Virus record (IMG/VR): IMGVR_UViG_3300042892_000300
Location: 1-55,423 of that record
DNA length: 55,423 nucleotides
Direction: 5' to 3' (one strand)
From: a virus
Lineage: Duplodnaviria > Caudoviricetes
Shown one piece after another: positions 1 through 55,423 of this stretch (the stretch's first letter is position 1; the number at the start of each line of letters is the position of its first letter). A model generated the notes under the pieces. That model ran no database searches. It was given only the letters and a program-made list of their open reading frames with translations, and was not told the origin of the DNA. The position numbers and the translations under genes were made by a program.

Positions 1-259
1 CAAAGGCCACATTGGTGATGCTCACCAGCCCTGTACCGTTAGGGGTAAGGTTGATGTTGCCGTTGGTGTTGGTTGAAGCAATGGTGTTACCACTAAAGCG
101 AATATTCCCGACTGATGTCGAGACCGTACCAATCTTCACGGCTGTCGCCACACCGGTACCACTATAGAGGGTTTTTTCCGTGGCTTCAGGACCGCCGTTG
201 ACGTGCATCAACTGACCAAATGTGACATTGATCGCGGAGCCAGTGAGGTTAGTGGGCAT
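1..259 (-). CDS. Virion structural/fibre-like protein, 3'-truncated by window edge
   Basis: Read by hand (not in ORF track): ATG at 259, MPTNLTGSAINVTFGQLMHV...GNIRFSGNTIASTNTNGNINLTPNGTG, open to position 1; directly downstream of capsid genes. Confidence 0.7.
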   Translation of the reverse strand, partial: MPTNLTGSAINVTFGQLMHVNGGPEATEKTLYSGTGVATAVKIGTVSTSVGNIRFSGNTIASTNTNGNINLTPNGTGLVSITNVAF

Positions 260-290
260 CGTTCAAGCCTTTAATTCTGCGTAGGGTGAA

Positions 291-323
291 TGGGGCTGTC
301 ACCCTATATAGATGACAGCCCCA
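291..323 (-). terminator. Intergenic hairpin (terminator or mRNA stabiliser)
   Basis: TGGGGCTGTCA (291-301) / TGACAGCCCCA (313-323) just after the stop of 330..815; weak U tail. Confidence 0.5.
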
Positions 324-329
324 AGCTCA

Positions 330-815
330 TCAGTTGCAGTCGGCGACGATAGCCCACACGCGAACGACAGCCAGATCAGCCGCGTTCACAGTCGTCACGT
401 CGATGGTGTCGGCGGCACTGTAGTACTTACCGAAACCGAAAGCTGGCGAGAGCGTGTTTGGTGCGCCTTCAACCAGCGTGACCGTCGTCGATGAGTAACC
501 TGCTGCCGTGTTACCGTTGACACCGTCGAGGAAGCCGTCGGGGTCAACACCATCGCCAACGTCGAGGGTCAGCGTACCGCCCTCAGCCTTGGTAACATCC
601 ACACCGACAGCAATGACCTGAGTCTTTGCCGGGATGCGGAGGACTTCGAGCACGTCGCCAGCGCCGAGAGCGGTGGCACCAGCGGCGGCGCGAGCAGCAG
701 TGATAGCTGCAAAGTCAAGATCGACTTCGATGCGGGTCAGGCGATGCAGACCGTTATCCGGGTACGCCGCAGCGGTGCCCTTATTGAAGCCGAGCGAGTC
801 AGTATAAGTAGCCAT
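330..815 (-). CDS. Putative capsid decoration/cement protein
   Basis: 161 aa beta-rich protein directly after the major capsid gene (GGTLTLDVGD...YYSAADTIDV). Confidence 0.6.
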   Translation of the reverse strand: MATYTDSLGFNKGTAAAYPDNGLHRLTRIEVDLDFAAITAARAAAGATALGAGDVLEVLRIPAKTQVIAVGVDVTKAEGGTLTLDVGDGVDPDGFLDGVNGNTAAGYSSTTVTLVEGAPNTLSPAFGFGKYYSAADTIDVTTVNAADLAVVRVWAIVADCN

Positions 816-837
816 TCTTCTAACCTTTCATTGTAGA

Positions 838-857
838 TGGGGGGCCGAGGCCCCCCA
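838..857 (-). other. GC-rich hairpin after major capsid gene
   Basis: TGGGGGGC-CGAG-GCCCCCCA, 8-bp stem, no U tract; probable 3' stabilising stem. Confidence 0.55.
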
Positions 858-860
858 CCA

Positions 861-1784
861 TCAGAACTGGATGACAGCCGTCGAGAGAGCTTCCGGCTTC
901 ACAACCTTGTAGCCATATACCTGAAGACCACGGATGATGTTACCGAAGGTCGTTTCAGAGCGGATGGTCTCCATGTTGGTCATCTGCGATGCAAACGTGA
1001 AGCCCATCTTGTGGCCCGAGACAATGTTGTACTTACCCGAACTCACATACAGGTTGTGGCTCACATACAGCGTGAAGCGGTCGATCATACCGAGACGACC
1101 GTTGCGGAGCGGAGTGACGCTATCGCCGGTCAGCGAGGCGTCCTTCAGTTCCGACTTCTTGATGAGGCCAGCCATCTTGGCCGGGATCACCAGAAAGCGG
1201 TCGGCTTCCGGGCAGTTTGCTTCGTCGAGCACGGTACCCATATCAACGATCAGGTCGATAACCGACGTGGTCGCGGAAGCACCATCCTTGGTGACAGTCA
1301 ACGGCGAACCGGTGGTGCCGAGGTTGAACGAAGCCGACTGCTCGCCAGCGGTAGCACCCTTGTTAAAAGCACCGATACCCGGCAGGATGTCGGTCAACAC
1401 GCGCTGATCGATCTTGATCTTCATACGCTCAGAAGCGTCCTTCGACCAAGTGTCCATCATGTTGATGTCCGACTGGACCTTATCAACATCGTCTTCGACG
1501 CAAGCAAAATACTCGCCCTTGTCGATGACAAGCTGAATCTTCGGCTTATCGGGGTTGTCAACCGTCAGCGCCTGACCCTTGATGTAGTCACGGATGACAA
1601 TCTCAGGCGTGGTGCGGATGTTGACGGTGTCGCCGTACTGGCGGATTTCACCTTCATAGGTGGTGTTCGAGATCGCTGCGAGCACGGTGGCATCGTAGAA
1701 GTTCTCGATCAGTTTACCCGACCAGATTTCGGGGATGAAGTTGCCCGAGTAGTTCGGACGACCGGGGGAATTAGGAAACGCCAT
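861..1784 (-). CDS. Major capsid protein (P22 coat-like, HK97 fold)
   Basis: FIPEIWSGKL, YEGEI..GDTV.I, G.LGMIDRF.LY.S.N and RGLQVYG.KVV.PEAL motifs; follows scaffold. Confidence 0.9.
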   Translation of the reverse strand: MAFPNSPGRPNYSGNFIPEIWSGKLIENFYDATVLAAISNTTYEGEIRQYGDTVNIRTTPEIVIRDYIKGQALTVDNPDKPKIQLVIDKGEYFACVEDDVDKVQSDINMMDTWSKDASERMKIKIDQRVLTDILPGIGAFNKGATAGEQSASFNLGTTGSPLTVTKDGASATTSVIDLIVDMGTVLDEANCPEADRFLVIPAKMAGLIKKSELKDASLTGDSVTPLRNGRLGMIDRFTLYVSHNLYVSSGKYNIVSGHKMGFTFASQMTNMETIRSETTFGNIIRGLQVYGYKVVKPEALSTAVIQF

Positions 1785-1800
1785 GACTTAACCTTTCTAA

Positions 1801-2829
1801 TCAAGCATTTACAACAATGCGGCCTTCTCGTTGCGCCGCAAAAATGTCGTGTTCAGTACGATCCCGCTCCTGCTCGCGACCCTTGTACTTACCTGACCGC
1901 ACGTCATCGAAGAACTTCTTGATGTCGTCGGGCGAATAGGTCTTGGGCTGCTTGGACGATGATGCACTGGAACCGCGTGAGCGACCCGGGGCAACTTGCC
2001 GTTCAAGCTCGTTTGAAGCAGCGGAGGTGGATTGAGCAACAGAGGCTTGTCCAGTGGACTCAAGCCAAGTTTGGAAGAACGCACTTACCCGATGCGCATC
2101 GAGTGCTCGTTGGGCATCTTCAAGGTATGTCTGTCGTGCAACACCGGTCAGCGGATCGACATCGAGGAGCCAAGACTGAAAGCCTTGGTCATCGTTGACG
2201 TTGCGCCAAGACGGTACGTAGTTCGTCAGATCGGACCAGAACTGCTGCTCAGCCGATACCTGCTGACGCTGAGCGACAGCCTGCACCTGCGGGACAACAC
2301 TTGTCTGCATCTGCTGGAGGAGACCCTCAATCTGGGCAAGGCGCTGAGCTACGGGAACAAGTTCCTCGCGGCTAACTTTGCGCATCACGTCGAGTGATTC
2401 GCCGTACTCAGTTACGTCCTGATCCGTCACATACCGCTGGGGCTGTTCCGTATCCTTGGACTTCTGAGCGGCAGTTGAACCCTGTTGAGACAGAGTCGCC
2501 AGCAGTTGTTCCATCTGCGAGACACGCTGCTCCAGTTCAGACTTCTGCCGAACTGTAGCGTTGTACGACCCCTGAAGGGACCGCCATCTCTGAGCATAGG
2601 TATCAGAGTTCTCATCTTCCGAGTTTGGTGCGCCGGTAGTGTGCTCGTCTCCCGGTGCCTGAGCAGCATTCTCGTTAGCGTCAGCGTCAGCCTGTGGTGT
2701 GCTTTGGGCAGTGTCAACGGTTTCCTCTCTGGCCTCAGCGTTATCGCTTGTGCCAGCTTCCCCGTTAAGCTGCTTGTACAACTCCTGCACAGCTTCGGAC
2801 TGCTTACGAACTTGCTCTGGAAGTGCCAT
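1801..2829 (-). CDS. Capsid scaffolding protein
   Basis: 342 aa acidic, Gln-rich coiled coil between portal and capsid. Confidence 0.75.
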   Translation of the reverse strand: MALPEQVRKQSEAVQELYKQLNGEAGTSDNAEAREETVDTAQSTPQADADANENAAQAPGDEHTTGAPNSEDENSDTYAQRWRSLQGSYNATVRQKSELEQRVSQMEQLLATLSQQGSTAAQKSKDTEQPQRYVTDQDVTEYGESLDVMRKVSREELVPVAQRLAQIEGLLQQMQTSVVPQVQAVAQRQQVSAEQQFWSDLTNYVPSWRNVNDDQGFQSWLLDVDPLTGVARQTYLEDAQRALDAHRVSAFFQTWLESTGQASVAQSTSAASNELERQVAPGRSRGSSASSSKQPKTYSPDDIKKFFDDVRSGKYKGREQERDRTEHDIFAAQREGRIVVNA

Positions 2830-2865
2830 GTTAATTGCTCCAATCTGTGAGCTTGATTAGTCGGC

Positions 2866-3081
2866 TCATAAGTCAGCCGCTAGATTAGGGGCATCGGAGG
2901 CAAACTTCGTCAGTTCACCCAACACTTGGCATCTGCCCTGATAAATGCCAGTGTGTTCTACCGCGCTTGGTAGGCGACGAAGCTCCATCATCTCCCATTC
3001 CCGCAGCCAACTCAGAAGAATTGGAAACTGCCGGACGGAAGCTGCGAGAGCTTTCGTTACCTGTGGGTCAGGTCGGATCAC
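2866..3081 (-). CDS. Small conserved portal-adjacent protein
   Basis: 71 aa, GTGA overlap with portal stop; YQGR motif; typical position. Confidence 0.6.
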   Translation of the reverse strand: MIRPDPQVTKALAASVRQFPILLSWLREWEMMELRRLPSAVEHTGIYQGRCQVLGELTKFASDAPNLAADL

Positions 3082-5144
3082 GCCGCCGCCCCACTTACGC
3101 GGCTACTGACCGTGTTACCCGCCATTCCACCCTTGGGTTCTCCGCTTGGACCAGTGGCAACCGGCGCAGGCTGCTGTGTCTGCTGCATTGAGGCAGCAGC
3201 ACTCGCGGCGAGAGCCGTCTGTTGCTGGTTGTAGGCGAACTTCTCCCGGGATGGGACGACATCGTCCACGGGCATTTGCAACCCTTTGGCTATCTCGCGA
3301 AGGATCGCGGCACGGCCATCCACTCCAATGATGCCCATATCGAACTCATTGGCGGTTGCGTTGAGGAACTCGATGCGGCGGACGTTGACGGTCTCCTTGA
3401 CCGCGAGGTTGATGGCACCCTTCGCCATAACCTGAACGTCGCCCTTGATGCTTTCGTCGTCGTCGTAGCGCATGTTGTAGACGAACTGACGCTCGACAAT
3501 GGGCTTCACGACATCAGTATCGATGTGCATGACTACCTGCCGGATACCCTTACCTGCCGCGCCCATAAGCATGGACAGGCCCGATGATGTGCGGCCAGCG
3601 CCCTGTACGTTCAGGTCACCGTAGACATACGCTGGGATGCCCGAGTGGTCATCGGCAAGGCGTGAGAACTTCTCGTAGACTCCCATCAACTCAGTAGCCC
3701 GAGAGTCAGGCTGCGTGAACCGGATAGCCGGAGCCGACGACCCAACAGGATCGTTGATAGTCTGCCAGATTTTCCACGGTGAAAGCTGAGTGATATCCTC
3801 GTTTGCCGGGATGCGTTCAAGGTTGACCTCGACCTGCGGACCCGAGGCAATGCCCATGTTATTGACCAGTGCGCGAGCAGCAGCGTTGCACACACCTTGA
3901 AGGTCTTCGATGATCTCAGGGATACCCTTACCCCAGAACGCGCCGGGGCACTTGATGAAGCTCGTCTTGGCGTAGGGCTTCTCGCCCAGCGGGTCGTAGT
4001 TCAGCACTGCCTTGATGACGTAGTTGCCCACGATCCAGACATTGGCATCGTACTCCCGTGCTGAATCAGGCACGTCGTCTGTAGTCATGCCCCATTCGAT
4101 GAGCATCTTACCGCTGACTTTACCCCAAAACTCCAGCGCATCGTACTCAGTCGTCGGGCGCATGTAGCTGTAAAACTTGCGCTCTTCCTCGTCCTTCTGG
4201 AGTTCAACGTCTTCATTGATCCACGACTGGCCGTTGCCAATCTCAAGAACCTTGCGGATGGCGTCTTCGTCGTACCCGGGCACACCGATAAGATCAGACA
4301 GCGAAGTCCGCGAAAGCCGGTGATGCTCGAACAGATACCCTTCGTTGATGGTACTGATACCCGGCTCAGGGTACATGCGAAACGGATCGACGCGCTCGTA
4401 TTCAGGACCAAGCCGTTCAATCGGCTCTACTGTGGTGCGACCATCGGGCGAGGTCTTCCATCCTAGCGCCCGCTGCCGCCTCACAATCGGACCTTTGACG
4501 AACGCCGCCGGGAACGTAACGAGATCAGTGATGAAATCGTTGAACGCCGTTCCCCAGCCACCTTGCGCAAACTGGTCCTGAATCTTCGTCTTCATCTGGT
4601 CGGCGCGGTTCTGCGCCTGCCGGAGTATCTCAAAGCGGTAATCCTGCGAGATCATCTCCTTTAGCTCAGACATCTTTGCCTGAGATGGAGCCTGCCCCGT
4701 AGTCTGCACGATCTCCAGAACGCGCTCTGCAAAGTTGTTCTGCACCTCACGGGACTGTGTCGGCGAGAGATCAGGGATGGGTGTTGCGTTCAGGTCCCAC
4801 GGGGGCGACCCGTTGTCGAGCAGGATGTCACGCAGCCAGCTTTCCGCTGCCCTGCACTTCACCTCGGTGATCATCATGTAAAGCTCAGAGCCGCCCTGCC
4901 CTCTGATCTGCTGGAGCTTATCGGCCTCATACTCACCATTGCGCTGGCGCATGGCTGTGAGCATGATCTGCTCAATAGGACGCTTGGCCATCTCAGCCAC
5001 ATCCCAGCACTGTCGTAGGTAGCCGGTTAGCCCCAGTATAAGCGGCTGATTCTGGCGCTCTTGAAGCGCGCGATCAGTAGCTTCCTTCTCCTGACGAACA
5101 AGTTCGTCATTCCCGACTACGCGAAGGAAGGTAAGACCTGCCAC
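3078..5144 (-). CDS. Portal protein (P22-like)
   Basis: 688 aa; ERVDPFRMYPEP, FWGKGIPE, GAGRTSSGLSML motifs; between terminase and scaffold. Confidence 0.85.
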   Translation of the reverse strand: MAGLTFLRVVGNDELVRQEKEATDRALQERQNQPLILGLTGYLRQCWDVAEMAKRPIEQIMLTAMRQRNGEYEADKLQQIRGQGGSELYMMITEVKCRAAESWLRDILLDNGSPPWDLNATPIPDLSPTQSREVQNNFAERVLEIVQTTGQAPSQAKMSELKEMISQDYRFEILRQAQNRADQMKTKIQDQFAQGGWGTAFNDFITDLVTFPAAFVKGPIVRRQRALGWKTSPDGRTTVEPIERLGPEYERVDPFRMYPEPGISTINEGYLFEHHRLSRTSLSDLIGVPGYDEDAIRKVLEIGNGQSWINEDVELQKDEEERKFYSYMRPTTEYDALEFWGKVSGKMLIEWGMTTDDVPDSAREYDANVWIVGNYVIKAVLNYDPLGEKPYAKTSFIKCPGAFWGKGIPEIIEDLQGVCNAAARALVNNMGIASGPQVEVNLERIPANEDITQLSPWKIWQTINDPVGSSAPAIRFTQPDSRATELMGVYEKFSRLADDHSGIPAYVYGDLNVQGAGRTSSGLSMLMGAAGKGIRQVVMHIDTDVVKPIVERQFVYNMRYDDDESIKGDVQVMAKGAINLAVKETVNVRRIEFLNATANEFDMGIIGVDGRAAILREIAKGLQMPVDDVVPSREKFAYNQQQTALAASAAASMQQTQQPAPVATGPSGEPKGGMAGNTVSSRVSGAAA

Positions 5145-5174
5145 TCAACCACCTAAACAAGACATGTTCTGGGT

Positions 5175-5203
5175 AATTTAGCACGGTGTGTCTGTGTGTG
5201 CAA
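5175..5203 (-). promoter_or_regulatory. Sigma70-type promoter for portal/head operon
   Basis: - strand TTGCAC-N17-TAAATT, directly after a terminator and about 30 nt before the portal GTG. Confidence 0.6.
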
Positions 5204-5210
5204 CACACAA

Positions 5211-5253
5211 ACAAAAAAGCCCTCGGAGTCATAGCGAACTACACTCCGAGGGC
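5211..5253 (-). terminator. Rho-independent terminator ending the terminase operon
   Basis: GCCCTCGGAGT (5219-5229) / ACTCCGAGGGC (5243-5253) followed on - strand by TTTTTTGTTT. Confidence 0.8.
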
Positions 5254-5282
5254 CAGTCTGGGGGAGGAACATCGGGAAGAGA

Positions 5283-5492
5283 TTACTTCTTAAACGATCC
5301 GTAGCCGGTACCTGACGACGACAGCACCTTTGCCGGTGCCTTTGCCGGTGCCTTTGCCGGTGCCTTTGGCTTTGCTGGAAGACCCATGGCCTTCTCTTCA
5401 GCAAGGTTCAGTTTCTCCATTCGCTTGGCGCTCTCAACACTAGCGCCAATCGGCGGCATTTTACCCGGCATCACGATCTCCAGTGGTATCAC
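5283..5492 (-). CDS. Small basic protein with KAPA repeats
   Basis: 69 aa (alternative ATG at 5471); fills gap between terL and terminator. Confidence 0.55.
   Translation of the reverse strand: MIPLEIVMPGKMPPIGASVESAKRMEKLNLAEEKAMGLPAKPKAPAKAPAKAPAKVLSSSGTGYGSFKK
5325..5368. repeat. 12-bp tandem repeat (CCTTTGCCGGTG) x3+
   Basis: Visible in sequence; encodes KAPA repeats. Confidence 0.85.
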
Positions 5493-5504
5493 CGTGCCGG
5501 TGTA

Positions 5505-6893
5505 TCACGTCCAACCACCTGCTGCAACCTGCTTGATTTCACGCCGCTCAGCGAGTTGCCCCGCCTCACCGCCGCTGTGCATGTGGAGCGCCAGATACTG
5601 CAACGCCTCAGCGATATGTGAGTGCTTGTTCTTATCGATGACCCCATCAGCTTTCGGCTTATATCTATACCCACCCATCATCGCTGCCTTGAGTGCAGTG
5701 CATCGCGGGTCGAGCAGGAACCCCGGGTCACCGTCCACCTGCCGCATCAGATACTCATCGACCGCGTTGATCCGCGCCGAGACGTTGTTGGTCTTGGCCG
5801 CAATGACCTTGAACCCCTCAGCCTTGATGATGTCCACGGCGCTGCGCTCGTCGGTCTGCGCCCGCTGCGTACCCGCAGGATCGGTTACGATCAGCACCGG
5901 GGCACCGCTGAACTTCTCATAGAGCAGCGGCTTGAGTATCGTCCGGACAAACCGCTGAACACCCATGTCGAAGCTCGCTGCCTCGGCGAGTACGAGCATC
6001 CGCCCCCTCGGGTCTTGCTGTCCGATGACTGCCGCAGGTGTCAGACCCAAGTCCATACCGACGATTATGGGCCGTAGCCCGTTGGTAATACCACGTATGG
6101 GCTGCTTGGCCATGTGGTAGTCAGGGCGGAAGTATTTGTACACCGGCTGTCCGGCGCTTGACAGGCCGTACTCACCGTCGATGAAGACCCTGACATACTC
6201 CTCCGACCGACCCTGCGTATCGTAGTACCCGTCCGGCAGGTTCTCGATATTCTCGGCATAGGGACTGCGCCCCGAGGGCTGCTTGAACACATCCCAGCCA
6301 TTGTCGTTGGCGCTGACTGCGTCCTTGGGGTCCAGCTTCTCCATCTGGTAATACCACCATGTGTCCATAGTCGGCGGGTTGGTATCGCCCCACATCCCAT
6401 GCCATGAGGGACCGCCGTCCTTGGCCGACGGGAATCGCCCGATACGTTTGGACATGGCGTCAACGATATCTGGGTGGATATCCCGGCACTCGTTGAACCA
6501 CGCAAAGGTAAGTTCCAGCGAGTTGAGGTTGGCCACGTCATCGGCGTCATCGAGCGCCCGGAACATGATCTCGCACTCCACATCCCCGACCTTGAAGAAG
6601 TAGGTCTTCTTCGTCCGCATCCAGACCCCGCACTGACCCGGTGGGAACCAGTCGAGGAACGTCTTGATCGTCGTATCCTCAAGCTGCCGCGCCGTTTCGC
6701 GGACGACAACTGCCCGAGTGCGCCGCACCCCCCGGTCATCGGGCTTCTGCATCGACGCCCGCCGGATGATCTCGAACGAACAGGTCACTGACTTGCCTGA
6801 CCCAACAGGACCCATCAGGGTCCGCATCTTGGCGTCACTTTCCATGAACAGTTTGCCCGTAGGCGGTGGCGTATAGTTGATCTGAAGTGCCAT
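5505..6893 (-). CDS. terL: Terminase large subunit
   Basis: Walker A GPVGSGKS, Walker B-like AWFNE, DTNPP coupling motif, RNase H-like GMDLGLTPAA, C-terminal SHIAEALQY. Confidence 0.93.
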   Translation of the reverse strand: MALQINYTPPPTGKLFMESDAKMRTLMGPVGSGKSVTCSFEIIRRASMQKPDDRGVRRTRAVVVRETARQLEDTTIKTFLDWFPPGQCGVWMRTKKTYFFKVGDVECEIMFRALDDADDVANLNSLELTFAWFNECRDIHPDIVDAMSKRIGRFPSAKDGGPSWHGMWGDTNPPTMDTWWYYQMEKLDPKDAVSANDNGWDVFKQPSGRSPYAENIENLPDGYYDTQGRSEEYVRVFIDGEYGLSSAGQPVYKYFRPDYHMAKQPIRGITNGLRPIIVGMDLGLTPAAVIGQQDPRGRMLVLAEAASFDMGVQRFVRTILKPLLYEKFSGAPVLIVTDPAGTQRAQTDERSAVDIIKAEGFKVIAAKTNNVSARINAVDEYLMRQVDGDPGFLLDPRCTALKAAMMGGYRYKPKADGVIDKNKHSHIAEALQYLALHMHSGGEAGQLAERREIKQVAAGGWT

Positions 6894-7105
6894 CAGGGCC
6901 TCATTCTTTCCATCTCACGCTGCTCGCGACCGTCTAGTGCGTTATGGATGTAGATATCGTGCTCATACGGGTCTGCAACGGGTTCGCACCAGCAGTCGGG
7001 GAACGGTTCGTGGTCCGTGACATCGTCCCTCGGCATAATATGGGCGTGATAGCGCCCCGGCTCGTTCACTACGAGGGTTACCCACCTATTACCGGGATAG
7101 CCCAT
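6893..7105 (-). CDS. Hypothetical protein (His/Cys motif)
   Basis: ATG at 7105 preferred (MGYPGNRW...); H..P.DD...H....CWCEP...HNALDGRE; TGATG overlap with terL. Confidence 0.6.
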   Translation of the reverse strand: MGYPGNRWVTLVVNEPGRYHAHIMPRDDVTDHEPFPDCWCEPVADPYEHDIYIHNALDGREQREMERMRP

Positions 7106-7106
7106 G

Positions 7107-7286
7107 TCATCTATCCAGCAAAAGGACGAGGAACTCCCGTCCACGGCGCTTGGTTATGTTGATTTTGGTCTTGAACGACCGTCCAGTGGCAGTCAGCCCA
7201 GCCTCTAGTAGCTTTGCCGCCTCTGCTGTGGCCACGCGGTAGCATTTGTACCCCTCATATTCCTCAGTCGTAGTCAAAATCGTCAC
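7107..7286 (-). CDS. Small hypothetical protein (59 aa)
   Basis: Read by hand: GTG at 7286, MTILTTTEEYEGYKCY...FKTKINITKRRGREFLVLLLDR*; fills gap between neighbours. Confidence 0.6.
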   Translation of the reverse strand: MTILTTTEEYEGYKCYRVATAEAAKLLEAGLTATGRSFKTKINITKRRGREFLVLLLDR

Positions 7287-7749
7287 CGCTGCTCTCGATA
7301 ACCCGAGGCGAGGCGTCGATGACCCGCATATCGGCGGGCGATGTCCCCAGATTGATCATGATCTTGACGCCACCAGTGTTGGCCGTCTGGTCTTCTGTGC
7401 CCTTTGGCTCCAGTCCAGCCCACTTTACCGTTGATTTGATGAGATCAGCCTTGACCGCAGGGGATACCGCCGGGTCGTGAATCAACATGTAACTTGTTGT
7501 CAGGAGTTCTTCCGCTTGTGCACGCGCTTTGAGCCGGAACGACAGACCTTTTTCACGCACCTCGTCGCGGTATGTCTCGACACGTTTGAGGAAGATGCTG
7601 TCCTTGTTGAAGGCCAGCAGGGCATTGGCGTCGATCTTATGCCGCGTCTTGATTTCATCCAGCGTGTCACCACTACCCTCAAGGCATAGCGCGACATCGA
7701 ACGCGAGGCGGTCGGTCCACTTGGTCAGGTGTAGCGGGAGACTGTCCAT
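7264..7749 (-). CDS. Probable terminase small subunit
   Basis: 161 aa helical protein, first gene of the late arm upstream of terL; C-terminal GVKIMINLG beta-strand. Confidence 0.6.
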   Translation of the reverse strand: MDSLPLHLTKWTDRLAFDVALCLEGSGDTLDEIKTRHKIDANALLAFNKDSIFLKRVETYRDEVREKGLSFRLKARAQAEELLTTSYMLIHDPAVSPAVKADLIKSTVKWAGLEPKGTEDQTANTGGVKIMINLGTSPADMRVIDASPRVIESSGDDFDYD

Positions 7750-7755
7750 TAGGGG

Positions 7756-7784
7756 AGGCTAGCTGTTTTGAAGTGTAGGCACAA
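7756..7784 (-). promoter_or_regulatory. Late-arm promoter, probably giving a leaderless mRNA
   Basis: - strand TTGTGC-N17-TAGCCT, then 6 nt to ATG 7749; no Shine-Dalgarno. Confidence 0.5.
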
Positions 7785-7994
7785 GGGGGTTTGCTAGGTT
7801 AGCAAATCTGCTAACCTGCTAACTTTACACGTTGGTTTTTAGGGGCTTTGGTTTGAGCGGTTTACTACACTATGGGGGGGCCTCCGTTTGGCCAGTCCAT
7901 GTGCCCCCCTCCCCCCTACCGCTCGCGCCCGCGCGCCCGCGCGCATTGGCCCCTAAACTTTACTTATCCGTCAGCTTATGGGATAAAGAAAAGG

Positions 7995-8020
7995 TCAGCG
8001 AAGCAACACCGCTTCGCTGA
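7995..8020 (+). other. Perfect 10-bp hairpin in early leader
   Basis: TCAGCGAAGC-AACACC-GCTTCGCTGA. Confidence 0.7.
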
Positions 8021-8047
8021 TGGGAACGGGACTACAAGCCCCTGTCC

Positions 8048-8059
8048 CGCTCTTTGACA
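8048..8059 (+). promoter_or_regulatory. boxA-like antitermination element
   Basis: CGCTCTTTGACA versus boxA consensus (T/C)GCTCTT(T)AACA; in the leader of the first early gene. Confidence 0.6.
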
Positions 8060-8091
8060 TCGCTAGGGGCTTTATAACGTGGAGCATTACC

Positions 8092-8385
8092 ATGGCTATG
8101 AAGCGCAATGAAGTTAAGGCCGAGTTCACCAAAATGCCTTTGGAGAACATGTCAGCCCCAGTCCGCCAAAAAGCGGATGCATGGTTGAAGGCTGATGCCG
8201 CCGCCAAGGAAGCCAAAAAGGCTTTTCAGGACACGGCATCAGCAGCGGCCCGCAAGGCGAAGGTGATTGGCGCAGGCCAGTATCTTGCCTTCGGGATGGG
8301 TTTCGGCGGTGTCCCCGCCTATACCGTCAAGGACGTGGAAGCTCCCAAGGCAACCACATCCGCCGCAACCGGCCCTAAGTTCTAG
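8092..8385 (+). CDS. First early gene, basic hypothetical protein (97 aa)
   Basis: GGAG at 8081-8084 before ATG 8092; Ala/Lys-rich. Confidence 0.7.
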   Translation: MAMKRNEVKAEFTKMPLENMSAPVRQKADAWLKADAAAKEAKKAFQDTASAAARKAKVIGAGQYLAFGMGFGGVPAYTVKDVEAPKATTSAATGPKF

Positions 8386-8399
8386 GTCGAAGATCAACC

Positions 8400-8423
8400 G
8401 GGAGGGAGCGCAAGCTCCCTCCC
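8400..8423 (+). other. GNRA-capped 10-bp hairpin
   Basis: GGGAGGGAGC-GCAA-GCTCCCTCCC. Confidence 0.7.
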
Positions 8424-8443
8424 AACTTGAAGGAAGGCGTATC

Positions 8444-8521
8444 ATGAAACACCTAGCAAACTTGACATCCATACTGGCTGTCCTGACTATCTTCGTTCTA
8501 CTCTGGGTCGCAACACCCTAA
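8444..8521 (+). CDS. 25-aa single-pass membrane peptide
   Basis: AAGGAAGG RBS, MKHLANLTSILAVLTIFVLLWVATP*. Confidence 0.5.
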   Translation: MKHLANLTSILAVLTIFVLLWVATP

Positions 8522-8530
8522 CTTGACACT

Positions 8531-8564
8531 ACCCCACTGGCTTCGGCTGGTGGGGTTTTTCTTT
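8531..8564 (+). terminator. Rho-independent terminator
   Basis: ACCCCACTGGC-TTCG-GCTGGTGGGGT then TTTTCTTT. Confidence 0.85.
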
Positions 8565-8698
8565 GTCTGGAGAAGATGTAAAGTTGTGTGTTGTCGCCTG
8601 CGGCTCCCATACGTCGGGGGTTTATAGCTATACATGGCGCTGCAACACGCGGGATTACTCTGAAATGGGGGGATGTAAGGTTGGTTTATACGTTGTAA

Positions 8699-9132
8699 TA
8701 TCAATGACTTACGGCGAAAACAGGGCAGTTTTATCTAGTTTATCTGTGGATTTGTGCATACACTAACATTACATTTGAAGTGTATAGTTCGGTGGGATGT
8801 CGAGGGAAACCAAGGGCTTAGCTTGTATGGTAAGGTTTAGTTTTATCTACTTTATCTGTTTTATACCCATTTTTAGAGAATGATTTCATGGCTTCGTGTG
8901 GCCCTTTTTCAAATTAAAAATTGCCTGTAAGCTTATAATTTCCTCACCACATCACCCCCGCGCGCGCTATAACTTCCAAAACCACAGATAAAATGTATAA
9001 AATGAACCATATCAGTGGCTTACCGACAGATAAAATAGATAAAATATCTAGTTTATCTAGTGTCAAGTTAGATAAAACTATAACCCCTTACAGTGGCATA
9101 CAGCAAAAAAACCCAGCAAAATCAACGGCTTG
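8699..9132. repeat. AT-rich non-coding control region with TTTATCT/AGATAAA repeats and IHF-consensus sites (candidate origin or packaging site)
   Basis: About 9 TTTATCT/AGATAAA copies in both orientations; WATCARN4TTR at 8699, 9010, 9120 and a 1-mismatch copy at 8808. Confidence 0.65.
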
Positions 9133-9142
9133 ACCCCCAAAC

Positions 9143-9171
9143 TTGACAAGCCCGACCCGGCGTGGCAGGAT
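9143..9171 (+). promoter_or_regulatory. Early sigma70-type promoter
   Basis: TTGACA-N17-CAGGAT with TG extended -10, upstream of 9216. Confidence 0.5.
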
Positions 9172-9215
9172 TTGGCTCTCGACCAACCCCAACATGTAAA
9201 ACGGAGTGAAGTGCA

Positions 9216-9497
9216 ATGTCACGGACCAAAACATATACCTCTTTCGCTGATCTCAACGACCAATATACACCGACCTATCATAACTTGACAGTACGTCCTC
9301 GTCGTCGGACTTACTTGATATCATCCGACGCTGTGTATGATTACAGCGTTGGCCACGAACTCGTTGTAGCTGACAGCGACAGCCCGTTCGATGGTTGTAT
9401 AGTTTCAGTACTGGACAAGTCGACCCTCAAGCGGCACGGCTATACCGGTCTGACCCTGAGCTACAACCTCGACCGTAAAGTGGAGATCAAGCTGTGA
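9216..9497 (+). CDS. Hypothetical protein
   Basis: 93 aa, GGAG RBS, GTGA overlap with next gene. Confidence 0.65.
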   Translation: MSRTKTYTSFADLNDQYTPTYHNLTVRPRRRTYLISSDAVYDYSVGHELVVADSDSPFDGCIVSVLDKSTLKRHGYTGLTLSYNLDRKVEIKL

Positions 9498-9757
9498 ACC
9501 GTACAATCGAACTGGCTATCGACCCCGACACCATGGTCTCTATCGCTGAGATCACTGGCAATCAGGAACTGTTCAACGCCATTGGCTATCTGAGCCAGTG
9601 GAACCTGCCGCTTGCCAAGGTTCGCCTCTTGGGTGGTGTCTATGACGGCAACCCCGAACTGACTGCTACCTACTGGCGGCACAGCACAGAGGGCGAACCC
9701 ATTGCCTATCAACTCGGTGCTATCTGGCACGGTGATCACTTCGGCTTCCACTCGTAG
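9494..9757 (+). CDS. Hypothetical protein
   Basis: 87 aa, GGAG RBS, ends ...GAIWHGDHFGFHS. Confidence 0.7.
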   Translation: MNRTIELAIDPDTMVSIAEITGNQELFNAIGYLSQWNLPLAKVRLLGGVYDGNPELTATYWRHSTEGEPIAYQLGAIWHGDHFGFHS

Positions 9758-9819
9758 TCGAAACCGGCCCAACAGCCGGTCTGTGGGTACTGACCATCCC
9801 ACACTGATGAGACAGGTCA
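9757..9819 (+). ncRNA. Hammerhead ribozyme, type II, with loop I pseudoknot
   Basis: GUC-GAAA-CCGGC(ccaaca)GCCGG-UC^-UGUGGG(uacugaccau)CCCACA-CUGAUGA-GAC-a-GGUCA: full catalytic core, three stems, UGACC/GGUCA pseudoknot; predicted cleavage after C9781. Confidence 0.92.
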
Positions 9820-9844
9820 ACTTAGCAACAGAGGAGGAAGCGTA

Positions 9845-10027
9845 ATGCGACTGTTCACCCTACGGCGTGGCCGTAAGGGACCACTTGTCGAAGATCAGTT
9901 CGGTGACCCCATCTACTTCGATAACAAGATGGACGCCAAAATCCTAAGGGATCGCTTCGGTGGCGACACCGTAGTGGCCCTTGGCCCTGACCACAAAAAC
10001 ACAAGGAGAGATACCAATGCGTGCTGA
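9845..10027 (+). CDS. Hypothetical protein
   Basis: 60 aa, strong AGAGGAGG RBS. Confidence 0.65.
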   Translation: MRLFTLRRGRKGPLVEDQFGDPIYFDNKMDAKILRDRFGGDTVVALGPDHKNTRRDTNAC

Positions 10028-11012
10028 ACTTCTCAAGGGAACGCTCAAGGCCCTCTATACCATCAACCGTACTGTCATCATTACTGGCCCTCCGGGCGGT
10101 GGTAAGACTACCATCGTCAAGGAAGTAGCTAAGGAACTCGATGTTCCTGTAGTCCTGCGTAACCCTGCACTCACTCCGGTCGAAGACTTCGGTGCCCCTG
10201 ATATGCTGGCTCCGGGTAAAGCGTTCGGCTACAAGATGCCTGATTGGTTCCCCTACAAGGGTAAGCCAGATACTGAGCGTGGTGGCATCCTGCTGTTCGA
10301 TGACCGTACTCAAGCCAGCCCTGATCACCAGAAGGCTATTGCCCATATCTGTCAGGCTCGTGATCTACATGGTGTACCTATGGCTGATGGCTGGCAGGTT
10401 GTCTCCACTGGTAACCGACAGTCTGACAGGGCCGGTGCTGGCCGCACTCTGAGCCACCTTGCCAACCGTGAGACCAACTTGGAGCTTGAGACTGACCTGA
10501 ATGACTCGACTAAGTGGATGCTTGACCATGGTGTCCGGCCAGAGGTTGTCAGTTTCCTACGGTTCCGTCCCGGTCTGTTGCATGACTTCGACCCACAGCG
10601 TGATGCCAATCCGTCACCGAGAGCATGGGTCGAAGGTGTGTCTGACATCCTCGGTGTGGTGCCACCAGAGGCAGAGTATGAGTGCTTCAAGGGTGCTGTC
10701 AGTGAAGGCCCAGCGGCAGAGTTCGTCGGGTTCATGCGGATTTACCGTAAGCTGCCCAACCCCGATGCTGTCCTGATGAACCCCGCTACGGCAGATGTAC
10801 CGACTGACCCGGCTACACTCTATGCCCTGTCTGGTGCCCTGTCCCACCGTGCTACTGACGGCAACTTCGAACGTGTCTGCATCTATGCTGAGCGTATGCC
10901 TCCAGAGTTCTCAGTGCTTACCATCTCGTCGGCAGTACGCAAAGACGCTGCACTGTGTGGCACTGCGGCGTTCACCAAGTGGTCGATCCAGCATCAAGAC
11001 ATCTTGTTCTAA
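10017..11012 (+). CDS. MoxR-like AAA+ ATPase
   Basis: Walker A GPPGGGKT, Walker B ILLFDD, STGNR sensor, LANR arginine finger, SPRAW; AAGGAG RBS favours ATG 10017. Confidence 0.85.
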   Translation: MRAELLKGTLKALYTINRTVIITGPPGGGKTTIVKEVAKELDVPVVLRNPALTPVEDFGAPDMLAPGKAFGYKMPDWFPYKGKPDTERGGILLFDDRTQASPDHQKAIAHICQARDLHGVPMADGWQVVSTGNRQSDRAGAGRTLSHLANRETNLELETDLNDSTKWMLDHGVRPEVVSFLRFRPGLLHDFDPQRDANPSPRAWVEGVSDILGVVPPEAEYECFKGAVSEGPAAEFVGFMRIYRKLPNPDAVLMNPATADVPTDPATLYALSGALSHRATDGNFERVCIYAERMPPEFSVLTISSAVRKDAALCGTAAFTKWSIQHQDILF

Positions 11013-11038
11013 ACCCATCAACCAAGCGGAGTACTACT

Positions 11039-11896
11039 ATGACTATGAAGCTCAACGACCGAGCATTGCTCGTATCCCTGTCTGTCTCTCAGTGGACAGC
11101 CCGTAAGCTCGACAAGAAGGCCACCAAAGATGTGGCCGATGCCAACAGGGCCAGCACCAGTGCAGGACGCTACAACAAGTCTCTGTTGCCTCTCAACGAT
11201 CTGTTGGCCCATGTCCACCAGAAGACCGGCATCATCAGGGACAAGTTCAGCAAGAACACCCTGCCATGGGGTGTCGACGGCACCCGTATCCTGCCCAGTG
11301 CAAACTACCTCCAGTTCATGACGGACTTCCGCAAGGAGAAGGGGGAGTGGCAATCACTGGTGAACACGTTCGTCAGTAACTACGACACACTGGTATCTGA
11401 GGCACAGCGTTGGCTTGGTGATCTCTACAACGAGGATGACTACCCATCCAAAGACCAGATCACCCAGAAGTTCAGTGTCGATATGGCGATCATGCCGGTA
11501 CCGACCGATGACTTCCGAGTGGCCCTGTCCAGTGAGGAACTGACACGTCTACAGGAGGAGCTTGGCCAGCGTATGGCGACGGTACAGCAGGAAGCTATGA
11601 CCGACTGTTGGAACCGACTGCACAAACATGTCCAGCATGTGGCAGAGAAGCTCGCTGACCCCAAGGCTATCTTCAGGGACAGCATGTTGGAAAATGCACA
11701 GGAGACCTGTGACCTGCTGACACGTCTCAATGTGACTGATGACCCCAACCTCGAAGCGATGCGGCAACAGGTGGAGGCCAAGCTGATCAGTCACCACCCT
11801 GATGCACTGCGCAACGACCCTGATCTGCGGCGCGACACTGCCGAGGAAGCGCGCAATATCATGGACGCTATGTCCATATTCATGGGAGCAAACTGA
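11039..11896 (+). CDS. Conserved helical phage protein (DUF3150-like) of the AAA/vWA triad
   Basis: WTARKLDK, LPW...G.RILP, IFRDS motifs; between ATPase and vWA genes. Confidence 0.6.
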   Translation: MTMKLNDRALLVSLSVSQWTARKLDKKATKDVADANRASTSAGRYNKSLLPLNDLLAHVHQKTGIIRDKFSKNTLPWGVDGTRILPSANYLQFMTDFRKEKGEWQSLVNTFVSNYDTLVSEAQRWLGDLYNEDDYPSKDQITQKFSVDMAIMPVPTDDFRVALSSEELTRLQEELGQRMATVQQEAMTDCWNRLHKHVQHVAEKLADPKAIFRDSMLENAQETCDLLTRLNVTDDPNLEAMRQQVEAKLISHHPDALRNDPDLRRDTAEEARNIMDAMSIFMGAN

Positions 11897-13047
11897 TGCA
11901 AGTTATGCCACAAAAGCCAGCGTCCACTGGCGATATCACTGCCCTTACCCGCCGCTTGGCCAAGGCCAAGACGAGTCTGATACTGGAGCATCCCTTTGTG
12001 GGTGCCGTAGCTATCAACATGCCGTTCATTCTGACCGACGATATCCCGGCTGCTGCTACCAATGGTAAGCGGGTACTGTTCAACCCCTCATACATCAGTG
12101 ACCTGACTGATGAGGAACTCAAGTTCCTCGTTGCACATGAGGTGTTTCACCCCATGATGAGCCACAATTTCCGGCGAGGCGGACGTGACCAACGTAAGTG
12201 GAACCGTGCTGCTGACTATGTCATCAACGAACTGCTGACACTGGAGGGTATCGGTAAGATGCCCAGCGGTGGCCTTCGGGACAGTCACATCTACAACGCA
12301 GGTAGTGGCACCAGTGACGGCATCTACAACATCCTCGAAGACGACCCCGGTGGTGGCGGTGGCAACAGTGGTGACGGTGATGCTTTCGATGAGTGCGAGG
12401 ATGCTGAAGGTGGCCCAGCAGAGCAGGCTCAAGCTGAGGCAGAGATGAAAATACAAGTAGCTCAGGCTGCACAAGCTGCCAAGATGATGGGCAAGATGTC
12501 GGCTAACATGCAGAGACTTGTTGACGAGGTGCTTCAGCCCAAGGTGGACTGGCGCGCTGTGCTGCAACGGTTCATTGAGAAGGCTCGTACTGACCAGCGT
12601 ACCTATGCTCGACCCAACCGTATTTTCGCGGCGCAGGGTTTATATCTGCCCAGTAAAACGGGTGAGGTGATGGGTGAACTACTGTTCGCAGTCGATTGCT
12701 CAGGCTCTATTGACCAACCTACACTCAACCAGTTTGCTGCCGAGATCAGGACCGTCAAGGATGACTGTCTACCGACACGTATACATGTAGTATACTTCGA
12801 CAGCGAGGTGTCACATCATGAGACCTATACCCCCGACGATGCGCTTGACATCAAGCCTCACGGTGGCGGTGGCACAGCGTTCAGCCCAGTGTTTCGGTAC
12901 GCTGAACAGCACGGCATTGACCCAGTAGCGTGTGTGTTTCTGACTGACTTATACTGTTCCGACTTCGGTGCCGCACCAGATTATCCGGTGTTGTGGGTAT
13001 CTAACGGGCGGGACAACGCCCCCTTCGGTGAAGTGGTAATGATGTGA
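11896..13047 (+). CDS. Metallopeptidase + vWA domain protein (DUF2201-like)
   Basis: AATNG, HEVFH zinc motif, WN.A.D..IN; MIDAS DCSGS, GGGGT, FLTD. Confidence 0.88.
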   Translation: MQVMPQKPASTGDITALTRRLAKAKTSLILEHPFVGAVAINMPFILTDDIPAAATNGKRVLFNPSYISDLTDEELKFLVAHEVFHPMMSHNFRRGGRDQRKWNRAADYVINELLTLEGIGKMPSGGLRDSHIYNAGSGTSDGIYNILEDDPGGGGGNSGDGDAFDECEDAEGGPAEQAQAEAEMKIQVAQAAQAAKMMGKMSANMQRLVDEVLQPKVDWRAVLQRFIEKARTDQRTYARPNRIFAAQGLYLPSKTGEVMGELLFAVDCSGSIDQPTLNQFAAEIRTVKDDCLPTRIHVVYFDSEVSHHETYTPDDALDIKPHGGGGTAFSPVFRYAEQHGIDPVACVFLTDLYCSDFGAAPDYPVLWVSNGRDNAPFGEVVMM

Positions 13048-13262
13048 GTGAAGACAAAGAGTTCGATGACCTACTAGAAGCAATCGGTGAGGCTTGCTCC
13101 GGGTACAAGTTATGTACAGTAATTGAAGCACTGGTATTAATACTTGCTGACTGTGGACGACAGACAGAGCTGTCACAGCAGGCTTTTACTGCGGACGTGT
13201 ACCAAAACATCAACGAAATCTACAATGAAATGGAGAATAACAATGGCAATAGTACGCATTAG
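13044..13262 (+). CDS. Small acidic hypothetical protein
   Basis: 72 aa, GTGA overlap. Confidence 0.55.
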   Translation: MSEDKEFDDLLEAIGEACSGYKLCTVIEALVLILADCGRQTELSQQAFTADVYQNINEIYNEMENNNGNSTH

Positions 13263-13875
13263 TCAAGAGCTTCGGAACGATATCATCCGGAACGCACGTA
13301 ACAAGTTTGATCCGGCTATTAAAGCCGCACAGGACAGCAAGCCAGAGGATAAGTACGGAGACTATATCTACGATAAAATCTGGGGGCCGTACCGCAAGCA
13401 GATGGAGGCACTACCCAAGGAGTTCTTTCAGTATAAAAACTCGATCCAAATCCGGAGTGTTGGTGAGGTTACGATGCCATTCATCACATCGTTTACGGAG
13501 TACCGCCCTATACCCCCCATTCCTGCGAACACACCCGTAAAGCATGACTACCCCGGTCAACCCTACTCACTGCTGGGCGACCCTGTATGGGATGTCATCA
13601 TGTTAGATGCCCGTGAGTGGAAGCATCGGTGCGATACAGTCGCTAATCAATGCAGAGACTTCATAGCTGGTGTTACTGCGGTACTGGATACCTTTACGAC
13701 ACTGGCTCCGGCACTCAAGGAGTGGCCACCGCTATGGGAACTGTTGCCAGAACATATCAAGGACCGGCATAAAGAAATCAAGGAACGAGTCAAGGCAGAC
13801 AGACCCGGCATTGATAAGGACAAACTTGGTGCCATGACAGGCGCACTTACTGCAATCAAACTTGGAGCAATGTAA
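13243..13875 (+). CDS. Hypothetical protein (possibly Nmad5-like)
   Basis: GGAG RBS before ATG 13243; C-terminal TTL..ALKEWP.LWELLP. Confidence 0.6.
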   Translation: MAIVRISQELRNDIIRNARNKFDPAIKAAQDSKPEDKYGDYIYDKIWGPYRKQMEALPKEFFQYKNSIQIRSVGEVTMPFITSFTEYRPIPPIPANTPVKHDYPGQPYSLLGDPVWDVIMLDAREWKHRCDTVANQCRDFIAGVTAVLDTFTTLAPALKEWPPLWELLPEHIKDRHKEIKERVKADRPGIDKDKLGAMTGALTAIKLGAM

Positions 13876-13876
13876 C

Positions 13877-14338
13877 ATGAGGAAGAGAGAAAAGATTATC
13901 CGGCTGCTTAGCGCGGACCCACAGATTTCATACAAAGAAGTAGCCAAGCAGGCAGGGTGCCATCTTAGCTACGTCTATGGAGTGGAGAAATCATGGCTCG
14001 AAGATGGCCCCGTAGAGGGGCATCAGCCTGACATGTTTGAGAGTGTTGGGCCGATTGATCGGGAGACACTCAACCTACTGACCGGTGGTAGCACCGACTA
14101 CTACAAGGCGCGCGTCGACCATCCCACGTCTGGCGGCGAGCGGTACATAGCAGAGTGCAACGACATCATCGAGGCGCTGCGCATGGAGAGCGACGTAGCC
14201 AATGTCTTCAAGGCAGCATGGCGTGTGGCTGCACTGCGGCAGGGTCGAGGCAAGCCGGGACAGGACAGCACCATCTATGATGGCGAGAAGATTGTGTTCT
14301 TCGGACAGCGCATCATTGCACGGGAGCAAGGCAAGTGA
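13877..14338 (+). CDS. N-terminal HTH fused to DUF3310-like domain
   Basis: SYKEVAKQAGCHLSYVY HTH; GGSTDYY...ECNDIIEAL...NVFKA.WR...D.EK. Confidence 0.55.
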   Translation: MRKREKIIRLLSADPQISYKEVAKQAGCHLSYVYGVEKSWLEDGPVEGHQPDMFESVGPIDRETLNLLTGGSTDYYKARVDHPTSGGERYIAECNDIIEALRMESDVANVFKAAWRVAALRQGRGKPGQDSTIYDGEKIVFFGQRIIAREQGK

Positions 14339-14511
14339 GGGTAACGTATCAGGTCCGCACTGCGGCAACCAACCGACTCATGTTTGTATCGGATGATCTC
14401 GGCATCGCTGAACGGCAAAGACAGTACAAACAGGAGCGGGTAGGGGTAGACTTCAAGCTGTTTCGCGTGGTCGAAACCGAGGAAGAAGTGCTTTACAATA
14501 ACGTAAGGTAA
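14335..14511 (+). CDS. Small hypothetical protein (58 aa)
   Basis: Read by hand: GTGA overlap, MRVTYQVRTAATNRLMF...EEVLYNNVR*. Confidence 0.55.
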   Translation: MRVTYQVRTAATNRLMFVSDDLGIAERQRQYKQERVGVDFKLFRVVETEEEVLYNNVR

Positions 14512-14548
14512 GGCTACAAACTACACCGAACAACAGGGGCACGGATGT

Positions 14549-16432
14549 ATGGACATCTATACGATTGATTTCGAAACGTACTATGGCCGGGAGTTCACGC
14601 TCTCCAAGCTCACAACTGAGTCATACATCCGTGACCCCCGCTTTGAGACCATTATGATGGGGGTCAAGAAGAACAACGGTCCGACCAAGTGGATACCCCG
14701 TCCGCTTGTTAAGGCGTTCCTCAAGGCCATCGACTTCAGGAAAGCAGCGATCCTCTGCCACAACACAGCGTTCGATGGGGCTATCCTATCGTGGCACTAT
14801 GGTGTGAGGCCCAAGCTGTGGCTGGATACCTTATCTATGGCGCGTCCGCTGCACAGTATGTCTGTAGGTGGTAGCCTCAAGGCACTGGCTCAGTACTACA
14901 AGCTGGGTGTCAAGGGTGACGAGGTCATCAACGCACTGGACAAACGCTATGAGGACTTCTCGAAGGAGGAACTGCATCGTTACGGGGAGTACTGTGTCAA
15001 CGATGTAGAGATCACATACAAACTCTGGCTCAAGCTAAAGAAGGTGTCCCCCTCAGGCGAGTTGCTAGTCATCGATCAGACATTACGTATGTTCACTGAA
15101 CCCAAGATCACACTCGACCGTAGTCTGTTGCTGCAACATCTCGGTGAGGTGCAGTCATCAAAGGCAAAGTTGTTAGAGCTTGTAGCCGAGTCCATGGGGA
15201 TGGGCGAGTCGTTCGACCCCGAAGCCCTCAAGCCTGTGTTGATGAGCAACAACAACTTTGCTGGTCTGTTAGAGACACTGGGTGTGGACCCACCTACTAA
15301 GGTCAGCGCCAAGACTGGCAAGGTAGCCTTCGCTTTTAGTAAGACAGACGCCGGGTTCACAGACTTGTTGGAGCATCCTGACGAGCGTGTCCGGGCAGCG
15401 GTTGAGGCACGGCTGGGTGTGAAGTCTACGTTGGAAGAGACACGGACCATGGCGTTCATTGGGATCGGTGAACGTGGGGCACTGCCTATCATGCTGAACT
15501 ACTACGGGGCACACACAGGCAGGTTCTCAGGGGGCGATAAGGTCAACCTTCAGAACTTACCAAGCCGGGGCAACACCACCATCAGGCGCGCACTCATGGC
15601 ACCTAAGGGTTCGATGCTCATTGCCTGCGACTCCTCGCAGATCGAGGCCCGCACCGTTGCGTGGCTGGCAGGGCAGGAGGATTTGCTGCAAGCGTTTCGC
15701 GAGGGGCGAGATGTCTACTCCGAGTTCGCCACCGATGTGTACGGCAGGGTCATAACTAAGGCAGACTACACTGAGAGATTTGTGGGTAAGACCTGCATCC
15801 TTGGGCTTGGCTACGGCATGGGTGCCGAGAAGTTCCAGCGGACACTGGCACTGGCTAAGATTGTGATCGATGAGAACGAGGCACAGCGTATCGTCAGGTT
15901 GTACCGGCAGAAGTACCACAAGATCGTGGCACTATGGCAGCTATGCGGGAACGCCTTGTCCGACATGGTGCAGGGGCGTGGCGGGACGATCAACGGTAAG
16001 TTGAACTACGACAACACCGGGATCAAGCTACCGAACACCATGAAGATTACCTACCCTGCGTTGCGGGCTACCAAGAGTGGGTTCGAGTACATCAACGACG
16101 CACGTACCTACCGCAAGTATGTCAAGGACCGGGTGCTTGGGAACCCAACTGACGACCTGCCATGGACCAATGTATATGGCGGGAAGACCGTTGAGAATCT
16201 GGTGCAAGCTCTGGCTGGCATCATTGTGAGAGGACAGATGGTAGAGATGAGTCTGTCTGGGTACTTTGTTGCGTTCCAAGTTCACGATGAGAATGTGGCC
16301 GTGGTCCCTACTGAAACGGTAGAGGCTGCTGAGGCTGACATCATCCGCATAATGTCCAAGCCTCCCGTGTGGGCACCAGATTTACCGGTGGCCTGTGAGG
16401 CTGGACATGCAATCAACTACGGGGACTGTTGA
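14549..16432 (+). CDS. polA: Family A DNA polymerase with 3'-5' exonuclease
   Basis: ExoI DFET, ExoII HNTAFD, ExoIII YCVND; TGRFSG..NLQN, motif A DSSQIE.R, motif B R..GK...LG.GYG, motif C VHDE. Confidence 0.95.
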   Translation: MDIYTIDFETYYGREFTLSKLTTESYIRDPRFETIMMGVKKNNGPTKWIPRPLVKAFLKAIDFRKAAILCHNTAFDGAILSWHYGVRPKLWLDTLSMARPLHSMSVGGSLKALAQYYKLGVKGDEVINALDKRYEDFSKEELHRYGEYCVNDVEITYKLWLKLKKVSPSGELLVIDQTLRMFTEPKITLDRSLLLQHLGEVQSSKAKLLELVAESMGMGESFDPEALKPVLMSNNNFAGLLETLGVDPPTKVSAKTGKVAFAFSKTDAGFTDLLEHPDERVRAAVEARLGVKSTLEETRTMAFIGIGERGALPIMLNYYGAHTGRFSGGDKVNLQNLPSRGNTTIRRALMAPKGSMLIACDSSQIEARTVAWLAGQEDLLQAFREGRDVYSEFATDVYGRVITKADYTERFVGKTCILGLGYGMGAEKFQRTLALAKIVIDENEAQRIVRLYRQKYHKIVALWQLCGNALSDMVQGRGGTINGKLNYDNTGIKLPNTMKITYPALRATKSGFEYINDARTYRKYVKDRVLGNPTDDLPWTNVYGGKTVENLVQALAGIIVRGQMVEMSLSGYFVAFQVHDENVAVVPTETVEAAEADIIRIMSKPPVWAPDLPVACEAGHAINYGDC

Positions 16433-16433
16433 T

Positions 16434-16619
16434 ATGATAACGATACTTATTATGAACCTGCTTGATACCCTCTCCGGGGTAGACCCCCCGGTGGAGCCAA
16501 CACGTAGGGACAAACGCCGCTTTAACCTGCGGCAGTCCATCATGGTGACGGCGGCTATATTGCTAGTCCTCGCTTTGGCCTCCGCACCATGGGTGCCGGT
16601 CGTAATTCCATACAGATAA
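16434..16619 (+). CDS. Small membrane protein
   Basis: 61 aa from ATG 16434; hydrophobic IMVTAAILLVLALASAPWVPVVI. Confidence 0.5.
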   Translation: MITILIMNLLDTLSGVDPPVEPTRRDKRRFNLRQSIMVTAAILLVLALASAPWVPVVIPYR

Positions 16620-16630
16620 GGAGCAGACCG

Positions 16631-16885
16631 ATGACTTATCTGGAGAAATTGAAGGCCGCCTTCGACGCCGCATACGACGACCGAAACGCCGCCCTTGACG
16701 TTGCCTACGCCGTTTTCGACGCCGCCCGAGACGCTTTCGACGCCGCCGTAGACGCCGCCAATGCTGACCGGGACGCCGCCATTGCCGCCTATAACGCCGC
16801 CCTCAACGCCTTCGACGCCGCCCGCGCCGCCTCCGTTACCTACCTCTCCATTCTCGCAGCGCAAGAACAGGAGACCGACCAATGA
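16631..16885 (+). CDS. Ala/Asp-rich low-complexity helical protein A
   Basis: AAGGAG RBS before ATG 16631; GACGCCGCC repeats. Confidence 0.7.
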   Translation: MTYLEKLKAAFDAAYDDRNAALDVAYAVFDAARDAFDAAVDAANADRDAAIAAYNAALNAFDAARAASVTYLSILAAQEQETDQ

Positions 16886-17130
16886 CTGACCTAAGAAAAT
16901 TAAGAGCCGCCCACCACGCCGCACTCGCAGCCCACCACGCCGCCCGCGTCGCGCGCGACGCTGCTAACGACGCATACGATGCCGCAGCTATCGCCGCCGC
17001 CGACGCATACGACGATTACGCCGCCGCCCGCGACGCCGCCCGCGACGCCTACGCTGCCCGCCTTGCCGAAGTCGCCGCCCACATCGCGGCGCAGATTGAA
17101 GGAGCAGACGATGACCAGAATGACGCTTAA
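16882..17130 (+). CDS. Ala/Asp-rich low-complexity helical protein B (paralog of A)
   Basis: AGGAG RBS, ATGA overlap; MTDLRKLRAA versus MTYLEKLKAA. Confidence 0.7.
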   Translation: MTDLRKLRAAHHAALAAHHAARVARDAANDAYDAAAIAAADAYDDYAAARDAARDAYAARLAEVAAHIAAQIEGADDDQNDA

Positions 17131-17389
17131 TGAGTTTTGCCCTGAGCCGGTTATTCGCAACCCTGCACCAGATGCAGCAGCGCATGGCCCTGCACCGGGA
17201 ACGACGCGCGCCATGACCATTAGCAACACCCGCGCAGACCCCGCGCTCGCAGCCGCACAGGCTGAGGTGGCGCGGCTGACTGCGGAGGTTGAACGATTGC
17301 GCGGGCCAGTCGCGACTTACAAACGCGGATATGGTCCCGGAGACGGTGACAGCGCCGCTCTCGCAGCGCAAACTAAGGAGCAGGCATGA
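17111..17389 (+). CDS. Hypothetical protein with short coiled coil
   Basis: AAGGAG RBS before ATG 17111; AEVARLTAEVERLR. Confidence 0.55.
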   Translation: MTRMTLNEFCPEPVIRNPAPDAAAHGPAPGTTRAMTISNTRADPALAAAQAEVARLTAEVERLRGPVATYKRGYGPGDGDSAALAAQTKEQA

Positions 17390-17679
17390 AATGCGCCGTG
17401 GATAGCCGCGATACCATGCCGATGAAATCTCCGCGCGAACGGCACATGGAGTTTATCGCGGACATTTCGAGGCAATACAAAATCACGACAGCCACCCTGC
17501 TAGGCGAATCCCGTGCAAGGCACGTAGTCTCCGCCCGTCGTGAGGTGGCCGAGCATTTGCACGATCAGGGGATGTCGAGTGTGCAGATTGGACGGCTACT
17601 AAACCGCGATCACACATCGATTCTGCATTTACTCAAAACAAATAACCGCAAACCAACAGGAGCAACCAATGATAACTAA
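17386..17679 (+). CDS. DnaA C-terminal (domain IV)-like HTH protein
   Basis: LLG.SRARHVVSAR...GMSSVQIGRLLNRDHTSILH matches the DnaA domain IV RDHTTV signature. Confidence 0.8.
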   Translation: MKCAVDSRDTMPMKSPRERHMEFIADISRQYKITTATLLGESRARHVVSARREVAEHLHDQGMSSVQIGRLLNRDHTSILHLLKTNNRKPTGATNDN

Positions 17680-18061
17680 AACGCCACGCCGCCAGTCTGG
17701 CCGCAGCGTCGAAGGCCAAGCCCGCCAGTCGCATCGGGTCAAAGTGGCGGACGCCTATCTGACCGGCGTTAGCACGGTGGTAGAGTTGGCAGACATTCAT
17801 CAGGTCTCAATCTATACGATCCGCGACTGGATTCGCGACCGCCGCGATACGTTTATGCTCGATCACAGGAAGAAACCTCTCGGTACGCGGCGCGACCGGA
17901 CACACGAACCTGCCCTCGTCGCTGGTGTGTACGGCACAGGTGGCAACATGACAGACGAATCTGTGCGCCAAGCGACCCGTGATCTGGAGAAAGCCATCGT
18001 CGCGCTCCAGAAAAAACTTATGTTGTCCACGTTCACCTACAGGAAAGAAGTTACAACGTGA
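17669..18061 (+). CDS. HTH-containing hypothetical protein
   Basis: TVVELADIHQVSIYTIRDWI; AGGAG RBS. Confidence 0.55.
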   Translation: MITKTPRRQSGRSVEGQARQSHRVKVADAYLTGVSTVVELADIHQVSIYTIRDWIRDRRDTFMLDHRKKPLGTRRDRTHEPALVAGVYGTGGNMTDESVRQATRDLEKAIVALQKKLMLSTFTYRKEVTT

Positions 18062-18309
18062 AGGTCACTCTCAACCCAAAGCATTTCCACCTCCGCACCA
18101 ATGCAGAGGACGGCACGATCTGGCTCACGCGAGAGAAGTACCTTCACCCCCTCATCCGGGTGAAGGATGTTACGCACGACGTGCTGCTCTGCCTCTGCGC
18201 CGACCTGTCCGCAGGTGGTGAGACGCAGGTGGTCGAACGATCTGTAAAGTTCAATGACGGGTTCGTCTGCAAGATCACAGTGGAGGTAGTTCAAGATGTC
18301 CCCGAGTAA
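18058..18309 (+). CDS. Hypothetical protein
   Basis: 83 aa, GTGA overlap. Confidence 0.6.
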   Translation: MKVTLNPKHFHLRTNAEDGTIWLTREKYLHPLIRVKDVTHDVLLCLCADLSAGGETQVVERSVKFNDGFVCKITVEVVQDVPE

Positions 18310-18970
18310 CGTCAGACTTGCGCACTCATACTCAGCACTCAAGCTGTTTGAGAACTGTCCGCAGCGGTACTATCGGCAGCGCATTATCAAGGACATCAAG
18401 GACTTGGGCGGCGAGGCCAGCAAGCATGGCGAACGCATCCACGAAATGCTGGAGCTTCGCCTCAAGGAAGACGCCACGATACCTACAGACTACGCGCGCT
18501 ACGAGCCGCTATGCCAAGGGGTCGAACGACTCGCAGCCGGTGGCGATCTGCATGTCGAGAAGGAACTGGTGCTCACTGCCAACCATGAGCCGACAGGGTG
18601 GTGGGATGGAGATGCGTGGCTACGGTCCAAGCTCGACGTGCTGGTGATCAAGGGAAACGATGCTGTCGTCATGGATTGGAAGACAGGTAAGAGAAAGCCA
18701 GACTTCTTTCAGATGGAAATCTTTGCTGGTCAGGTGTTCAAGCACTACCCCGAAGTGCAGCGGGTCAAGACCACACTGGTCTGGCTCAAGGACATGAAGC
18801 TCGACAGTGAAACGTACACACGTTTGGACATGCCAGCTATCTGGGGCAGCATCACACAGGCCACGACGCGCATCGAGCAGGCACTGCACTTCGACAACTG
18901 GCCCGCCAGACCGAGCGGCCTGTGTGGTTGGTGCCCCGCACAATCGACATGCAGATGGGCGCGTCGATAA
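18296..18970 (+). CDS. PD-(D/E)XK exonuclease (Cas4/RecB-like)
   Basis: SYS.L..F..CP, G..IH, KLD...DWKTG, Q, C-terminal CGWC....C. Confidence 0.88.
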   Translation: MSPSNVRLAHSYSALKLFENCPQRYYRQRIIKDIKDLGGEASKHGERIHEMLELRLKEDATIPTDYARYEPLCQGVERLAAGGDLHVEKELVLTANHEPTGWWDGDAWLRSKLDVLVIKGNDAVVMDWKTGKRKPDFFQMEIFAGQVFKHYPEVQRVKTTLVWLKDMKLDSETYTRLDMPAIWGSITQATTRIEQALHFDNWPARPSGLCGWCPAQSTCRWARR

Positions 18971-19025
18971 AATACATACTTGACACCCCTGTATTGTTAC
19001 CCTAACTAGAGGGCAAGGAGATTTC

Positions 19026-19328
19026 ATGGGGGCAGCGACACCTGAAGGCCGCGTGAAACGTAGGCTCACTGAGATGCTGAAGCGCCGCAAGGTCTGGTAT
19101 TTTTTCCCCGGTAACAACGGGTTCGGAAAATCTGGACTACCCGATATCGTCGCCATCATACGGGGGCGGTTCGTCGGGATCGAAGTGAAGGCCGACTCGA
19201 CTAAGAAACCCACTGCACTTCAGTGGAAGATAAGTCGGGAGATCAAGGAGGCCGGTGGCATGTGGTTCCTTGTTTATGATGACGCCACCATTGCCGAGGT
19301 AGAGGAATATATCTGTGCTTGTGATTGA
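19026..19328 (+). CDS. VRR-NUC nuclease (Holliday junction resolvase-like)
   Basis: TPEG.VK, G.SGLPD, GIEVKA...KPTALQ. Confidence 0.88.
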   Translation: MGAATPEGRVKRRLTEMLKRRKVWYFFPGNNGFGKSGLPDIVAIIRGRFVGIEVKADSTKKPTALQWKISREIKEAGGMWFLVYDDATIAEVEEYICACD

Positions 19329-20880
19329 GAAGGCCAAGGCGCTCGCGCTGAAGCTGAGTAACCCCAACCGGGTACTCGATACGATACCGACTGCACGGCG
19401 CATGACTGTGCGGGGTATGGATATCGTCGTCACGCCACACCGGCTCGATGAGGTGCGCGTCCTCAACAACATGGGTATTAAGGCACCCTCTCCCATCATG
19501 CACTACTACGACTGGCCGGGTCGTTTCATTCCGTTCGACCACCAGAAGGAGACGGCAGCGTTCCTTACGCTACATACCAAGGGGCTGGTGCTCAACGACA
19601 TCGGGACAGGTAAGACGCAGAGCGCCCTGTGGGCAGCGGACTACCTCATCAGGACCAAGCAGGTGAAGAAGGTACTGATCCTCTCCCCGCTCTCTACACT
19701 GGAACGTGTCTGGGGTGATGCGATCTTCATGGGGTTCCCCGACCGTAAGTTTGTTGTGATGCATGGCACGGCTGAGCGCAGGCGCAGGTTGATGCAGGAG
19801 GACGTGGACTTCTACATCATTAACCACGACGGGTTTCCTATCATCGCTGACGACGCGCACGGCATGTTCGATCTGGTCATCGTCGATGAGGCAGCAACGC
19901 TACGCAATCCCAGTACTCAGAGGTTCAAGCAGTTCCGTAAGTGGACCGTAGCCAACCCAGAGGTACGTCTGTGGTTGATGACCGGCACCCCGACCCCCAA
20001 CGATCCGACTGATGCGTGGTCACTAGCCAAGCTAGTCGATAGTCCCAACTGCACCAAGACATTCACAGCGTTCCGTGAACAGGTGATGACCAAGATCGGG
20101 CAGTGGAAGTTCATCCCCCGGGCTGATGCCATGGAGACAGTGAGCCATATCTTGCAGCCGTCAGTGCGGTACACCCGGGACGAGTGCTTCGACCTACCTG
20201 AGACTATCATCCAGACACGTCAGGTGGACCTGACACCGGAGCAGAAGAAGTACTACGGGGCCATGCTCAAGGATTTGGTAGTCGAGGTGTCCAAGGTATC
20301 GGCTTCTGGTGGCACCATCAGTGCCGTCAACGAGGCGGTCAAGGTACAGAAGCTCGTACAGATAGCTTGTGGTGTGGCCTACGGTGACGATGGCCAGAAC
20401 ATCGAACTCGACGCTTCACCCCGGGTGAAGCTGGTAAAGGAACTGATCGAGGAGGTAGGCGAGAAGGTCATAGTCTTCGTGCCGCTGACAGGTACGCTAC
20501 ACATGTTGGAGCGCGAGTTGTCGAAGCACTGGTCTGTAGCTGTGGTCAACGGCGCGGTGTCGTCGTCCAAACGCAACGTGATCTTCAAGGACTTTCAAGA
20601 CAGCAAGGAGCCACATGTCCTGATTGCCCACCCCGGCACCATGGCACACGGGCTGACGTTGACTACGGCATCGACCATCATTTGGTACGGCCCGGTCAAC
20701 AGCAACGAGACTTATGTGCAGGCCAACGGGCGCATCGAACGTATTGGGAAGAACAAGACTTCGAACCTGATCCATATCGAGGCGACCGCACTTGAGCATA
20801 AGATGTACGACCGATTGAGGAACAAGCAGGGGCTACAAGGGCTGCTGCTGGACCTGATCCAAGAACAAACGAGGAGGTAG
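19315..20880 (+). CDS. SNF2-family helicase
   Basis: GTGKT, IVDEA, MTGTP, HGLTLT, QANGRIERIG. Confidence 0.9.
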   Translation: MLVIEKAKALALKLSNPNRVLDTIPTARRMTVRGMDIVVTPHRLDEVRVLNNMGIKAPSPIMHYYDWPGRFIPFDHQKETAAFLTLHTKGLVLNDIGTGKTQSALWAADYLIRTKQVKKVLILSPLSTLERVWGDAIFMGFPDRKFVVMHGTAERRRRLMQEDVDFYIINHDGFPIIADDAHGMFDLVIVDEAATLRNPSTQRFKQFRKWTVANPEVRLWLMTGTPTPNDPTDAWSLAKLVDSPNCTKTFTAFREQVMTKIGQWKFIPRADAMETVSHILQPSVRYTRDECFDLPETIIQTRQVDLTPEQKKYYGAMLKDLVVEVSKVSASGGTISAVNEAVKVQKLVQIACGVAYGDDGQNIELDASPRVKLVKELIEEVGEKVIVFVPLTGTLHMLERELSKHWSVAVVNGAVSSSKRNVIFKDFQDSKEPHVLIAHPGTMAHGLTLTTASTIIWYGPVNSNETYVQANGRIERIGKNKTSNLIHIEATALEHKMYDRLRNKQGLQGLLLDLIQEQTRR

Positions 20881-20881
20881 T

Positions 20882-21286
20882 ATGACTGTTACAGTAGACA
20901 GCGTCATCGGCGCGTATATGGTTCTGCGCCGAAACAAAGAGCAGATCGAGGCTCAGGCCAAGGATGATGTCGCCAAGGTCAAGGCCAACATGGAGAAGAT
21001 CGAGGCATGGGTAAAGCAGCAAGCTGACACCATGGGCGTCACCTCGTTCAAGACAAAGCATGGCACTGCATTCCTCACTACCACAGACTATGCAAACGTG
21101 GCAGACTGGGATGCTATGCTGAGTTACGTCAGGGAGAATGATGCATACGATATGCTGGAGAAGCGGGTCAGCAAGACCGCAGTCCGTGGGTATATCGAAC
21201 TCAATAAGGTAGTACCCCCCGGGGTGAACTACGGCACGAAGCTGGAGGTCAACATCCGTAAACCTACAGCCAGAGCGGAGGAGTAA
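20882..21286 (+). CDS. Conserved phage protein (coiled coil + PPGV motif)
   Basis: GGAGG RBS; S.KT.HGT, LEKRVS, PPGVN. Confidence 0.7.
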   Translation: MTVTVDSVIGAYMVLRRNKEQIEAQAKDDVAKVKANMEKIEAWVKQQADTMGVTSFKTKHGTAFLTTTDYANVADWDAMLSYVRENDAYDMLEKRVSKTAVRGYIELNKVVPPGVNYGTKLEVNIRKPTARAEE

Positions 21287-21290
21287 CACC

Positions 21291-21437
21291 ATGCATGAAT
21301 GGTTCAAGCGGTGGCTACGCACCATAACGAAGCCTGATCCTCCGGCAGAAGTACAACTGGAACTGCCTTTCGACCCGCCACTCCGACACGTTCCTCGAAA
21401 CCTAACAACCACACGCTCAACACAGGAGAATATATGA
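21291..21437 (+). CDS. Small hypothetical protein (48 aa)
   Basis: Read by hand: GGAGGAG RBS, MHEWFKRWLR...QLELPFD...TQENI*, ATGA overlap with next gene. Confidence 0.45.
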   Translation: MHEWFKRWLRTITKPDPPAEVQLELPFDPPLRHVPRNLTTTRSTQENI

Positions 21438-22429
21438 GCACTGCACTTACTCTCGCTAACGCCCAAGTCCCCGCGCATATCCTCGCGCGTATGAACCAGC
21501 AGTCGGCTCTGGCTGCATCCATCTCCAGCGGTCTATCGCAGGGCGAATCGTTCCCGCGCCTCAGCATCAAGGGTTCCCGCTTCCGCATCGTCGAAGGCAA
21601 GACCGAGACTGTGCTGGAGCAGACCAAGCTCAACGTGGTCATCGTCGGTGCAAATCCGCGCCTGTCCAAGACATACTACGCTAAGCAGTGGGACCCCAAC
21701 GACGAGGCGACCGGTCCGGATTGCTTCTCGCTCGATGGTATTGGCCCCGATAGCAGTGTACAGAACCCTGAGAACGATCTGTGTGCGTCGTGCCCCAAGA
21801 ATGCATGGGGTTCGAAGATCACCGCTGGTGGGCAGCAGGTCAAGGCTTGCTCTGATCAGAAGCGACTGGCTATTGTCGCGGCTGAAGACGCCGATGGTCC
21901 CATCTACTTGTTGCAGGTGACACCTGCTGCACTGAAGGGACTCAATCAGTACCAGAAAGAACTGTCTGTTCGTGGTATCCCTCCCGAGGTGGTGAAGACG
22001 ACACTGTCGTTTGACACCGACGCCTCGTTCCCGAAGCTGAAGTTCAGTTTCGGTGGGTACCTTGAAGCCCATGAACAGGACGTTGTTGACACGCTTTTCG
22101 GCAACGAGAGCGTCAAAGAGATCACGGGCGAGAAGCTGATCACTGCTCAACCGATTGATGCTGTGGCCTATAAAGCCCCAGCGGTTGCGCCGAAGCCCGT
22201 TTCGGTCGAAGTTGCTCCGAAGGTTGAAGCTGCCCCTGAGGCTGAGGAGTCGACGGAAGTACCGAAGCGTGGTTTCGGCGCAGCCAAACCTGCCCCTGTG
22301 GTAGAGGTTGCCAAGGTCGCCAAGCCTAAGGCTGCTCCGACTCCAGTCGTAGTCGCGGCTGATACTGAAGCCATGTCGCTGGCTGATGAGATCGCGGCAC
22401 TGGTGGGAGGTCTCGACTCCGATGACTAA
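21434..22429 (+). CDS. Putative ssDNA-binding/recombination protein
   Basis: 331 aa; PDC.S.DG, C..CP.N..GS, KAC Cys cluster; low-complexity linker and acidic C-terminus (LDSDD); replication-module position. Confidence 0.55.
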   Translation: MSTALTLANAQVPAHILARMNQQSALAASISSGLSQGESFPRLSIKGSRFRIVEGKTETVLEQTKLNVVIVGANPRLSKTYYAKQWDPNDEATGPDCFSLDGIGPDSSVQNPENDLCASCPKNAWGSKITAGGQQVKACSDQKRLAIVAAEDADGPIYLLQVTPAALKGLNQYQKELSVRGIPPEVVKTTLSFDTDASFPKLKFSFGGYLEAHEQDVVDTLFGNESVKEITGEKLITAQPIDAVAYKAPAVAPKPVSVEVAPKVEAAPEAEESTEVPKRGFGAAKPAPVVEVAKVAKPKAAPTPVVVAADTEAMSLADEIAALVGGLDSDD

Positions 22430-22700
22430 ACCGCTAGACTTCACGAAAGTGGAGGCGCTGCGGAAGCACATGCTCCTGACAACTCGGGATATGTCCGAGG
22501 TGTTAGGGGTAAGCCGGATGACCTACTATGGTTGGGTAAACGGGAAACCGCTACGCAAGAACAACTTAGAGAATGTCAGGCTGATGCTGAAGAAGCTGCT
22601 GTCTGTGATGACGGACCATGGATGGCCTATGCCAGAAGTGATCGCCGCCGCGCAGAAGCAGCGGAAGGAGCGCCTCGTAGAACTATTGACTCAAGGCTGA
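22422..22700 (+). CDS. XRE-like HTH protein
   Basis: LRKHMLLTTRDMSEVLGVSRMTYYGWVNG; GGAGG RBS. Confidence 0.75.
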   Translation: MTKPLDFTKVEALRKHMLLTTRDMSEVLGVSRMTYYGWVNGKPLRKNNLENVRLMLKKLLSVMTDHGWPMPEVIAAAQKQRKERLVELLTQG

Positions 22701-22703
22701 TAA

Positions 22704-22729
22704 GGGTGGGGGGATATTTCTCCCCACCC
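22704..22729. other. Intergenic hairpin before the primase gene
   Basis: GGGTGGGGGGA-TAT-TTCTCCCCACCC; no U tract. Confidence 0.5.
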
Positions 22730-22743
22730 AACGCAGGGGCACC

Positions 22744-25599
22744 ATGGATACAATTACATTTCTCACTCGGGTTCTCCCCGCACAAGGGTTCTACGCCAGC
22801 GCCAACCTCACTGATCAGGGGATGCGCCACGGGTATTACTCCACGGTGGAAGACCTCACTAAGTCGGTCGCTAGCATAAGCCAGCGTGGTGGCAACGCCT
22901 ATTACGCAGTCTCCGCGTTCACCCAGAAGGGCAAGCGCACACAGGACAACGTGCGTGTTGTCAAGACCCTCATGCTGGACATCGACTGCGGCCCAGATAA
23001 GCCCTACCCCACATGGCGCGATGGTCTGGCGGCGTTCAGTGCGTTCGTCACGACGCTCGGCCTACCCAAGCCTATGGTGGTGTTCTCCGGCAACGGCCTG
23101 CACATCTATTGGGTACTAACCGAAGAGCTTGCACCTGCACAGTGGAAGCCCCTTGGGCTGGCGCTCAAGGCTGCGGCTGCTGATCTCGGGCTGGCAATGG
23201 ATAACTCTGTTCCTGCCGACAGTGCCCGCATCTTGCGGCCAGTGGGTACCATCAATCTCAAGGGTGGCAAGGAAGTCAAGCTGCTGCTTGATGCGCCGCC
23301 GGTCTCACCGGACCTGATGCGCGCCAAGTTGGCCCAGTATATCGGTGTCGAGAGGGTTTCTACAGAAACAACGGCTCGACAAAGACCTACCAGTATGTTG
23401 GCACAAGCTCTCGCCGTAGTGCAGGAGTTCCCCGAGGCTGATGCTGATGTCCTCATTGCCAAGTGCCAGCAGTTGCGCTGGGGTGTAGAGAACCAGAAGG
23501 ATGTAGACGAGCCGTTCTGGTATGCGATGCTGGGTATCGCTGCGTACTGCACCGACCCGGAAGCGACAGCCGTTGCATGGTCAAGCCAGCACCCCAACTA
23601 CGACCAGACCAAGACGCTCCAGAAGATGGAGCATTGGAAGGTATCGGTCAGTGGGCCAGCGACATGCAAACGGTTTCACGAGGAGCGACCCAAGGGGTGC
23701 ACGGGGTGCCGGTTCCAGAACAAGATCACAGCCCCGACACAGATCGGTGCACAGCACAAGGAAGTTGATATCGCGGTCACTGCACCCGATAGTATCGGTG
23801 CTGCCGTGCCTCTGCCGAAGAGCTACAAGCGTACCGATACCGGCATCAAGCAGACTGTGGACGGAACCGATATCGACATTAGCCCGTTCGATATCTACCC
23901 CACCGGGTACGGCAGGGACGAGGCACTGGGCTACGAGACAGTGCGCTACCACTGGGATCGTAAACATTCGGGTTGGCAGGAGTTAGCTTTACGCCAAGCA
24001 TACCTCACAGACACACGTCTGCGGGAGTTCACCACGGCTATCGCGGATCAGGGCATCGTCTTGAAAACCGAGAACCAAACAAAGATGTTCCAGTTTATGC
24101 TCCGCTCATACATGGACAAGCTGCGCGAGATGCGCGCGATGACGAACCTCTACAACAGCATGGGTTGGAAGGATGACTACCGCCAGTTCGTGCACGGTAA
24201 CACGCTCTACCGCCGCCTAGACGATGGCTCCGTGGCGAAGGAGTCTATCGCACTGTCAAGCACAAGCCAGCGGTTGGGCGGTGAACTCTTCACTTCGATG
24301 GGTAACGCGCAAGCATGGTCTGATTTCACTGCGCTGCTTGAGACAGCCAATATGCCAGCGCATATGTTCTCTATAGGTCTGGGCCTCGCGGCTCCCCTGC
24401 TGGTGTTCACCGGTCTCAACGGTATGACAGTCTCGTTCTGCGGACCATCAGGGGCGGGGAAGACCTTGGCTCAGTTGTTGCAGCAGTCTCTTTGGGGCGA
24501 CCCACAGAAGTTACACTTCGCGTCCAAGTTCACACCGAACAGCCTGTATAATCGGCTCGGTCTGTACAGCAATCTACCTATGACTATCGATGAGACTACG
24601 CTCACCGACCCAAAAGAAGTAGGTGACTTCCTGTACATGGTCACGCAGGGGCGGGACAAAGCCCGACTGACACGCGGTGCTGAGGAGCGCGAGGTCAAGA
24701 CATGGGCGACCATAGTTTCAACCTCAACGAATATCGCGTGGGCCACAAAGCTGGCTGGTCTCAGCAGCGCCACAGACGCACAGCTTATGCGTTTGCTTGA
24801 GGTTTCCATGGACGTGCACCCGGTGTTTGCCAACAACACATCGGTGGGGCGTAAGATGTTTCAGTTCGTCACCACCAACTACGGATTGATTGGCCCGCTG
24901 TTCGCAGAGCATATGCTGAAGATGGGGCCAGTCGCGATCAAGGCACTGATCGATGACGCGATGGCGACATTCGGCGCACGGTACAAGGCTGAGTTCAGCG
25001 GCGAGGAGCGGTACTGGGAAGTCACCATCGTGCTGACAGACTTGGCTCTGCGCATTGCGTATGAACAAGGGTGGATCAAGTTCAACCCAGCCAAGGCTAT
25101 CGAGTGGGTGCTTGAGCAGACCGGCATCATCCGCCGCAACATCGAAGCCAACAAGATGGATACCTACGATATCTTGTCCGAGTACCTTAACGAGAACACA
25201 CGGACAGCTTTGACGGTGATGCACACTCTCGGCCAGCCGCCAGTGCCGCTGTTTAATCGTATGCCACACGGGGAACTACGTATTCGTTACGACGTGATGC
25301 GCAAGACATCGACTGGTCTCTTCGACCACGGCACCCTGACCATTGACCGCACCCACATCAAACAGTGGCTGGCCATGCACAACGCAGACTACCGCCAGAT
25401 GCTGAGAGACTTTGAGACCGAGGGTGTCCTTGTTCCGCTGAAGCATGACAAGGCGTACCTGAGCAAAGGCACGGACATCAAGATGGGCCAGTGCTACGCC
25501 ATCGCCCTGAACCTAAACCACCCGCGCCTCCGGGGTATCTTGGAGGAGGCTGACCAAGCCTTTGACACGCAAGTGCTTGGCCAGTTGAAAGTCGTCTGA
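22744..25599 (+). CDS. AEP/RepB-type primase fused to DUF927 and P-loop helicase
   Basis: LDID, SGNGLH.YW, RILRP.GT; Cys cluster (C..C); Walker A GPSGAGKT, Walker B TIDE. Confidence 0.85.
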   Translation: MDTITFLTRVLPAQGFYASANLTDQGMRHGYYSTVEDLTKSVASISQRGGNAYYAVSAFTQKGKRTQDNVRVVKTLMLDIDCGPDKPYPTWRDGLAAFSAFVTTLGLPKPMVVFSGNGLHIYWVLTEELAPAQWKPLGLALKAAAADLGLAMDNSVPADSARILRPVGTINLKGGKEVKLLLDAPPVSPDLMRAKLAQYIGVERVSTETTARQRPTSMLAQALAVVQEFPEADADVLIAKCQQLRWGVENQKDVDEPFWYAMLGIAAYCTDPEATAVAWSSQHPNYDQTKTLQKMEHWKVSVSGPATCKRFHEERPKGCTGCRFQNKITAPTQIGAQHKEVDIAVTAPDSIGAAVPLPKSYKRTDTGIKQTVDGTDIDISPFDIYPTGYGRDEALGYETVRYHWDRKHSGWQELALRQAYLTDTRLREFTTAIADQGIVLKTENQTKMFQFMLRSYMDKLREMRAMTNLYNSMGWKDDYRQFVHGNTLYRRLDDGSVAKESIALSSTSQRLGGELFTSMGNAQAWSDFTALLETANMPAHMFSIGLGLAAPLLVFTGLNGMTVSFCGPSGAGKTLAQLLQQSLWGDPQKLHFASKFTPNSLYNRLGLYSNLPMTIDETTLTDPKEVGDFLYMVTQGRDKARLTRGAEEREVKTWATIVSTSTNIAWATKLAGLSSATDAQLMRLLEVSMDVHPVFANNTSVGRKMFQFVTTNYGLIGPLFAEHMLKMGPVAIKALIDDAMATFGARYKAEFSGEERYWEVTIVLTDLALRIAYEQGWIKFNPAKAIEWVLEQTGIIRRNIEANKMDTYDILSEYLNENTRTALTVMHTLGQPPVPLFNRMPHGELRIRYDVMRKTSTGLFDHGTLTIDRTHIKQWLAMHNADYRQMLRDFETEGVLVPLKHDKAYLSKGTDIKMGQCYAIALNLNHPRLRGILEEADQAFDTQVLGQLKVV

Positions 25600-25601
25600 G
25601 G

Positions 25602-28600
25602 TCAGTACGAGAGGATGTCGAACGTGCGTTCGATGTCTTCCCGTCCAGCCTTAGGGACTGTACGCAGGGTGCGCTCCTTGGCGGGACGCTTTGCCTCCTT
25701 CAGTGCCCGGGCCGACCGGCCACGGAAGTCAGCGATCTGGAGACCAGTACCCTTGGCACCTTTGTTCCACTCGTCAACAGCAGACTCGATCTCTCGCGCT
25801 CCAGCATTGTCGCCTTCGATCTTGGCCTTGACCCACGCCGCACGGAACCCAGCCACAACATCTCTCTGGTAGTCTGTGACCCGGTTGCCGATCCGGATGA
25901 CGCTATACTGTTCAGCCGCCGCCGCTGGGTAGAACCCGAGCAGGCGCGCAGCGAGTACACCAGCCCCGATATCCTCGTCGACGATAGAACCCTTGCGGTT
26001 CACGATTGCGTCTGCCTTGGCGTATGCCACGGTGTCACCGACCGCTCGCATCATGGTGACAGGCGACTCACGCGCAAGGTCAACAAGACTGACCCGCTCA
26101 GAGAATGGAACACGCATCAGGTTGGCCAAGAAACCAGCGGACCCAATGAGCGCCGAGGGGGCTGGACCAGCGATGTCTGTTAGCTCTCGACCAACGTCGG
26201 CACCTGCGAGTAGGATACCTGAGCCGGGGATCACATTACCCAAGGACACGCGCCCGCCGATGTCTGCTGGCACAGCGCGGTTGACTAGACCCTGCATGAA
26301 GAAGGGTGACATACCCGGGAAGATGCCGTCGAGGAACTTGGCAATCTCCATGCGGATGCTGCCGGACTTGAACCCGAGAGCCTGAGCGAGCGTGTCGATC
26401 AGGTCTTCGAGGTCTTCAGCGAAGGGCAAACCCTGAAGGCCAGACAGCATCCACAAACTAGCCAGCATGGCGATCTTACCATTACGAGACAAGTTAGAGA
26501 ACAACTGGATCGAGGTCGTCGGGAAGACCTTGTACATATACAGGAACGACTGGATGCCAGAACGCCATGCAGGTGGGCGGTTAAGCACCGAGTACTCACC
26601 CATGGTGAGGTTCAAGGCTTCGACGGCGAACCGCCGCGCCGACTCGCTGGCCTTCTTGTCAGATACACCAGCCGATGTCTGTCGGTTGTACTCAAGGCGG
26701 TAGGCAGCGAGACCCAATGTGCGGCGTGACGCCTGCTCAGTGAGGTTGAACGGTAGCATCCACCCATCGATGAACTTGCGCAGGAACCCTGAAGATGTCT
26801 GGCCGCGCGCTGTGTTGAGCAGCGCGTTGGTCTGTGCGGGGATCATAGCGCCCTCGCGGATTTCCTGTGCGATGAACGCTGCCTCATGGGCCTTGAGTCC
26901 GTACCGGGCCTGAAGGTCGGTGCTCTTGGTGATCGCGTCGTAGAACTCAGCCGTGTTGGCCTTCAGGTTCGTCATACCAAGGGCACCAACCTGTCCCATT
27001 GCTACATGGAACGCAGCCACAGAGGGACCCATGCCGAAGCCGCCGCCGAACCCATTGCTGGGGTTGTAGCTGGCGAGGAACGGCAGTCCATTGGTGTACG
27101 CACTGATCAGGTTGAGTGCACCCGTAGCGATGGACCCGCCGAGTTGCATGATACTGGTGGTTGCCCGAACGCGCGCCGCGATCTTACCGGTTTCAAAGTT
27201 TGATTCAGTGACGCTGCGGTTGTCGTCGAGGAACGCCACGGTACGCGAAGCCTCATTGTAGAACTGGTTGGCCCGCTTCGGCTTACCCGCAGGATTGGTC
27301 TGCTCGTACATGAACCGGTACCGCTCATACTCACGGGTCGCCAAAGCACGTTCGTCAGGCGTCAGATTGGTATCCTCAGACATGGCTTTGAGGTCAGCCA
27401 GCAGCTTGGCATCACCGTTCCATAGGCGCTGAGTGGACTCCATCGACAGGTTCATCAGTTCGCCCAACTGCGGACGCATGATAACCTTGGAGATCGTGGA
27501 CGCGCGCGAGTCGATGTGCCGGGACACAGCACGGATGGCATCCGGGTCAGCACCCGGAGTGAACGCGCGAAGCAAACGATTGCGAGCCGTACTGTTCTGC
27601 CGGGTCAACGCCGTGACCACCTTCTCAACTTCTTTCGGTGTGAGCGTGATATCCAACTGGCGCAGGCCATAGGTAAACTCATTGAGGTTTAGTTCCGGCG
27701 GTCCAGCGATGGCGTCAAGGGATGTCTCTGGCACAGCGCGTAGCACCACGGTCTGCATGGTAAACTCATTGGCATCCGGGCTGTACGCCTCAACCTCATA
27801 GGTCTTGTCACCGAAGATATCGTTGATCCCCTTGGCAATGCCTTCAGCTTCGCTCTGCGCTTCGACCTGCGAATAGATCAGGCGCTCGCGGTACGCATCT
27901 GCAAGGCGCACAATCTTACCGGTCCGAGGGTTGGTAGCCTCGACGCGGACTTGGAACTGGCCTTCGCGCAGCAGCGGCGTATACCCAGTCGCGAGTGTGC
28001 GCCGGGTGTACAAGTCTGCGTCCGAGTTGGACACCTCCAACATCAGGATTTGTTTGATCCTATTCTGGATCGTGAACTTGTTACCCTCCCCGAGTTTCAG
28101 GCGAGCGCGGAACGCGCGAAGCTGGGCGACGATATCGTCAGCCGCCTTGCCTTCGAAGAAGGTAGCGACCGCCGCGAAGTCACTGTCCTTTCCACCAGCG
28201 GGGATAAGCGTCTTGTTGACCGCAATGATGAAGTCGTTGCCGGACCCCATGGCGTCGGCATTGAGCCGTGGGTATCCACGCTCATCGAAGGTGATGTCTG
28301 CTGTATAGATATCTTTGTAGGTCTTGATGATGCGGCGCAGCAGTTCACGCTCAGCACTGGTCAGTCGCTTGGTCTCGACAAGTTCATCGAACTGCTTGAA
28401 CGCGATCTTCTGGTCTTCGAACAAACTCTGATAACGCGCCCGCAGAAGCTGGAGTTCCACATCGTTGACGGTTGCGCGCAGGCTGGTGTAACCGCGCCAC
28501 TCGATGCTGTCCTCAGTAAGCCCGGGGATGCCAGCAAACTTCTCAGTGCGCATCGTACCATCGGGCAGCGGCACGGTATAGGAGAAACCATCTCTGGCCT

Positions 28601-31600
28601 GCGCAAGAGTGACCATACCCTGCTTAGTGAGCTTGTCGATCTCGGGCTGGTTCGGCGTCAATACGCCGTCCTTAAAGTCGTATAGCGGTGTGCCCTTGAG
28701 TGTGCGAAGGTCCGTGATCTTGGAGACAGCCAGTCGCTGAGCGTCATACATCAGCTTGCTGATCATCGCGGTCTGTTCGTCGGTCGTACCGAAGTACTTC
28801 CCGAACACTGCCGTGTTAAAGACCTCAGCGTTCCGCTCGTTGCTCGACACACGAATGCTGGAGGTGAGGTTCCTTGCGGCTTCCAACACTTCTTCCAACC
28901 GGTTCAACCCCGGGTTCAGGCGCGAACGAAAGTTGGCAAGACTCAGGAACTCAGCCTTGAGGCGGTCGAACCGGTCGATGTTGTCGCCGGTAAGCCCCTT
29001 GATGGCACCCCATGCAGCTTCGAAGTCGGTCGGTGTACCACCCACGGTATCACGCACCAGTTCGGCAGACTGGTTGTCAGAATAGAGATCACCCACCGTG
29101 GAGAAGCGCCCGGTTGATACATACCCGAGACCATGCTCAGTGTCGTAGAGATCGCCGAAGACCTTGGCCGCGTCGAAGATGCTGGGCTTGCCGGTCCGGA
29201 CGTAGGAGCGGGCGTGTTTCAGGGTGTAGCGCACCATCTCGTCGCCGAACTTAACACCCAACTTGTTGAGCGCACCCTTGATGGCGTTCCAGACCCGGGC
29301 CACGACGCTGGTGTCCAGCACAGCAGCAAAGTCCGACAGGTATTCTTCGACTGCCTCAGCGCGCGGCATCCCATTGGCCACGGCGACATCCACGTCGGCC
29401 TTGATGGCTGGGCTGGCGTTGTATATCGCATCCATGACAGCGTTGAACTGTGCCGCAGGGATGATCCCGCGCAGGCCGAAGTGCCCGATGGTCTCATGCG
29501 CGAGGACAAAGTTCAGGTGCTGCTCGTTGGCAATGCGGTCCGTGAAGATCACGACGTTGCCGTCGCCGAACGAGAAGCCCGCAGCTTCCGCCGTAGCGAA
29601 GTCACCCTCAGGGCGAGACGCGATAGCCTGCTGGTAGAGCTTCGGGTTCTTGGCCTTCATGTCCGCTTGGTTACGAAACACAGACATCTTTGGCTTGGTT
29701 ACCAACCGCGAAGTGAACCGCGTGATGGCCATACGCAGCTTGCCAACAGCAGGATCAGGACGATCTGGTGTGTTGAAGTCAGAGAGTTTGAACCTACCCT
29801 CCGGTGCTGGCGGCGTCAGTAAGCGTTCTACCCGACCGATTTGTTTCGGCTGCTGTGTCGCAGTCGCTGTCTTCCCTGTAGTCGTAGTCGTAGTCGTAGT
29901 CGTAGACGTTGCAAATGTCTTACCAGTTGCAGCCGTCTCATCAGGCAGTACAAACAGAGCGCCACCGTCCATCTGGTCAGCGTTGGCCTCCATGACATCG
30001 ACGATGACAGATTTCATCGTATTGATACAACCCGTACTGATCTTGTTATCAGTAGCATCAGCGTTTGTGATGCGGCCCAAGCGGTTCTGACCAGTGGCTT
30101 GCACGATCCCATGCATCGCTACAAATGCAGCACCACCAGTTGGAGCCTGACTCCACACTAAGCCACCTGTCTCCGGGTTGACCAGTGCGTAGAGGACACC
30201 ACCTTCGTATCCACCGCGCGCAATCCGCATAAGGCGGAACTTACCTGCTGGAGTCTTACTCCCTGCAACCGCTTCTTTGGTGTTAACGATTGTGTCGCCC
30301 GTGTCTTTACCAAATAGAGCCGACGTGCTCGACAGATGTTTGCCATTCTTGTCGAAGATATGGACCATACCCGCTGGCTTGTCGGCGATGATGAAGCCTT
30401 TACCAGTGCGGATCGCGCCCGGGGCCACAGTCTCATACACCCCAATCGCACGGTCAGACATGCTAGGACGTGCCGCTGTGGGTACACTCTTGCGTACCTG
30501 AGATGTTTCAGTCGCGCTGGCGACCTGATTGAGCGTAGCCGCGTTAGCCGCTGAGAACCGCGAAGTACCGATAGGGTTGACAACAACAGTGAATGCCACG
30601 ACGGCGACTACGAGTTTGCGTATGATAGGGCGCAGTGCGGCCTTGAGCGAGTCCAATCGAGACGGCTGTTTAATCGTGGCAATGGTATCGTTGACGAGGT
30701 TCTCGCGGACAGTGCCGTTGTATTCCGTCTCGTCGTAGGCTTCAGCAGCAGTCTGCTTCTCTTCAGTGGTGAGTGTTTTATCTACGAGTTTACCCACCTC
30801 AGCGGCTTCACGTTCGAGACGCGGGGCTTCTACCGGAGTGCTGCCGGGTTTCTCAGTAGAGACAACGCTATAGATCGGCTTGCCAAATACCTCAGCGACG
30901 GGCTGCATGTTGGCTTTGCCGTCAGCAGTGAAGTAGCTGCGCAGTGGGTAGCCATTGACGATAGCGTCCCGGTCAGCCTCGTTCACCGTGGTATAGAACT
31001 GCTCCAGTGCTGCCGGAAGATTGGCGTATGTCTCCCTGCCGCTGCCAGCTTGTGAGAAGGTGAACGGCTTGTCGAGGCTGGATGTCTTCAAGTTACCGTT
31101 GATCAGCGCCGTCACCTTGGACAGCGAGACGTTGGATGCCAGCAGCTTTGAGTCTGGTTTTGGTGCCTTGGTCTGGGCAGGTTCGACCTTAACCGCGAAG
31201 GCTTCAGTCGCGGCCTCACGGATCGCGTCGTCTTTGAGACGCGCGATGTCACTGACGTTACCTCGGCCAGTGGTGATCGAACTAACGAGGTCATTGTCCA
31301 CAGCAAACTGGAGCCATGGGCGTGGCGAACCATCTTTGCTAGACGCCGAGAGTTCTTCACTCTTCGCCAGACTGTTGGCCAGTTCAACGAACTGATCCTC
31401 GATAGTCTTACCCACACCATCTTCGGGAAACGTCACCTCGATGAATGCTCGGGCCTTGTCCGTGGCGTTCTTGGCAGCAGCACCAGTACCGGGTTCAGAG
31501 AAGTATGCGACCTCGACGAGATCATACACAGCCTCCTCGATGTCGGCCTTTGATTTGCCGGTCTCAACGTAGTCGATGGCGCTGTCCACCTGCTCACCGA

Positions 31601-34064
31601 ATGTAGGTAGCAGATCGCGTTCCTCCTTGGGGGAGCGACGAGTCTTCTTGGGTGCAGGTACAGCAGCCTTTACAGGCGGAACAACTTCTCGCGGTTTCGC
31701 CGGAACAGGTTCGACTTTGGTTTCTGCTTTTGCTTCGGACTTGGCGGTGCTTGCTCCGGCAGTTCCGCGTCCTCCGGCAGGTCGCTTGAGAGCTTCTCCG
31801 CTAGCTCCGGGTTGTTTTGCTGGAGGAACCTTAGCTGCTTCTGGCTTTTTAGCTGCACGGAGCTTTCCCCCCTTCGGTGGCGTCGGTGTCGGCGTGATGG
31901 CTCCAGTCACCACAGTGACCGGGGCAGTCTTAGTGAGACGGGCTGCGTTCTCTGCCTGTACCAGTTCCACACGGATGGTACGCAGATCGTCTTCGGTCAG
32001 TTCACCAACCGATGCCATGTTGAGGGCGTCGATCCACTGAGCTTGGATTTCGGGGAGAAACTTATCGAATGCCTTACGCCGACCGGGGCCAGTGGCGAGT
32101 GTGTTCCAAGCTGTCGTCGCCTGCTCAGGCGTCGTGCCAAGTTCGGGGCTAAGGATTGCTGTCTCAGCCGCCAACAACTCAGGCTGTATCTGCTGGAGTG
32201 TCTGACCTCTACGAAGTTCCACGGTCGGTACGCGCGCGGCTTCCTGCTGCGCAGCAACTGCCTGCTGTGCGGCGTCAAACGCTGCTTGACGTTCAGCAGT
32301 TACGGGTGCAGCCTCTGCGCGCTGTTGCATGGCGCGAAGAACTGGGTTGTCTGCGAGTGTACCTGTCGGAGCCGCAGGCTGGGCGAAGAAGCGCGGGGGT
32401 AGACCTGTCTCAAGCGGGAGCACGTCTTGGATTTGTGGACGTTCAGTCCCCTGTGCAAACGGCAACTCCATCTGCTGGTCGGTGCCAGCGACAGGTGCTT
32501 CGCCAAGACCAGCAACTGGAAACATCTCTCCTTGGGTTGGGGCAGCACCAACAGTGGGTAATGGTGCGACTCCTGTGCCTCCGGTGAGCGGTAGCTCCCC
32601 CTCAGGTGCGCTGTAGTCCGGTAGCCGCCCTTGTGGCGCGGGCAACGCCAATGTCGGAGGTGCCTCTGGAGCGGGCAGTGCGAGCGGAGGAGCGGGCAGA
32701 GCCAGCATCTGGTCCGGGTTACCACCCTGCAAGACATCCGCAGCCTTCTTGCCCTTCAGGTTTGCGAGGCCACCGAGAGGCCCGCCGACAGCGAAGCCAG
32801 CAGCGAACGAGTTGATGAGGCGCTGGACGTTCTCGGGCTTGGAGAAGTCCTGATCCGACAGACCCAGAAGCAGAGCCTCCTGACCTGCCTCTGTGGCACC
32901 TTCAGCAGCACCGCCAACGGCGGTACCCGTACCCACGCGACGAAGGAGTTCAGCACCACGACGGGGCAGGGACGTACCAGCAGCAATGGCTGCGCGACCA
33001 CCGGCACCGAAGAGGCGGCTGGCGAGAGCGAACTCAGGCAGCAAATCGAGAAAGGCATACGGCAGCGACCCGGCAACAGCCGTCAGTCGGGCACCCACAT
33101 CGTCAGCATCAGCACCCTGATCCCTGAGTTCTCCGTAGATGTCTGAAGCCCCAAGGGCCATACTGTTGGCGACATTCGCAGCCGTCGCACCCGTGATTGC
33201 CGCAGCATTCCGTAGTAGTTTAGCCTGAGCCGCGTCAAGAACCTCACCAGCGGCGCGCTTGCGGGCGGCTGCAAGCACAGAGTTCTTCCACGCGGTCTTA
33301 CCGACGAGACCAGCGACAGCACCACCAGCAGCAGCCAGCGGACCACCAGTGAAACCACCAGCTACGGCACCGGCAAGACCGGCACCCACGGACTCCAGCA
33401 GCATGGGACCCTGCTCGCCCAGCGTAGCGACGAACCAGTCGATGGCATCATCTCCGCTCTGGATGTCGGTGAACTGACGCGCGTAAGGCTCAGTCTTGCG
33501 GAGGTCTTCGACCTGCTGTGCGACGGTGCGACCACCGAACTCTTCGGCACCAAGAAGCTGAGCGCCGCGACCAGCGAGCATCTGGAGGGAGTCGATGCCT
33601 CGCCCGAACCCTTTACTGAACAACTCACCACGGCTGGGGTTCCGGATGATCTGAGTATATTGTGCGTAGGTGCCCGGGTCTAGCTGTCGGAACCCCGCAG
33701 GAAGCTGACCGACCGGAGCGCCACTCAGTGTGGCCTCAGCCTCAAGCGCAGCTTGGGCATCATCGGCAGTGAAGCGACGACCCTGCACATAGAGTTCATC
33801 TCCCGCTGCACTGACACCGATGACAGGCGTAGGCGCTCGCTGTGGTGGGGCCATGAGATCAGCGAGGGACGCTCGCGACCGGGAGAGAAATCCACCAGCA
33901 AGAGCAGCCTGATCAGCAGCCGAAGACCCGAGACTTCCTACACCAGTGGGACTACTGGCTGGCATGGATGGTGCTGTAGGTAGAAATGGATCAGCCGATA
34001 CTCCAGAGACCGCGCCAGTGAGGAAGGGGTCGTTATTGTAGCTCAGACCGGCTTTAGGTGCCAT
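25602..34064 (-). CDS. Giant internal virion/DNA-ejection polyvalent protein (about 2,820 aa) with L,D-transpeptidase, zincin and PLxRFG-like regions
   Basis: Last late gene; hydrophobic Gly/Ala N-terminal region, AMHG...ISTGCIN, LAHETIGH.G, YTPLLREG; ATG 34064 preferred over track start 34085. Confidence 0.8.
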   Translation of the reverse strand: MAPKAGLSYNNDPFLTGAVSGVSADPFLPTAPSMPASSPTGVGSLGSSAADQAALAGGFLSRSRASLADLMAPPQRAPTPVIGVSAAGDELYVQGRRFTADDAQAALEAEATLSGAPVGQLPAGFRQLDPGTYAQYTQIIRNPSRGELFSKGFGRGIDSLQMLAGRGAQLLGAEEFGGRTVAQQVEDLRKTEPYARQFTDIQSGDDAIDWFVATLGEQGPMLLESVGAGLAGAVAGGFTGGPLAAAGGAVAGLVGKTAWKNSVLAAARKRAAGEVLDAAQAKLLRNAAAITGATAANVANSMALGASDIYGELRDQGADADDVGARLTAVAGSLPYAFLDLLPEFALASRLFGAGGRAAIAAGTSLPRRGAELLRRVGTGTAVGGAAEGATEAGQEALLLGLSDQDFSKPENVQRLINSFAAGFAVGGPLGGLANLKGKKAADVLQGGNPDQMLALPAPPLALPAPEAPPTLALPAPQGRLPDYSAPEGELPLTGGTGVAPLPTVGAAPTQGEMFPVAGLGEAPVAGTDQQMELPFAQGTERPQIQDVLPLETGLPPRFFAQPAAPTGTLADNPVLRAMQQRAEAAPVTAERQAAFDAAQQAVAAQQEAARVPTVELRRGQTLQQIQPELLAAETAILSPELGTTPEQATTAWNTLATGPGRRKAFDKFLPEIQAQWIDALNMASVGELTEDDLRTIRVELVQAENAARLTKTAPVTVVTGAITPTPTPPKGGKLRAAKKPEAAKVPPAKQPGASGEALKRPAGGRGTAGASTAKSEAKAETKVEPVPAKPREVVPPVKAAVPAPKKTRRSPKEERDLLPTFGEQVDSAIDYVETGKSKADIEEAVYDLVEVAYFSEPGTGAAAKNATDKARAFIEVTFPEDGVGKTIEDQFVELANSLAKSEELSASSKDGSPRPWLQFAVDNDLVSSITTGRGNVSDIARLKDDAIREAATEAFAVKVEPAQTKAPKPDSKLLASNVSLSKVTALINGNLKTSSLDKPFTFSQAGSGRETYANLPAALEQFYTTVNEADRDAIVNGYPLRSYFTADGKANMQPVAEVFGKPIYSVVSTEKPGSTPVEAPRLEREAAEVGKLVDKTLTTEEKQTAAEAYDETEYNGTVRENLVNDTIATIKQPSRLDSLKAALRPIIRKLVVAVVAFTVVVNPIGTSRFSAANAATLNQVASATETSQVRKSVPTAARPSMSDRAIGVYETVAPGAIRTGKGFIIADKPAGMVHIFDKNGKHLSSTSALFGKDTGDTIVNTKEAVAGSKTPAGKFRLMRIARGGYEGGVLYALVNPETGGLVWSQAPTGGAAFVAMHGIVQATGQNRLGRITNADATDNKISTGCINTMKSVIVDVMEANADQMDGGALFVLPDETAATGKTFATSTTTTTTTTTGKTATATQQPKQIGRVERLLTPPAPEGRFKLSDFNTPDRPDPAVGKLRMAITRFTSRLVTKPKMSVFRNQADMKAKNPKLYQQAIASRPEGDFATAEAAGFSFGDGNVVIFTDRIANEQHLNFVLAHETIGHFGLRGIIPAAQFNAVMDAIYNASPAIKADVDVAVANGMPRAEAVEEYLSDFAAVLDTSVVARVWNAIKGALNKLGVKFGDEMVRYTLKHARSYVRTGKPSIFDAAKVFGDLYDTEHGLGYVSTGRFSTVGDLYSDNQSAELVRDTVGGTPTDFEAAWGAIKGLTGDNIDRFDRLKAEFLSLANFRSRLNPGLNRLEEVLEAARNLTSSIRVSSNERNAEVFNTAVFGKYFGTTDEQTAMISKLMYDAQRLAVSKITDLRTLKGTPLYDFKDGVLTPNQPEIDKLTKQGMVTLAQARDGFSYTVPLPDGTMRTEKFAGIPGLTEDSIEWRGYTSLRATVNDVELQLLRARYQSLFEDQKIAFKQFDELVETKRLTSAERELLRRIIKTYKDIYTADITFDERGYPRLNADAMGSGNDFIIAVNKTLIPAGGKDSDFAAVATFFEGKAADDIVAQLRAFRARLKLGEGNKFTIQNRIKQILMLEVSNSDADLYTRRTLATGYTPLLREGQFQVRVEATNPRTGKIVRLADAYRERLIYSQVEAQSEAEGIAKGINDIFGDKTYEVEAYSPDANEFTMQTVVLRAVPETSLDAIAGPPELNLNEFTYGLRQLDITLTPKEVEKVVTALTRQNSTARNRLLRAFTPGADPDAIRAVSRHIDSRASTISKVIMRPQLGELMNLSMESTQRLWNGDAKLLADLKAMSEDTNLTPDERALATREYERYRFMYEQTNPAGKPKRANQFYNEASRTVAFLDDNRSVTESNFETGKIAARVRATTSIMQLGGSIATGALNLISAYTNGLPFLASYNPSNGFGGGFGMGPSVAAFHVAMGQVGALGMTNLKANTAEFYDAITKSTDLQARYGLKAHEAAFIAQEIREGAMIPAQTNALLNTARGQTSSGFLRKFIDGWMLPFNLTEQASRRTLGLAAYRLEYNRQTSAGVSDKKASESARRFAVEALNLTMGEYSVLNRPPAWRSGIQSFLYMYKVFPTTSIQLFSNLSRNGKIAMLASLWMLSGLQGLPFAEDLEDLIDTLAQALGFKSGSIRMEIAKFLDGIFPGMSPFFMQGLVNRAVPADIGGRVSLGNVIPGSGILLAGADVGRELTDIAGPAPSALIGSAGFLANLMRVPFSERVSLVDLARESPVTMMRAVGDTVAYAKADAIVNRKGSIVDEDIGAGVLAARLLGFYPAAAAEQYSVIRIGNRVTDYQRDVVAGFRAAWVKAKIEGDNAGAREIESAVDEWNKGAKGTGLQIADFRGRSARALKEAKRPAKERTLRTVPKAGREDIERTFDILSY
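29878..29906. repeat. (GTAGTC)n microsatellite encoding a poly-Thr linker
   Basis: gtagtcgtagtcgtagtcgtagtcgtag. Confidence 0.85.
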
Positions 34065-34071
34065 GAGTTCT

Positions 34072-34392
34072 CTACCCTCTACCAATCACGACGTGCCAAT
34101 GGGGACCAGTAGCATAGCTGACGGGGTCGTTGACTTCGTCCCGCCCTTCAATAACCCGGTACCCTGCTTGTTGTATAGACCCAACGTAGTCCGCGAACGT
34201 CATGCCCGGGATAGGCGCAATGTCCACGGCGGCAGCGGTCTTGACGTGGTACGAGTCTGGGTTCTTCTGACCCAGCGCACTACCTGCTGCACGAGTAGTC
34301 TGTGTAATGCGAGCGCCCGGGAACAACTGCTTGATGACAGCCCCGCCATTGGCGACAGGCGTACCCGGTTCCTTGAAGCGCGTGGCGCTAGG
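34072..34392 (-). CDS. M15-family (Hedgehog/DD-peptidase fold) peptidoglycan peptidase domain; start uncertain, probably reached by +1 frameshift
   Basis: R...SYH......VD...GPHWHV zinc ligands; no in-frame ATG before the first zinc ligands; frame overlaps the end of 34388..36106. Confidence 0.7.
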   Translation of the reverse strand, partial: PSATRFKEPGTPVANGGAVIKQLFPGARITQTTRAAGSALGQKNPDSYHVKTAAAVDIAPIPGMTFADYVGSIQQAGYRVIEGRDEVNDPVSYATGPHWHVVIGRG

Positions 34393-36106
34393 GTTGAAAG
34401 GTACCCGGGGTAGTAAGCCCCGCACCTCCCATTCCTTCAACGGGGACTGCCCCGTACCGCGTGACTTCCTTGTCACCAATCGTAACGGTTTGCCCTGTGG
34501 GGTTATAGTAGAAAGCCTGACCTGTCGCCTTGTCAGTAATGATTGCGCCTTCGCCCATCACCCTGACATCGACTCCACGCTGCTTCATACTCTCCAAAGC
34601 TCGCTGTGTATTACCCTGCATCTCAGTCACAGCAAGTGTTCGGATAGATGTTGCCAGTTGATTTGCTGCGTCTTGCGATGACTTAATATTACCCTTGAAC
34701 TGTTCTTTGCTGATGTCGAGATTGTAATCAAATATCTTCGCTGACTGCGCAGCGATTGCCGCTTCGCGGCTGGTGCGCCACGCCGTGTCGAACATAGCGC
34801 GGGCGCGGCCAACCACATCATCTCGGGACAGGTCCCTAGCAATCGTCGTGGTCTTGTCGCCGGTATCAAGTCGGACGATGTTGAACTTACCATCATCCCG
34901 TGGCTGCACCGCCACAGGTACGCCCATGTAGTGGGTCATGATTGCATTCAACCGACGTGGGTCATTCAACGACCCGAACTCAAGGATACCTTGAGTGCCC
35001 TGCATCACGGCCATGTTGTTGTCGATCTGGTCGATGACGCCCTTCAACTCAAAGAACTTGGCGCTGTCGGCTGGCGACCGTGCCCGCGCATAGATCGTCG
35101 CGAGACGTGCAAGTTGCTCCCGCTTCGTCATGGCGTTCTGCATCTCAGGCGAGATCGCCTGCGGGTTTCCGAGATACCACTCGACGGGGTTCTGACTGGC
35201 CTGTGCCTGAGCTTCAGGAGTTGGGGCCGAGACCGAGGCCACGGGTGCTTCCTGATTGACCTGCGTCGTCACCTGTTCAGTTACAGCCTGCTGCTGGGCC
35301 TTCTTCGTTGCCGGTGTCTGCACACCAGCGAGTGGTACCTTCGCTGCTGCCTTCGCTGCTGCCTTTGCTGCCGGGGCCTTGGTAACTTCCTTATAGAACG
35401 CAACTGGGTTCGCCTCTGCCGAGGCCAGCATCTCAGGGTTGGCCCGGAAGTACTTGTTGGCGGCAGGGGACTTATACCACTGGGCGGCGGTATCACCCGC
35501 TTCCATCTGGCGCTTCTCGGTCTGGGATGCGAATGGTTTGCGGATGGTGCTAAAAGGTACATTAGCCGCTACCACCAGACCTGATAGTCTGTTGTTTAGT
35601 GTTGCTTCGTTCTGGGCCTGAATACGACCCTGCGTCACATCTGATGCATTAGGATCAATCCGGCGGAACCCAGCTACACCTTCGCCTAGCCGGTCGCCCG
35701 TCTTTGGGGCGGCAACCGCAGGGACTTTGGCCGCGACAGCGGGCTTAACCGCAGGGGCCACGGGGGGAGTTGCAGCAGCTTTAACCACGGCTGCGGGCTT
35801 AACCACAGGAGCCACGGCTGCGGGTGTGGTCCGCAAGACAGGCAGACCAGTAGCGGGAAGCTGCACACCAGCCGAAGTAGCAGCAGGGGCTGTGGGCATT
35901 ACACCACCGGGAGGTGTCAACCCGGGGACAATCTGCTGGCCGATAAGATTGGAAGCCTCAGCCTCCAGTTCCTTCATCTTCCGCGCTTCGCGGTTCTGGG
36001 CCTCGATAGCCAGTTGGTTCTGGCGATCCAGACGTGCGGCCTGCTTCGCTTCGTCGAACGACGTAACGCCTGCACCTGCGGTAGCGAGAAATGATCCCAG
36101 AGACAT
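34388..36106 (-). CDS. Internal virion/DNA-ejection protein
   Basis: 572 aa Ala/Pro/Gln-rich, AGGAG RBS, middle of three ejection-type genes. Confidence 0.65.
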   Translation of the reverse strand: MSLGSFLATAGAGVTSFDEAKQAARLDRQNQLAIEAQNREARKMKELEAEASNLIGQQIVPGLTPPGGVMPTAPAATSAGVQLPATGLPVLRTTPAAVAPVVKPAAVVKAAATPPVAPAVKPAVAAKVPAVAAPKTGDRLGEGVAGFRRIDPNASDVTQGRIQAQNEATLNNRLSGLVVAANVPFSTIRKPFASQTEKRQMEAGDTAAQWYKSPAANKYFRANPEMLASAEANPVAFYKEVTKAPAAKAAAKAAAKVPLAGVQTPATKKAQQQAVTEQVTTQVNQEAPVASVSAPTPEAQAQASQNPVEWYLGNPQAISPEMQNAMTKREQLARLATIYARARSPADSAKFFELKGVIDQIDNNMAVMQGTQGILEFGSLNDPRRLNAIMTHYMGVPVAVQPRDDGKFNIVRLDTGDKTTTIARDLSRDDVVGRARAMFDTAWRTSREAAIAAQSAKIFDYNLDISKEQFKGNIKSSQDAANQLATSIRTLAVTEMQGNTQRALESMKQRGVDVRVMGEGAIITDKATGQAFYYNPTGQTVTIGDKEVTRYGAVPVEGMGGAGLTTPGTFQP

Positions 36107-36124
36107 GTAGGCTCCTACCTAATC

Positions 36125-37207
36125 TTAGCCGATGGCGCTGGGTGCAGACTGGAACCCACCGATGACGGACCCAAACAGCTTCGCGATATCGGCGGCTTGC
36201 TGGCGCTTGGCTTCCTCAGCCTGCTTACTCAGCCCAGAAATCCGACTCGCCTCCTCAGTCGATGAAGGGAACGCGGAGGGAAGTGACGCCAGACCGGCTT
36301 GCCGCACTTTCAACTGGCTTTCTAAACCGGTGCCGTAGCCCTGCTGGAAAGCGGAACCCGCTGAACGCGAAGTATCCAGACGCCCACGGCGGCGCTCAGC
36401 GGAAAGTCGTTCACCTGTTAGACCGCGTGTAGACTCCGCAGTTTGAATGCCACCCTTAGTAATAGCAGCCTGCGCGGCTTGTCGCCCGAAGTAGTTGGGG
36501 TCAAGTTGTTTAGCTTGATTAAGAAGACCCACCGATTCAGAGAGCCGAGTGTTGTACAAGTTCTCGTTCTGTGCCCGTGCTTTCTCAAGCTCTGCCATCT
36601 GGATACCAGTCAGCGTGTTGGCAACGCCACCAGAAGCAGCCAGACCACCTACTAGCTTTGGCGCGACACTCTGAAACACCGGGTTGGATACGATCTTGCC
36701 AGCGGTGGCACCAAGACTACTTAACGCACCACTCAAGCCCCCGCCGCCAGCGGAGGCCGCAGCAGGGAGGGCCGCACTGATCCCACCAATACCAGCACCG
36801 ATGCTCGCCGCACTCGGCACCGCGCTTGGTGCCGCAGTGGCAAGACTACTACCGATAGTCCCGAGATTGCCGAGATTAGTTGCGGCGTTCGCTCCTCCAG
36901 CAAACGTAGAGCCTGCTGCGCCCGCCGTACCTGCGGCTGTGCCCGCCGTACCTGCGGCTGTGCCCGCCGTACCTGCGGCTTTTGCAGCACCAAAGAGCGG
37001 ACCAGCACCAGCACCAATGCCACCCGTGATAGCCCCGACGAGAGGGTCACCACCAGTAGCCGCGCTGACACCAGCACCGAGACCCGCACCAATAGCGATG
37101 GTGGCGATAGTGCCCGACACACCGATAGCTCCAGCGATGAAAGGCGCAGCGTAGGGGATGGCGATCATTGCAGCAACCGAGACGATAATTTTAAGTGTCT
37201 TGCTCAT
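36125..37207 (-). CDS. Internal virion/ejection (pilot) protein, P22 gp7/T7 gp14-like position
   Basis: 360 aa, hydrophobic Gly/Ala-rich N-terminal half, helical C-terminus. Confidence 0.65.
   Translation of the reverse strand: MSKTLKIIVSVAAMIAIPYAAPFIAGAIGVSGTIATIAIGAGLGAGVSAATGGDPLVGAITGGIGAGAGPLFGAAKAAGTAGTAAGTAGTAAGTAGAAGSTFAGGANAATNLGNLGTIGSSLATAAPSAVPSAASIGAGIGGISAALPAAASAGGGGLSGALSSLGATAGKIVSNPVFQSVAPKLVGGLAASGGVANTLTGIQMAELEKARAQNENLYNTRLSESVGLLNQAKQLDPNYFGRQAAQAAITKGGIQTAESTRGLTGERLSAERRRGRLDTSRSAGSAFQQGYGTGLESQLKVRQAGLASLPSAFPSSTEEASRISGLSKQAEEAKRQQAADIAKLFGSVIGGFQSAPSAIG
36920..36980. repeat. 21-bp tandem repeat x3 (GCCCGCCGTACCTGCGGCTGT)
   Basis: Visible in sequence; encodes AGTAAGT repeats. 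Confidence 0.85.
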
Positions 37208-37647
37208 CGGTGCGCTCCCAGAGACATTCGCATATAGGCACAGGACTTATCAAACCCGAACTTGTTAGTGTATAGCATAGCCCGTTCGGCAGGGACATAG
37301 GCATCTAAGAACTCAATCTCGTTGGCCTTCAGCCACTCGATGATAGACTTCCAGTACCGACGCTTGAATGTGATGAGATGCTTGCCTGCTAACGCAATGA
37401 GGTCTGCCCCCTTGTGGCCGTTGGCCATATGGAACTGGATACCCACGGTGCAGACTGGTTTGCTGTCTATCATACCACAGAAGATGACGGCTTCGCCTGC
37501 TTCAGCAACGCGCCGTACATAGGCTGCGTCCATCTCGTCCTTGGCGATCTCGTTACCCACCGCAGCTTCTTCAAACAACGGTTCGAGGTAGGACCACAGT
37601 TCGGCAACACGCGCGGGGACAAGCATCTCGATAGTGATGTCGGTCAC
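37204..37647 (-). CDS. Putative GNAT-fold virion assembly protein
   Basis: 147 aa before ejection genes; LYTNKFGF motif. Confidence 0.5.
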   Translation of the reverse strand: MTDITIEMLVPARVAELWSYLEPLFEEAAVGNEIAKDEMDAAYVRRVAEAGEAVIFCGMIDSKPVCTVGIQFHMANGHKGADLIALAGKHLITFKRRYWKSIIEWLKANEIEFLDAYVPAERAMLYTNKFGFDKSCAYMRMSLGAHR

Positions 37648-38456
37648 GATACGTCCTTGTACTTTTCAACAAGGTTATCGAAGAACTCTTTGCCCTTCAT
37701 CTGGACGACGTTCTTGGGGATGACGTACTCACCTTCGTGCGCCATGATGGGGACGGCATCGTCCTCTTTACCCTCAACTTCGCCGCCTTCTTTCATCGAC
37801 TGCATGGCGGCGGGGCTACCGCCTTGCATCATGTTCTGCCCGCCCAAGCCCTGCTGCACAGACTTGGCGACGAGTTGCAGCACAGCTACCAGACCGGCAT
37901 CGTACTCCTGAGGGAGATCAGCTTCAGTGGCGAGACCGTTTTGAATCGCGAACTGCCTGATCTGAGGGTACATATCCGGGTTACCAGCGGCAACCGAAGT
38001 CAACTGCACCATCATGTTTAGTTCTTGCGGGGTCAGTTCCCCGATCTGCATGGCGCGTAGCACCATCTGCCGGATTTCCTCAACCTGCTGCGGGTTCTGG
38101 GACACGAACTGATCTGTCTGTGCGTCCATAACCTTGGGGTCGATTGGACCCTGCGGGGTTGACGGCGAGACACCAGCGGTTGGTGGCATCGGAGTGCCAC
38201 CAGTACCAATCATACCGCCGTCCTGATAGGCCGGGAGTGGTCGTGGGCCTGCTGCGGCACCCGGAGGTGTAGTACCCATACCGCTGGACAGACCAGCGAC
38301 CGAGGTCATCGGGGGTTGAGCCGCCGAGGTAGGAGCCGCGCCCGGGGCGGGCTGAGATAGGATACTCAGCAGCGCAGGTGGTAGGTCGAGCGACGTAGTG
38401 GACGCTGCGGTACTACCGCGCTGAGTGTCCAGAATCGCCATGATCGGATTGTCCAT
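37644..38456 (-). CDS. Virion-associated protein
   Basis: YQDGG and GGEV.G..D.VPIMAHEGEYVIP..VV...G motifs common in phage virion proteins. Confidence 0.6.
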   Translation of the reverse strand: MDNPIMAILDTQRGSTAASTTSLDLPPALLSILSQPAPGAAPTSAAQPPMTSVAGLSSGMGTTPPGAAAGPRPLPAYQDGGMIGTGGTPMPPTAGVSPSTPQGPIDPKVMDAQTDQFVSQNPQQVEEIRQMVLRAMQIGELTPQELNMMVQLTSVAAGNPDMYPQIRQFAIQNGLATEADLPQEYDAGLVAVLQLVAKSVQQGLGGQNMMQGGSPAAMQSMKEGGEVEGKEDDAVPIMAHEGEYVIPKNVVQMKGKEFFDNLVEKYKDVS

Positions 38457-38457
38457 A

Positions 38458-38805
38458 TTACCCTCGTAACTGCGTGATCAGCGCGTTCAGTGTAGCTCGC
38501 AGAGACGCTACATCATTCGCCAGTGATTGTACATTACTAACAAGGAGAGTGTAGTCTCCCAACGTAGGAACCGCTCCGCTACCAACACTAAAACCTGCGC
38601 CTTGTGCCGTTACCCGCTGCATGGTCTGGGCTGGGGCACCAGTTATAGTAACGCCCCCCTTGGTTATTGCCTGACTGGCACCATCAACTTCGCCGCGCGT
38701 ACCAGTGAGTAGCTCGACGTTCTCTTTCAGTGCCGACAAGGTGATGTACTGCCACGGCGAGACATCAGTCTGCGGGATTTGTGGGATTGCGGTGAACCTA
38801 GCCAC
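38458..38805 (-). CDS. Small tail protein (needle/plug-like)
   Basis: 115 aa after nozzle; C-terminal heptads VQSLANDVASLRATLNALITQLR. Confidence 0.5.
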   Translation of the reverse strand: MARFTAIPQIPQTDVSPWQYITLSALKENVELLTGTRGEVDGASQAITKGGVTITGAPAQTMQRVTAQGAGFSVGSGAVPTLGDYTLLVSNVQSLANDVASLRATLNALITQLRG

Positions 38806-41243
38806 TATGCTTCCCTCAACCCAGTGGGGGTCTCTGCGAGGTGGATAGCACGGATACGGACTGTACCTTCCACACTCACTTCGAAGGTATCCGAGCGATA
38901 CCCCGTAGGGAGGCGGAACACAGTGCCGCTGTTCAGCGAAGACTCGTAGATAAGCGCCTTGTCGACCCAGAGTTTGAACGTGACTTCATCCCCCGCAGAC
39001 CACAGCATCGTCTCGCTCTGCCACTGCTGTGTGGCAGCATTCCACAGCGTGGTGATAGATGTGTAGTCGGCGATTACCCGAGCGGCACCGAGGTTCAACA
39101 TGTCCTTGGTCTTGATGACCTTAGACTTCCAAGTCTGTACAGACGGCGGCTGTGTTAGATCATCCCACTGATAGATGTCTCCGTCGCTGCCGTCGACGTA
39201 GAACAGATGTCCAGCTACAGGGTCGTACCAAGAGGCAGAGAAGCTGTAGTCTAGGTTGACATACTGCCCTCCTACCGATGGAACTGGTTCGAAAGTGAAC
39301 CCTCCCGTAGAGTGCGAAGCTAGATAAGCATCACCGTAGAACGCGCCGACAACGGTAGAGGGGTCAAGCTCCTCGCTCCATGTATCATTGTTGAAGTTCG
39401 TCTTGGTTGCGAGCATCGGACCGCCACCGGTAGAATACACAGCCATGCCATCATGAGACGGCCAGATAACTCCATAGTTCATGGAGACGATACCCTTGCG
39501 GTTGAGGCAAGGGTACAGAACATCGACACGCTGGACAGTTATGACCGCTGGGTCGTTGCCTTGTAAGATGTATGGGTAGCCCTCAGTCAGAACGAGGATC
39601 GAGCCATTGGTCAGCGCAAGCCCTACGATGTTGTACTCAAACGTCTTGGCATAAAGCTGCGGCCATGCGTGGGGCCTCCCGGGTTCCGAGAGATACAGCT
39701 TGTTACCCACAAAGCCGACGAGGATATTATTCTGTGCAGCGATCACCCCCTGCAAGTCGTTCGGTGGTGCATCATACTCATCGGACGCGAGCACGTCGGC
39801 CAAGTTCAGTGGATCGAAGTCGTCGATGAAAGCATAGTTACCACCGTCGCCCCAGTAGCGCGCCGTGTCTGTAGTCTGGTCCTCGCTCACATCCATGAAC
39901 ATGGTGCCTGCGGCCACGGTTGTGCTGGCAACATTCGCCGCCGTCTGCGCATACTCAAACGTGTAGTCGTCGACGATGTCAGTCACGATACCACCGGAGA
40001 TATCGAACGACGCCTGTGAGCAGCCTGAAATCTTGAACCGATCTTCGATGCCGAGATTGTGCGGGAAGGCCAGCGTCACTCGCGATACGTTCGCTGTGCG
40101 CTGCACCAAGGTCAGCGCCGTAGGGAACCACAGGGTCTTGAGTCGGAAGTACTCCGCATCCCCCGCTGTAGCGAGAGTGCGATACAGTCGAACACCACGG
40201 ACGAAGTTGTTCCCCTCCGGCTTCGCAGTGGGTAGGTCAGGGATCGTGACGATCACCCCATCCTTGACGTAGATATCAGTAGAGGGGTCGGACGCAATTG
40301 ACTCCTCGTCCCATGGCGTCATCCATGTGAAAACATACGAGCGCGACTGCGGAGGGCTACCTAAGTCGACCCGACCTGAGTAGTTGGTCGTCGTCGTGAC
40401 TCTGGGTCCGGGGCTGAAGTAGGTGAACGACGTGTCGTTCACCACTGTGATCGCGGTGCTTGTCGCGTTGAAGGTACGGATGTCCATGCGGACGCCGCCG
40501 GTCAGACTCTCGATTGTTGGGACCGTGATGGTGAAGGTCCCCGAGGTTACACCCGAGATAACGTAGCTGCCGTTTGCCGGACGTGGGTTGTCTCCGGCGT
40601 TGCCGCCAGATGTGAACTCTAGGGTGACAGACGCGCCGTCTGATAGGCCATGGCCACTGATGCTGATTGTGACAGTCGAGGACGACTGAGAGTACGTCCC
40701 GCCCATGAACGTGAAGCCCGTGATCGTGACGCTCGCACCGTCACGCAGACCGTGAGGGGTAGTCGTTACAATCGTGGCCGTGTTGTTGACATCACGCGCG
40801 TAGCTCACCGTAGTCTCGGTGGCAAACTCAGTCACTTCTGTTGTCAGCTTCTCAGTCGGAAGCGGTAGGCCGAGGTCGTAGTACCCAATGGGGTAGGCAC
40901 CGACACCCGTGGTAGCCAGCAGATAGTTGCTCACCTTCGGGACGCCGTCCCCTGTGTAGTAGAACCGTTGGTCGTCCAGTTCAGACGCGGTCACGATAGC
41001 GATGTTCACATCGGTCAACCATGACAACCACTTGTAGGCCCCTCCGCTATCACGCAAGGCGTAGAGAGTCCGGATTACGCCAGTACGCCCGCAGTTGTCG
41101 GTGATCACGGGTTGCGGGTACGGGATCAGATCACCCGAGTAGAGCTTACAGTTGTTGGCAATCTGACTGGCAGTATCCGGCAGCAACTCCGGAGATACCT
41201 TCGGCGCAATGCCGAGGAAGGTTGTGATCTTGACGCCAGCCAT
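38805..41243 (-). CDS. Tail nozzle/stabilisation protein (P22 gp10-like) with inserted beta domains
   Basis: 812 aa; F.GIAP, LYLSEPGRPHAWP, YPCL..KGIV, WKSK, FRLP.GY motifs. Confidence 0.7.
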   Translation of the reverse strand: MAGVKITTFLGIAPKVSPELLPDTASQIANNCKLYSGDLIPYPQPVITDNCGRTGVIRTLYALRDSGGAYKWLSWLTDVNIAIVTASELDDQRFYYTGDGVPKVSNYLLATTGVGAYPIGYYDLGLPLPTEKLTTEVTEFATETTVSYARDVNNTATIVTTTPHGLRDGASVTITGFTFMGGTYSQSSSTVTISISGHGLSDGASVTLEFTSGGNAGDNPRPANGSYVISGVTSGTFTITVPTIESLTGGVRMDIRTFNATSTAITVVNDTSFTYFSPGPRVTTTTNYSGRVDLGSPPQSRSYVFTWMTPWDEESIASDPSTDIYVKDGVIVTIPDLPTAKPEGNNFVRGVRLYRTLATAGDAEYFRLKTLWFPTALTLVQRTANVSRVTLAFPHNLGIEDRFKISGCSQASFDISGGIVTDIVDDYTFEYAQTAANVASTTVAAGTMFMDVSEDQTTDTARYWGDGGNYAFIDDFDPLNLADVLASDEYDAPPNDLQGVIAAQNNILVGFVGNKLYLSEPGRPHAWPQLYAKTFEYNIVGLALTNGSILVLTEGYPYILQGNDPAVITVQRVDVLYPCLNRKGIVSMNYGVIWPSHDGMAVYSTGGGPMLATKTNFNNDTWSEELDPSTVVGAFYGDAYLASHSTGGFTFEPVPSVGGQYVNLDYSFSASWYDPVAGHLFYVDGSDGDIYQWDDLTQPPSVQTWKSKVIKTKDMLNLGAARVIADYTSITTLWNAATQQWQSETMLWSAGDEVTFKLWVDKALIYESSLNSGTVFRLPTGYRSDTFEVSVEGTVRIRAIHLAETPTGLREA

Positions 41244-41257
41244 GGTATTACCTTAAC

Positions 41258-41470
41258 CTAAGTTCCCTTCTGGGGACAGTCTGAATCGCACAGACACACC
41301 CACTTAGAGTTGTGCGCCTCGATTACCGCTACCGTCTCCGGTGTGTCTCTGATGCCGTCGTACCCCAGTGGTTGGGCGATAGCACAATAGCTATCGAGTG
41401 GTACGAGTCCGGTCAAAGCGGTTGCGCAGCCGCTCATCACGGGCAGGATCAGACACAGCGACAGTCGCAT
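41258..41470 (-). CDS. o-spanin (Rz1-like lipoprotein)
   Basis: MRLSLCLILPVMSG-C lipobox; overlaps the i-spanin 3' end in another frame. Confidence 0.75.
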   Translation of the reverse strand: MRLSLCLILPVMSGCATALTGLVPLDSYCAIAQPLGYDGIRDTPETVAVIEAHNSKWVCLCDSDCPQKGT

Positions 41471-41612
41471 CGGCCAGTTCAATCTTGCTTTCCACAACAT
41501 CAGCCGTCTCCTTTATGACTTCCTGCCGTCCCTGCTTTATCCAATGCTCACGGTCAAAATACGCGAATGCCCGTTCGATCAGAGCCAACAGGGACGACAG
41601 GAGCCGGATCAC
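41391..41612 (-). CDS. i-spanin (Rz-like)
   Basis: Hydrophobic N-terminus, charged helical C-terminus, after holin. Confidence 0.65.
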   Translation of the reverse strand: MIRLLSSLLALIERAFAYFDREHWIKQGRQEVIKETADVVESKIELADATVAVSDPARDERLRNRFDRTRTTR

Positions 41613-41782
41613 TCGGCGTGGTCTGCCAAGACGATAGCAATCAAGCCAGCGACGGCAGCAATGGCTGAAGCCGCAGCAGCATAGAGATCACTGGAGACGC
41701 CGAGCGCCAGCGCCAGACCCGATAGGCCCGCGTAGGTCGATGGTTCTTTCAAGCGGTTCAGAACGAAGTTTACGATAGACAT
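41609..41782 (-). CDS. Holin
   Basis: 57 aa from ATG 41782; RLKEPSTYAGL plus two hydrophobic segments; after endolysin. Confidence 0.75.
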   Translation of the reverse strand: MSIVNFVLNRLKEPSTYAGLSGLALALGVSSDLYAAAASAIAAVAGLIAIVLADHAE

Positions 41783-41784
41783 GT

Positions 41785-42177
41785 TTAAGTTCCTTTCGGG
41801 TATAACTTCCAAGGCAATTCCCAGTGCGGGCCGTCCTTGAAAGTTCGCCAGTCGCCGCCCCAAACGAGCGGGACACTCTCGGCCAAAGCAGCGGCCTTTA
41901 TGATCTTAGCCAGCCGGTGATACAGAGGCCAGTCCCAAGATACGCCATCGCCTACCATTGGCGCAAGATCGACAGCGTGGCCAGTCAGGTGACGCGAGTT
42001 CAGCGTCTTGGTGGCACCGTTCTTCATCAGCACCTGTTGCCGCGCCAGCGTCCGCCGTCCCTCTAGCACCGTGAAGTCCAGATCGGACATGACCGCCGCG
42101 CGCTTTACGACACGCACTAGATCGGGATGCACATCCTGAAGGCGTGATAGCGAGCGCGGGCCTAGAACGATGCTCAT
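41785..42177 (-). CDS. Endolysin, M15C L-Ala-D-Glu peptidase
   Basis: VHPDL, EGRRT..RQ, SRHLTGHAVD, WGGDW...DGPHWEL. Confidence 0.92.
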   Translation of the reverse strand: MSIVLGPRSLSRLQDVHPDLVRVVKRAAVMSDLDFTVLEGRRTLARQQVLMKNGATKTLNSRHLTGHAVDLAPMVGDGVSWDWPLYHRLAKIIKAAALAESVPLVWGGDWRTFKDGPHWELPWKLYPKGT

Positions 42178-42180
42178 ATG

Positions 42181-43227
42181 CTATTCCTTCTGCCGCAGGA
42201 ACGTGAGGAAATCTGCCGCCATCTCGACGTTATCGAACGCCTGTACCAGCGGGCGCTGGCCGGGGCGTGGCGTCACGACTGTCACCACCGACTGCCCGTC
42301 GCGCTGCTCCGTGAACTGGCCTTTGAGGGCGTAATCATCCGCATCTTTGTAGCCACGCGCCCGCACCAGACAAGCCCTGCGCCCGCCGGGTAGCTCGACG
42401 TTGCCAGTCGCAAACGTGTGGATATGAAACGCCGCGTAGATGTCGGCGTGTTCGTCCATCATCGCCGCGCGTTTCAGGCCGTGCAGTTCGTTGTAGATCG
42501 AGCTACCCTTGAAGTTGTGCCGCGCCCAAACTGTAGCGTCTGAATTATCTGGCGACACCAGTTTCAGTTTGGCGTCCCAGTCGCGCATCAGGATGCGGTT
42601 GGTGTTGAGGCCCTCGAAGATGCGCTTGCCGGTATTCCACGTGTCGTGGTTCCCGAGCAGCCAAATCAGCCACCGGACACCTAAATCTTTCAACAGCCAT
42701 TCGACTAGTTCCCAGCCTTCGGACACCGTGGCCGACTGCTCGCCATAGAGCCGTTCCAGCCGACCGACCCAGTTGTTGATGCTATCGCCGCCATTCGCGC
42801 CGTACATGCCCTCGGTCTCGGCGCAGATGCGGGCATGACGCTCCACACTGTCGAGGTCGCAGAACGGATCGTCAAGGTGCGGATCGCCAAACCAACAGAT
42901 TCCGTATGGCCCGGAGATCGGAACCCGCACAGTCTGCCATGATGCAGCGCGGGCGTGATTGATGCGGAGATTGTTCCGCGCCTTCATGGTTGCCAGCCGC
43001 TCGCCAAACGGTAGGTCCGACGGCGGCAGAGGCTCAGCAACTGTTGCCTGATGCGCTAAACTGGCAGTCACAAAGTCAGCACCAAAAGTGCGCTTGAGGG
43101 CCTTTTGGATTGCACTGCGAGTACAGTTTAGTTTGTCGGCAGTGGCCTGCTGATTGCGCCCACACGCTTCCCACACGGCGATCCGCTCGGCGTCGATAGC
43201 CGCGAGATCAGTGTGTTGATTGGGCAT
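42181..43227 (-). CDS. Calcineurin-like metallophosphoesterase with N-terminal HTH
   Basis: GDPH, GGDSIN, GNHD, RH, FHIH; N-terminal GRNQQATADKLNCTRSAIQ; ATG 43227 (TAATG overlap). Confidence 0.85.
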   Translation of the reverse strand: MPNQHTDLAAIDAERIAVWEACGRNQQATADKLNCTRSAIQKALKRTFGADFVTASLAHQATVAEPLPPSDLPFGERLATMKARNNLRINHARAASWQTVRVPISGPYGICWFGDPHLDDPFCDLDSVERHARICAETEGMYGANGGDSINNWVGRLERLYGEQSATVSEGWELVEWLLKDLGVRWLIWLLGNHDTWNTGKRIFEGLNTNRILMRDWDAKLKLVSPDNSDATVWARHNFKGSSIYNELHGLKRAAMMDEHADIYAAFHIHTFATGNVELPGGRRACLVRARGYKDADDYALKGQFTEQRDGQSVVTVVTPRPGQRPLVQAFDNVEMAADFLTFLRQKE

Positions 43228-43379
43228 TACTTCTTGCTCTTGGCTTTCAGCAGGCACTTGCCAGCAGCTTTGCACTTGGCTGGCGATGGGCACTTCGCGC
43301 ATGGCTTGAACACCATGCCGCCTTTTTTGAACGTCATTGTAGGCTCAGTGGTCCGGGGGCCGACATATTTAGCGGGCAT
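43227..43379 (-). CDS. 50-aa basic Cys4 microprotein
   Basis: Read by hand: MPAKYVGPRTTEPTMTFKKGGMVFKPCAKCPSPAKCKAAGKCLLKAKSKK*. Confidence 0.65.
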   Translation of the reverse strand: MPAKYVGPRTTEPTMTFKKGGMVFKPCAKCPSPAKCKAAGKCLLKAKSKK

Positions 43380-43662
43380 TACGGTCTTCCTTCTTGTTGA
43401 GCTTTTCGAACAGTACGTTCAGTGTGTCATCGACGTGCTTGAAACCGGCTTTCATATCGTGGCGTATGTCGCGCAAGTCAGTCTTAATGTCCGAGATCGC
43501 ATCCTTGAAGTCGTCCTTACGCACGTAGACCTCCGGCAAATCCTTCTCGATGGAACGCAGATCGTCCTTCAAGTCGCGGATTGCATCCCAGATAACTTTG
43601 AGAATCCAACCGATGGACGCCCCAAACCCTGCGAATAGCCAGTTGATAATCGTCTGATCCAC
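43369..43662 (-). CDS. Membrane-anchored coiled-coil protein (lysis-cassette associated)
   Basis: N-terminal TM segment, YVRKDDF motif, heptads. Confidence 0.65.
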   Translation of the reverse strand: MDQTIINWLFAGFGASIGWILKVIWDAIRDLKDDLRSIEKDLPEVYVRKDDFKDAISDIKTDLRDIRHDMKAGFKHVDDTLNVLFEKLNKKEDRNAR

Positions 43663-43665
43663 AGT

Positions 43666-44193
43666 CTACTTTCCCTGTCGACGAGTATCAATTTCTTCCA
43701 TGGCGTCGAGAAGACACTGGAAGGTTCCTCTGGCCGCATCGGTCAGTGCACCTTTAAGCCGAAGTGCTTGCACAAATGCTTCGGCCTCTGCCGGGTTGTG
43801 AAAGCGGACGTGCCGCTTCGGGAGTTCTCGGCCTGCCTCGGCAAACCGCTTCTCCATCACACGCCCACCGCGACGATGCGCGCCGACCAGCACATAGGCT
43901 GCGCCACCGATACGCTCGGGGGTTGTGAGTGTAGCTACAAACTGTCTCGCTGCCTGCACAGGTGTAGGTACAAGCGGCAGCATGTCGATAAGGTCGAGCG
44001 TTAGTTCCCCGGCTACCTGCACATAGGGCGGGACCCACGGGTCAATGGCTACATGGAGTGTATGCAGCACACCCAGCCAGTCGCACCAGTCTTGATCTGA
44101 GACTGTGGCATTGGACATGGTTTGACCCAGTGGGTGCGCCTCACACGCATGGTGTAAGTCGCGGGTAGATTCGTAGAGAGGTTTGGACTGCAT
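43666..44193 (-). CDS. Heme oxygenase-like protein (175 aa)
   Basis: ATG 44193 (TGATG overlap with fibre gene); LYESTRDLHHACE and GAAYVLVGAHRRGG resemble HO proximal and distal helices. Confidence 0.6.
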   Translation of the reverse strand: MQSKPLYESTRDLHHACEAHPLGQTMSNATVSDQDWCDWLGVLHTLHVAIDPWVPPYVQVAGELTLDLIDMLPLVPTPVQAARQFVATLTTPERIGGAAYVLVGAHRRGGRVMEKRFAEAGRELPKRHVRFHNPAEAEAFVQALRLKGALTDAARGTFQCLLDAMEEIDTRRQGK

Positions 44194-45479
44194 CAGGCGA
44201 ACACCGACAGCAGCCCAGCAGACGGACCACCCACACCCGCGCCCTCGCGCGACCATCGCACTGACCATCCGGCAGGGACCACTCCGCTAAGAGTAATTGG
44301 ATAGCTGAACGAGGACCCAGATGAGTTCTGATGAAACCTCGCGTCCATTGCGTAAGATGTCCCGCCGTTGGGGGTTGTGACCTGTATGTAGGTATTACCA
44401 AAATTACCGGCAGGTACCGTCGTTTCCACTACTATTACAACATAAGCAGTTCGCCCTGACACATTAACGTATGCCGTGTCTCCCGAAAACGCAGTTGGAT
44501 TCTGGTATACATTCGCGAAAACGCTAGTTGCGCCGGACGTGCCGGTCGGACCAGTGACACCCTGCGCGCCTGTTGGACCTGTCGGACCAGTGACCGTGCT
44601 AGCTGCACCAGTAGGACCAGTGGGGCCTGCACCCGTGGGACCGGTAGGACCACCAGCGGGACCTTGAGGGCCAGTAGGACCTGTAGGACCTACACCTGTA
44701 GGACCGGTAGGACCTGCACCGCCGGAACCAGTAGGACCAGTAGGACCACCGGCAGCGCCAGCGGGACCAGTAGGACCCACACCTGTAGGACCAGTAGCGC
44801 CAGCGGGACCAGTGGGACCTGCCGGACCAGCGACCGTACTTGCTGCACCCTGTGCGCCTGTCGGCCCCGTTGGACCGCCGCCAGATATACCTTGTGGACC
44901 CGAGGGTCCAGTGGGACCTGCGGCACCAGTGGGACCTCCACCTTGGGGACCGGTTGCACCGGTTGGCCCCGCAGCAGTAGAAGCCGTACCCTGCGGGCCG
45001 GTAGGACCTGTTGGGCCAATACCCCCAGTGGAACCTGATCCGGCAGGACCAGTCGGGCCGGGAGGACCGATGATCTGTCCGACGTTATTCCATGCCGAAC
45101 CGCTCCACACATAGAGGTCACCATCGGCAGTGACGATGTAGGCGTCGTTGACAGTATTACCTGTCGGAGGGAGGTTGCCGACGGTAGCGACAGTTCCTTT
45201 GAGGTTGATCGACGTGCCCTGAGCACCTTGTGCACCGGTAGGACCAGTTGCACCCGTAGGTCCCGTGGGACCGTTCGTACCCACGGGGCCGGTAGGACCG
45301 ACGACTCCGCCGTATGGAAGGGCGAGGTAGGCGCTAGTCCCGTTACCAACCTTGAACTTATTAGTATCTGTCTCCAACACAAGTTCGCGGTCGGCAAGAA
45401 CCGGGTTGAACGTCGTCCACCGCGCGAGCGTATCGCCACGCAATGCAAACCCAATGGTGGATGACGGAGTTATCGGCAT
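44193..45479 (-). CDS. Collagen-like (Gly-Pro-Thr) fibre protein 2 with Mtd-N-like anchor
   Basis: LRGDTLARW...[20 protein letters not shown]-terminus; long interrupted GPT/GAT/GPQ tract; globular C-terminus. Confidence 0.85.
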
Positions 45480-45484
45480 CGGCT

Positions 45485-46546
45485 TTATGCCTCCAGCTTG
45501 GCCCGATAGAAGGCAAGGTTATTCTTCAGTCGTTCGTTAGTAGGTTCAAGTTGACAAGCCAACTCGCCCTGCTCCACGGCACCACTATACTCGTTAATGT
45601 GGAATGCAGCAATGGCCATAAGATCATGGGGCTTTGCCCCCCACACGGTCGGGTCCATGGTGTAGACCAAGGCTTTGTCCTTGATCTCCAGTGCCTGTGC
45701 AGCAGCATCATAACATGCCTGCCAGTCCTGATCTTGGTATGCCAGATCGGCGAGTTCAACCCAAGGTTCGCGTGTGTTCGGTGCTTCGACGGTGGCCTTC
45801 CGGTACCACTTGCGCGCTGTGTCCTGCTGCCCCAGTTTGGCATATGATTGCCCCAGTAACCGCATCGCATAGCACCGCTCATTCGCCCAGTTCGCCTGCG
45901 GATTATCGAGGTACTTCAGCAGCGCAACGATAGCGTCCACCCACTGGTTGTAAAAAGTTAGTTCGCGGGCGTAGTAGAAGGCGTTGCGCGGGCAGGCCGG
46001 GTCCTCTTTTACCGACAACTCTAGCAGATCGAGATACTGCCCTCGGCTTTTGCTAGGGTCGGGATGATGGCTGACCAGCAACACATCGGTGTGTGCATAG
46101 ACTTCTTTGATGCGACCATCGGGACGCGGGTACTCATGACATGGATGGTGCCAGTGATAGCCATGGCGCGCATGGATTTTTTCATAGTAGAAACTGATGC
46201 CGCTACCCCAGTCGAACTTGTACCGCAGCCGCGTCGTGTTTTCTTTCCAGACACGTTCGATCTCCTCACGCCATCCCGGCTCCATCACCTCATCGAGGTC
46301 GAGGCTGATGCACACATCAATATCACGGGGCACCAGCGCCAACGCAGCATCACGCGCTTTATCAAACCGCCAAGGGGTGATGCAGATGTCGTGCACCACA
46401 GCGCCATGTTCACGGGCTTTAGCAACGGTATCATCTGTGCTGCCGGTGTCGGCAATCATGACGAGGTCGGCGTCCTGCGCGGACGCGCAGAAACGCTCGA
46501 TAAACTCTTCTTCGTTCTTACTGATAGCGTAGATTGCGATCTTCAT
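45485..46546 (-). CDS. GT2 glycosyltransferase with TPR C-terminus (SgtA/SunS-like protein O-glycosyltransferase)
   Basis: KNEE, DTGSTD.T, PWRFD.AR, DxD in SLDLDE, HPCHE; TPR-like helices. Confidence 0.88.
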
Positions 46547-46581
46547 GGGGTGCCTCCGCCCGAGTTGCCACCCACGTTAGA

Positions 46582-47055
46582 TCACAACGGCGAGGTTGGC
46601 CAAGTGATATTAAATGGGTCGGTCTGCGTGTTTGGCACGTCGCGCAGGTCTTGGCGATAGGCGGACCATGCAACTCGCTGCTCGTCAGTCAGTGGGGCGT
46701 CGGCAATCTGCGTCCAATCCGTGCTGGCCAGCTTCCAACCGCGCAGATTGCGTACAGCGGTCCATTCCTGCTCAGTGCGGGCGACAACTTCGCCTAAGGC
46801 CATAGGTTGGACCGCCCACGTCTGCCGCCAGCGGCCATACTCGTCCTTGACCGGCGTGACTTCGACGGCCTTTTCAAACGTGGCGAGATCAGGTTGGTTG
46901 CTGAAGTCATACAGGCCGAAGCCCAGCGGCTCGATGTCTTCTGGGACGAACGGCCAAGAGAAGCTGGTGTTCGAGAACAACGCGCGGAAGTTGTCTTCCA
47001 CGATAGCATGGCCAACAGGCTGGCCATCAACGAGTTGAATGAACATGGTCATCAA
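46582..47055 (-). CDS. Tail fibre assembly chaperone
   Basis: W..VR..R...L..TDWTQ..DAP....W..YRQ.LRDVP.....P..I.WP. Confidence 0.85.
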   Translation of the reverse strand: MMTMFIQLVDGQPVGHAIVEDNFRALFSNTSFSWPFVPEDIEPLGFGLYDFSNQPDLATFEKAVEVTPVKDEYGRWRQTWAVQPMALGEVVARTEQEWTAVRNLRGWKLASTDWTQIADAPLTDEQRVAWSAYRQDLRDVPNTQTDPFNITWPTSPL

Positions 47056-47918
47056 AGGTTACCTGTATTGGTGGATGGGAAAACTCGTGTTGTACCGGGC
47101 CAGATGATACGGACCCCGCCGGCTGCTCCGAGACCACCTGTGCGATTGTAGGCTGCGCCGGAACCTCCGCCGCCAACAGCGCCGCCAGTAGCGCCGTTCG
47201 AGTTGGCGAAGCCGGGTGCGCCCGCAGCGCCTGCGCCCGGACCGCCTTGGCCCGTGTTAGCAGTAGGAGCAGCCGGTGTTATAGTGGCACCAAGAAGTGA
47301 CGCACCACCGCCCCCACCGCCGGCGCTCATTCCCGAAACACCACGAGCGCCGCCTGAACCGCCGCCGCTTGCTCCCGGATCGGCGTTATAAAAGTAGCCG
47401 CCGCCGCGCCCGCCGTTACCAGTGTAACCGGCAGCGCCACCGCCTCCACAAGCCTCTTGGTAGCTAGCAGCACCGCCTTCACCACCACTGTTTCTTACCA
47501 CCCCAGTGCCGGAAGAAGCTGCGCCGCCAGAGCCTTGCGAGCCGTAGTCACGACCGCCCCCACCACCTACAGCAGAAACTACAGAGCTAAAAAGACTAGA
47601 CCCGCCAGTACCTCCCGTTACGATAAATGAGGAACCGCCCGATCCTCCGGCACCCACAGTTACAGAGTAGCTCGTACCCGCAGTGACTGAAATGTTATTG
47701 CTGTACGAGAGCGCGCCACCGCCGCCTCCACCGCCGGAGTACCCGACGTCTGTCCCGCCGAAACCGCCACCGCCTCCACCGCCTACTACAACGACAGACA
47801 CAGAAGTTACCCCCTCAGGAGCCACCCACGAAAAGGTCCCTGCCGTGGTATACGCCGCTTGCCCCGCCGAAGGACCGCCCCCACCCACCATCAGCAATGC
47901 GCGAGATACGCTATCCAT
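47052..47918 (-). CDS. Glycine-rich adhesin/fibre-tip protein 2
   Basis: YTTAGTFSWVAP.GVTSVSVVVVGGGGGG ... G.VRIIW; polyglycine runs. Confidence 0.75.
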   Translation of the reverse strand: MDSVSRALLMVGGGGPSAGQAAYTTAGTFSWVAPEGVTSVSVVVVGGGGGGGFGGTDVGYSGGGGGGGALSYSNNISVTAGTSYSVTVGAGGSGGSSFIVTGGTGGSSLFSSVVSAVGGGGGRDYGSQGSGGAASSGTGVVRNSGGEGGAASYQEACGGGGAAGYTGNGGRGGGYFYNADPGASGGGSGGARGVSGMSAGGGGGGASLLGATITPAAPTANTGQGGPGAGAAGAPGFANSNGATGGAVGGGGSGAAYNRTGGLGAAGGVRIIWPGTTRVFPSTNTGNL

Positions 47919-47922
47919 CGAC

Positions 47923-48441
47923 TTACACCAAGTAGTTGGTTTGCGGAACGCCGTACCAAGTCGTGCCAGCGTTATCGGTTACGAACGTAATCAGGTGCGT
48001 TCTGCTGGTCGTCAGCGTCGGAGCGGTATTACCGGGCCATTTTACAGCGGCAGGCCATGTGATCGTGCCGCTAGTGTGAACGACCTCAAGCGTGAAGGCG
48101 TAAGCCGTGCCGCTGGTCGGAGGATTGCTGAACGTGAAGGTGCTGGTTGCTGCAATCGTCTTGGTGAAGTAGTTGCTAGCAGAACAATCAACATCAAGCG
48201 CGGCTACCGCCGTCGCCGTCTGACGCACCGACCCAGTAGTAGAGACTGCCCCGTCGAGAACAGGGGCTGTTAGTGAAGTACCGGAAGGCAGCGCGACCGT
48301 GCCGGTAAACGTCGGAGACACAAGAGGGGCCACCCCCGTCAGCGTGTTGCTAGAGAATGAGATCGTTTTGTTTGCAATCGTCTGCGTGTTCGTCGCTGTA
48401 AGGACGTTCGACGGAGTGATGATGTTAGAGAGATTAGCCAT
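47923..48441 (-). CDS. Short fibre/adaptor protein
   Basis: NTQTIANKT, PTFTG fibre repeats; ITWP..VKWPG.TAPTL...TTWYG C-terminal module. Confidence 0.65.
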   Translation of the reverse strand: MANLSNIITPSNVLTATNTQTIANKTISFSSNTLTGVAPLVSPTFTGTVALPSGTSLTAPVLDGAVSTTGSVRQTATAVAALDVDCSASNYFTKTIAATSTFTFSNPPTSGTAYAFTLEVVHTSGTITWPAAVKWPGNTAPTLTTSRTHLITFVTDNAGTTWYGVPQTNYLV

Positions 48442-49217
48442 TAGAGGTTCCCCGTATTAGTTGAAGGGAAGGCGCGTCCTTCGCCCCAGATGATGCGGAC
48501 AGCACCAACACCAGCAACACCAGCCCAAGCATCTGCGCCGCCGCCATAGAGGCTACCAGAACCTCCTGAACCGGCAACGCCGGGGTTATCAGTGGCCGCA
48601 CCCCCACTGGTACCCTGACCCAACAGACCCACGCCTCCGCCCGGATAACCACGTCCGCCGCCGCCTCCTGCACCTCCAGTCCCTCCCGTCCCCGTAGTAG
48701 TGCCAGAAACAACGTCGGCCCCGACGCCCCCAGTTCCAGCATAACCGCCCGCACCGCCGCCGCCGCCAATAGTAGTTCGGCTACTTCCGTTAAAGTTACT
48801 GCGGCCTCCGGTGCCTCCGGTGCCTCCGCCATCATAAATGTCAGAAAAAGACCCCCCCGCACGGCCCTGAAGGCCACCTTGTCCGCCGGTCGCAGTAACA
48901 GTTATCACCCCGTTATTAAAACTGCTATTACCCCCACTTCCTTGTGACAAACCAGCAATACCGACCACTACAGTATAAGATACGCCGGGTGTTACAGCGA
49001 TGTTGTTTTTGTACGCAAGACCGGCACCTCCGCCGCACGGATAACTTGGATTACCGCCGCCCCAACCACCTCCGCCCCCGACACAAACCACGCATACGCT
49101 AGTCACACCAGCGGGGGCGACCCACGAAAACGTGCCATTAGTTGTGAAAGCCTGCTGTCCCGGCAATGCGGGTGGCGCACTGGCCCCACCGAGCAAGGCT
49201 AACATAATGCCCGACAT
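48441..49217 (-). CDS. Glycine-rich adhesin/fibre-tip protein 1
   Basis: Paralog of 47052..47918; same N-terminal motif and identical C-terminal FPSTNTGNL. Confidence 0.75.
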   Translation of the reverse strand: MSGIMLALLGGASAPPALPGQQAFTTNGTFSWVAPAGVTSVCVVCVGGGGGWGGGNPSYPCGGGAGLAYKNNIAVTPGVSYTVVVGIAGLSQGSGGNSSFNNGVITVTATGGQGGLQGRAGGSFSDIYDGGGTGGTGGRSNFNGSSRTTIGGGGGAGGYAGTGGVGADVVSGTTTGTGGTGGAGGGGGRGYPGGGVGLLGQGTSGGAATDNPGVAGSGGSGSLYGGGADAWAGVAGVGAVRIIWGEGRAFPSTNTGNL

Positions 49218-50788
49218 TAGGTGACATTTCCAGAGACGACGCAGACCGTTCCGCTGATAAACAGGATCGTGGCTACGCCACGGGTAGCCAACGTCATTGT
49301 AGCTTTATCTGTATTAGTTCCACCGATGTAAGCAGTCGTGATCGAGCAGGTGATAGTGATGTTGCCTGTTGTATCATTATAGATCGAAATAGCATCACCA
49401 GCAGCAAACGTAGCATCCGGGATCGTCACGCTACCGCCGGTACCGACGTTGACGAACGTACCCACATCACCTGTGGTCAACGTATAGCTGCCAGTCTTGG
49501 CAGCGCCTGTTTGCGGGATAGCACGGAGCTTGCCCAGGCCATCCGAGACGGTGCCGCTGAATGTCGGAGAGGCAAGCGGGGCAAAGGTTGTGGTGTTCAA
49601 CGTCCACGTATTGGCGGCGGTCTTTTGAAGTAGACCGGATGTTCCTGTCAGTGCGCCAACGGCTTGGAGATCGGCATCATAACCCTGTACGGTTACGCCA
49701 ATCGCAGCCGCCGTTAGGACATTGGTGTCGTCTGCACCAACCTGAGCGTACACCTGCCACGTTGTTCCAGTGTATATCAACTGGACGCTTAACCCGGAGA
49801 TGTCGCAGGTGAGGTCTTCTGCCAATCCCTCAATGGTTGAACCATTGCGGATGACAGTGAGGTTGTTGGTCGCCCATGAATCGTTGGCGTCGGTAACGAT
49901 TACTTGATCGCCAGCCGCAGGCGTGGCGGGAAGCGTAACAGCAAACGCCCCACCAGATGTGTTTGTTTGCACACCTTGACCAGACGACGCGGTGAACGCG
50001 CTTGTTTTTACATCGGTGTAGATAATGCTGTTTGTACCAGTGGGGCCAGCGGTACCCGTTGGACCAGTGGGACCACCAGCACCCTGCGGCCCGGTCGGGC
50101 CAGCGGTAGTGCTAGCCGCGCCTGTAGGACCAGTGGGACCAAGATTACCCACGTCGCCGGGGATACCCTGCGGACCAGTGGGACCTGTTGGACCAGCTAC
50201 AGTAGAGGCACTACCTTGGGGGCCAGTGGGTCCCCCGGGACCCGGAACAGTTGAAGCATCACCCTGCGGGCCGGTAGGACCTGTTGGACCAGTACTTCCA
50301 AGGCTACCGGTCGGACCGGTCGGGCCGAAGTTTCCTACGTCGCCAGCAGGGCCAGTCGCGCCCGTGGGTCCGGTTAGGCCAGTGCTACCCGTTGGGCCGA
50401 CAGCGCCAGTCGGGCCGACAGCGCCAGTGGGACCTATAGGCCCAACGATTTGACCGACGTTAGACCACGCGGAACCGGTCCACACATATAGGTCGCCGTC
50501 TGCCGTGACGATGTAGGCGTCGTTGACGACGTTACCCGTGGGTGGGAGATTACCAACAGTGGCAACGGTGCCTTTGAGATTGATTGACGTACCCTGCGGG
50601 CCAGTGGGGCCGACGATGCCGCCATAGGGCAGGCTCAGATATGCCGTGACGCCATTGCCGATCTTGAACTTATTAGTATCCGTCTCCAGCACCATCTCGC
50701 GGTTGGCGAGGACCGGGTTAAACGAGGTCCATCGCGCAAGTGTATCACCGCGCAAAGAAAGCTGAAAGATCGACGCGCTAATGGTCAC
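49217..50788 (-). CDS. Collagen-like (Gly-Pro-Thr) fibre protein 1 with Mtd-N-like anchor and T4 gp34-like repeat
   Basis: Same N-terminus as fibre 2; GPT tract at about 50030-50450; TSGGAF.VTLPA.P..GD...W..NNLTV..NG.TI domain. Confidence 0.85.
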
Positions 50789-51039
50789 GGCTGCGCACTC
50801 CCAAGATCGATACGAGCACCGCCAGTGTAATTCGTCTCCGCATTACCGGCGTCGATGAGGGTGGACAGCACCGGGGCCAGTGCCACCCATGCTGCGCCTG
50901 TGCTGTAGTGCATCAGGTTGTCTTCGCCAGCCACGACCGCGCCCTCATACCCAATCGTAGACAAGGCGATAGGTGTCGCGTACCGCAACGACTGTCCGGC
51001 TGAACGCTCACGCCCGGAGGCGAACTTCACGCTGCTCAT
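50785..51039 (-). CDS. Small hypothetical tail-region protein
   Basis: 84 aa, overlapping start/stop on both sides. Confidence 0.6.
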
Positions 51040-51446
51040 AGTGTGACGAACTCCTCGCGCTGGTTTAGCACATAGGACAGACTAGCAACAGCACCTTGGA
51101 AGTTTTCGCACTTGAGTTGTAATCGGTCGCCGCTGGGTAGGTTCTGCTTACCTAGTTCAATCAGTGCAAAATCGTTCGGCGGAATATCCATCTGATTTAG
51201 AATCCGCCACGTGACGCTGCTGCCATCCAACACCTGCATCGAGAATTGTATCGTTGCGCTTGAGTTGTTCGCCACGATCAGCGACGTAAGCAAAGCCACC
51301 GCCTGTACCGTGCGCTGCGGGTTGGGGCCGTTCACCGGGATCAGGTAGTTCGGCACATCCAAGATCGTCGTGTAGAACGACGGCACCTGAATGCGGTTGA
51401 CATTGAACAAGTTCAGTGGCGGACGGGGAGTAGTAATCGTGATCAT
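51036..51446 (-). CDS. Small beta-rich tail-associated protein
   Basis: 136 aa; PLNLF, IPPND...GK..L.SGD.L; GGAGG RBS. Confidence 0.6.
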   Translation of the reverse strand: MITITTPRPPLNLFNVNRIQVPSFYTTILDVPNYLIPVNGPNPQRTVQAVALLTSLIVANNSSATIQFSMQVLDGSSVTWRILNQMDIPPNDFALIELGKQNLPSGDRLQLKCENFQGAVASLSYVLNQREEFVTL

Positions 51447-51449
51447 GTG

Positions 51450-53912
51450 TCAGCCTCCGAGAGCCTGAATAAGTGGAAGTGTGATGTTCTGGACACCGCG
51501 CGAGAACGCCTGACCTTCAACAGTCCCGCGTTCAAAATCCACGCGGAGGTCGTCGCCGAGATAGGTATCACCCCGTTCGGTCGAGAAGGTCGCGTAGATA
51601 CGTCCACCGTTGATCTTCAGGTTAACCAGCGCAGGATCACCTGCCAGACCGGTACCTCGCTGAGAGTACGGTAGTGAATTAAAGTTCACGCCGGAGCCGA
51701 CGTAACTGAACTGCTGCCCAGTAGCCTCGACGACAGACGGGAACCCAACTTGTGGCGGGGTCGCGACGTTAGTCTTGATGAGTGCAATCAGCGAAGTCAG
51801 CATGGCCTCCGCAGGGCTAGTCAGAGAGCAGCGGGCCATGATGCGGTCGAAGGTGTAGTCGTAGCTAGCAAGAAAGATCGGCAGCAGACTCGATGCAAAA
51901 AAGTACTGCGCGTTCCAATCGAAAAGACCTTTGACAAAGAACTGCGACCCGCGATCTTGACCAGAGCGAAGATCGTCCGAAAGTTCACGCAGCAGTGTGT
52001 TAAGGTCTTGCCGTGTGAACGCTTCCTGCTCTTCGGTGAAGTTCTGCACCTCGACGAACTCATCCGCGAGGAGTGCGTAAACTTCCTCTACAATGATAGA
52101 CCGCTGCTCAGCGACAGCGTCAGCCGCTGCTACATAGACGCCGCGCGGTTGGCCGACGGGATCGGCGATCTGAATCGTATAACGGAACCCAGTCGAGACC
52201 AGTGCGTAGTCGCCGAAGGTGGAGTTGGAGTTAGCGACAGTGACCTGCCCGCCGTCATGGCACCACAGGCCGTACCGGCTCCAGTTCGAGAACACCGACA
52301 CCAACTGCACGAAGGCATTGCGCACCATTAGGTAGGCATAACCGTTGGGGTTGATCGCGGTGAACGAGTCGACGACGACGGACCGTAGAACAGACGAGGG
52401 GGCCAGCACAGACCCATCAGCGCGCAGATTGCCCCCGCCGCGCGGCATGAGCGGGTTACCTGTTGTGCGGTCAATCGGCAGCGTCATCTGGTCGTAAGTG
52501 AAGTCATGCAGCATCGAGCAGTCAGAGATGTACGGCGACCGGGTAATGAACGCACCCGGGTTGAACACGAACGCAAACCCCTTCTCCGGAGGGTAGTCGT
52601 GCCCTGCTACAGTGAGTGCTCCATTGACCTTGCGGTAGAGCACTGTCGCAACCGTGAAGTACCCATACGCGGCGACAGCCGCCATACCCAGCGTCGTCGT
52701 GGCATAATCCGGTGGGCTTTCATGCTGAAGGCCAGTGAACGTGAAACCGCGCACCTTGCACCCGCTGGTCAGGCGGAACATATTGTTCTGGCTCAGACCA
52801 TTCGGTAGTCGCAACTTGGTCACGCGCAGATCAAACCCATACAGGGCACAGTTCGTTGGAATGACCGTATCGGGCTGCACGATATACTCGCCCGGGTGCA
52901 CGATCACTGCGCACGACTGACCTGTAGCAGCAGCCGCTGCGAGACCCGCGCCAACAGTGGCAAATGGTACAGCGAGGCTTGTCCCAGCGTTGGCGTTATT
53001 GCCGCTCATGGTGACGTAGAAGGTGCGCGCAACAGTGTATGAGTCCGCGAGACCCGCGCCCGTAGGGATGCTGCCCGCTGGCCACTGGAAGTTGTTTGGG
53101 ACAACAAGGTCCGCAGCCGACACGACCAGTGCTGTCGGCGTCGGTGTTTCCCGCAGCCCGACTACTACCAGATCAGTCTCACAACCTGCACCAAAAGTGC
53201 GGTACCATGAGATACCGTAGCGCGCAGACGTTGGGATATAGACATCGAACACGTTCCCGCCGGGGAACCCAAGCGAGTACTCAAACTGGCGCAGAAGCGA
53301 ACTGACCAGCAGCGTGTTGTCCGAGTGAACAACCGTCTGGCCAATCTTGTTGCCGAAGCCGTTGTACCAGTCGATACCAGCGGTAATACCATCATTGGCA
53401 GGATCGCCGCTATCTTTGAACCGCTGGTACGCAACCCGGAATGTGTAGGTCTGGCTCGGCTCCAGCGGGACGCTGTCGATCATGTAGGCCGTACCGGCCC
53501 CCTGAAAGCGATAGACGTTACCGTTAAGGCTGGTTGTTACCGCGCCACCCGTAAGGGTGAAGTTGTTAGGGGCGTCACCGGGACGGTAATCCCGGAACAG
53601 CTTCTCGTCGACGATATTCGCGGCAATGTTGCCGACGGTGACCCGGAGTTCTACAAGACTGCCTACGTCGAACGATTTAGCTACCGTACTCTCAGCGCCA
53701 CGCGCGACAGTGAGGATATCTCCAGAACGCGCTGTGACGTTTACGATCTCAAAAAGACCATCCGCAGACACTACGGTAGCGGAGAAGTTATCACCAGCGG
53801 AGAGCACCGGAAACGATGCGCCCGTGCCGGTAGTCAGAACAATCTGGGTGGTGTTCGCAGCGATAGCGACACTGAGGAACCCCCTAGCATTGTTCTTGAG
53901 TTTAACCGCCAT
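51450..53912 (-). CDS. Tail spike/fibre with probable beta-helix (pectin lyase-like) domain
   Basis: N-terminal EIV.VTAR.GD.LTV.RG anchor; FYV..SGN..N.G.S...PFAT beta-helix cap; SPYI..CS, VQLVS, NSNS.FG. Confidence 0.75.
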   Translation of the reverse strand: MAVKLKNNARGFLSVAIAANTTQIVLTTGTGASFPVLSAGDNFSATVVSADGLFEIVNVTARSGDILTVARGAESTVAKSFDVGSLVELRVTVGNIAANIVDEKLFRDYRPGDAPNNFTLTGGAVTTSLNGNVYRFQGAGTAYMIDSVPLEPSQTYTFRVAYQRFKDSGDPANDGITAGIDWYNGFGNKIGQTVVHSDNTLLVSSLLRQFEYSLGFPGGNVFDVYIPTSARYGISWYRTFGAGCETDLVVVGLRETPTPTALVVSAADLVVPNNFQWPAGSIPTGAGLADSYTVARTFYVTMSGNNANAGTSLAVPFATVGAGLAAAAATGQSCAVIVHPGEYIVQPDTVIPTNCALYGFDLRVTKLRLPNGLSQNNMFRLTSGCKVRGFTFTGLQHESPPDYATTTLGMAAVAAYGYFTVATVLYRKVNGALTVAGHDYPPEKGFAFVFNPGAFITRSPYISDCSMLHDFTYDQMTLPIDRTTGNPLMPRGGGNLRADGSVLAPSSVLRSVVVDSFTAINPNGYAYLMVRNAFVQLVSVFSNWSRYGLWCHDGGQVTVANSNSTFGDYALVSTGFRYTIQIADPVGQPRGVYVAAADAVAEQRSIIVEEVYALLADEFVEVQNFTEEQEAFTRQDLNTLLRELSDDLRSGQDRGSQFFVKGLFDWNAQYFFASSLLPIFLASYDYTFDRIMARCSLTSPAEAMLTSLIALIKTNVATPPQVGFPSVVEATGQQFSYVGSGVNFNSLPYSQRGTGLAGDPALVNLKINGGRIYATFSTERGDTYLGDDLRVDFERGTVEGQAFSRGVQNITLPLIQALGG

Positions 53913-53924
53913 CTGCTAACTCCG

Positions 53925-54689
53925 TCAACCAAAGGGTACCATTTGGACGCGCATAGTCCCTCGCATGTTTCCGATGTTAGCACGAGCGCGTCTTTCAGTC
54001 ACGCAGTATGTATACTGCTTGGCGTGGTATGCCGCCAACTCGTAATCCTTCCACGCTTGACTAGGTACGACTAGCAGTTCCTGTAGCGCGCTGTGATAGA
54101 TCGCGTCCTCCAGTTCGTTGAACTGATACTCCGCCATACCGGTGGCATCACGCATGGGTTTTAGGGCATAGATAAGCCGAAGGGTGAACGGCTTCTCATC
54201 ACTGGGGGCGGGCAACACGACGAACCTATCCGGCGATAGCTGCGTAAATACCCGGGGATCACTGGTTTTAGCCAGCGCCTCTTCGGTGACAGTAAACGTC
54301 GAGCCACCGTTGAAGGTGTTGGTGTTGAACTCGTCGCCGTTGAACCCCCCTGTCGCGGTCCACAGTTCCTCGTAGGGTACACCGCTGTAGAGGTCTGCCC
54401 ATGCGGGGTACCGGAGAAGCGCATCCTCCAGAGTAACACGGTCCAGCGGGGAGCCATTGACAGCCGCGTCGAACACAGCATGAACATCAGCATTCACCGG
54501 TTTCCGGTAGAAGTACTGGTGCACCGCTGGGGTCAGATCATACGGAGGCTCTGCGTGTCGCCAATATAACGTGCGCTCACATGTGCGGATCGCCGCATTG
54601 CGAATAGCACTCTCGATCAGTGGGTTCGGGCAACCCGGTACGCTTACACTCACGCGAGGAATGAGTGAGGAGAACTCACGGTCGGCCAT
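53925..54689 (-). CDS. Head-tail adaptor/tail tubular A-like protein
   Basis: 254 aa; VPGCP, CERT..W, L.PAP motifs; upstream of fibres. Confidence 0.65.
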   Translation of the reverse strand: MADREFSSLIPRVSVSVPGCPNPLIESAIRNAAIRTCERTLYWRHAEPPYDLTPAVHQYFYRKPVNADVHAVFDAAVNGSPLDRVTLEDALLRYPAWADLYSGVPYEELWTATGGFNGDEFNTNTFNGGSTFTVTEEALAKTSDPRVFTQLSPDRFVVLPAPSDEKPFTLRLIYALKPMRDATGMAEYQFNELEDAIYHSALQELLVVPSQAWKDYELAAYHAKQYTYCVTERRARANIGNMRGTMRVQMVPFG

Positions 54690-55333
54690 CAGATCACCTG
54701 CTTCGGATTAAGCCCGCCTTCTTCAGTGTCAGTGACGGTGCGCGTCTGTAGCCCGGTGGCCAGAACCTGATTGAACGAGTCTTGGAACAGCTTGGCGCGA
54801 CCTGAGTTGACGTGCTCATCGTCCACGGACTCCGCAAAAAACACCACACCGTCGACGACAACCGGGAGATACACGTCGGTGAGTGTCTCGATGGTCTGAT
54901 TGATCGTGTAGGCAACAGGACTCTGCACATACTCCGCGACGAGGATCGTGCCCTCTATGGGACGCGGGTATACAAAGAACCGGTTCGGGCTGCGTACATG
55001 GCGCATGAAGTTGACCGGCATACCTGCTGGATCATTCGCCCAGCTAGGGTGAATGCGGTCCAGCGACTCCCGATTGGTTTCCGTGAGGGCGTTACCGCCC
55101 CGCACTTGGAAGACTTCTATCAACCGCATGGAGTCTGCTGGACAGCTTTGCAGCACCTCGCCCGGTACCGTGGGGATATCTTCAATCACAGAGAATAGGT
55201 CTGGACGTAGCACGACCATCCGCTTCAGCGTTTGGTTCACCCATCCGAGCATGAGGGTGTCGCTGTAGCGGTATGGCGCACGGGTGTCCTGAACCAGTAT
55301 CCGTGCCTGTGTGATGATATCCGCAGGGGTCAT
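54689..55333 (-). CDS. Head-tail adaptor protein
   Basis: 214 aa; II..AR.LVQD...RYSD..L..W.N, RPD, FFVYP.P motifs. Confidence 0.65.
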   Translation of the reverse strand: MTPADIITQARILVQDTRAPYRYSDTLMLGWVNQTLKRMVVLRPDLFSVIEDIPTVPGEVLQSCPADSMRLIEVFQVRGGNALTETNRESLDRIHPSWANDPAGMPVNFMRHVRSPNRFFVYPRPIEGTILVAEYVQSPVAYTINQTIETLTDVYLPVVVDGVVFFAESVDDEHVNSGRAKLFQDSFNQVLATGLQTRTVTDTEEGGLNPKQVI

Positions 55334-55423
55334 TCAGGCCAGCCTCTTTTGGCTTCGACAGCCAACTCAGGATCGGTATACACTGGTTCTACAGGTATGT
55401 CAGTAGATAGATCAAGCCCGTTG
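55330..55423 (-). CDS. 3' end of a late-arm ORF truncated by the window edge
   Basis: ...NGLDLSTDIPVEPVYTDPELAVEAKRGWPE*, ATGA overlap with 54689..55333. Confidence 0.55.
   Translation of the reverse strand, partial: NGLDLSTDIPVEPVYTDPELAVEAKRGWPE

What the first reader, a model, noticed from the sequence alone, without database searches (positions are those of the whole stretch)
9757..9819. Pseudoknotted type II hammerhead ribozyme between early genes
Seen: GUC(9757-59)/GAC(9811-13) stem II, GAAA, stem III CCGGC/GCCGG, GUC cleavage triplet 9779-81, stem I UGUGGG/CCCACA, CUGAUGA (9804-10), and loop I UGACC complementary to GGUCA (9815-19). It overlaps the upstream stop codon and ends about 10 nt before the next RBS. 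Known: type II hammerheads with this pseudoknot occur between phage genes, but their role is unresolved. Inference: self-cleavage separates the AAA/vWA/replication message, with a 5'-OH end, from the first two genes, possibly doing the job host RNase III does for T7 early mRNA.
Basis: partly seen in the sequence, partly recalled or inferred. Interest (0 to 1): 0.75.

Follow-up and report, generated by a model that had tools for sequence, protein, structure and literature searches.

The report
Hammerhead ribozyme between phage early genes
A genuine self-cutting hammerhead RNA of an already described type fills the gap between two early genes of an uncultured lake phage and most likely cuts the early message in two, which is an ordinary arrangement for phages.

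Summary
Window 9756-9821 (+) is the only Rfam match in the window: Hammerhead_II, 38.8 bits against a gathering score of 37.

Related uncultured phages carry 1-3 such ribozymes in the same early region, always on the coding strand. Covariation is strong in stems I, II and III and in the pseudoknot: 88.8% of cells pair against 67.0% in shuffles, and 17 of 21 pairs change on both sides.

Each copy runs from the upstream stop codon to just before the next ribosome-binding site. The element is patchy: 13 of 63 relatives with enough upstream DNA have one. At the same junction, more distant relatives have an intrinsic terminator, a plain hairpin or nothing. Its two edges are also break points of gene-cassette gain and loss.

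Best reading: constitutive self-cleavage after C9781 separates the two upstream genes from the AAA/VWA/replication message. Cleavage itself is untested, and no RNA run was listed.

This kind was described by Perreault et al. 2011, and this scan has noted it often on other DNA. It is a new member of a known kind.

The parts
9494..9757 (+). Upstream 87-aa ORF (p87, no family). Its TAG stop (9755-57) overlaps the first two ribozyme nucleotides.
   Evidence: ORF list; no Pfam or PHROG hit; homologues in 21 viral loci.
9756..9821 (+). Type II hammerhead ribozyme, full Rfam model span
   Evidence: RF02276, 38.8 bits against gathering 37, model positions 1-66 of 66; 67.8 bits with own clade model R1.
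9757..9759 (+). Stem II, 3' strand (GUC); pairs with 9811-9813 (GAC)
   Evidence: The middle pair covaries across relatives: UA 10, CG 8, AU 2.
9760..9763 (+). Core G12 A13 A14 plus A15.1 (GAAA); A9763 pairs with U9780
   Evidence: GAAA is present in all 22 distinct relatives' copies: 21 in the first parse, and L094 once its long stem III insert is recognised.
9764..9779 (+). Stem III hairpin: CCGGC / loop CCAACA / GCCGG
   Evidence: present in the minimum-energy fold in all four contexts; 3-5 pair types at positions 2-6.
9780..9781 (+). U16.1 and C17; predicted cleavage between 9781 and 9782
   Evidence: Position relative to the Rfam consensus; UC in 21 of 22 distinct copies and UA in 1. Cleavage was not measured.
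9782..9803 (+). Stem I hairpin: UGUGGG / 10-nt loop UACUGACCAU / CCCACA
   Evidence: all 8 model pairs of stem I change on both sides among relatives.
9804..9810 (+). Core C3-A9 (CUGAUGA)
   Evidence: CUGAUGA or CUGACGA in all copies.
9811..9813 (+). Stem II, 5' strand (GAC)
9815..9819 (+). 3' tail GGUCA; forms a 5-bp pseudoknot with loop I UGACC (9791-9795)
   Evidence: Most relatives have UGGCU/AGCCA or UGGU/GCCA instead. 4 of 5 pseudoknot pairs change on both sides, and the pseudoknot was not part of the model used for the alignment.
9818..9844 (+). Relic of the 3' end of a gene that is absent here but present in the closest relative; it carries the RBS GAGGAGG (9831-37). The deletion joint is at about 9818-9821.
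   Evidence: Alignment with both sides of L082; lake DNA contigs branch at 9818.
9845..10027 (+). First downstream ORF (60 aa, no family), conserved before the AAA gene in relatives
10017..11012 (+). AAA ATPase, first large gene of the downstream message
   Evidence: Pfam PF00004 over its cut-off; 129 relatives in viral contigs.

Best explanation
Window 9756-9821 encodes a functional type II hammerhead ribozyme inside a polycistronic early transcript of a 55-kb uncultured freshwater phage.

Inferred mechanism. Once transcribed, the RNA folds into stems I and III plus a 3-bp stem II, held in the active shape by the 5-bp loop I/3'-tail pseudoknot. It then cuts itself after C9781.

Inferred products.
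- The upstream piece carries the 93-aa and 87-aa genes. It ends 24 nt after the intact stop codon, in the GC-rich stem III hairpin with a 2',3'-cyclic phosphate.
- The downstream piece carries the 60-aa ORF, the AAA ATPase, DUF3150, the VWA-like protein and the replication genes. It starts with a 5'-OH, followed at once by the stem I hairpin with its pseudoknot, then a free ribosome-binding site.
- Only the 3-bp stem II holds the two pieces together, so they part.

Inferred role. The element uncouples the stability and translation of the two gene blocks without a host nuclease. This is the job RNase III sites do in T7 early mRNA (the T7 case is recalled, not checked here).

Shown: the motif, its conservation and covariation, and its stop-to-RBS placement. 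Inferred: cleavage in vivo and its effect on the messages.
For: 1. Rfam match over the gathering score, with every core nucleotide canonical.
2. RF02276 matches at E <= 0.01 in 15 of 50 and 5 of 44 related virus records, and over the cut-off in 10 of 50 and 5 of 44. My clade model finds 29 copies (21 distinct rows) in 100 sources, all on the coding strand.
3. Covariation: 88.8% of cells pair against 67.0 +/- 1.5 in shuffles (0 of 500 shuffles reach it). 17 of 21 pairs change on both sides. Versions slid by 1-3 columns pair only 34-44%. The pseudoknot helix, which was not in the model, changes on both sides at 4 of 5 pairs.
4. Placement: in 20 of 21 sites an open frame's stop codon ends from 1 nt inside to 9 nt before the ribozyme, and a start codon follows 0-23 nt after it.
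5. No terminator-like site on the + strand between 8556 and 11200, so one transcript across the ribozyme is plausible.
6. Directly after the p87 homologue, 9 of 21 loci have the ribozyme. Five more distant ones have a GC hairpin plus a U-run (a terminator) and one has an 8-9 bp hairpin, which fits an RNA-end function at this junction.
7. Four lake DNA runs show no variant inside the ribozyme, while variants lie in the flanks.
8. Perreault et al. 2011 showed in vitro, and in E. coli, cleavage of comparable clustered prophage hammerheads. They also showed that the pseudoknot is needed for speed (abstract and passages).
Against: - No cleavage assay exists and no RNA run was listed for this phage, so in vivo cutting is unproven.
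- The element is dispensable. Only 13 of 63 relatives with at least 2.4 kb upstream of the AAA gene have any copy. L090/L091 have the same flanking genes joined directly, without it.
- Nearest-neighbour folding of the 66 nt is not better than shuffles (z = -1.03). This is expected, because stem II is short and pseudoknots are not modelled, so it gives no support either way.
- The alignment used for counting stems I-III was fitted to the model structure, which inflates the percentage paired.
- The benefit of cleavage (stability, uncoupling) is inferred from general RNA-decay knowledge, not from data on this phage. Its host and that host's RNases are unknown.
Confidence: 0.62

Rival explanations
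1. Cassette-boundary element. The ribozyme persists mainly because it travels with, or promotes, exchange of small early-gene cassettes. Its conserved sequence and its paralogous copies would act as DNA-level recombination linkers. RNA cleavage would be secondary, or would only serve to make any newly inserted gene independently expressible.
For: - The window equals its closest relative L082 minus a cargo of about 0.95 kb and two genes, removed exactly at the ribozyme's 3' edge.
- Lake DNA contigs branch at 9756 and at 9818. One variant has 587 other letters in place of the ribozyme.
- The genes after the ribozyme differ among relatives.
- Copies within one genome share near-identical stem III sequences: L023 copies 1 and 2, and L028 copies 2 and 3.
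- The distribution is patchy.
Against: Compensatory changes in all helices and an invariant catalytic core show selection on the RNA fold, not only on a DNA sequence. The conserved stretches are short (7-9 nt), which is poor substrate for homologous recombination between different phages. Intergenic spacers are break points in mosaic phages in any case.
Confidence: 0.17
2. Conditional switch. Cleavage is gated by translation of the upstream gene or by conditions such as Mg2+. A ribosome terminating on the overlapping stop codon would cover stem II, the GAAA core and half of stem III. The ribozyme would then time the shut-off of the first two genes or the onset of the replication block, rather than cutting constitutively.
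For: The stop codon overlaps or abuts the ribozyme in 20 of 21 sites. In the window only, 9741-9755 can pair with the RBS region 9830-9842 (-22.2 kcal/mol, reached by 3% of shuffles). Perreault et al. 2011 raise regulated cleavage for phage hammerheads (discussion passage).
Against: The flank/RBS pairing is not conserved: it is no better than shuffles in the other 17 sites tested. The pseudoknot type is the one linked to fast constitutive cleavage. Stop-codon overlap is equally explained by genome compaction. No ligand-binding or alternative conserved fold was seen.
Confidence: 0.1
3. Chance match or inactive relic with no present function.
For: The bit score is only 1.8 above the gathering score, and the element is absent from most relatives.
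Against: The single-family E-value is 4.8e-8 with 0 hits in 14 control genomes. The core is canonical. Covariation is seen in 17 of 21 pairs. All 30 descriptor hits are on the coding strand and none on the other. No variants lie inside it in four lake runs.
Confidence: 0.04

Closest known systems
Type II hammerhead ribozymes with a loop I/3'-tail pseudoknot, clustered between genes of prophages and phages (Perreault et al. 2011, PMC3088659; Rfam RF02276)
   Same: Same circular permutation (stems I and III closed, stem II open and only 3 bp), same invariant core, and the same pseudoknot between loop I and the nucleotides just after stem II. The setting also matches: intergenic, between phage genes whose identity is not constant, with 1-3 copies flanking single genes in relatives.
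   Different: - The pseudoknot sequence in this window (UGACC/GGUCA in a 10-nt loop) differs from the Rfam consensus and from most relatives (UGGCU/AGCCA).
- The host genome is an uncultured, apparently complete 55-kb lake phage, not a prophage.
- Added here: an orthologous-junction comparison (ribozyme, terminator, hairpin or nothing) and the coincidence of both ribozyme edges with insertion/deletion joints.
- I did not see the paper's supplements, so I cannot say whether this clade is in its Dataset S1.
RNase III processing sites between the early genes of phage T7 (recalled from general knowledge; not checked in a paper here)
   Same: What it works like: a structured intercistronic element that cuts a polycistronic early transcript into separate messages and leaves a hairpin at the 3' end of the upstream message.
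   Different: The cut is made by the RNA itself, not by a host protein. The ends would be a 2',3'-cyclic phosphate and a 5'-OH instead of a 3'-OH and a 5'-phosphate. There is no sequence or structural relation. The functional equivalence is inference only.
Engineered ribozyme insulators placed before ribosome-binding sites (RiboJ-type parts; recalled, not checked here)
   Same: A hammerhead directly upstream of an RBS that removes the upstream RNA context and leaves a hairpin at the new 5' end.
   Different: This is a natural element of different topology (type II, not a type III satellite-RNA derivative), with its own pseudoknot tertiary contact.

Membership tests
Hammerhead ribozyme, type II (Rfam RF02276) | Score at or above the curated gathering score of the family model | tested here: met
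   38.8 bits against 37, full-length match to model positions 1-66 of 66; E = 4.8e-8 for the single family.
Hammerhead ribozyme, type II (Rfam RF02276) | Invariant core: C3 U4 G5 A6 N7 G8 A9, G12 A13 A14, the A15.1-U16.1 pair, and H17 at the cleavage site (core list as in Perreault et al. 2011 methods) | tested here: met
   CUGAUGA 9804-10; GAA 9760-62; A9763-U9780; C9781.
Hammerhead ribozyme, type II (Rfam RF02276) | Three helices around the core, with paired positions directly next to the core (N10.1-N11.1, N1.1-N2.1) | tested here: met
   Stem I 6 bp (U9782-A9803 next to the core), stem II 3 bp (G9811-C9759 next to the core), stem III 5 bp plus A-U. Stems I and III appear in the minimum-energy fold.
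Hammerhead ribozyme, type II (Rfam RF02276) | Type II topology: stems I and III closed by loops, stem II open | tested here: met
   Element order GUC-GAAA-hairpin III-UC-hairpin I-CUGAUGA-GAC.
Hammerhead ribozyme, type II (Rfam RF02276) | Tertiary contact: a pseudoknot of 4 or more bp between loop I and the nucleotides just 3' of stem II | tested here: met
   UGACC 9791-95 / GGUCA 9815-19, 5 bp. Of 22 distinct copies, 17 have runs of 4 or more bp. 4 of 5 pseudoknot pairs change on both sides.
Hammerhead ribozyme, type II (Rfam RF02276) | Helices supported by compensatory changes in relatives | tested here: met
   17 of 21 pairs change on both sides; covariation score 0.595 against 0.206 in shuffles and 0.066-0.163 when slid. 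Caveat: the alignment was fitted to the model for stems I-III.
Hammerhead ribozyme, type II (Rfam RF02276) | Site-specific self-cleavage giving a 2',3'-cyclic phosphate and a 5'-OH | not testable with these tools
Clustered gene-flanking phage hammerheads (Perreault et al. 2011) | Intergenic, on the coding strand, flanking single genes or short gene blocks in phage DNA | tested here: met
   Stop-to-RBS placement in 20 of 21 sites. Three copies flank single genes in L023 and in L028/L029. All copies are on the coding strand.

The most novel reading that the evidence does not exclude
The hammerhead is a portable 'cistron punctuation' module with two proposed properties.
- At the RNA level it is interchangeable with an intrinsic terminator or a stabiliser hairpin at the same gene junction. 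That would point to RNA 3'/5'-end formation as its selected function.
- At the DNA level its two edges are the preferred joints at which early-gene cassettes are gained and lost. Any gene dropped in behind it would then be expressed at once as its own message.

If so, this lake-phage clade would be a natural system for testing what bacterial and phage hammerheads are for. It contains isogenic-like variants with the ribozyme, with a terminator, with a hairpin, or with nothing.
Probability: 0.25. Interest if true: 0.55.

Novelty: new member of a known kind. Interest (0 to 1): 0.3.

Why it matters
The biological role of the hundreds of bacterial and phage hammerheads is still called hypothetical in the 2019 review read here (PMC6765202, passage).

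This locus does not change what is known about the ribozyme itself. Its clade does offer natural comparisons at one gene junction: ribozyme, terminator, hairpin, direct coupling, and ribozyme with or without a following gene cassette. Those comparisons could turn the mRNA-processing hypothesis into a direct experiment. Taken alone, the finding is a well-supported but ordinary annotation.

Tried and rejected
1. RNA evidence. The look-up of sequencing runs listed 24 DNA holders, all lake or freshwater metagenomes, and no RNA holder. Expression and the cut site therefore could not be examined.

2. Conserved anti-RBS helix. In the window, 9741-9755 can pair with the RBS region (-22.2 kcal/mol; 3% of shuffles do as well). 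In the 17 other ribozyme sites tested, the flank pairing is no better than shuffles (fraction 0.19-0.89). I rejected it as a family feature.

3. Ribozyme class switching. Rfam at gathering threshold found nothing in 20 hammerhead-less related loci (136,618 bases), out of the roughly 50 such loci I held.

4. Thermodynamic support. The z-scores of the folds are not significant, so I did not use them.

5. Kinship to cultured phages.
- Megablast of 8000-16500 against the phage collection found no match.
- tblastn with the AAA ATPase gave only hits below 60% identity, to phages of many hosts.
- The 2827-aa protein has no PDB match and no informative Pfam match.
- No phage RNA polymerase was identified, so I make no claim about which polymerase transcribes the region.

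6. Function of flanking and cargo proteins. The 93-, 87- and 60-aa ORFs have no family. Neither do most genes next to ribozymes in relatives; one matches phrog_5162, of unknown function.

7. MAFFT alignments A1 and A2 misplace stem III and the long-stemmed copies. I used a covariance-model alignment and an end-anchored parse instead. In that parse, helices are extended only while they pair, so 100% pairing is by construction and only the variety of pair types counts. My cross-control for the pseudoknot (own mean 4.3 bp, cross mean 3.5 bp) discriminates poorly, because most copies share one pseudoknot type.

8. Literature. Three searches turned up no paper with functional data on phage type II hammerheads after 2011. 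I read only passages of PMC3088659 and PMC6765202, and supplements are closed. Dataset S1 of Perreault et al. may already list members of this clade.

Full report
**Observation.**
- stem II: GUC 9757-59 with GAC 9811-13;
- core: GAAA 9760-63;
- stem III: CCGGC 9764-68 / GCCGG 9775-79 around a CCAACA loop;
- U9780 C9781 as positions 16.1 and 17;
- stem I: UGUGGG 9782-87 / CCCACA 9798-9803 around a 10-nt loop;
- core: CUGAUGA 9804-10;
- a 5-bp complement between loop I UGACC (9791-95) and GGUCA (9815-19).

The TAG stop of the 87-aa ORF (9494-9757) overlaps the first two ribozyme nucleotides. The RBS GAGGAGG (9831-37) and the ATG at 9845 follow.

Rfam cmscan of the whole window, both strands, 4227 families, returns one match over threshold. 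It is Hammerhead_II (RF02276) at 9756-9821 +, 38.8 bits against a gathering score of 37, E = 2e-4, covering model positions 1-66 of 66. Searched as a single family the E-value is 4.8e-8, and 14 control genomes give no match. The window is a whole IMG/VR virus record of 55,423 bases, rated 100% complete.

**Context.** The + strand from about 8100 carries small genes that end at a terminator-like hairpin at 8531-8556. An AT-rich repeat region follows. Then come ORFs of 93 aa (9216-9497) and 87 aa (9494-9757), the ribozyme, and these downstream genes:

| Gene | Coordinates |
|---|---|
| 60-aa ORF | 9845-10027 |
| AAA ATPase | 10017-11012 |
| DUF3150 protein | ends at 11896 |
| DUF2201 metallopeptidase/VWA-like protein | 11896-13047 |
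| DNA polymerase A | 14549-16432 |
| helicase | 19315-20880 |
| primase/helicase | 22744-25599 |

No terminator-like site is predicted on the + strand between 8556 and 11200, so a transcript running through the ribozyme is plausible. The structural genes (terminase, portal/adaptor, fibres) are on the other strand. I found no phage RNA polymerase. There is no close cultured relative. DNA holders are lake and freshwater metagenomes.

**Relatives and covariation.** The AAA ATPase and the 87-aa protein retrieved 101 related loci from viral contigs.
- RF02276 matched at E <= 0.01 in 15 of 50 and 5 of 44 of those records. It matched over the gathering score in 10 of 50 and 5 of 44. Three records had three copies each.
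- A clade-specific covariance model, built from 14 copies, found 29 copies in 100 sources (646,458 bases, both strands). All were on the coding strand.
- An independent descriptor scan required the core motifs, stem I of at least 5 bp, a 3-bp stem II and closure of stem III. Run on the window plus 101 loci, both strands, it found 30 sites, again all on the coding strand. It also recovered one copy (L094) with a 61-nt stem III insert.

Twenty-two distinct copies were parsed. All keep CUGAUGA or CUGACGA and U-H at the cleavage site. GAAA is kept in 21 of them in the first parse, and in L094 as well once its insert is recognised.

On the model alignment with the pseudoknot added:

| Measure | Observed | Control |
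|---|---|---|
| Cells forming standard pairs | 88.8% | 67.0 +/- 1.5% in shuffles (0 of 500 reach it); 34-44% when partners are slid 1-3 columns |
| Pairs changing on both sides | 17 of 21 | 11.5 +/- 1.5 in shuffles (0 of 500 reach it) |
| Covariation score | 0.595 | 0.206 in shuffles |

- Stem II's middle pair is UA in 10, CG in 8 and AU in 2 distinct rows.
- All 8 stem I pairs change on both sides.
- The pseudoknot helix was not in the model, so the alignment was not fitted to it. It changes on both sides at 4 of 5 pairs.

Two caveats apply. Stems I-III were counted on an alignment fitted to the model. In addition, the sequences are related, so shuffle counts are not probabilities. The window's pseudoknot (UGACC/GGUCA) differs from the majority (UGGCU/AGCCA or UGGU/GCCA) by compensated changes.

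**Architecture.** A start codon opening a frame of at least 40 codons follows 0-23 nt after the model end (20 codons to the locus end in one case, L087). Two of the upstream frames are cut by the locus edge, and some automatically chosen starts may be alternative in-frame starts. The ribozyme thus fills the intercistronic spacer. In L023 and L028/L029, three copies flank single genes just upstream of the AAA gene. The flanked genes have no known family apart from one PHROG of unknown function.

**Distribution and the orthologous junction.** Of 63 loci with at least 2.4 kb upstream of the AAA gene, 13 have at least one copy:

| AAA identity to the window | Loci with a copy |
|---|---|
| 80% or more | 2 of 6 |
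| 70-80% | 5 of 14 |
| 65-70% | 6 of 26 |
| below 65% | 0 of 17 |

Directly after the p87 homologue the 21 loci divide as follows:
- 9 have the ribozyme. In one of these (L093) an extra 67-aa ORF comes first.
- 2 (L090, L091) join the same downstream gene directly through an RBS.
- 1 (L097) has no notable hairpin in the short gap before the next start codon.
- 1 (L085) has an 8-9 bp hairpin without a U-run.
- 3 (L094-L096) have weak or no hairpins.
- 5 more distant ones (L098-L102) have a GC-rich hairpin followed by a U-run, that is, an intrinsic terminator.

No other Rfam family appears in 20 hammerhead-less loci.

**Insertion/deletion joints.** The closest relative is L082, whose p87 is 100% identical by tblastn. 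Up to the pseudoknot tail its ribozyme is identical to the window's. It then carries about 0.95 kb with two genes before the 60-aa ORF. The window joins the ribozyme's last nucleotides (about 9818-9821) directly to the last codons of the second of these genes, which supply the RBS.

In four lake DNA runs, contigs branch at 9756 and at 9818. One loose end at 9818 reads like the cargo gene's 3' end. One low-depth contig carries 587 other letters between 9756 and 9818 instead of the ribozyme. No variant lies inside the ribozyme, whereas variants occur at 9748, 9895, 10244 and 10253. These are assembled contigs, so they show presence only.

**Mechanism.**
- Shown: a canonical, selected hammerhead fold on the coding strand, filling the spacer between cistrons.
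- Inferred: it cleaves after C9781. The upstream message keeps its stop codon and ends in the stem III hairpin with a cyclic phosphate. The downstream message begins with a 5'-OH and the stem I hairpin, whose loop stays paired to the 3' tail, so both pseudoknot strands are in the same product. An unpaired RBS follows (one search shows stems I and III in the minimum-energy fold in every context).
- Only the 3-bp stem II links the products, so they should separate.
- Hairpins at the new ends, and a 5'-OH, are expected from general knowledge of bacterial RNA decay (recalled) to slow exonucleases and 5'-end-dependent RNase E attack.
- A terminator or hairpin at the same junction in relatives fits a role in making or protecting RNA ends.
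- I put 0.62 on this whole statement. I rate the identification as a genuine hammerhead much higher, at about 0.95.

**Rivals.**
- A cassette-boundary or recombination role (0.17) is suggested by the joints and the patchiness, but it cannot explain the RNA-level covariation.
- A translation-gated or condition-gated switch (0.10) is suggested by the stop-codon overlap. The only candidate regulatory pairing is confined to the window.
- Chance or a dead relic (0.04) is disfavoured by everything above.

**Comparison with what is known.** Perreault et al. 2011 (PMC3088659; abstract and passages read) described natural type II hammerheads and their loop I/3'-tail pseudoknot. [quoted passage not shown] They proposed that long phage transcripts are processed into single-gene or operon-length mRNAs, and they demonstrated cleavage in vitro and in E. 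coli for other examples. The 2019 review PMC6765202 (passage) still calls this role a suggestion.

All sequence-level membership criteria are met here; catalysis could not be tested. This scan has noted the same kind many times on other DNA: 601 notes hold the search words, and several follow-ups named the same closest known. The finding is therefore a new member of a known kind.

**Verdict.** Novelty is low. Interest is 0.3.

Noticed in passing
L094:2498-2608 (+): A hammerhead of the same type whose stem III carries a 61-nt hairpin segment, with a 2+6 bp stem interrupted by an AA/AA internal loop. The 5' strand of that stem is RBS-like (AAGGAGGG). It is followed in the loop by a 6-codon mini-ORF (ATG...TAA). 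The Rfam-style models aligned it as if GAAA were missing. It lies before the gene preceding p87, not after p87.
   Followed up: partly
L023:1016-1487 and L028:1583-2791: Ribozyme copies within one phage share near-identical stem III and core stretches: L023 copies 1 and 2, and L028 copies 2 and 3. Their stem I sequences differ. This suggests duplication of the element within a genome.
   Followed up: no
window 9756 and 9818 (run X7): A low-depth lake contig joins 9728-9756 to 9818-9847 through 587 other letters. In that variant something else replaces the ribozyme between the same two genes. The letters were not shown.
   Followed up: no
window 9741-9755 with 9830-9842: The last codons of the 87-aa gene are complementary to the RBS region of the next gene (duplex -22.2 kcal/mol; 3% of shuffles do as well). 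This is not seen in 17 related sites, so it is probably chance.
   Followed up: yes
window 8531-8556 and 8570-9215: A strong terminator-like hairpin with a U-run ends the first small + strand gene block. A 0.65-kb AT-rich stretch follows, with repeated TTATCT/AGATAAA words and several AACTTGACA words, before the 93-aa gene. It may be a promoter or origin region.
   Followed up: no
window 25602-34085 (-): A 2827-aa ORF has no PDB match and no informative Pfam match. Its last 500 or so residues match the C-terminus of a 3431-position PHROG of unknown function.
   Followed up: partly
window 11896-13047 (+): Annotation conflict. Pfam calls this protein DUF2201_N metallopeptidase plus a VWA-like DUF2201 domain (E = 6.7e-46 and 1.6e-26). 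The matching PHROG (phrog_1314, E = 6e-97) is labelled HNH endonuclease.
   Followed up: no
L082:3341-4290 and homologues in L084, L090, L093, L017: The variable cargo next to the ribozyme consists of a protein of about 120 aa with a conserved YVVYSYG-HWPL stretch (no family) and a protein of about 195 aa in phrog_5162 (unknown function). In L017/L030 the first of these lies upstream of the ribozyme instead of downstream.
   Followed up: partly

What the first reader, a model, noticed from the sequence alone, without database searches (positions are those of the whole stretch)
34072..34430. CCC-UAG shifty stop: predicted +1 frameshift adding a peptidoglycan peptidase to an ejection protein
Seen: the 572-aa ORF ends TTT CAA CCC TAG C (CCC 34393-34391, TAG 34390-34388). 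The +1 frame (CCT AGC GCC...) stays open for 105 more codons and encodes an M15-type Zn peptidase (SYH..D..HWH) with no in-frame ATG upstream of its first zinc ligands. Known: Pro-tRNA slippage CCC to CCU at a stop codon gives C-terminally extended capsid/tail proteins in SPP1 and Listeria phage PSA. Inference: some copies become a roughly 677-aa fusion with a wall hydrolase, setting a sub-stoichiometric enzyme dose in the ejectosome. I do not know this recoding from ejection proteins. Alternative: independent GTG start at 34425 after AAGGA.
Basis: partly seen in the sequence, partly recalled or inferred. Interest (0 to 1): 0.8.

Follow-up and report, generated by a model that had tools for sequence, protein, structure and literature searches.

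The report
Conserved +1 frameshift cassette, phage ejection protein
A lake-water phage most likely makes a wall-cutting enzyme only as an extension of an injected virion protein, by a ribosome slip of one base at a signal that many related phages share.

Summary
The 572-aa ORF (36106..34388, minus strand) ends TTT CAA CCC TAG C. The +1 frame stays open for 105 more codons and encodes a small Zn-peptidase-like domain.

The recoding idea is supported, but probably at a different site. Among 85 distinct related junctions, 67 hold the domain in the +1 frame behind an upstream virion gene. All 67 share one cassette: GGAGG, then a 6-11 bp hairpin with compensatory changes, then 4-6 nt, then an in-frame TTT followed by C or T. 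The 0-frame stop lies 1-8 codons later. The window fits this register (GGAGG 34429-34425, TTT 34399-34397).

CCC-TAG occurs at only 1 of the 67 junctions, the window's. Sixteen of 67 have no ATG/GTG/TTG in the open +1 frame before the site. Codon-phase variation switches frame at TTT. Many relatives carry the domain fused in frame. Distant homologs of the 572-aa protein carry an internal SLT-type insert instead.

Best reading: programmed +1 slippage at UUU_C, driven by an internal Shine-Dalgarno-like sequence plus an upstream hairpin close to the E site, giving a 677-aa fusion. CCC_UAG may be a second site, and GTG 34425 remains a possible start. The domain has a LAS-like fold but is not a demonstrated M15 member. 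No protein or RNA data exist. This is a new variant of a known kind.

The parts
34388..36106 (-). 0-frame gene for a 572-aa virion (ejection/internal) protein, P0002; it ends ..PGTFQP then TAG
   Evidence: No Pfam or PHROG family. Distant homologs of 620-757 aa carry an internal insert of about 140 aa, which is a Pfam SLT domain in P0214.
34425..34429 (-). Internal Shine-Dalgarno-like GGAGG, coding Gly-Gly as GGA GGT in the 0 frame
   Evidence: Present in 67 of 67 +1 junctions. The first Gly codon is GGA in 67 of 67, against 16% GGA elsewhere in the same ORFs.
34404..34424 (-). Hairpin directly after GGAGG. Core stem is 34422-34418 paired with 34410-34406 (5 G-C pairs), with a 7-nt loop at 34417-34411. 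An outer U34424-G34404 pair is possible.
   Evidence: MFE -8.9 kcal/mol, the weakest of the 67. The family helix is 97-100% paired with compensatory changes. Background windows average -3.1. The covariance model R1 gives a single hit in the window, at 34379-34438.
34396..34399 (-). Proposed shift site UUU_C. Phe570 sits in the P site and tRNA-Phe re-pairs from UUU to UUC.
   Evidence: TTT followed by C or T in 67 of 67 junctions, against 65% TTT elsewhere. It lies 25 nt after GGAGG, as in most relatives. Variation switches codon phase here.
34388..34393 (-).
   Evidence: It is unique to this junction among the 67 distinct +1 junctions. Protein ends imply it in P0196-P0198.
34072..34398 (-). 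+1-frame extension of 107 codons from TTC, plus the stop at 34074-34072. It comprises a linker (NPSATRFKEPGTPV) and a LAS-like domain of about 92 aa.
   Evidence: AlphaFold model has pLDDT 93. Top fold matches are the 1lbu Zn DD-peptidase, the VldE C-terminal domain and Hedgehog-N, Z 5.0-5.7.
34093..34248 (-). Codons of the invariant putative Zn ligands: His 34248-34246, Asp 34224-34222, His 34101-34099 and His 34095-34093
   Evidence: These columns are invariant in the 27-sequence alignment A2. Their role as ligands is inferred from the LAS motif, which is recalled and not tested here.
34423..34425 (-). GTG, the rival independent start of a 117-aa product
   Evidence: AAGGA lies 7 nt upstream. 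The position holds no start codon in most relatives.
25602..34064 (-). Next gene, a giant 2820-aa virion protein starting at ATG 34064
   Evidence: Its C-terminal 500 aa match phrog_11358 at 5e-31. In some relatives the peptidase domain is fused to the N-terminus of the equivalent protein.

Best explanation
This is a programmed +1 ribosomal frameshift cassette at the 3' end of an ejection/internal-virion protein gene.

Most ribosomes read ...Gly-Thr-Phe-Gln-Pro and stop, giving the 572-aa protein. A fraction slip one base forward while tRNA-Phe holds UUU (34399-34397) in the P site. The tRNA re-pairs with UUC and translation continues with AAC CCU AGC.... The result is a 677-aa protein whose last ~92 residues form a small LAS-type (Hedgehog/DD-peptidase fold) domain, presumably a Zn peptidoglycan peptidase.

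Two conserved upstream elements are proposed to drive the slip. One is an internal GGAGG that can pair with the 16S anti-SD. The other is a hairpin that starts right after GGAGG and ends 4-6 nt before UUU, one to three bases from the E-site codon. Once it refolds behind the ribosome it also brings GGAGG close to the shift site.

Shown here: the conserved anatomy, the covariation, the frame switch in selection, the lack of a conserved start, and fused homologs. Inferred: that the ribosome slips at UUU_C, the roles of the SD-like sequence and the hairpin, the efficiency, the enzyme activity, and delivery with the ejected proteins.
For: (1) Arrangement. Of 85 distinct junction+domain sequences (150 loci with the domain), 67 place the domain in the +1 frame. 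In 65 of them the upstream ORF is 217-576 aa; in the other two it is cut by the contig end.

(2) Cassette. All 67 have GGAGG, a hairpin and TTT followed by C or T, with GGAGG-to-TTT spacing of 25, 28 or 31 nt. The codon after TTT is CGC in 59, CGT 2, CCG 2, CCC 1, TCA 1, TCG 1 and CAA 1 (the window). The 0-frame stop follows 1-8 codons later.

(3) Hairpin. Alignment A4 (18 sequences) is 97.2% paired, 5 of 8 pairs show changes on both sides, and 0 of 500 shuffles reach that. Slid registers give 33-52% pairing. Alignment A5 (20 sequences) is 100% paired with 3 of 8 such pairs. There are 17 distinct 5' arms. MFE ranges from -8.9 to -18.3, while 25-nt background windows in the same ORFs average -3.1 and only 2.4% reach -8.9.

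(4) Synonymous sites. TTT is used 67 of 67 times against a 65% background. GGA is used 67 of 67 times against 16%.

(5) Frame of selection. Upstream of TTT, variation peaks at 0-frame third positions. From TTT onward it peaks at +1-frame third positions (0.37-0.42 against 0.04-0.07). The base after TTT-CG-C varies as T, G or A; this keeps Ala in the +1 frame but gives stop, Gly, Arg or Lys in the 0 frame. L115 (+1 type) and L084 (in frame) differ at four third positions of P-V-S-N directly after TTT, and all four are synonymous in the peptidase frame.

(6) Starts. Sixteen of 67 have no ATG/GTG/TTG in the open +1 frame before the site, and 2 of 67 have none up to the conserved FP motif. Where starts occur, their positions differ. 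GenBank annotates Pam1_15 as only the last 49 codons of the domain.

(7) Fusions. VSN-002 gene_41 is an in-frame fusion. Fourteen of 85 distinct junctions are in frame with the upstream ORF. In a profile search, 144 of the best 150 representative proteins are 200 aa or longer.

(8) Own lineage. Distant homologs of the 572-aa protein carry an internal insert of about 140 aa. It is a Pfam SLT domain in P0214 and, by precomputed Pfam, in nine listed homologs. The window's clade lacks it.

(9) Precedent. UUU_Ynn is noted as especially prone to +1 shifts in bacteria (PMC5009743, passages read). An upstream hairpin next to the E site stimulated +1 shifting on E. coli 70S ribosomes, reaching about 60% of the effect of an internal SD (PMC6321510, abstract and sections 2.1 and 3.1 read).

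(10) Not an artefact.
Against: No protein, ribosome or RNA data exist for any member.

The A-site codon is usually CGC, the commonest Arg codon in these ORFs (352 of 973 Arg codons). So there is no obvious slow codon. In the in-vitro work cited, the hairpin effect needed an empty, RF2-free A site.

GGAGG lies 25 nt from UUU in linear sequence, too far for a prfB-type effect unless the hairpin is folded. Whether a hairpin can refold 4-6 nt from the P-site codon inside a bacterial ribosome is not shown here.

The window has the weakest hairpin of the set, a plausible GTG start with AAGGA 7 nt upstream, and a classical CCC_UAG two codons on. In this phage the product could therefore arise otherwise.

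The cassette also occurs in in-frame fusions, at DNA level in L081 and L084. The peptide signature GG-x(7,8)-F is seen in 8 of 12 in-frame proteins inspected. Its primary role might therefore be something other than frameshifting, pausing for example.

The 67 junctions are related, so the counts are not independent events.
Confidence: 0.62

Rival explanations
1. In this phage the +1 slip happens at CCC_UAG: tRNA-Pro moves from CCC to CCU while the stop codon waits in the A site. The product is the same 677-aa fusion but reads F-Q-P-S across the junction instead of F-N-P-S.
For: CCC TAG C is present. The 0-frame ends ..TFQP in P0196, P0197 and P0198 (84-96% identical), and the +1 frame reads FNPS in P0004 and P0005. 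Together these imply CCC TAG throughout this shallow clade. CCC_UGA is the used +1 site in the tail gene of Listeria phages PSA, A118 and A500 (PMC5009743, passages read). The SPP1 case is recalled only. A stop in the A site supplies the pause that UUU_CAA lacks.
Against: Only 1 of 67 distinct +1 junctions has CCC before the stop. The conserved upstream elements are in register with TTT, not with CCC, which lies 6 nt further from the hairpin. In relatives the 0-frame stop moves by 1-8 codons while TTT_Y stays fixed. There the +1 frame is under selection straight after TTT.
Confidence: 0.2
2. There is no recoding. The peptidase is a separate 117-aa protein started at GTG 34425 (or TTG 34479), translated from an ordinary overlapping gene.
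For: GTG 34425 has AAGGA 7 nt upstream. Gene callers predict 87-117-aa proteins for many relatives. P0004 and P0005 begin at the equivalent codon. Fifty-one of 67 junctions have at least one ATG/GTG/TTG somewhere in the open +1 frame before the site.
Against: The GTG is the last G of the conserved GGAGG plus TG. No start position is conserved. Sixteen of 67 junctions have no start before the site, and in several the +1 frame opens only 10 codons upstream, at a stop abutting GGAGG. Upstream of TTT the +1 frame shows no coding-type constraint. This reading leaves unexplained the conserved GGA and TTT synonymous sites, the covarying hairpin, and the many in-frame fusions.
Confidence: 0.12
3. The GGAGG-hairpin element is a split ribosome-binding site or pausing/coupling device (compare T4 genes 38 and 25, recalled). 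It loads or re-positions ribosomes to start the peptidase frame at a non-canonical codon just after the hairpin, or it serves another role such as co-translational pausing between domains.
For: If the hairpin is folded, GGAGG sits an effective 4-6 nt from TTT/TTC. The element is kept in the in-frame fusions L081 and L084, where a GTG lies 6 nt after TTT.
Against: In most junctions no ATG/GTG/TTG or one-mismatch start codon sits at a fixed place after the hairpin. The codons there are TTC GCN GAY/AAY. Pausing alone would not translate a +1 ORF.
Confidence: 0.05
4. A sequencing or assembly indel, or a decaying pseudogene.
For: A single-base frame change between two halves that are fused in relatives is what an indel error would look like.
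Against: Independent contigs are identical across the junction. Sixty-seven distinct sequences share the same frame offset. The +1 domain is under strong purifying selection.
Confidence: 0.01

Closest known systems
+1 frameshifting in phage structural genes: Listeria phages PSA/A118/A500 tsh (CCC_UGA) and PSA cps; SPP1 gp17.1* (recalled)
   Same: A virion protein gains a C-terminal extension from the +1 frame at the end of its gene, so one gene gives two products.
   Different: The site here is UUU_Y, with CCC_UAG only in the window's clade. The stimulators lie upstream (SD-like plus hairpin) rather than being a 3' pseudoknot or the stop alone. The extension is an enzyme domain on an ejection-type protein, not an Ig-like or decoration domain on capsid or tail tube.
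E. coli prfB (RF2) autoregulatory +1 frameshift
   Same: An internal Shine-Dalgarno-like sequence lies upstream of a P-site codon whose tRNA can re-pair in the +1 frame.
   Different: In prfB the SD is 3 nt from CUU and the A site holds UGA (recalled; CUUUGA as in PMC6321510). Here GGAGG is 25-31 nt away and only a folded hairpin could bring it close. The A site holds a sense codon.
UUU_Y +1 sites: Yersinia YopN-TyeA, Mesorhizobium ICE FseA, influenza A PA-X (UCC_UUU_CGU), amalgavirus UUU_CGN
   Same: The shift-prone tetranucleotide is the same. In 61 of 67 junctions even the UUU_CGN form is shared (PMC5009743 passages; amalgavirus motif seen only in the search listing).
   Different: Different hosts and genes. 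No upstream SD-plus-hairpin was noted in the passages I read. In the eukaryotic cases CGN is rare, whereas here CGC is the commonest Arg codon.
Engineered upstream refolding hairpins (Cho 2013, PMC3639245; Huang 2018, PMC6321510)
   Same: A stable hairpin a few nt upstream of the shift site, close to the E-site codon, stimulates +1 shifting. Its effect depends on stability and proximity and mimics an internal SD duplex.
   Different: Those are designed reporters using CUUUGA without RF2 or Ty1 CUU_AGG/CGG. This is a natural, conserved element that combines both kinds of duplex.
Virion-borne wall hydrolases on ejected proteins, such as the T7 gp16 lytic transglycosylase domain (recalled)
   Same: A peptidoglycan-degrading domain is carried by an internal or ejection protein. 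Distant homologs of the 572-aa protein have an internal SLT domain.
   Different: In those the domain is part of the normal reading frame. Here it is reached only by recoding, and it is a minimal LAS-type fold rather than a transglycosylase.
Phage lambda G/GT -1 frameshift (recalled; mentioned in PMC5009743)
   Same: A frameshift fixes the ratio of a short and a long form of a morphogenetic protein and is conserved by position across diverse phages.
   Different: The direction is -1 on a heptamer, the gene is a tail assembly chaperone, and the extension has no enzyme domain.

Membership tests
Programmed +1 ribosomal frameshift site | Two ORFs in a 0/+1 arrangement in which the downstream part lacks its own conserved start | tested here: met
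   Sixty-seven of 85 distinct junctions are in the +1 arrangement. Sixteen of 67 have no ATG/GTG/TTG in the open +1 frame before the site, and no start position is conserved.
Programmed +1 ribosomal frameshift site | A P-site codon whose tRNA can re-pair one base downstream, conserved at synonymous positions | tested here: met
   TTT followed by C or T in 67 of 67, against a TTT background of 65%. UUU_Ynn is described as shift-prone in PMC5009743 (passage read).
Programmed +1 ribosomal frameshift site | Conserved cis-acting stimulatory element | tested here: met
   GGAGG in 67 of 67. The hairpin shows covariation, with 0 of 500 shuffles reaching the observed values. That these elements stimulate shifting is inferred.
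Programmed +1 ribosomal frameshift site | A trans-frame protein is detected | not testable with these tools
   No proteomic data are available here. No RNA holder was listed.
CCC_stop +1 sites (PSA tsh type) | CCC directly before the stop, conserved among homologs | tested here: not met
   It is present in the window but in only 1 of 67 distinct +1 junctions. Protein ends imply it only in the close clade P0196-P0198.
prfB-type SD-stimulated +1 shift | SD-like sequence about 3 nt upstream of the P-site codon and a stop codon in the A site | tested here: not met
   Linear spacing is 25-31 nt and the A site at TTT holds a sense codon. It works like this family only if the hairpin compacts the spacer, which is inference.
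Peptidase family M15 / LAS metallopeptidases | Match to a curated M15 or related profile | tested here: not met
   No Pfam (E<=0.01), PHROG, NCBIfam or PDB sequence hit for P0001 or alignment A2.
Peptidase family M15 / LAS metallopeptidases | Hedgehog/DD-peptidase fold | tested here: inconclusive
   The model has pLDDT 93. Foldseek found nothing at E<=1e-3; its top hit was Hedgehog-N at E 0.2. VIA-align gave 1lbu Z 5.7 (rmsd 3.5, 85 aligned), VldE C-terminal domain Z 5.5 and ShhN/Hh Z 5.0, with VanXYg, Ply500, DacB and LysB4 at Z 3.4-3.9. These are the top ranks, but Z is below 8.
Peptidase family M15 / LAS metallopeptidases | Zn-ligand motif H-x(3-6)-D ... H-x-H (recalled definition) | tested here: inconclusive
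   Invariant H, D, H and H are present in 27 of 27 aligned sequences, but the spacing is H-x7-D. Metal binding and activity were not tested.
Ejection / internal virion protein carrying a wall hydrolase | Encoded in the virion module next to other internal proteins, with relatives that carry muralytic domains | tested here: met
   The gene lies between phrog_511 'internal virion protein' (38805-41243) and the 2820-aa protein. Homologs carry an SLT domain. Pam1 and VSN-002 depositors label the counterpart a P22-type injectosome protein. No sequence similarity of P0002 to those two counterparts was found. Presence in the virion was not tested.

The most novel reading that the evidence does not exclude
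A portable recoding cassette travels with a minimal LAS peptidase domain among unrelated ejection-protein genes of phages. The cassette is an internal SD, a hairpin close to the E site, and UUU_Y. The phages infect cyanobacteria, Sphingomonadales and other Gram-negative hosts.

It would be the first natural case, as far as my searches show, of a 5' hairpin cooperating with an SD-like sequence to drive +1 frameshifting on bacterial ribosomes without a slow A-site codon.

Both protein forms appear to be needed. Single-base indels at the site have flipped some lineages (L081, L084) to 'long form by default'. There a +1 slip would end at TGA two codons later and give the short form.
Probability: 0.45. 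Interest if true: 0.88.

Novelty: new variant of a known kind. Interest (0 to 1): 0.8.

Why it matters
If confirmed, this adds a widespread, anatomically well-defined +1 frameshift signal to the few known in bacteria and phages. Its stimulators lie upstream: an SD-like sequence fused to a hairpin that ends 4-6 nt from the P-site codon. That layout has so far been shown to work only in designed reporters.

The cassette is about 40 nt long, carries natural compensatory variants, and occurs in a cultured, structurally studied phage (Pam1). This makes the physics of 5' duplexes at the mRNA exit channel directly testable.

It would correct the annotation of many phage genomes, where the domain is called as a truncated orphan ORF or 'soluble lytic transglycosylase'. 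It would also show how podovirus-like phages dose a wall-degrading enzyme in the ejection apparatus.

The in-frame variants that keep the cassette offer a natural experiment on whether the ratio of short to long form is the selected trait.

Tried and rejected
**Annotation searches that found nothing**
- Pfam, PHROGs and NCBIfam gave no family for the domain (P0001), the 572-aa protein (P0002), or ten upstream proteins of relatives. The exceptions were sub-threshold chance hits and one unnamed PHROG.
- A PDB sequence search with the domain profile gave only E>0.6 noise.
- Foldseek against PDB gave no match at E<=1e-3.
- Rfam gave no match in 34200-34600 at E<=1.
- blastn of 33000-37300 against 50,697 phage records gave no match.
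- tblastn of the domain matched only 2 records.

**Pairwise and related-locus searches**
- BLASTP of P0002 against Pam1_14, VSN-002 gene_41, P0041, P0045 and P0050 showed no significant similarity. Homology of the upstream proteins across lineages is therefore not shown; only the last ~15 codons are shared.
- The search for related loci with P0002 found only the same near-identical IMG/VR contig.

**Expression and earlier notes**
- No RNA holder was listed for the stretch, so nothing can be said on expression.
- The search of earlier findings by sequence returned nothing.

**Literature**
- No paper holds 'ribosomal frameshifting' together with 'ejection protein'.
- The searches gave no paper describing this. 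Those listings were judged from titles and abstract starts only.
- PRFect (PMC10885494) has no occurrence of ejection, injection, peptidase or hydrolase.
- The Atkins review has no 'ejection' in the 300,000 characters held.
- The Pam1 structure paper is not in the library. Its proteomics may bear on whether a gp14-gp15 fusion was seen. Supplements were not consulted.

**Ideas considered and dropped**
- Transcriptional slippage: there are only 3-4 T's and no long homopolymer.
- Termination-reinitiation: the ATG in TAATGG is in the wrong frame, and many loci have no start near the stop.
- A -1 slip on G_GGT_TTC: this would run from the peptidase frame into the short frame, which is the wrong direction.
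- T4 gene-60-type bypass: there are no matched take-off and landing codons.

**Observation left unexplained**
The window's GGGAGGU can pair with ACCUUUC in an extended helix of -19 kcal/mol, z -2.6. CUUUC is complementary to GGAGG with two G-U pairs in the 41 of 67 junctions whose E-site codon ends in C. I could not decide whether this matters.

**Not used**
Complex prediction, the second structure job and the atlas search were not needed.


Full report
**1. What is in the window**

On the minus strand a 572-aa ORF (36106..34388) ends GGT ACC TTT CAA CCC TAG. The frame one base further on is open from 34479 to 34072. After the 0-frame stop it runs for 105 codons. It has no ATG. Its possible starts are TTG 34479 and GTG 34425, the latter 7 nt after AAGGA.

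The window is a complete 55,423-nt IMG/VR virus record. It has a podovirus-like layout:
- terminase at 5505-6893
- portal-like gene at 3078-5144
- several fibre genes
- a phrog_511 'internal virion protein' at 38805-41243
- the 572-aa gene
- the +1 ORF
- a 2820-aa protein at 34064..25602

The junction is identical in a second IMG/VR contig. It is also identical in contigs from three further lake or freshwater runs of different years, with no substitutions or gaps over 34388-34430.

**2. What the +1 ORF encodes**

No Pfam, PHROG, NCBIfam or PDB sequence match exists. An AlphaFold model built from a 27-sequence alignment is confident (pLDDT 93, pTM 0.85). Foldseek finds nothing at E<=1e-3; its best hit is Hedgehog-N at E 0.2.

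The exhaustive VIA-align search ranks these first:
- Streptomyces Zn DD-peptidase 1lbu: Z 5.7, rmsd 3.5, 85 residues aligned
- zinc-binding C-terminal domain of VldE: Z 5.5
- Hedgehog N-domains: Z 5.0
- VanXYg, Ply500, DacB and LysB4 further down: Z 3.4-3.9

All of these are LAS-type folds, but the Z values are modest. His, Asp, His and His of SYH-x7-D...HWH are invariant in the alignment. I therefore call it a LAS-like, probably Zn-dependent wall peptidase. I do not file it in M15.

**3. Relatives**

tblastn against phage records hits only Pseudanabaena phage Pam1 and Sphingopyxis phage VSN-002.
- In VSN-002 the domain is the in-frame C-terminus of a 390-aa protein. The depositors call it a P22-injectosome translocase.
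- In Pam1 the domain lies in the +1 frame after Pam1_14. Only its last 49 codons are annotated, as Pam1_15.

Scans of viral, metagenome and genome contigs brought the set to 157 stored sequences, the window included.
- I left out four copies of the window's own region (L003, L040, L070, L078).
- My motif search missed three loci. L071 and L074 were classified by hand. L077 is a fragment.
- The remaining 150 give 85 distinct junction+domain sequences.

Classification of the 85:
- 67 have the domain in the +1 frame behind an upstream ORF. That ORF is 217-576 aa in 65 of them and is cut by the contig end in two.
- 14 are in frame with a long upstream ORF.
- 4 are other cases: the domain at the N-terminus of the downstream giant protein, or a fragment.

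L071 is a further in-frame fusion. L072 and L074 carry the domain on the downstream protein.

**4. The conserved cassette**

All 67 +1 junctions share one anatomy:
- GGAGG, read as GGA GGY in the 0 frame
- immediately afterwards a hairpin of 6-11 predicted pairs with a 4-7-nt loop
- 4-6 unpaired bases
- an in-frame TTT followed by C (65 junctions) or T (2 junctions)

GGAGG-to-TTT spacing is 25, 28 or 31 nt. The next 0-frame codon is CGC in 59, CGT in 2, CCG in 2, CCC in 1, TCA in 1, TCG in 1 and CAA in 1 (the window). The 0-frame stop follows after 1 (41 junctions), 2 (1), 3 (20), 4 (2) or 8 (3) codons.

The window fits exactly:
- GGAGG 34429-34425
- stem 34422-34418 paired with 34410-34406
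- TTT 34399-34397, 25 nt after GGAGG

Its hairpin is the weakest of the set (-8.9 kcal/mol).

The helix is real.
- Alignment A4 (18 sequences from several lineages) has 97.2% of cells paired, and 5 of 8 pairs change on both sides. No shuffle of 500 reaches this. Slid registers give 33-52% pairing.
- Alignment A5 (20 sequences of the second register) is 100% paired, with 3 of 8 pairs changing on both sides.
- Seventeen different 5' arms occur. Elsewhere in the same ORFs, 25-nt windows fold at -3.1 kcal/mol on average, and 2.4% reach -8.9.

Synonymous positions are frozen. TTT is used 67 of 67 times against 65% elsewhere. GGA is used 67 of 67 times against 16% elsewhere.

A covariance model of the element hits the 55-kb window once, at the junction. 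The window-lineage sequence was in the training set. Five in-frame fusions first examined lack GGAGG and the helix.

**5. Where the frame changes**

In the best-sampled clade, variation upstream of TTT peaks at third positions of the 0 frame. From about 30 nt downstream it peaks at third positions of the +1 frame (0.37-0.42 against 0.04-0.07). Upstream, the +1 frame shows no coding pattern.

Directly after TTT-CGC the next base is T, G or A. This keeps Ala (GCN) in the +1 frame but gives stop, Gly, Arg or Lys in the 0 frame.

L115 (+1 type, TTT C CCG GTC AGT AAT) and L084 (in frame, TTT CCA GTG AGC AAC) encode the same F-P-V-S-N. They differ at four third positions of the peptidase frame.

The +1 frame is therefore read from the codon after TTT. 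This places the shift at TTT_Y and not at the variable stop.

Start codons cannot explain translation of the domain:
- 16 of 67 junctions have no ATG/GTG/TTG in the open +1 frame before the site.
- 2 of 67 have none before the conserved FP motif.
- In several, the +1 frame opens only 10 codons upstream, at a stop that abuts GGAGG.
- Where starts exist, their positions differ.

**6. Fusion evidence**

A profile search of 1.84 billion representatives finds 386 clusters at E<=1e-3. Of the best 150, 144 are 200 aa or longer. The domain sits mostly at the C-terminus of proteins of 300-470 or 830-940 aa, or at the N-terminus of proteins of 1000-1900 aa. Clustering at 50% identity under-counts the short ORFs, so these are not frequencies.

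In the window's own lineage:
- Close homologs of the 572-aa protein (84-96% identical) end with the same ..TFQP.
- Distant ones (620-757 aa) carry an extra internal segment of about 140 aa. It is a Pfam SLT domain in P0214 (E 2e-16), and precomputed Pfam marks SLT in eight further listed homologs.
- These distant homologs lack the GG...TF end.

So at least part of this protein family carries a wall hydrolase in frame. The window's clade lacks that insert and has instead the cassette plus the LAS domain at its end.

**7. Mechanism proposed**

*Shown:* the anatomy and its conservation.

*From the literature:*
- UUU_Ynn is described as especially prone to +1 shifts in bacteria even without a stop. 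It is thought to be used for Yersinia YopN-TyeA and an ICE activator. UCC_UUU_CGU is the influenza PA-X site (PMC5009743, passages read).
- Internal SD duplexes and stable upstream hairpins close to the E site both stimulate +1 shifting on E. coli 70S ribosomes, the hairpin reaching about 60% of the SD effect (PMC6321510, abstract and sections 2.1 and 3.1).
- The hairpin's -1 attenuation depended on stability and on proximity of a few nt, and the same hairpin stimulated +1 shifting in yeast (PMC3639245, passages).

*Inferred:* with Phe-tRNA on UUU in the P site, the helix refolds one to three bases behind the E-site codon. It brings GGAGG within reach of the anti-SD. The combined duplex favours forward movement to UUC.

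*Against this:*
- CGC is the commonest Arg codon in these ORFs, so no slow A-site codon is evident.
- The published hairpin effect needed an RF2-free stop.
- No experiment exists for this element.

**8. The window specifically**

Two candidate sites lie 6 nt apart: the family-wide UUU_C and the clade-specific CCC_UAG. Both give 677 aa, and the products differ at one residue (for the UUU_C reading). GTG 34425 with AAGGA remains a possible independent start in this clade only.

My odds:
- recoding at either site: about 0.8
- UUU_C as the main site: about 0.6
- CCC_UAG as the main site: about 0.2
- independent start only: about 0.12

**9. An unexpected twist**

Two in-frame fusions, L081 and L084, keep an SD-like sequence (GGAGG in L081, GGGAG in L084), the hairpin and TTT_C. 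Their +1 frame reads TTC CAG TGA, so a slip would yield the short form. L141 keeps a degenerate copy.

Eight of 12 in-frame representative proteins inspected keep the peptide signature GG-x(7,8)-F before the domain.

Either both forms are needed and single-base indels flip the default, or the element has a further role such as pausing. This both weakens a simple story and suggests the most interesting one.

**10. Novelty**

Programmed +1 frameshifting, UUU_Y sites, SD stimulators and virion-borne hydrolases are all known.

New here, as far as my searches show:
- the conserved combination of an SD-like sequence with an upstream hairpin close to the E site
- its use to append an enzyme domain to an ejection-type protein
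- its spread across phages of diverse hosts

The hosts named in the records are Pseudanabaena, Sphingopyxis and, by contig titles, Sphingomonadales, Burkholderiales, Chthoniobacterales and other MAGs.

I rate it a new variant of a known kind, with interest 0.8.

Noticed in passing
L081:2971-3060 and L084:2974-3060: These in-frame fusions keep an SD-like sequence, the hairpin and TTT_C. Their +1 frame reads TTC CAG TGA, so a slip would give the short form. This looks like the inverse of the usual arrangement. A GTG also lies 6 nt after TTT.
   Followed up: partly
window 34388-36106 (P0002) versus P0199-P0228: Distant homologs of the 572-aa protein carry an internal insert of about 140 aa at the point where the window's protein has an Ala/Lys/Gln-rich linker (around residues 240-300). 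The insert is a Pfam SLT domain in P0214 and lysozyme-like or unassigned in others. This suggests swapping of wall-hydrolase modules within one virion protein family.
   Followed up: partly
window 34394-34432 (minus strand): GGGAGGU can pair with ACCUUUC, extending the hairpin to -19 kcal/mol (z -2.6). CUUUC is complementary to GGAGG, with two G-U pairs, in the 41 of 67 junctions whose E-site codon ends in C. Its meaning is unknown.
   Followed up: partly
L069, L072, L074, L075: In some phages and prophages the same domain is the N-terminus of the downstream giant protein (about 1000-1150 aa) rather than the C-terminus of the upstream one. Examples are a Novosphingobium genome contig and an Allosphingosinicella MAG.
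   Followed up: partly
L001 (Pam1, ON014753) locus 5935-6279: GenBank annotates only the last 49 codons of the domain as Pam1_15 'hypothetical protein'. The conserved N-terminal half lies unannotated in the +1 frame after Pam1_14 (TTT T site).
   Followed up: yes
window 25602-34064: The giant 2820-aa virion protein has its C-terminal 500 aa matching phrog_11358 (5e-31). If true, the ejected set would carry two wall-active domains.
   Followed up: no
P0008, P0013: Two relatives have the domain preceded in frame by a different N-terminal segment of about 80 aa (..AIAEYRRSG.HLGIF..QEA.AYAE..) instead of the cassette.
   Followed up: no
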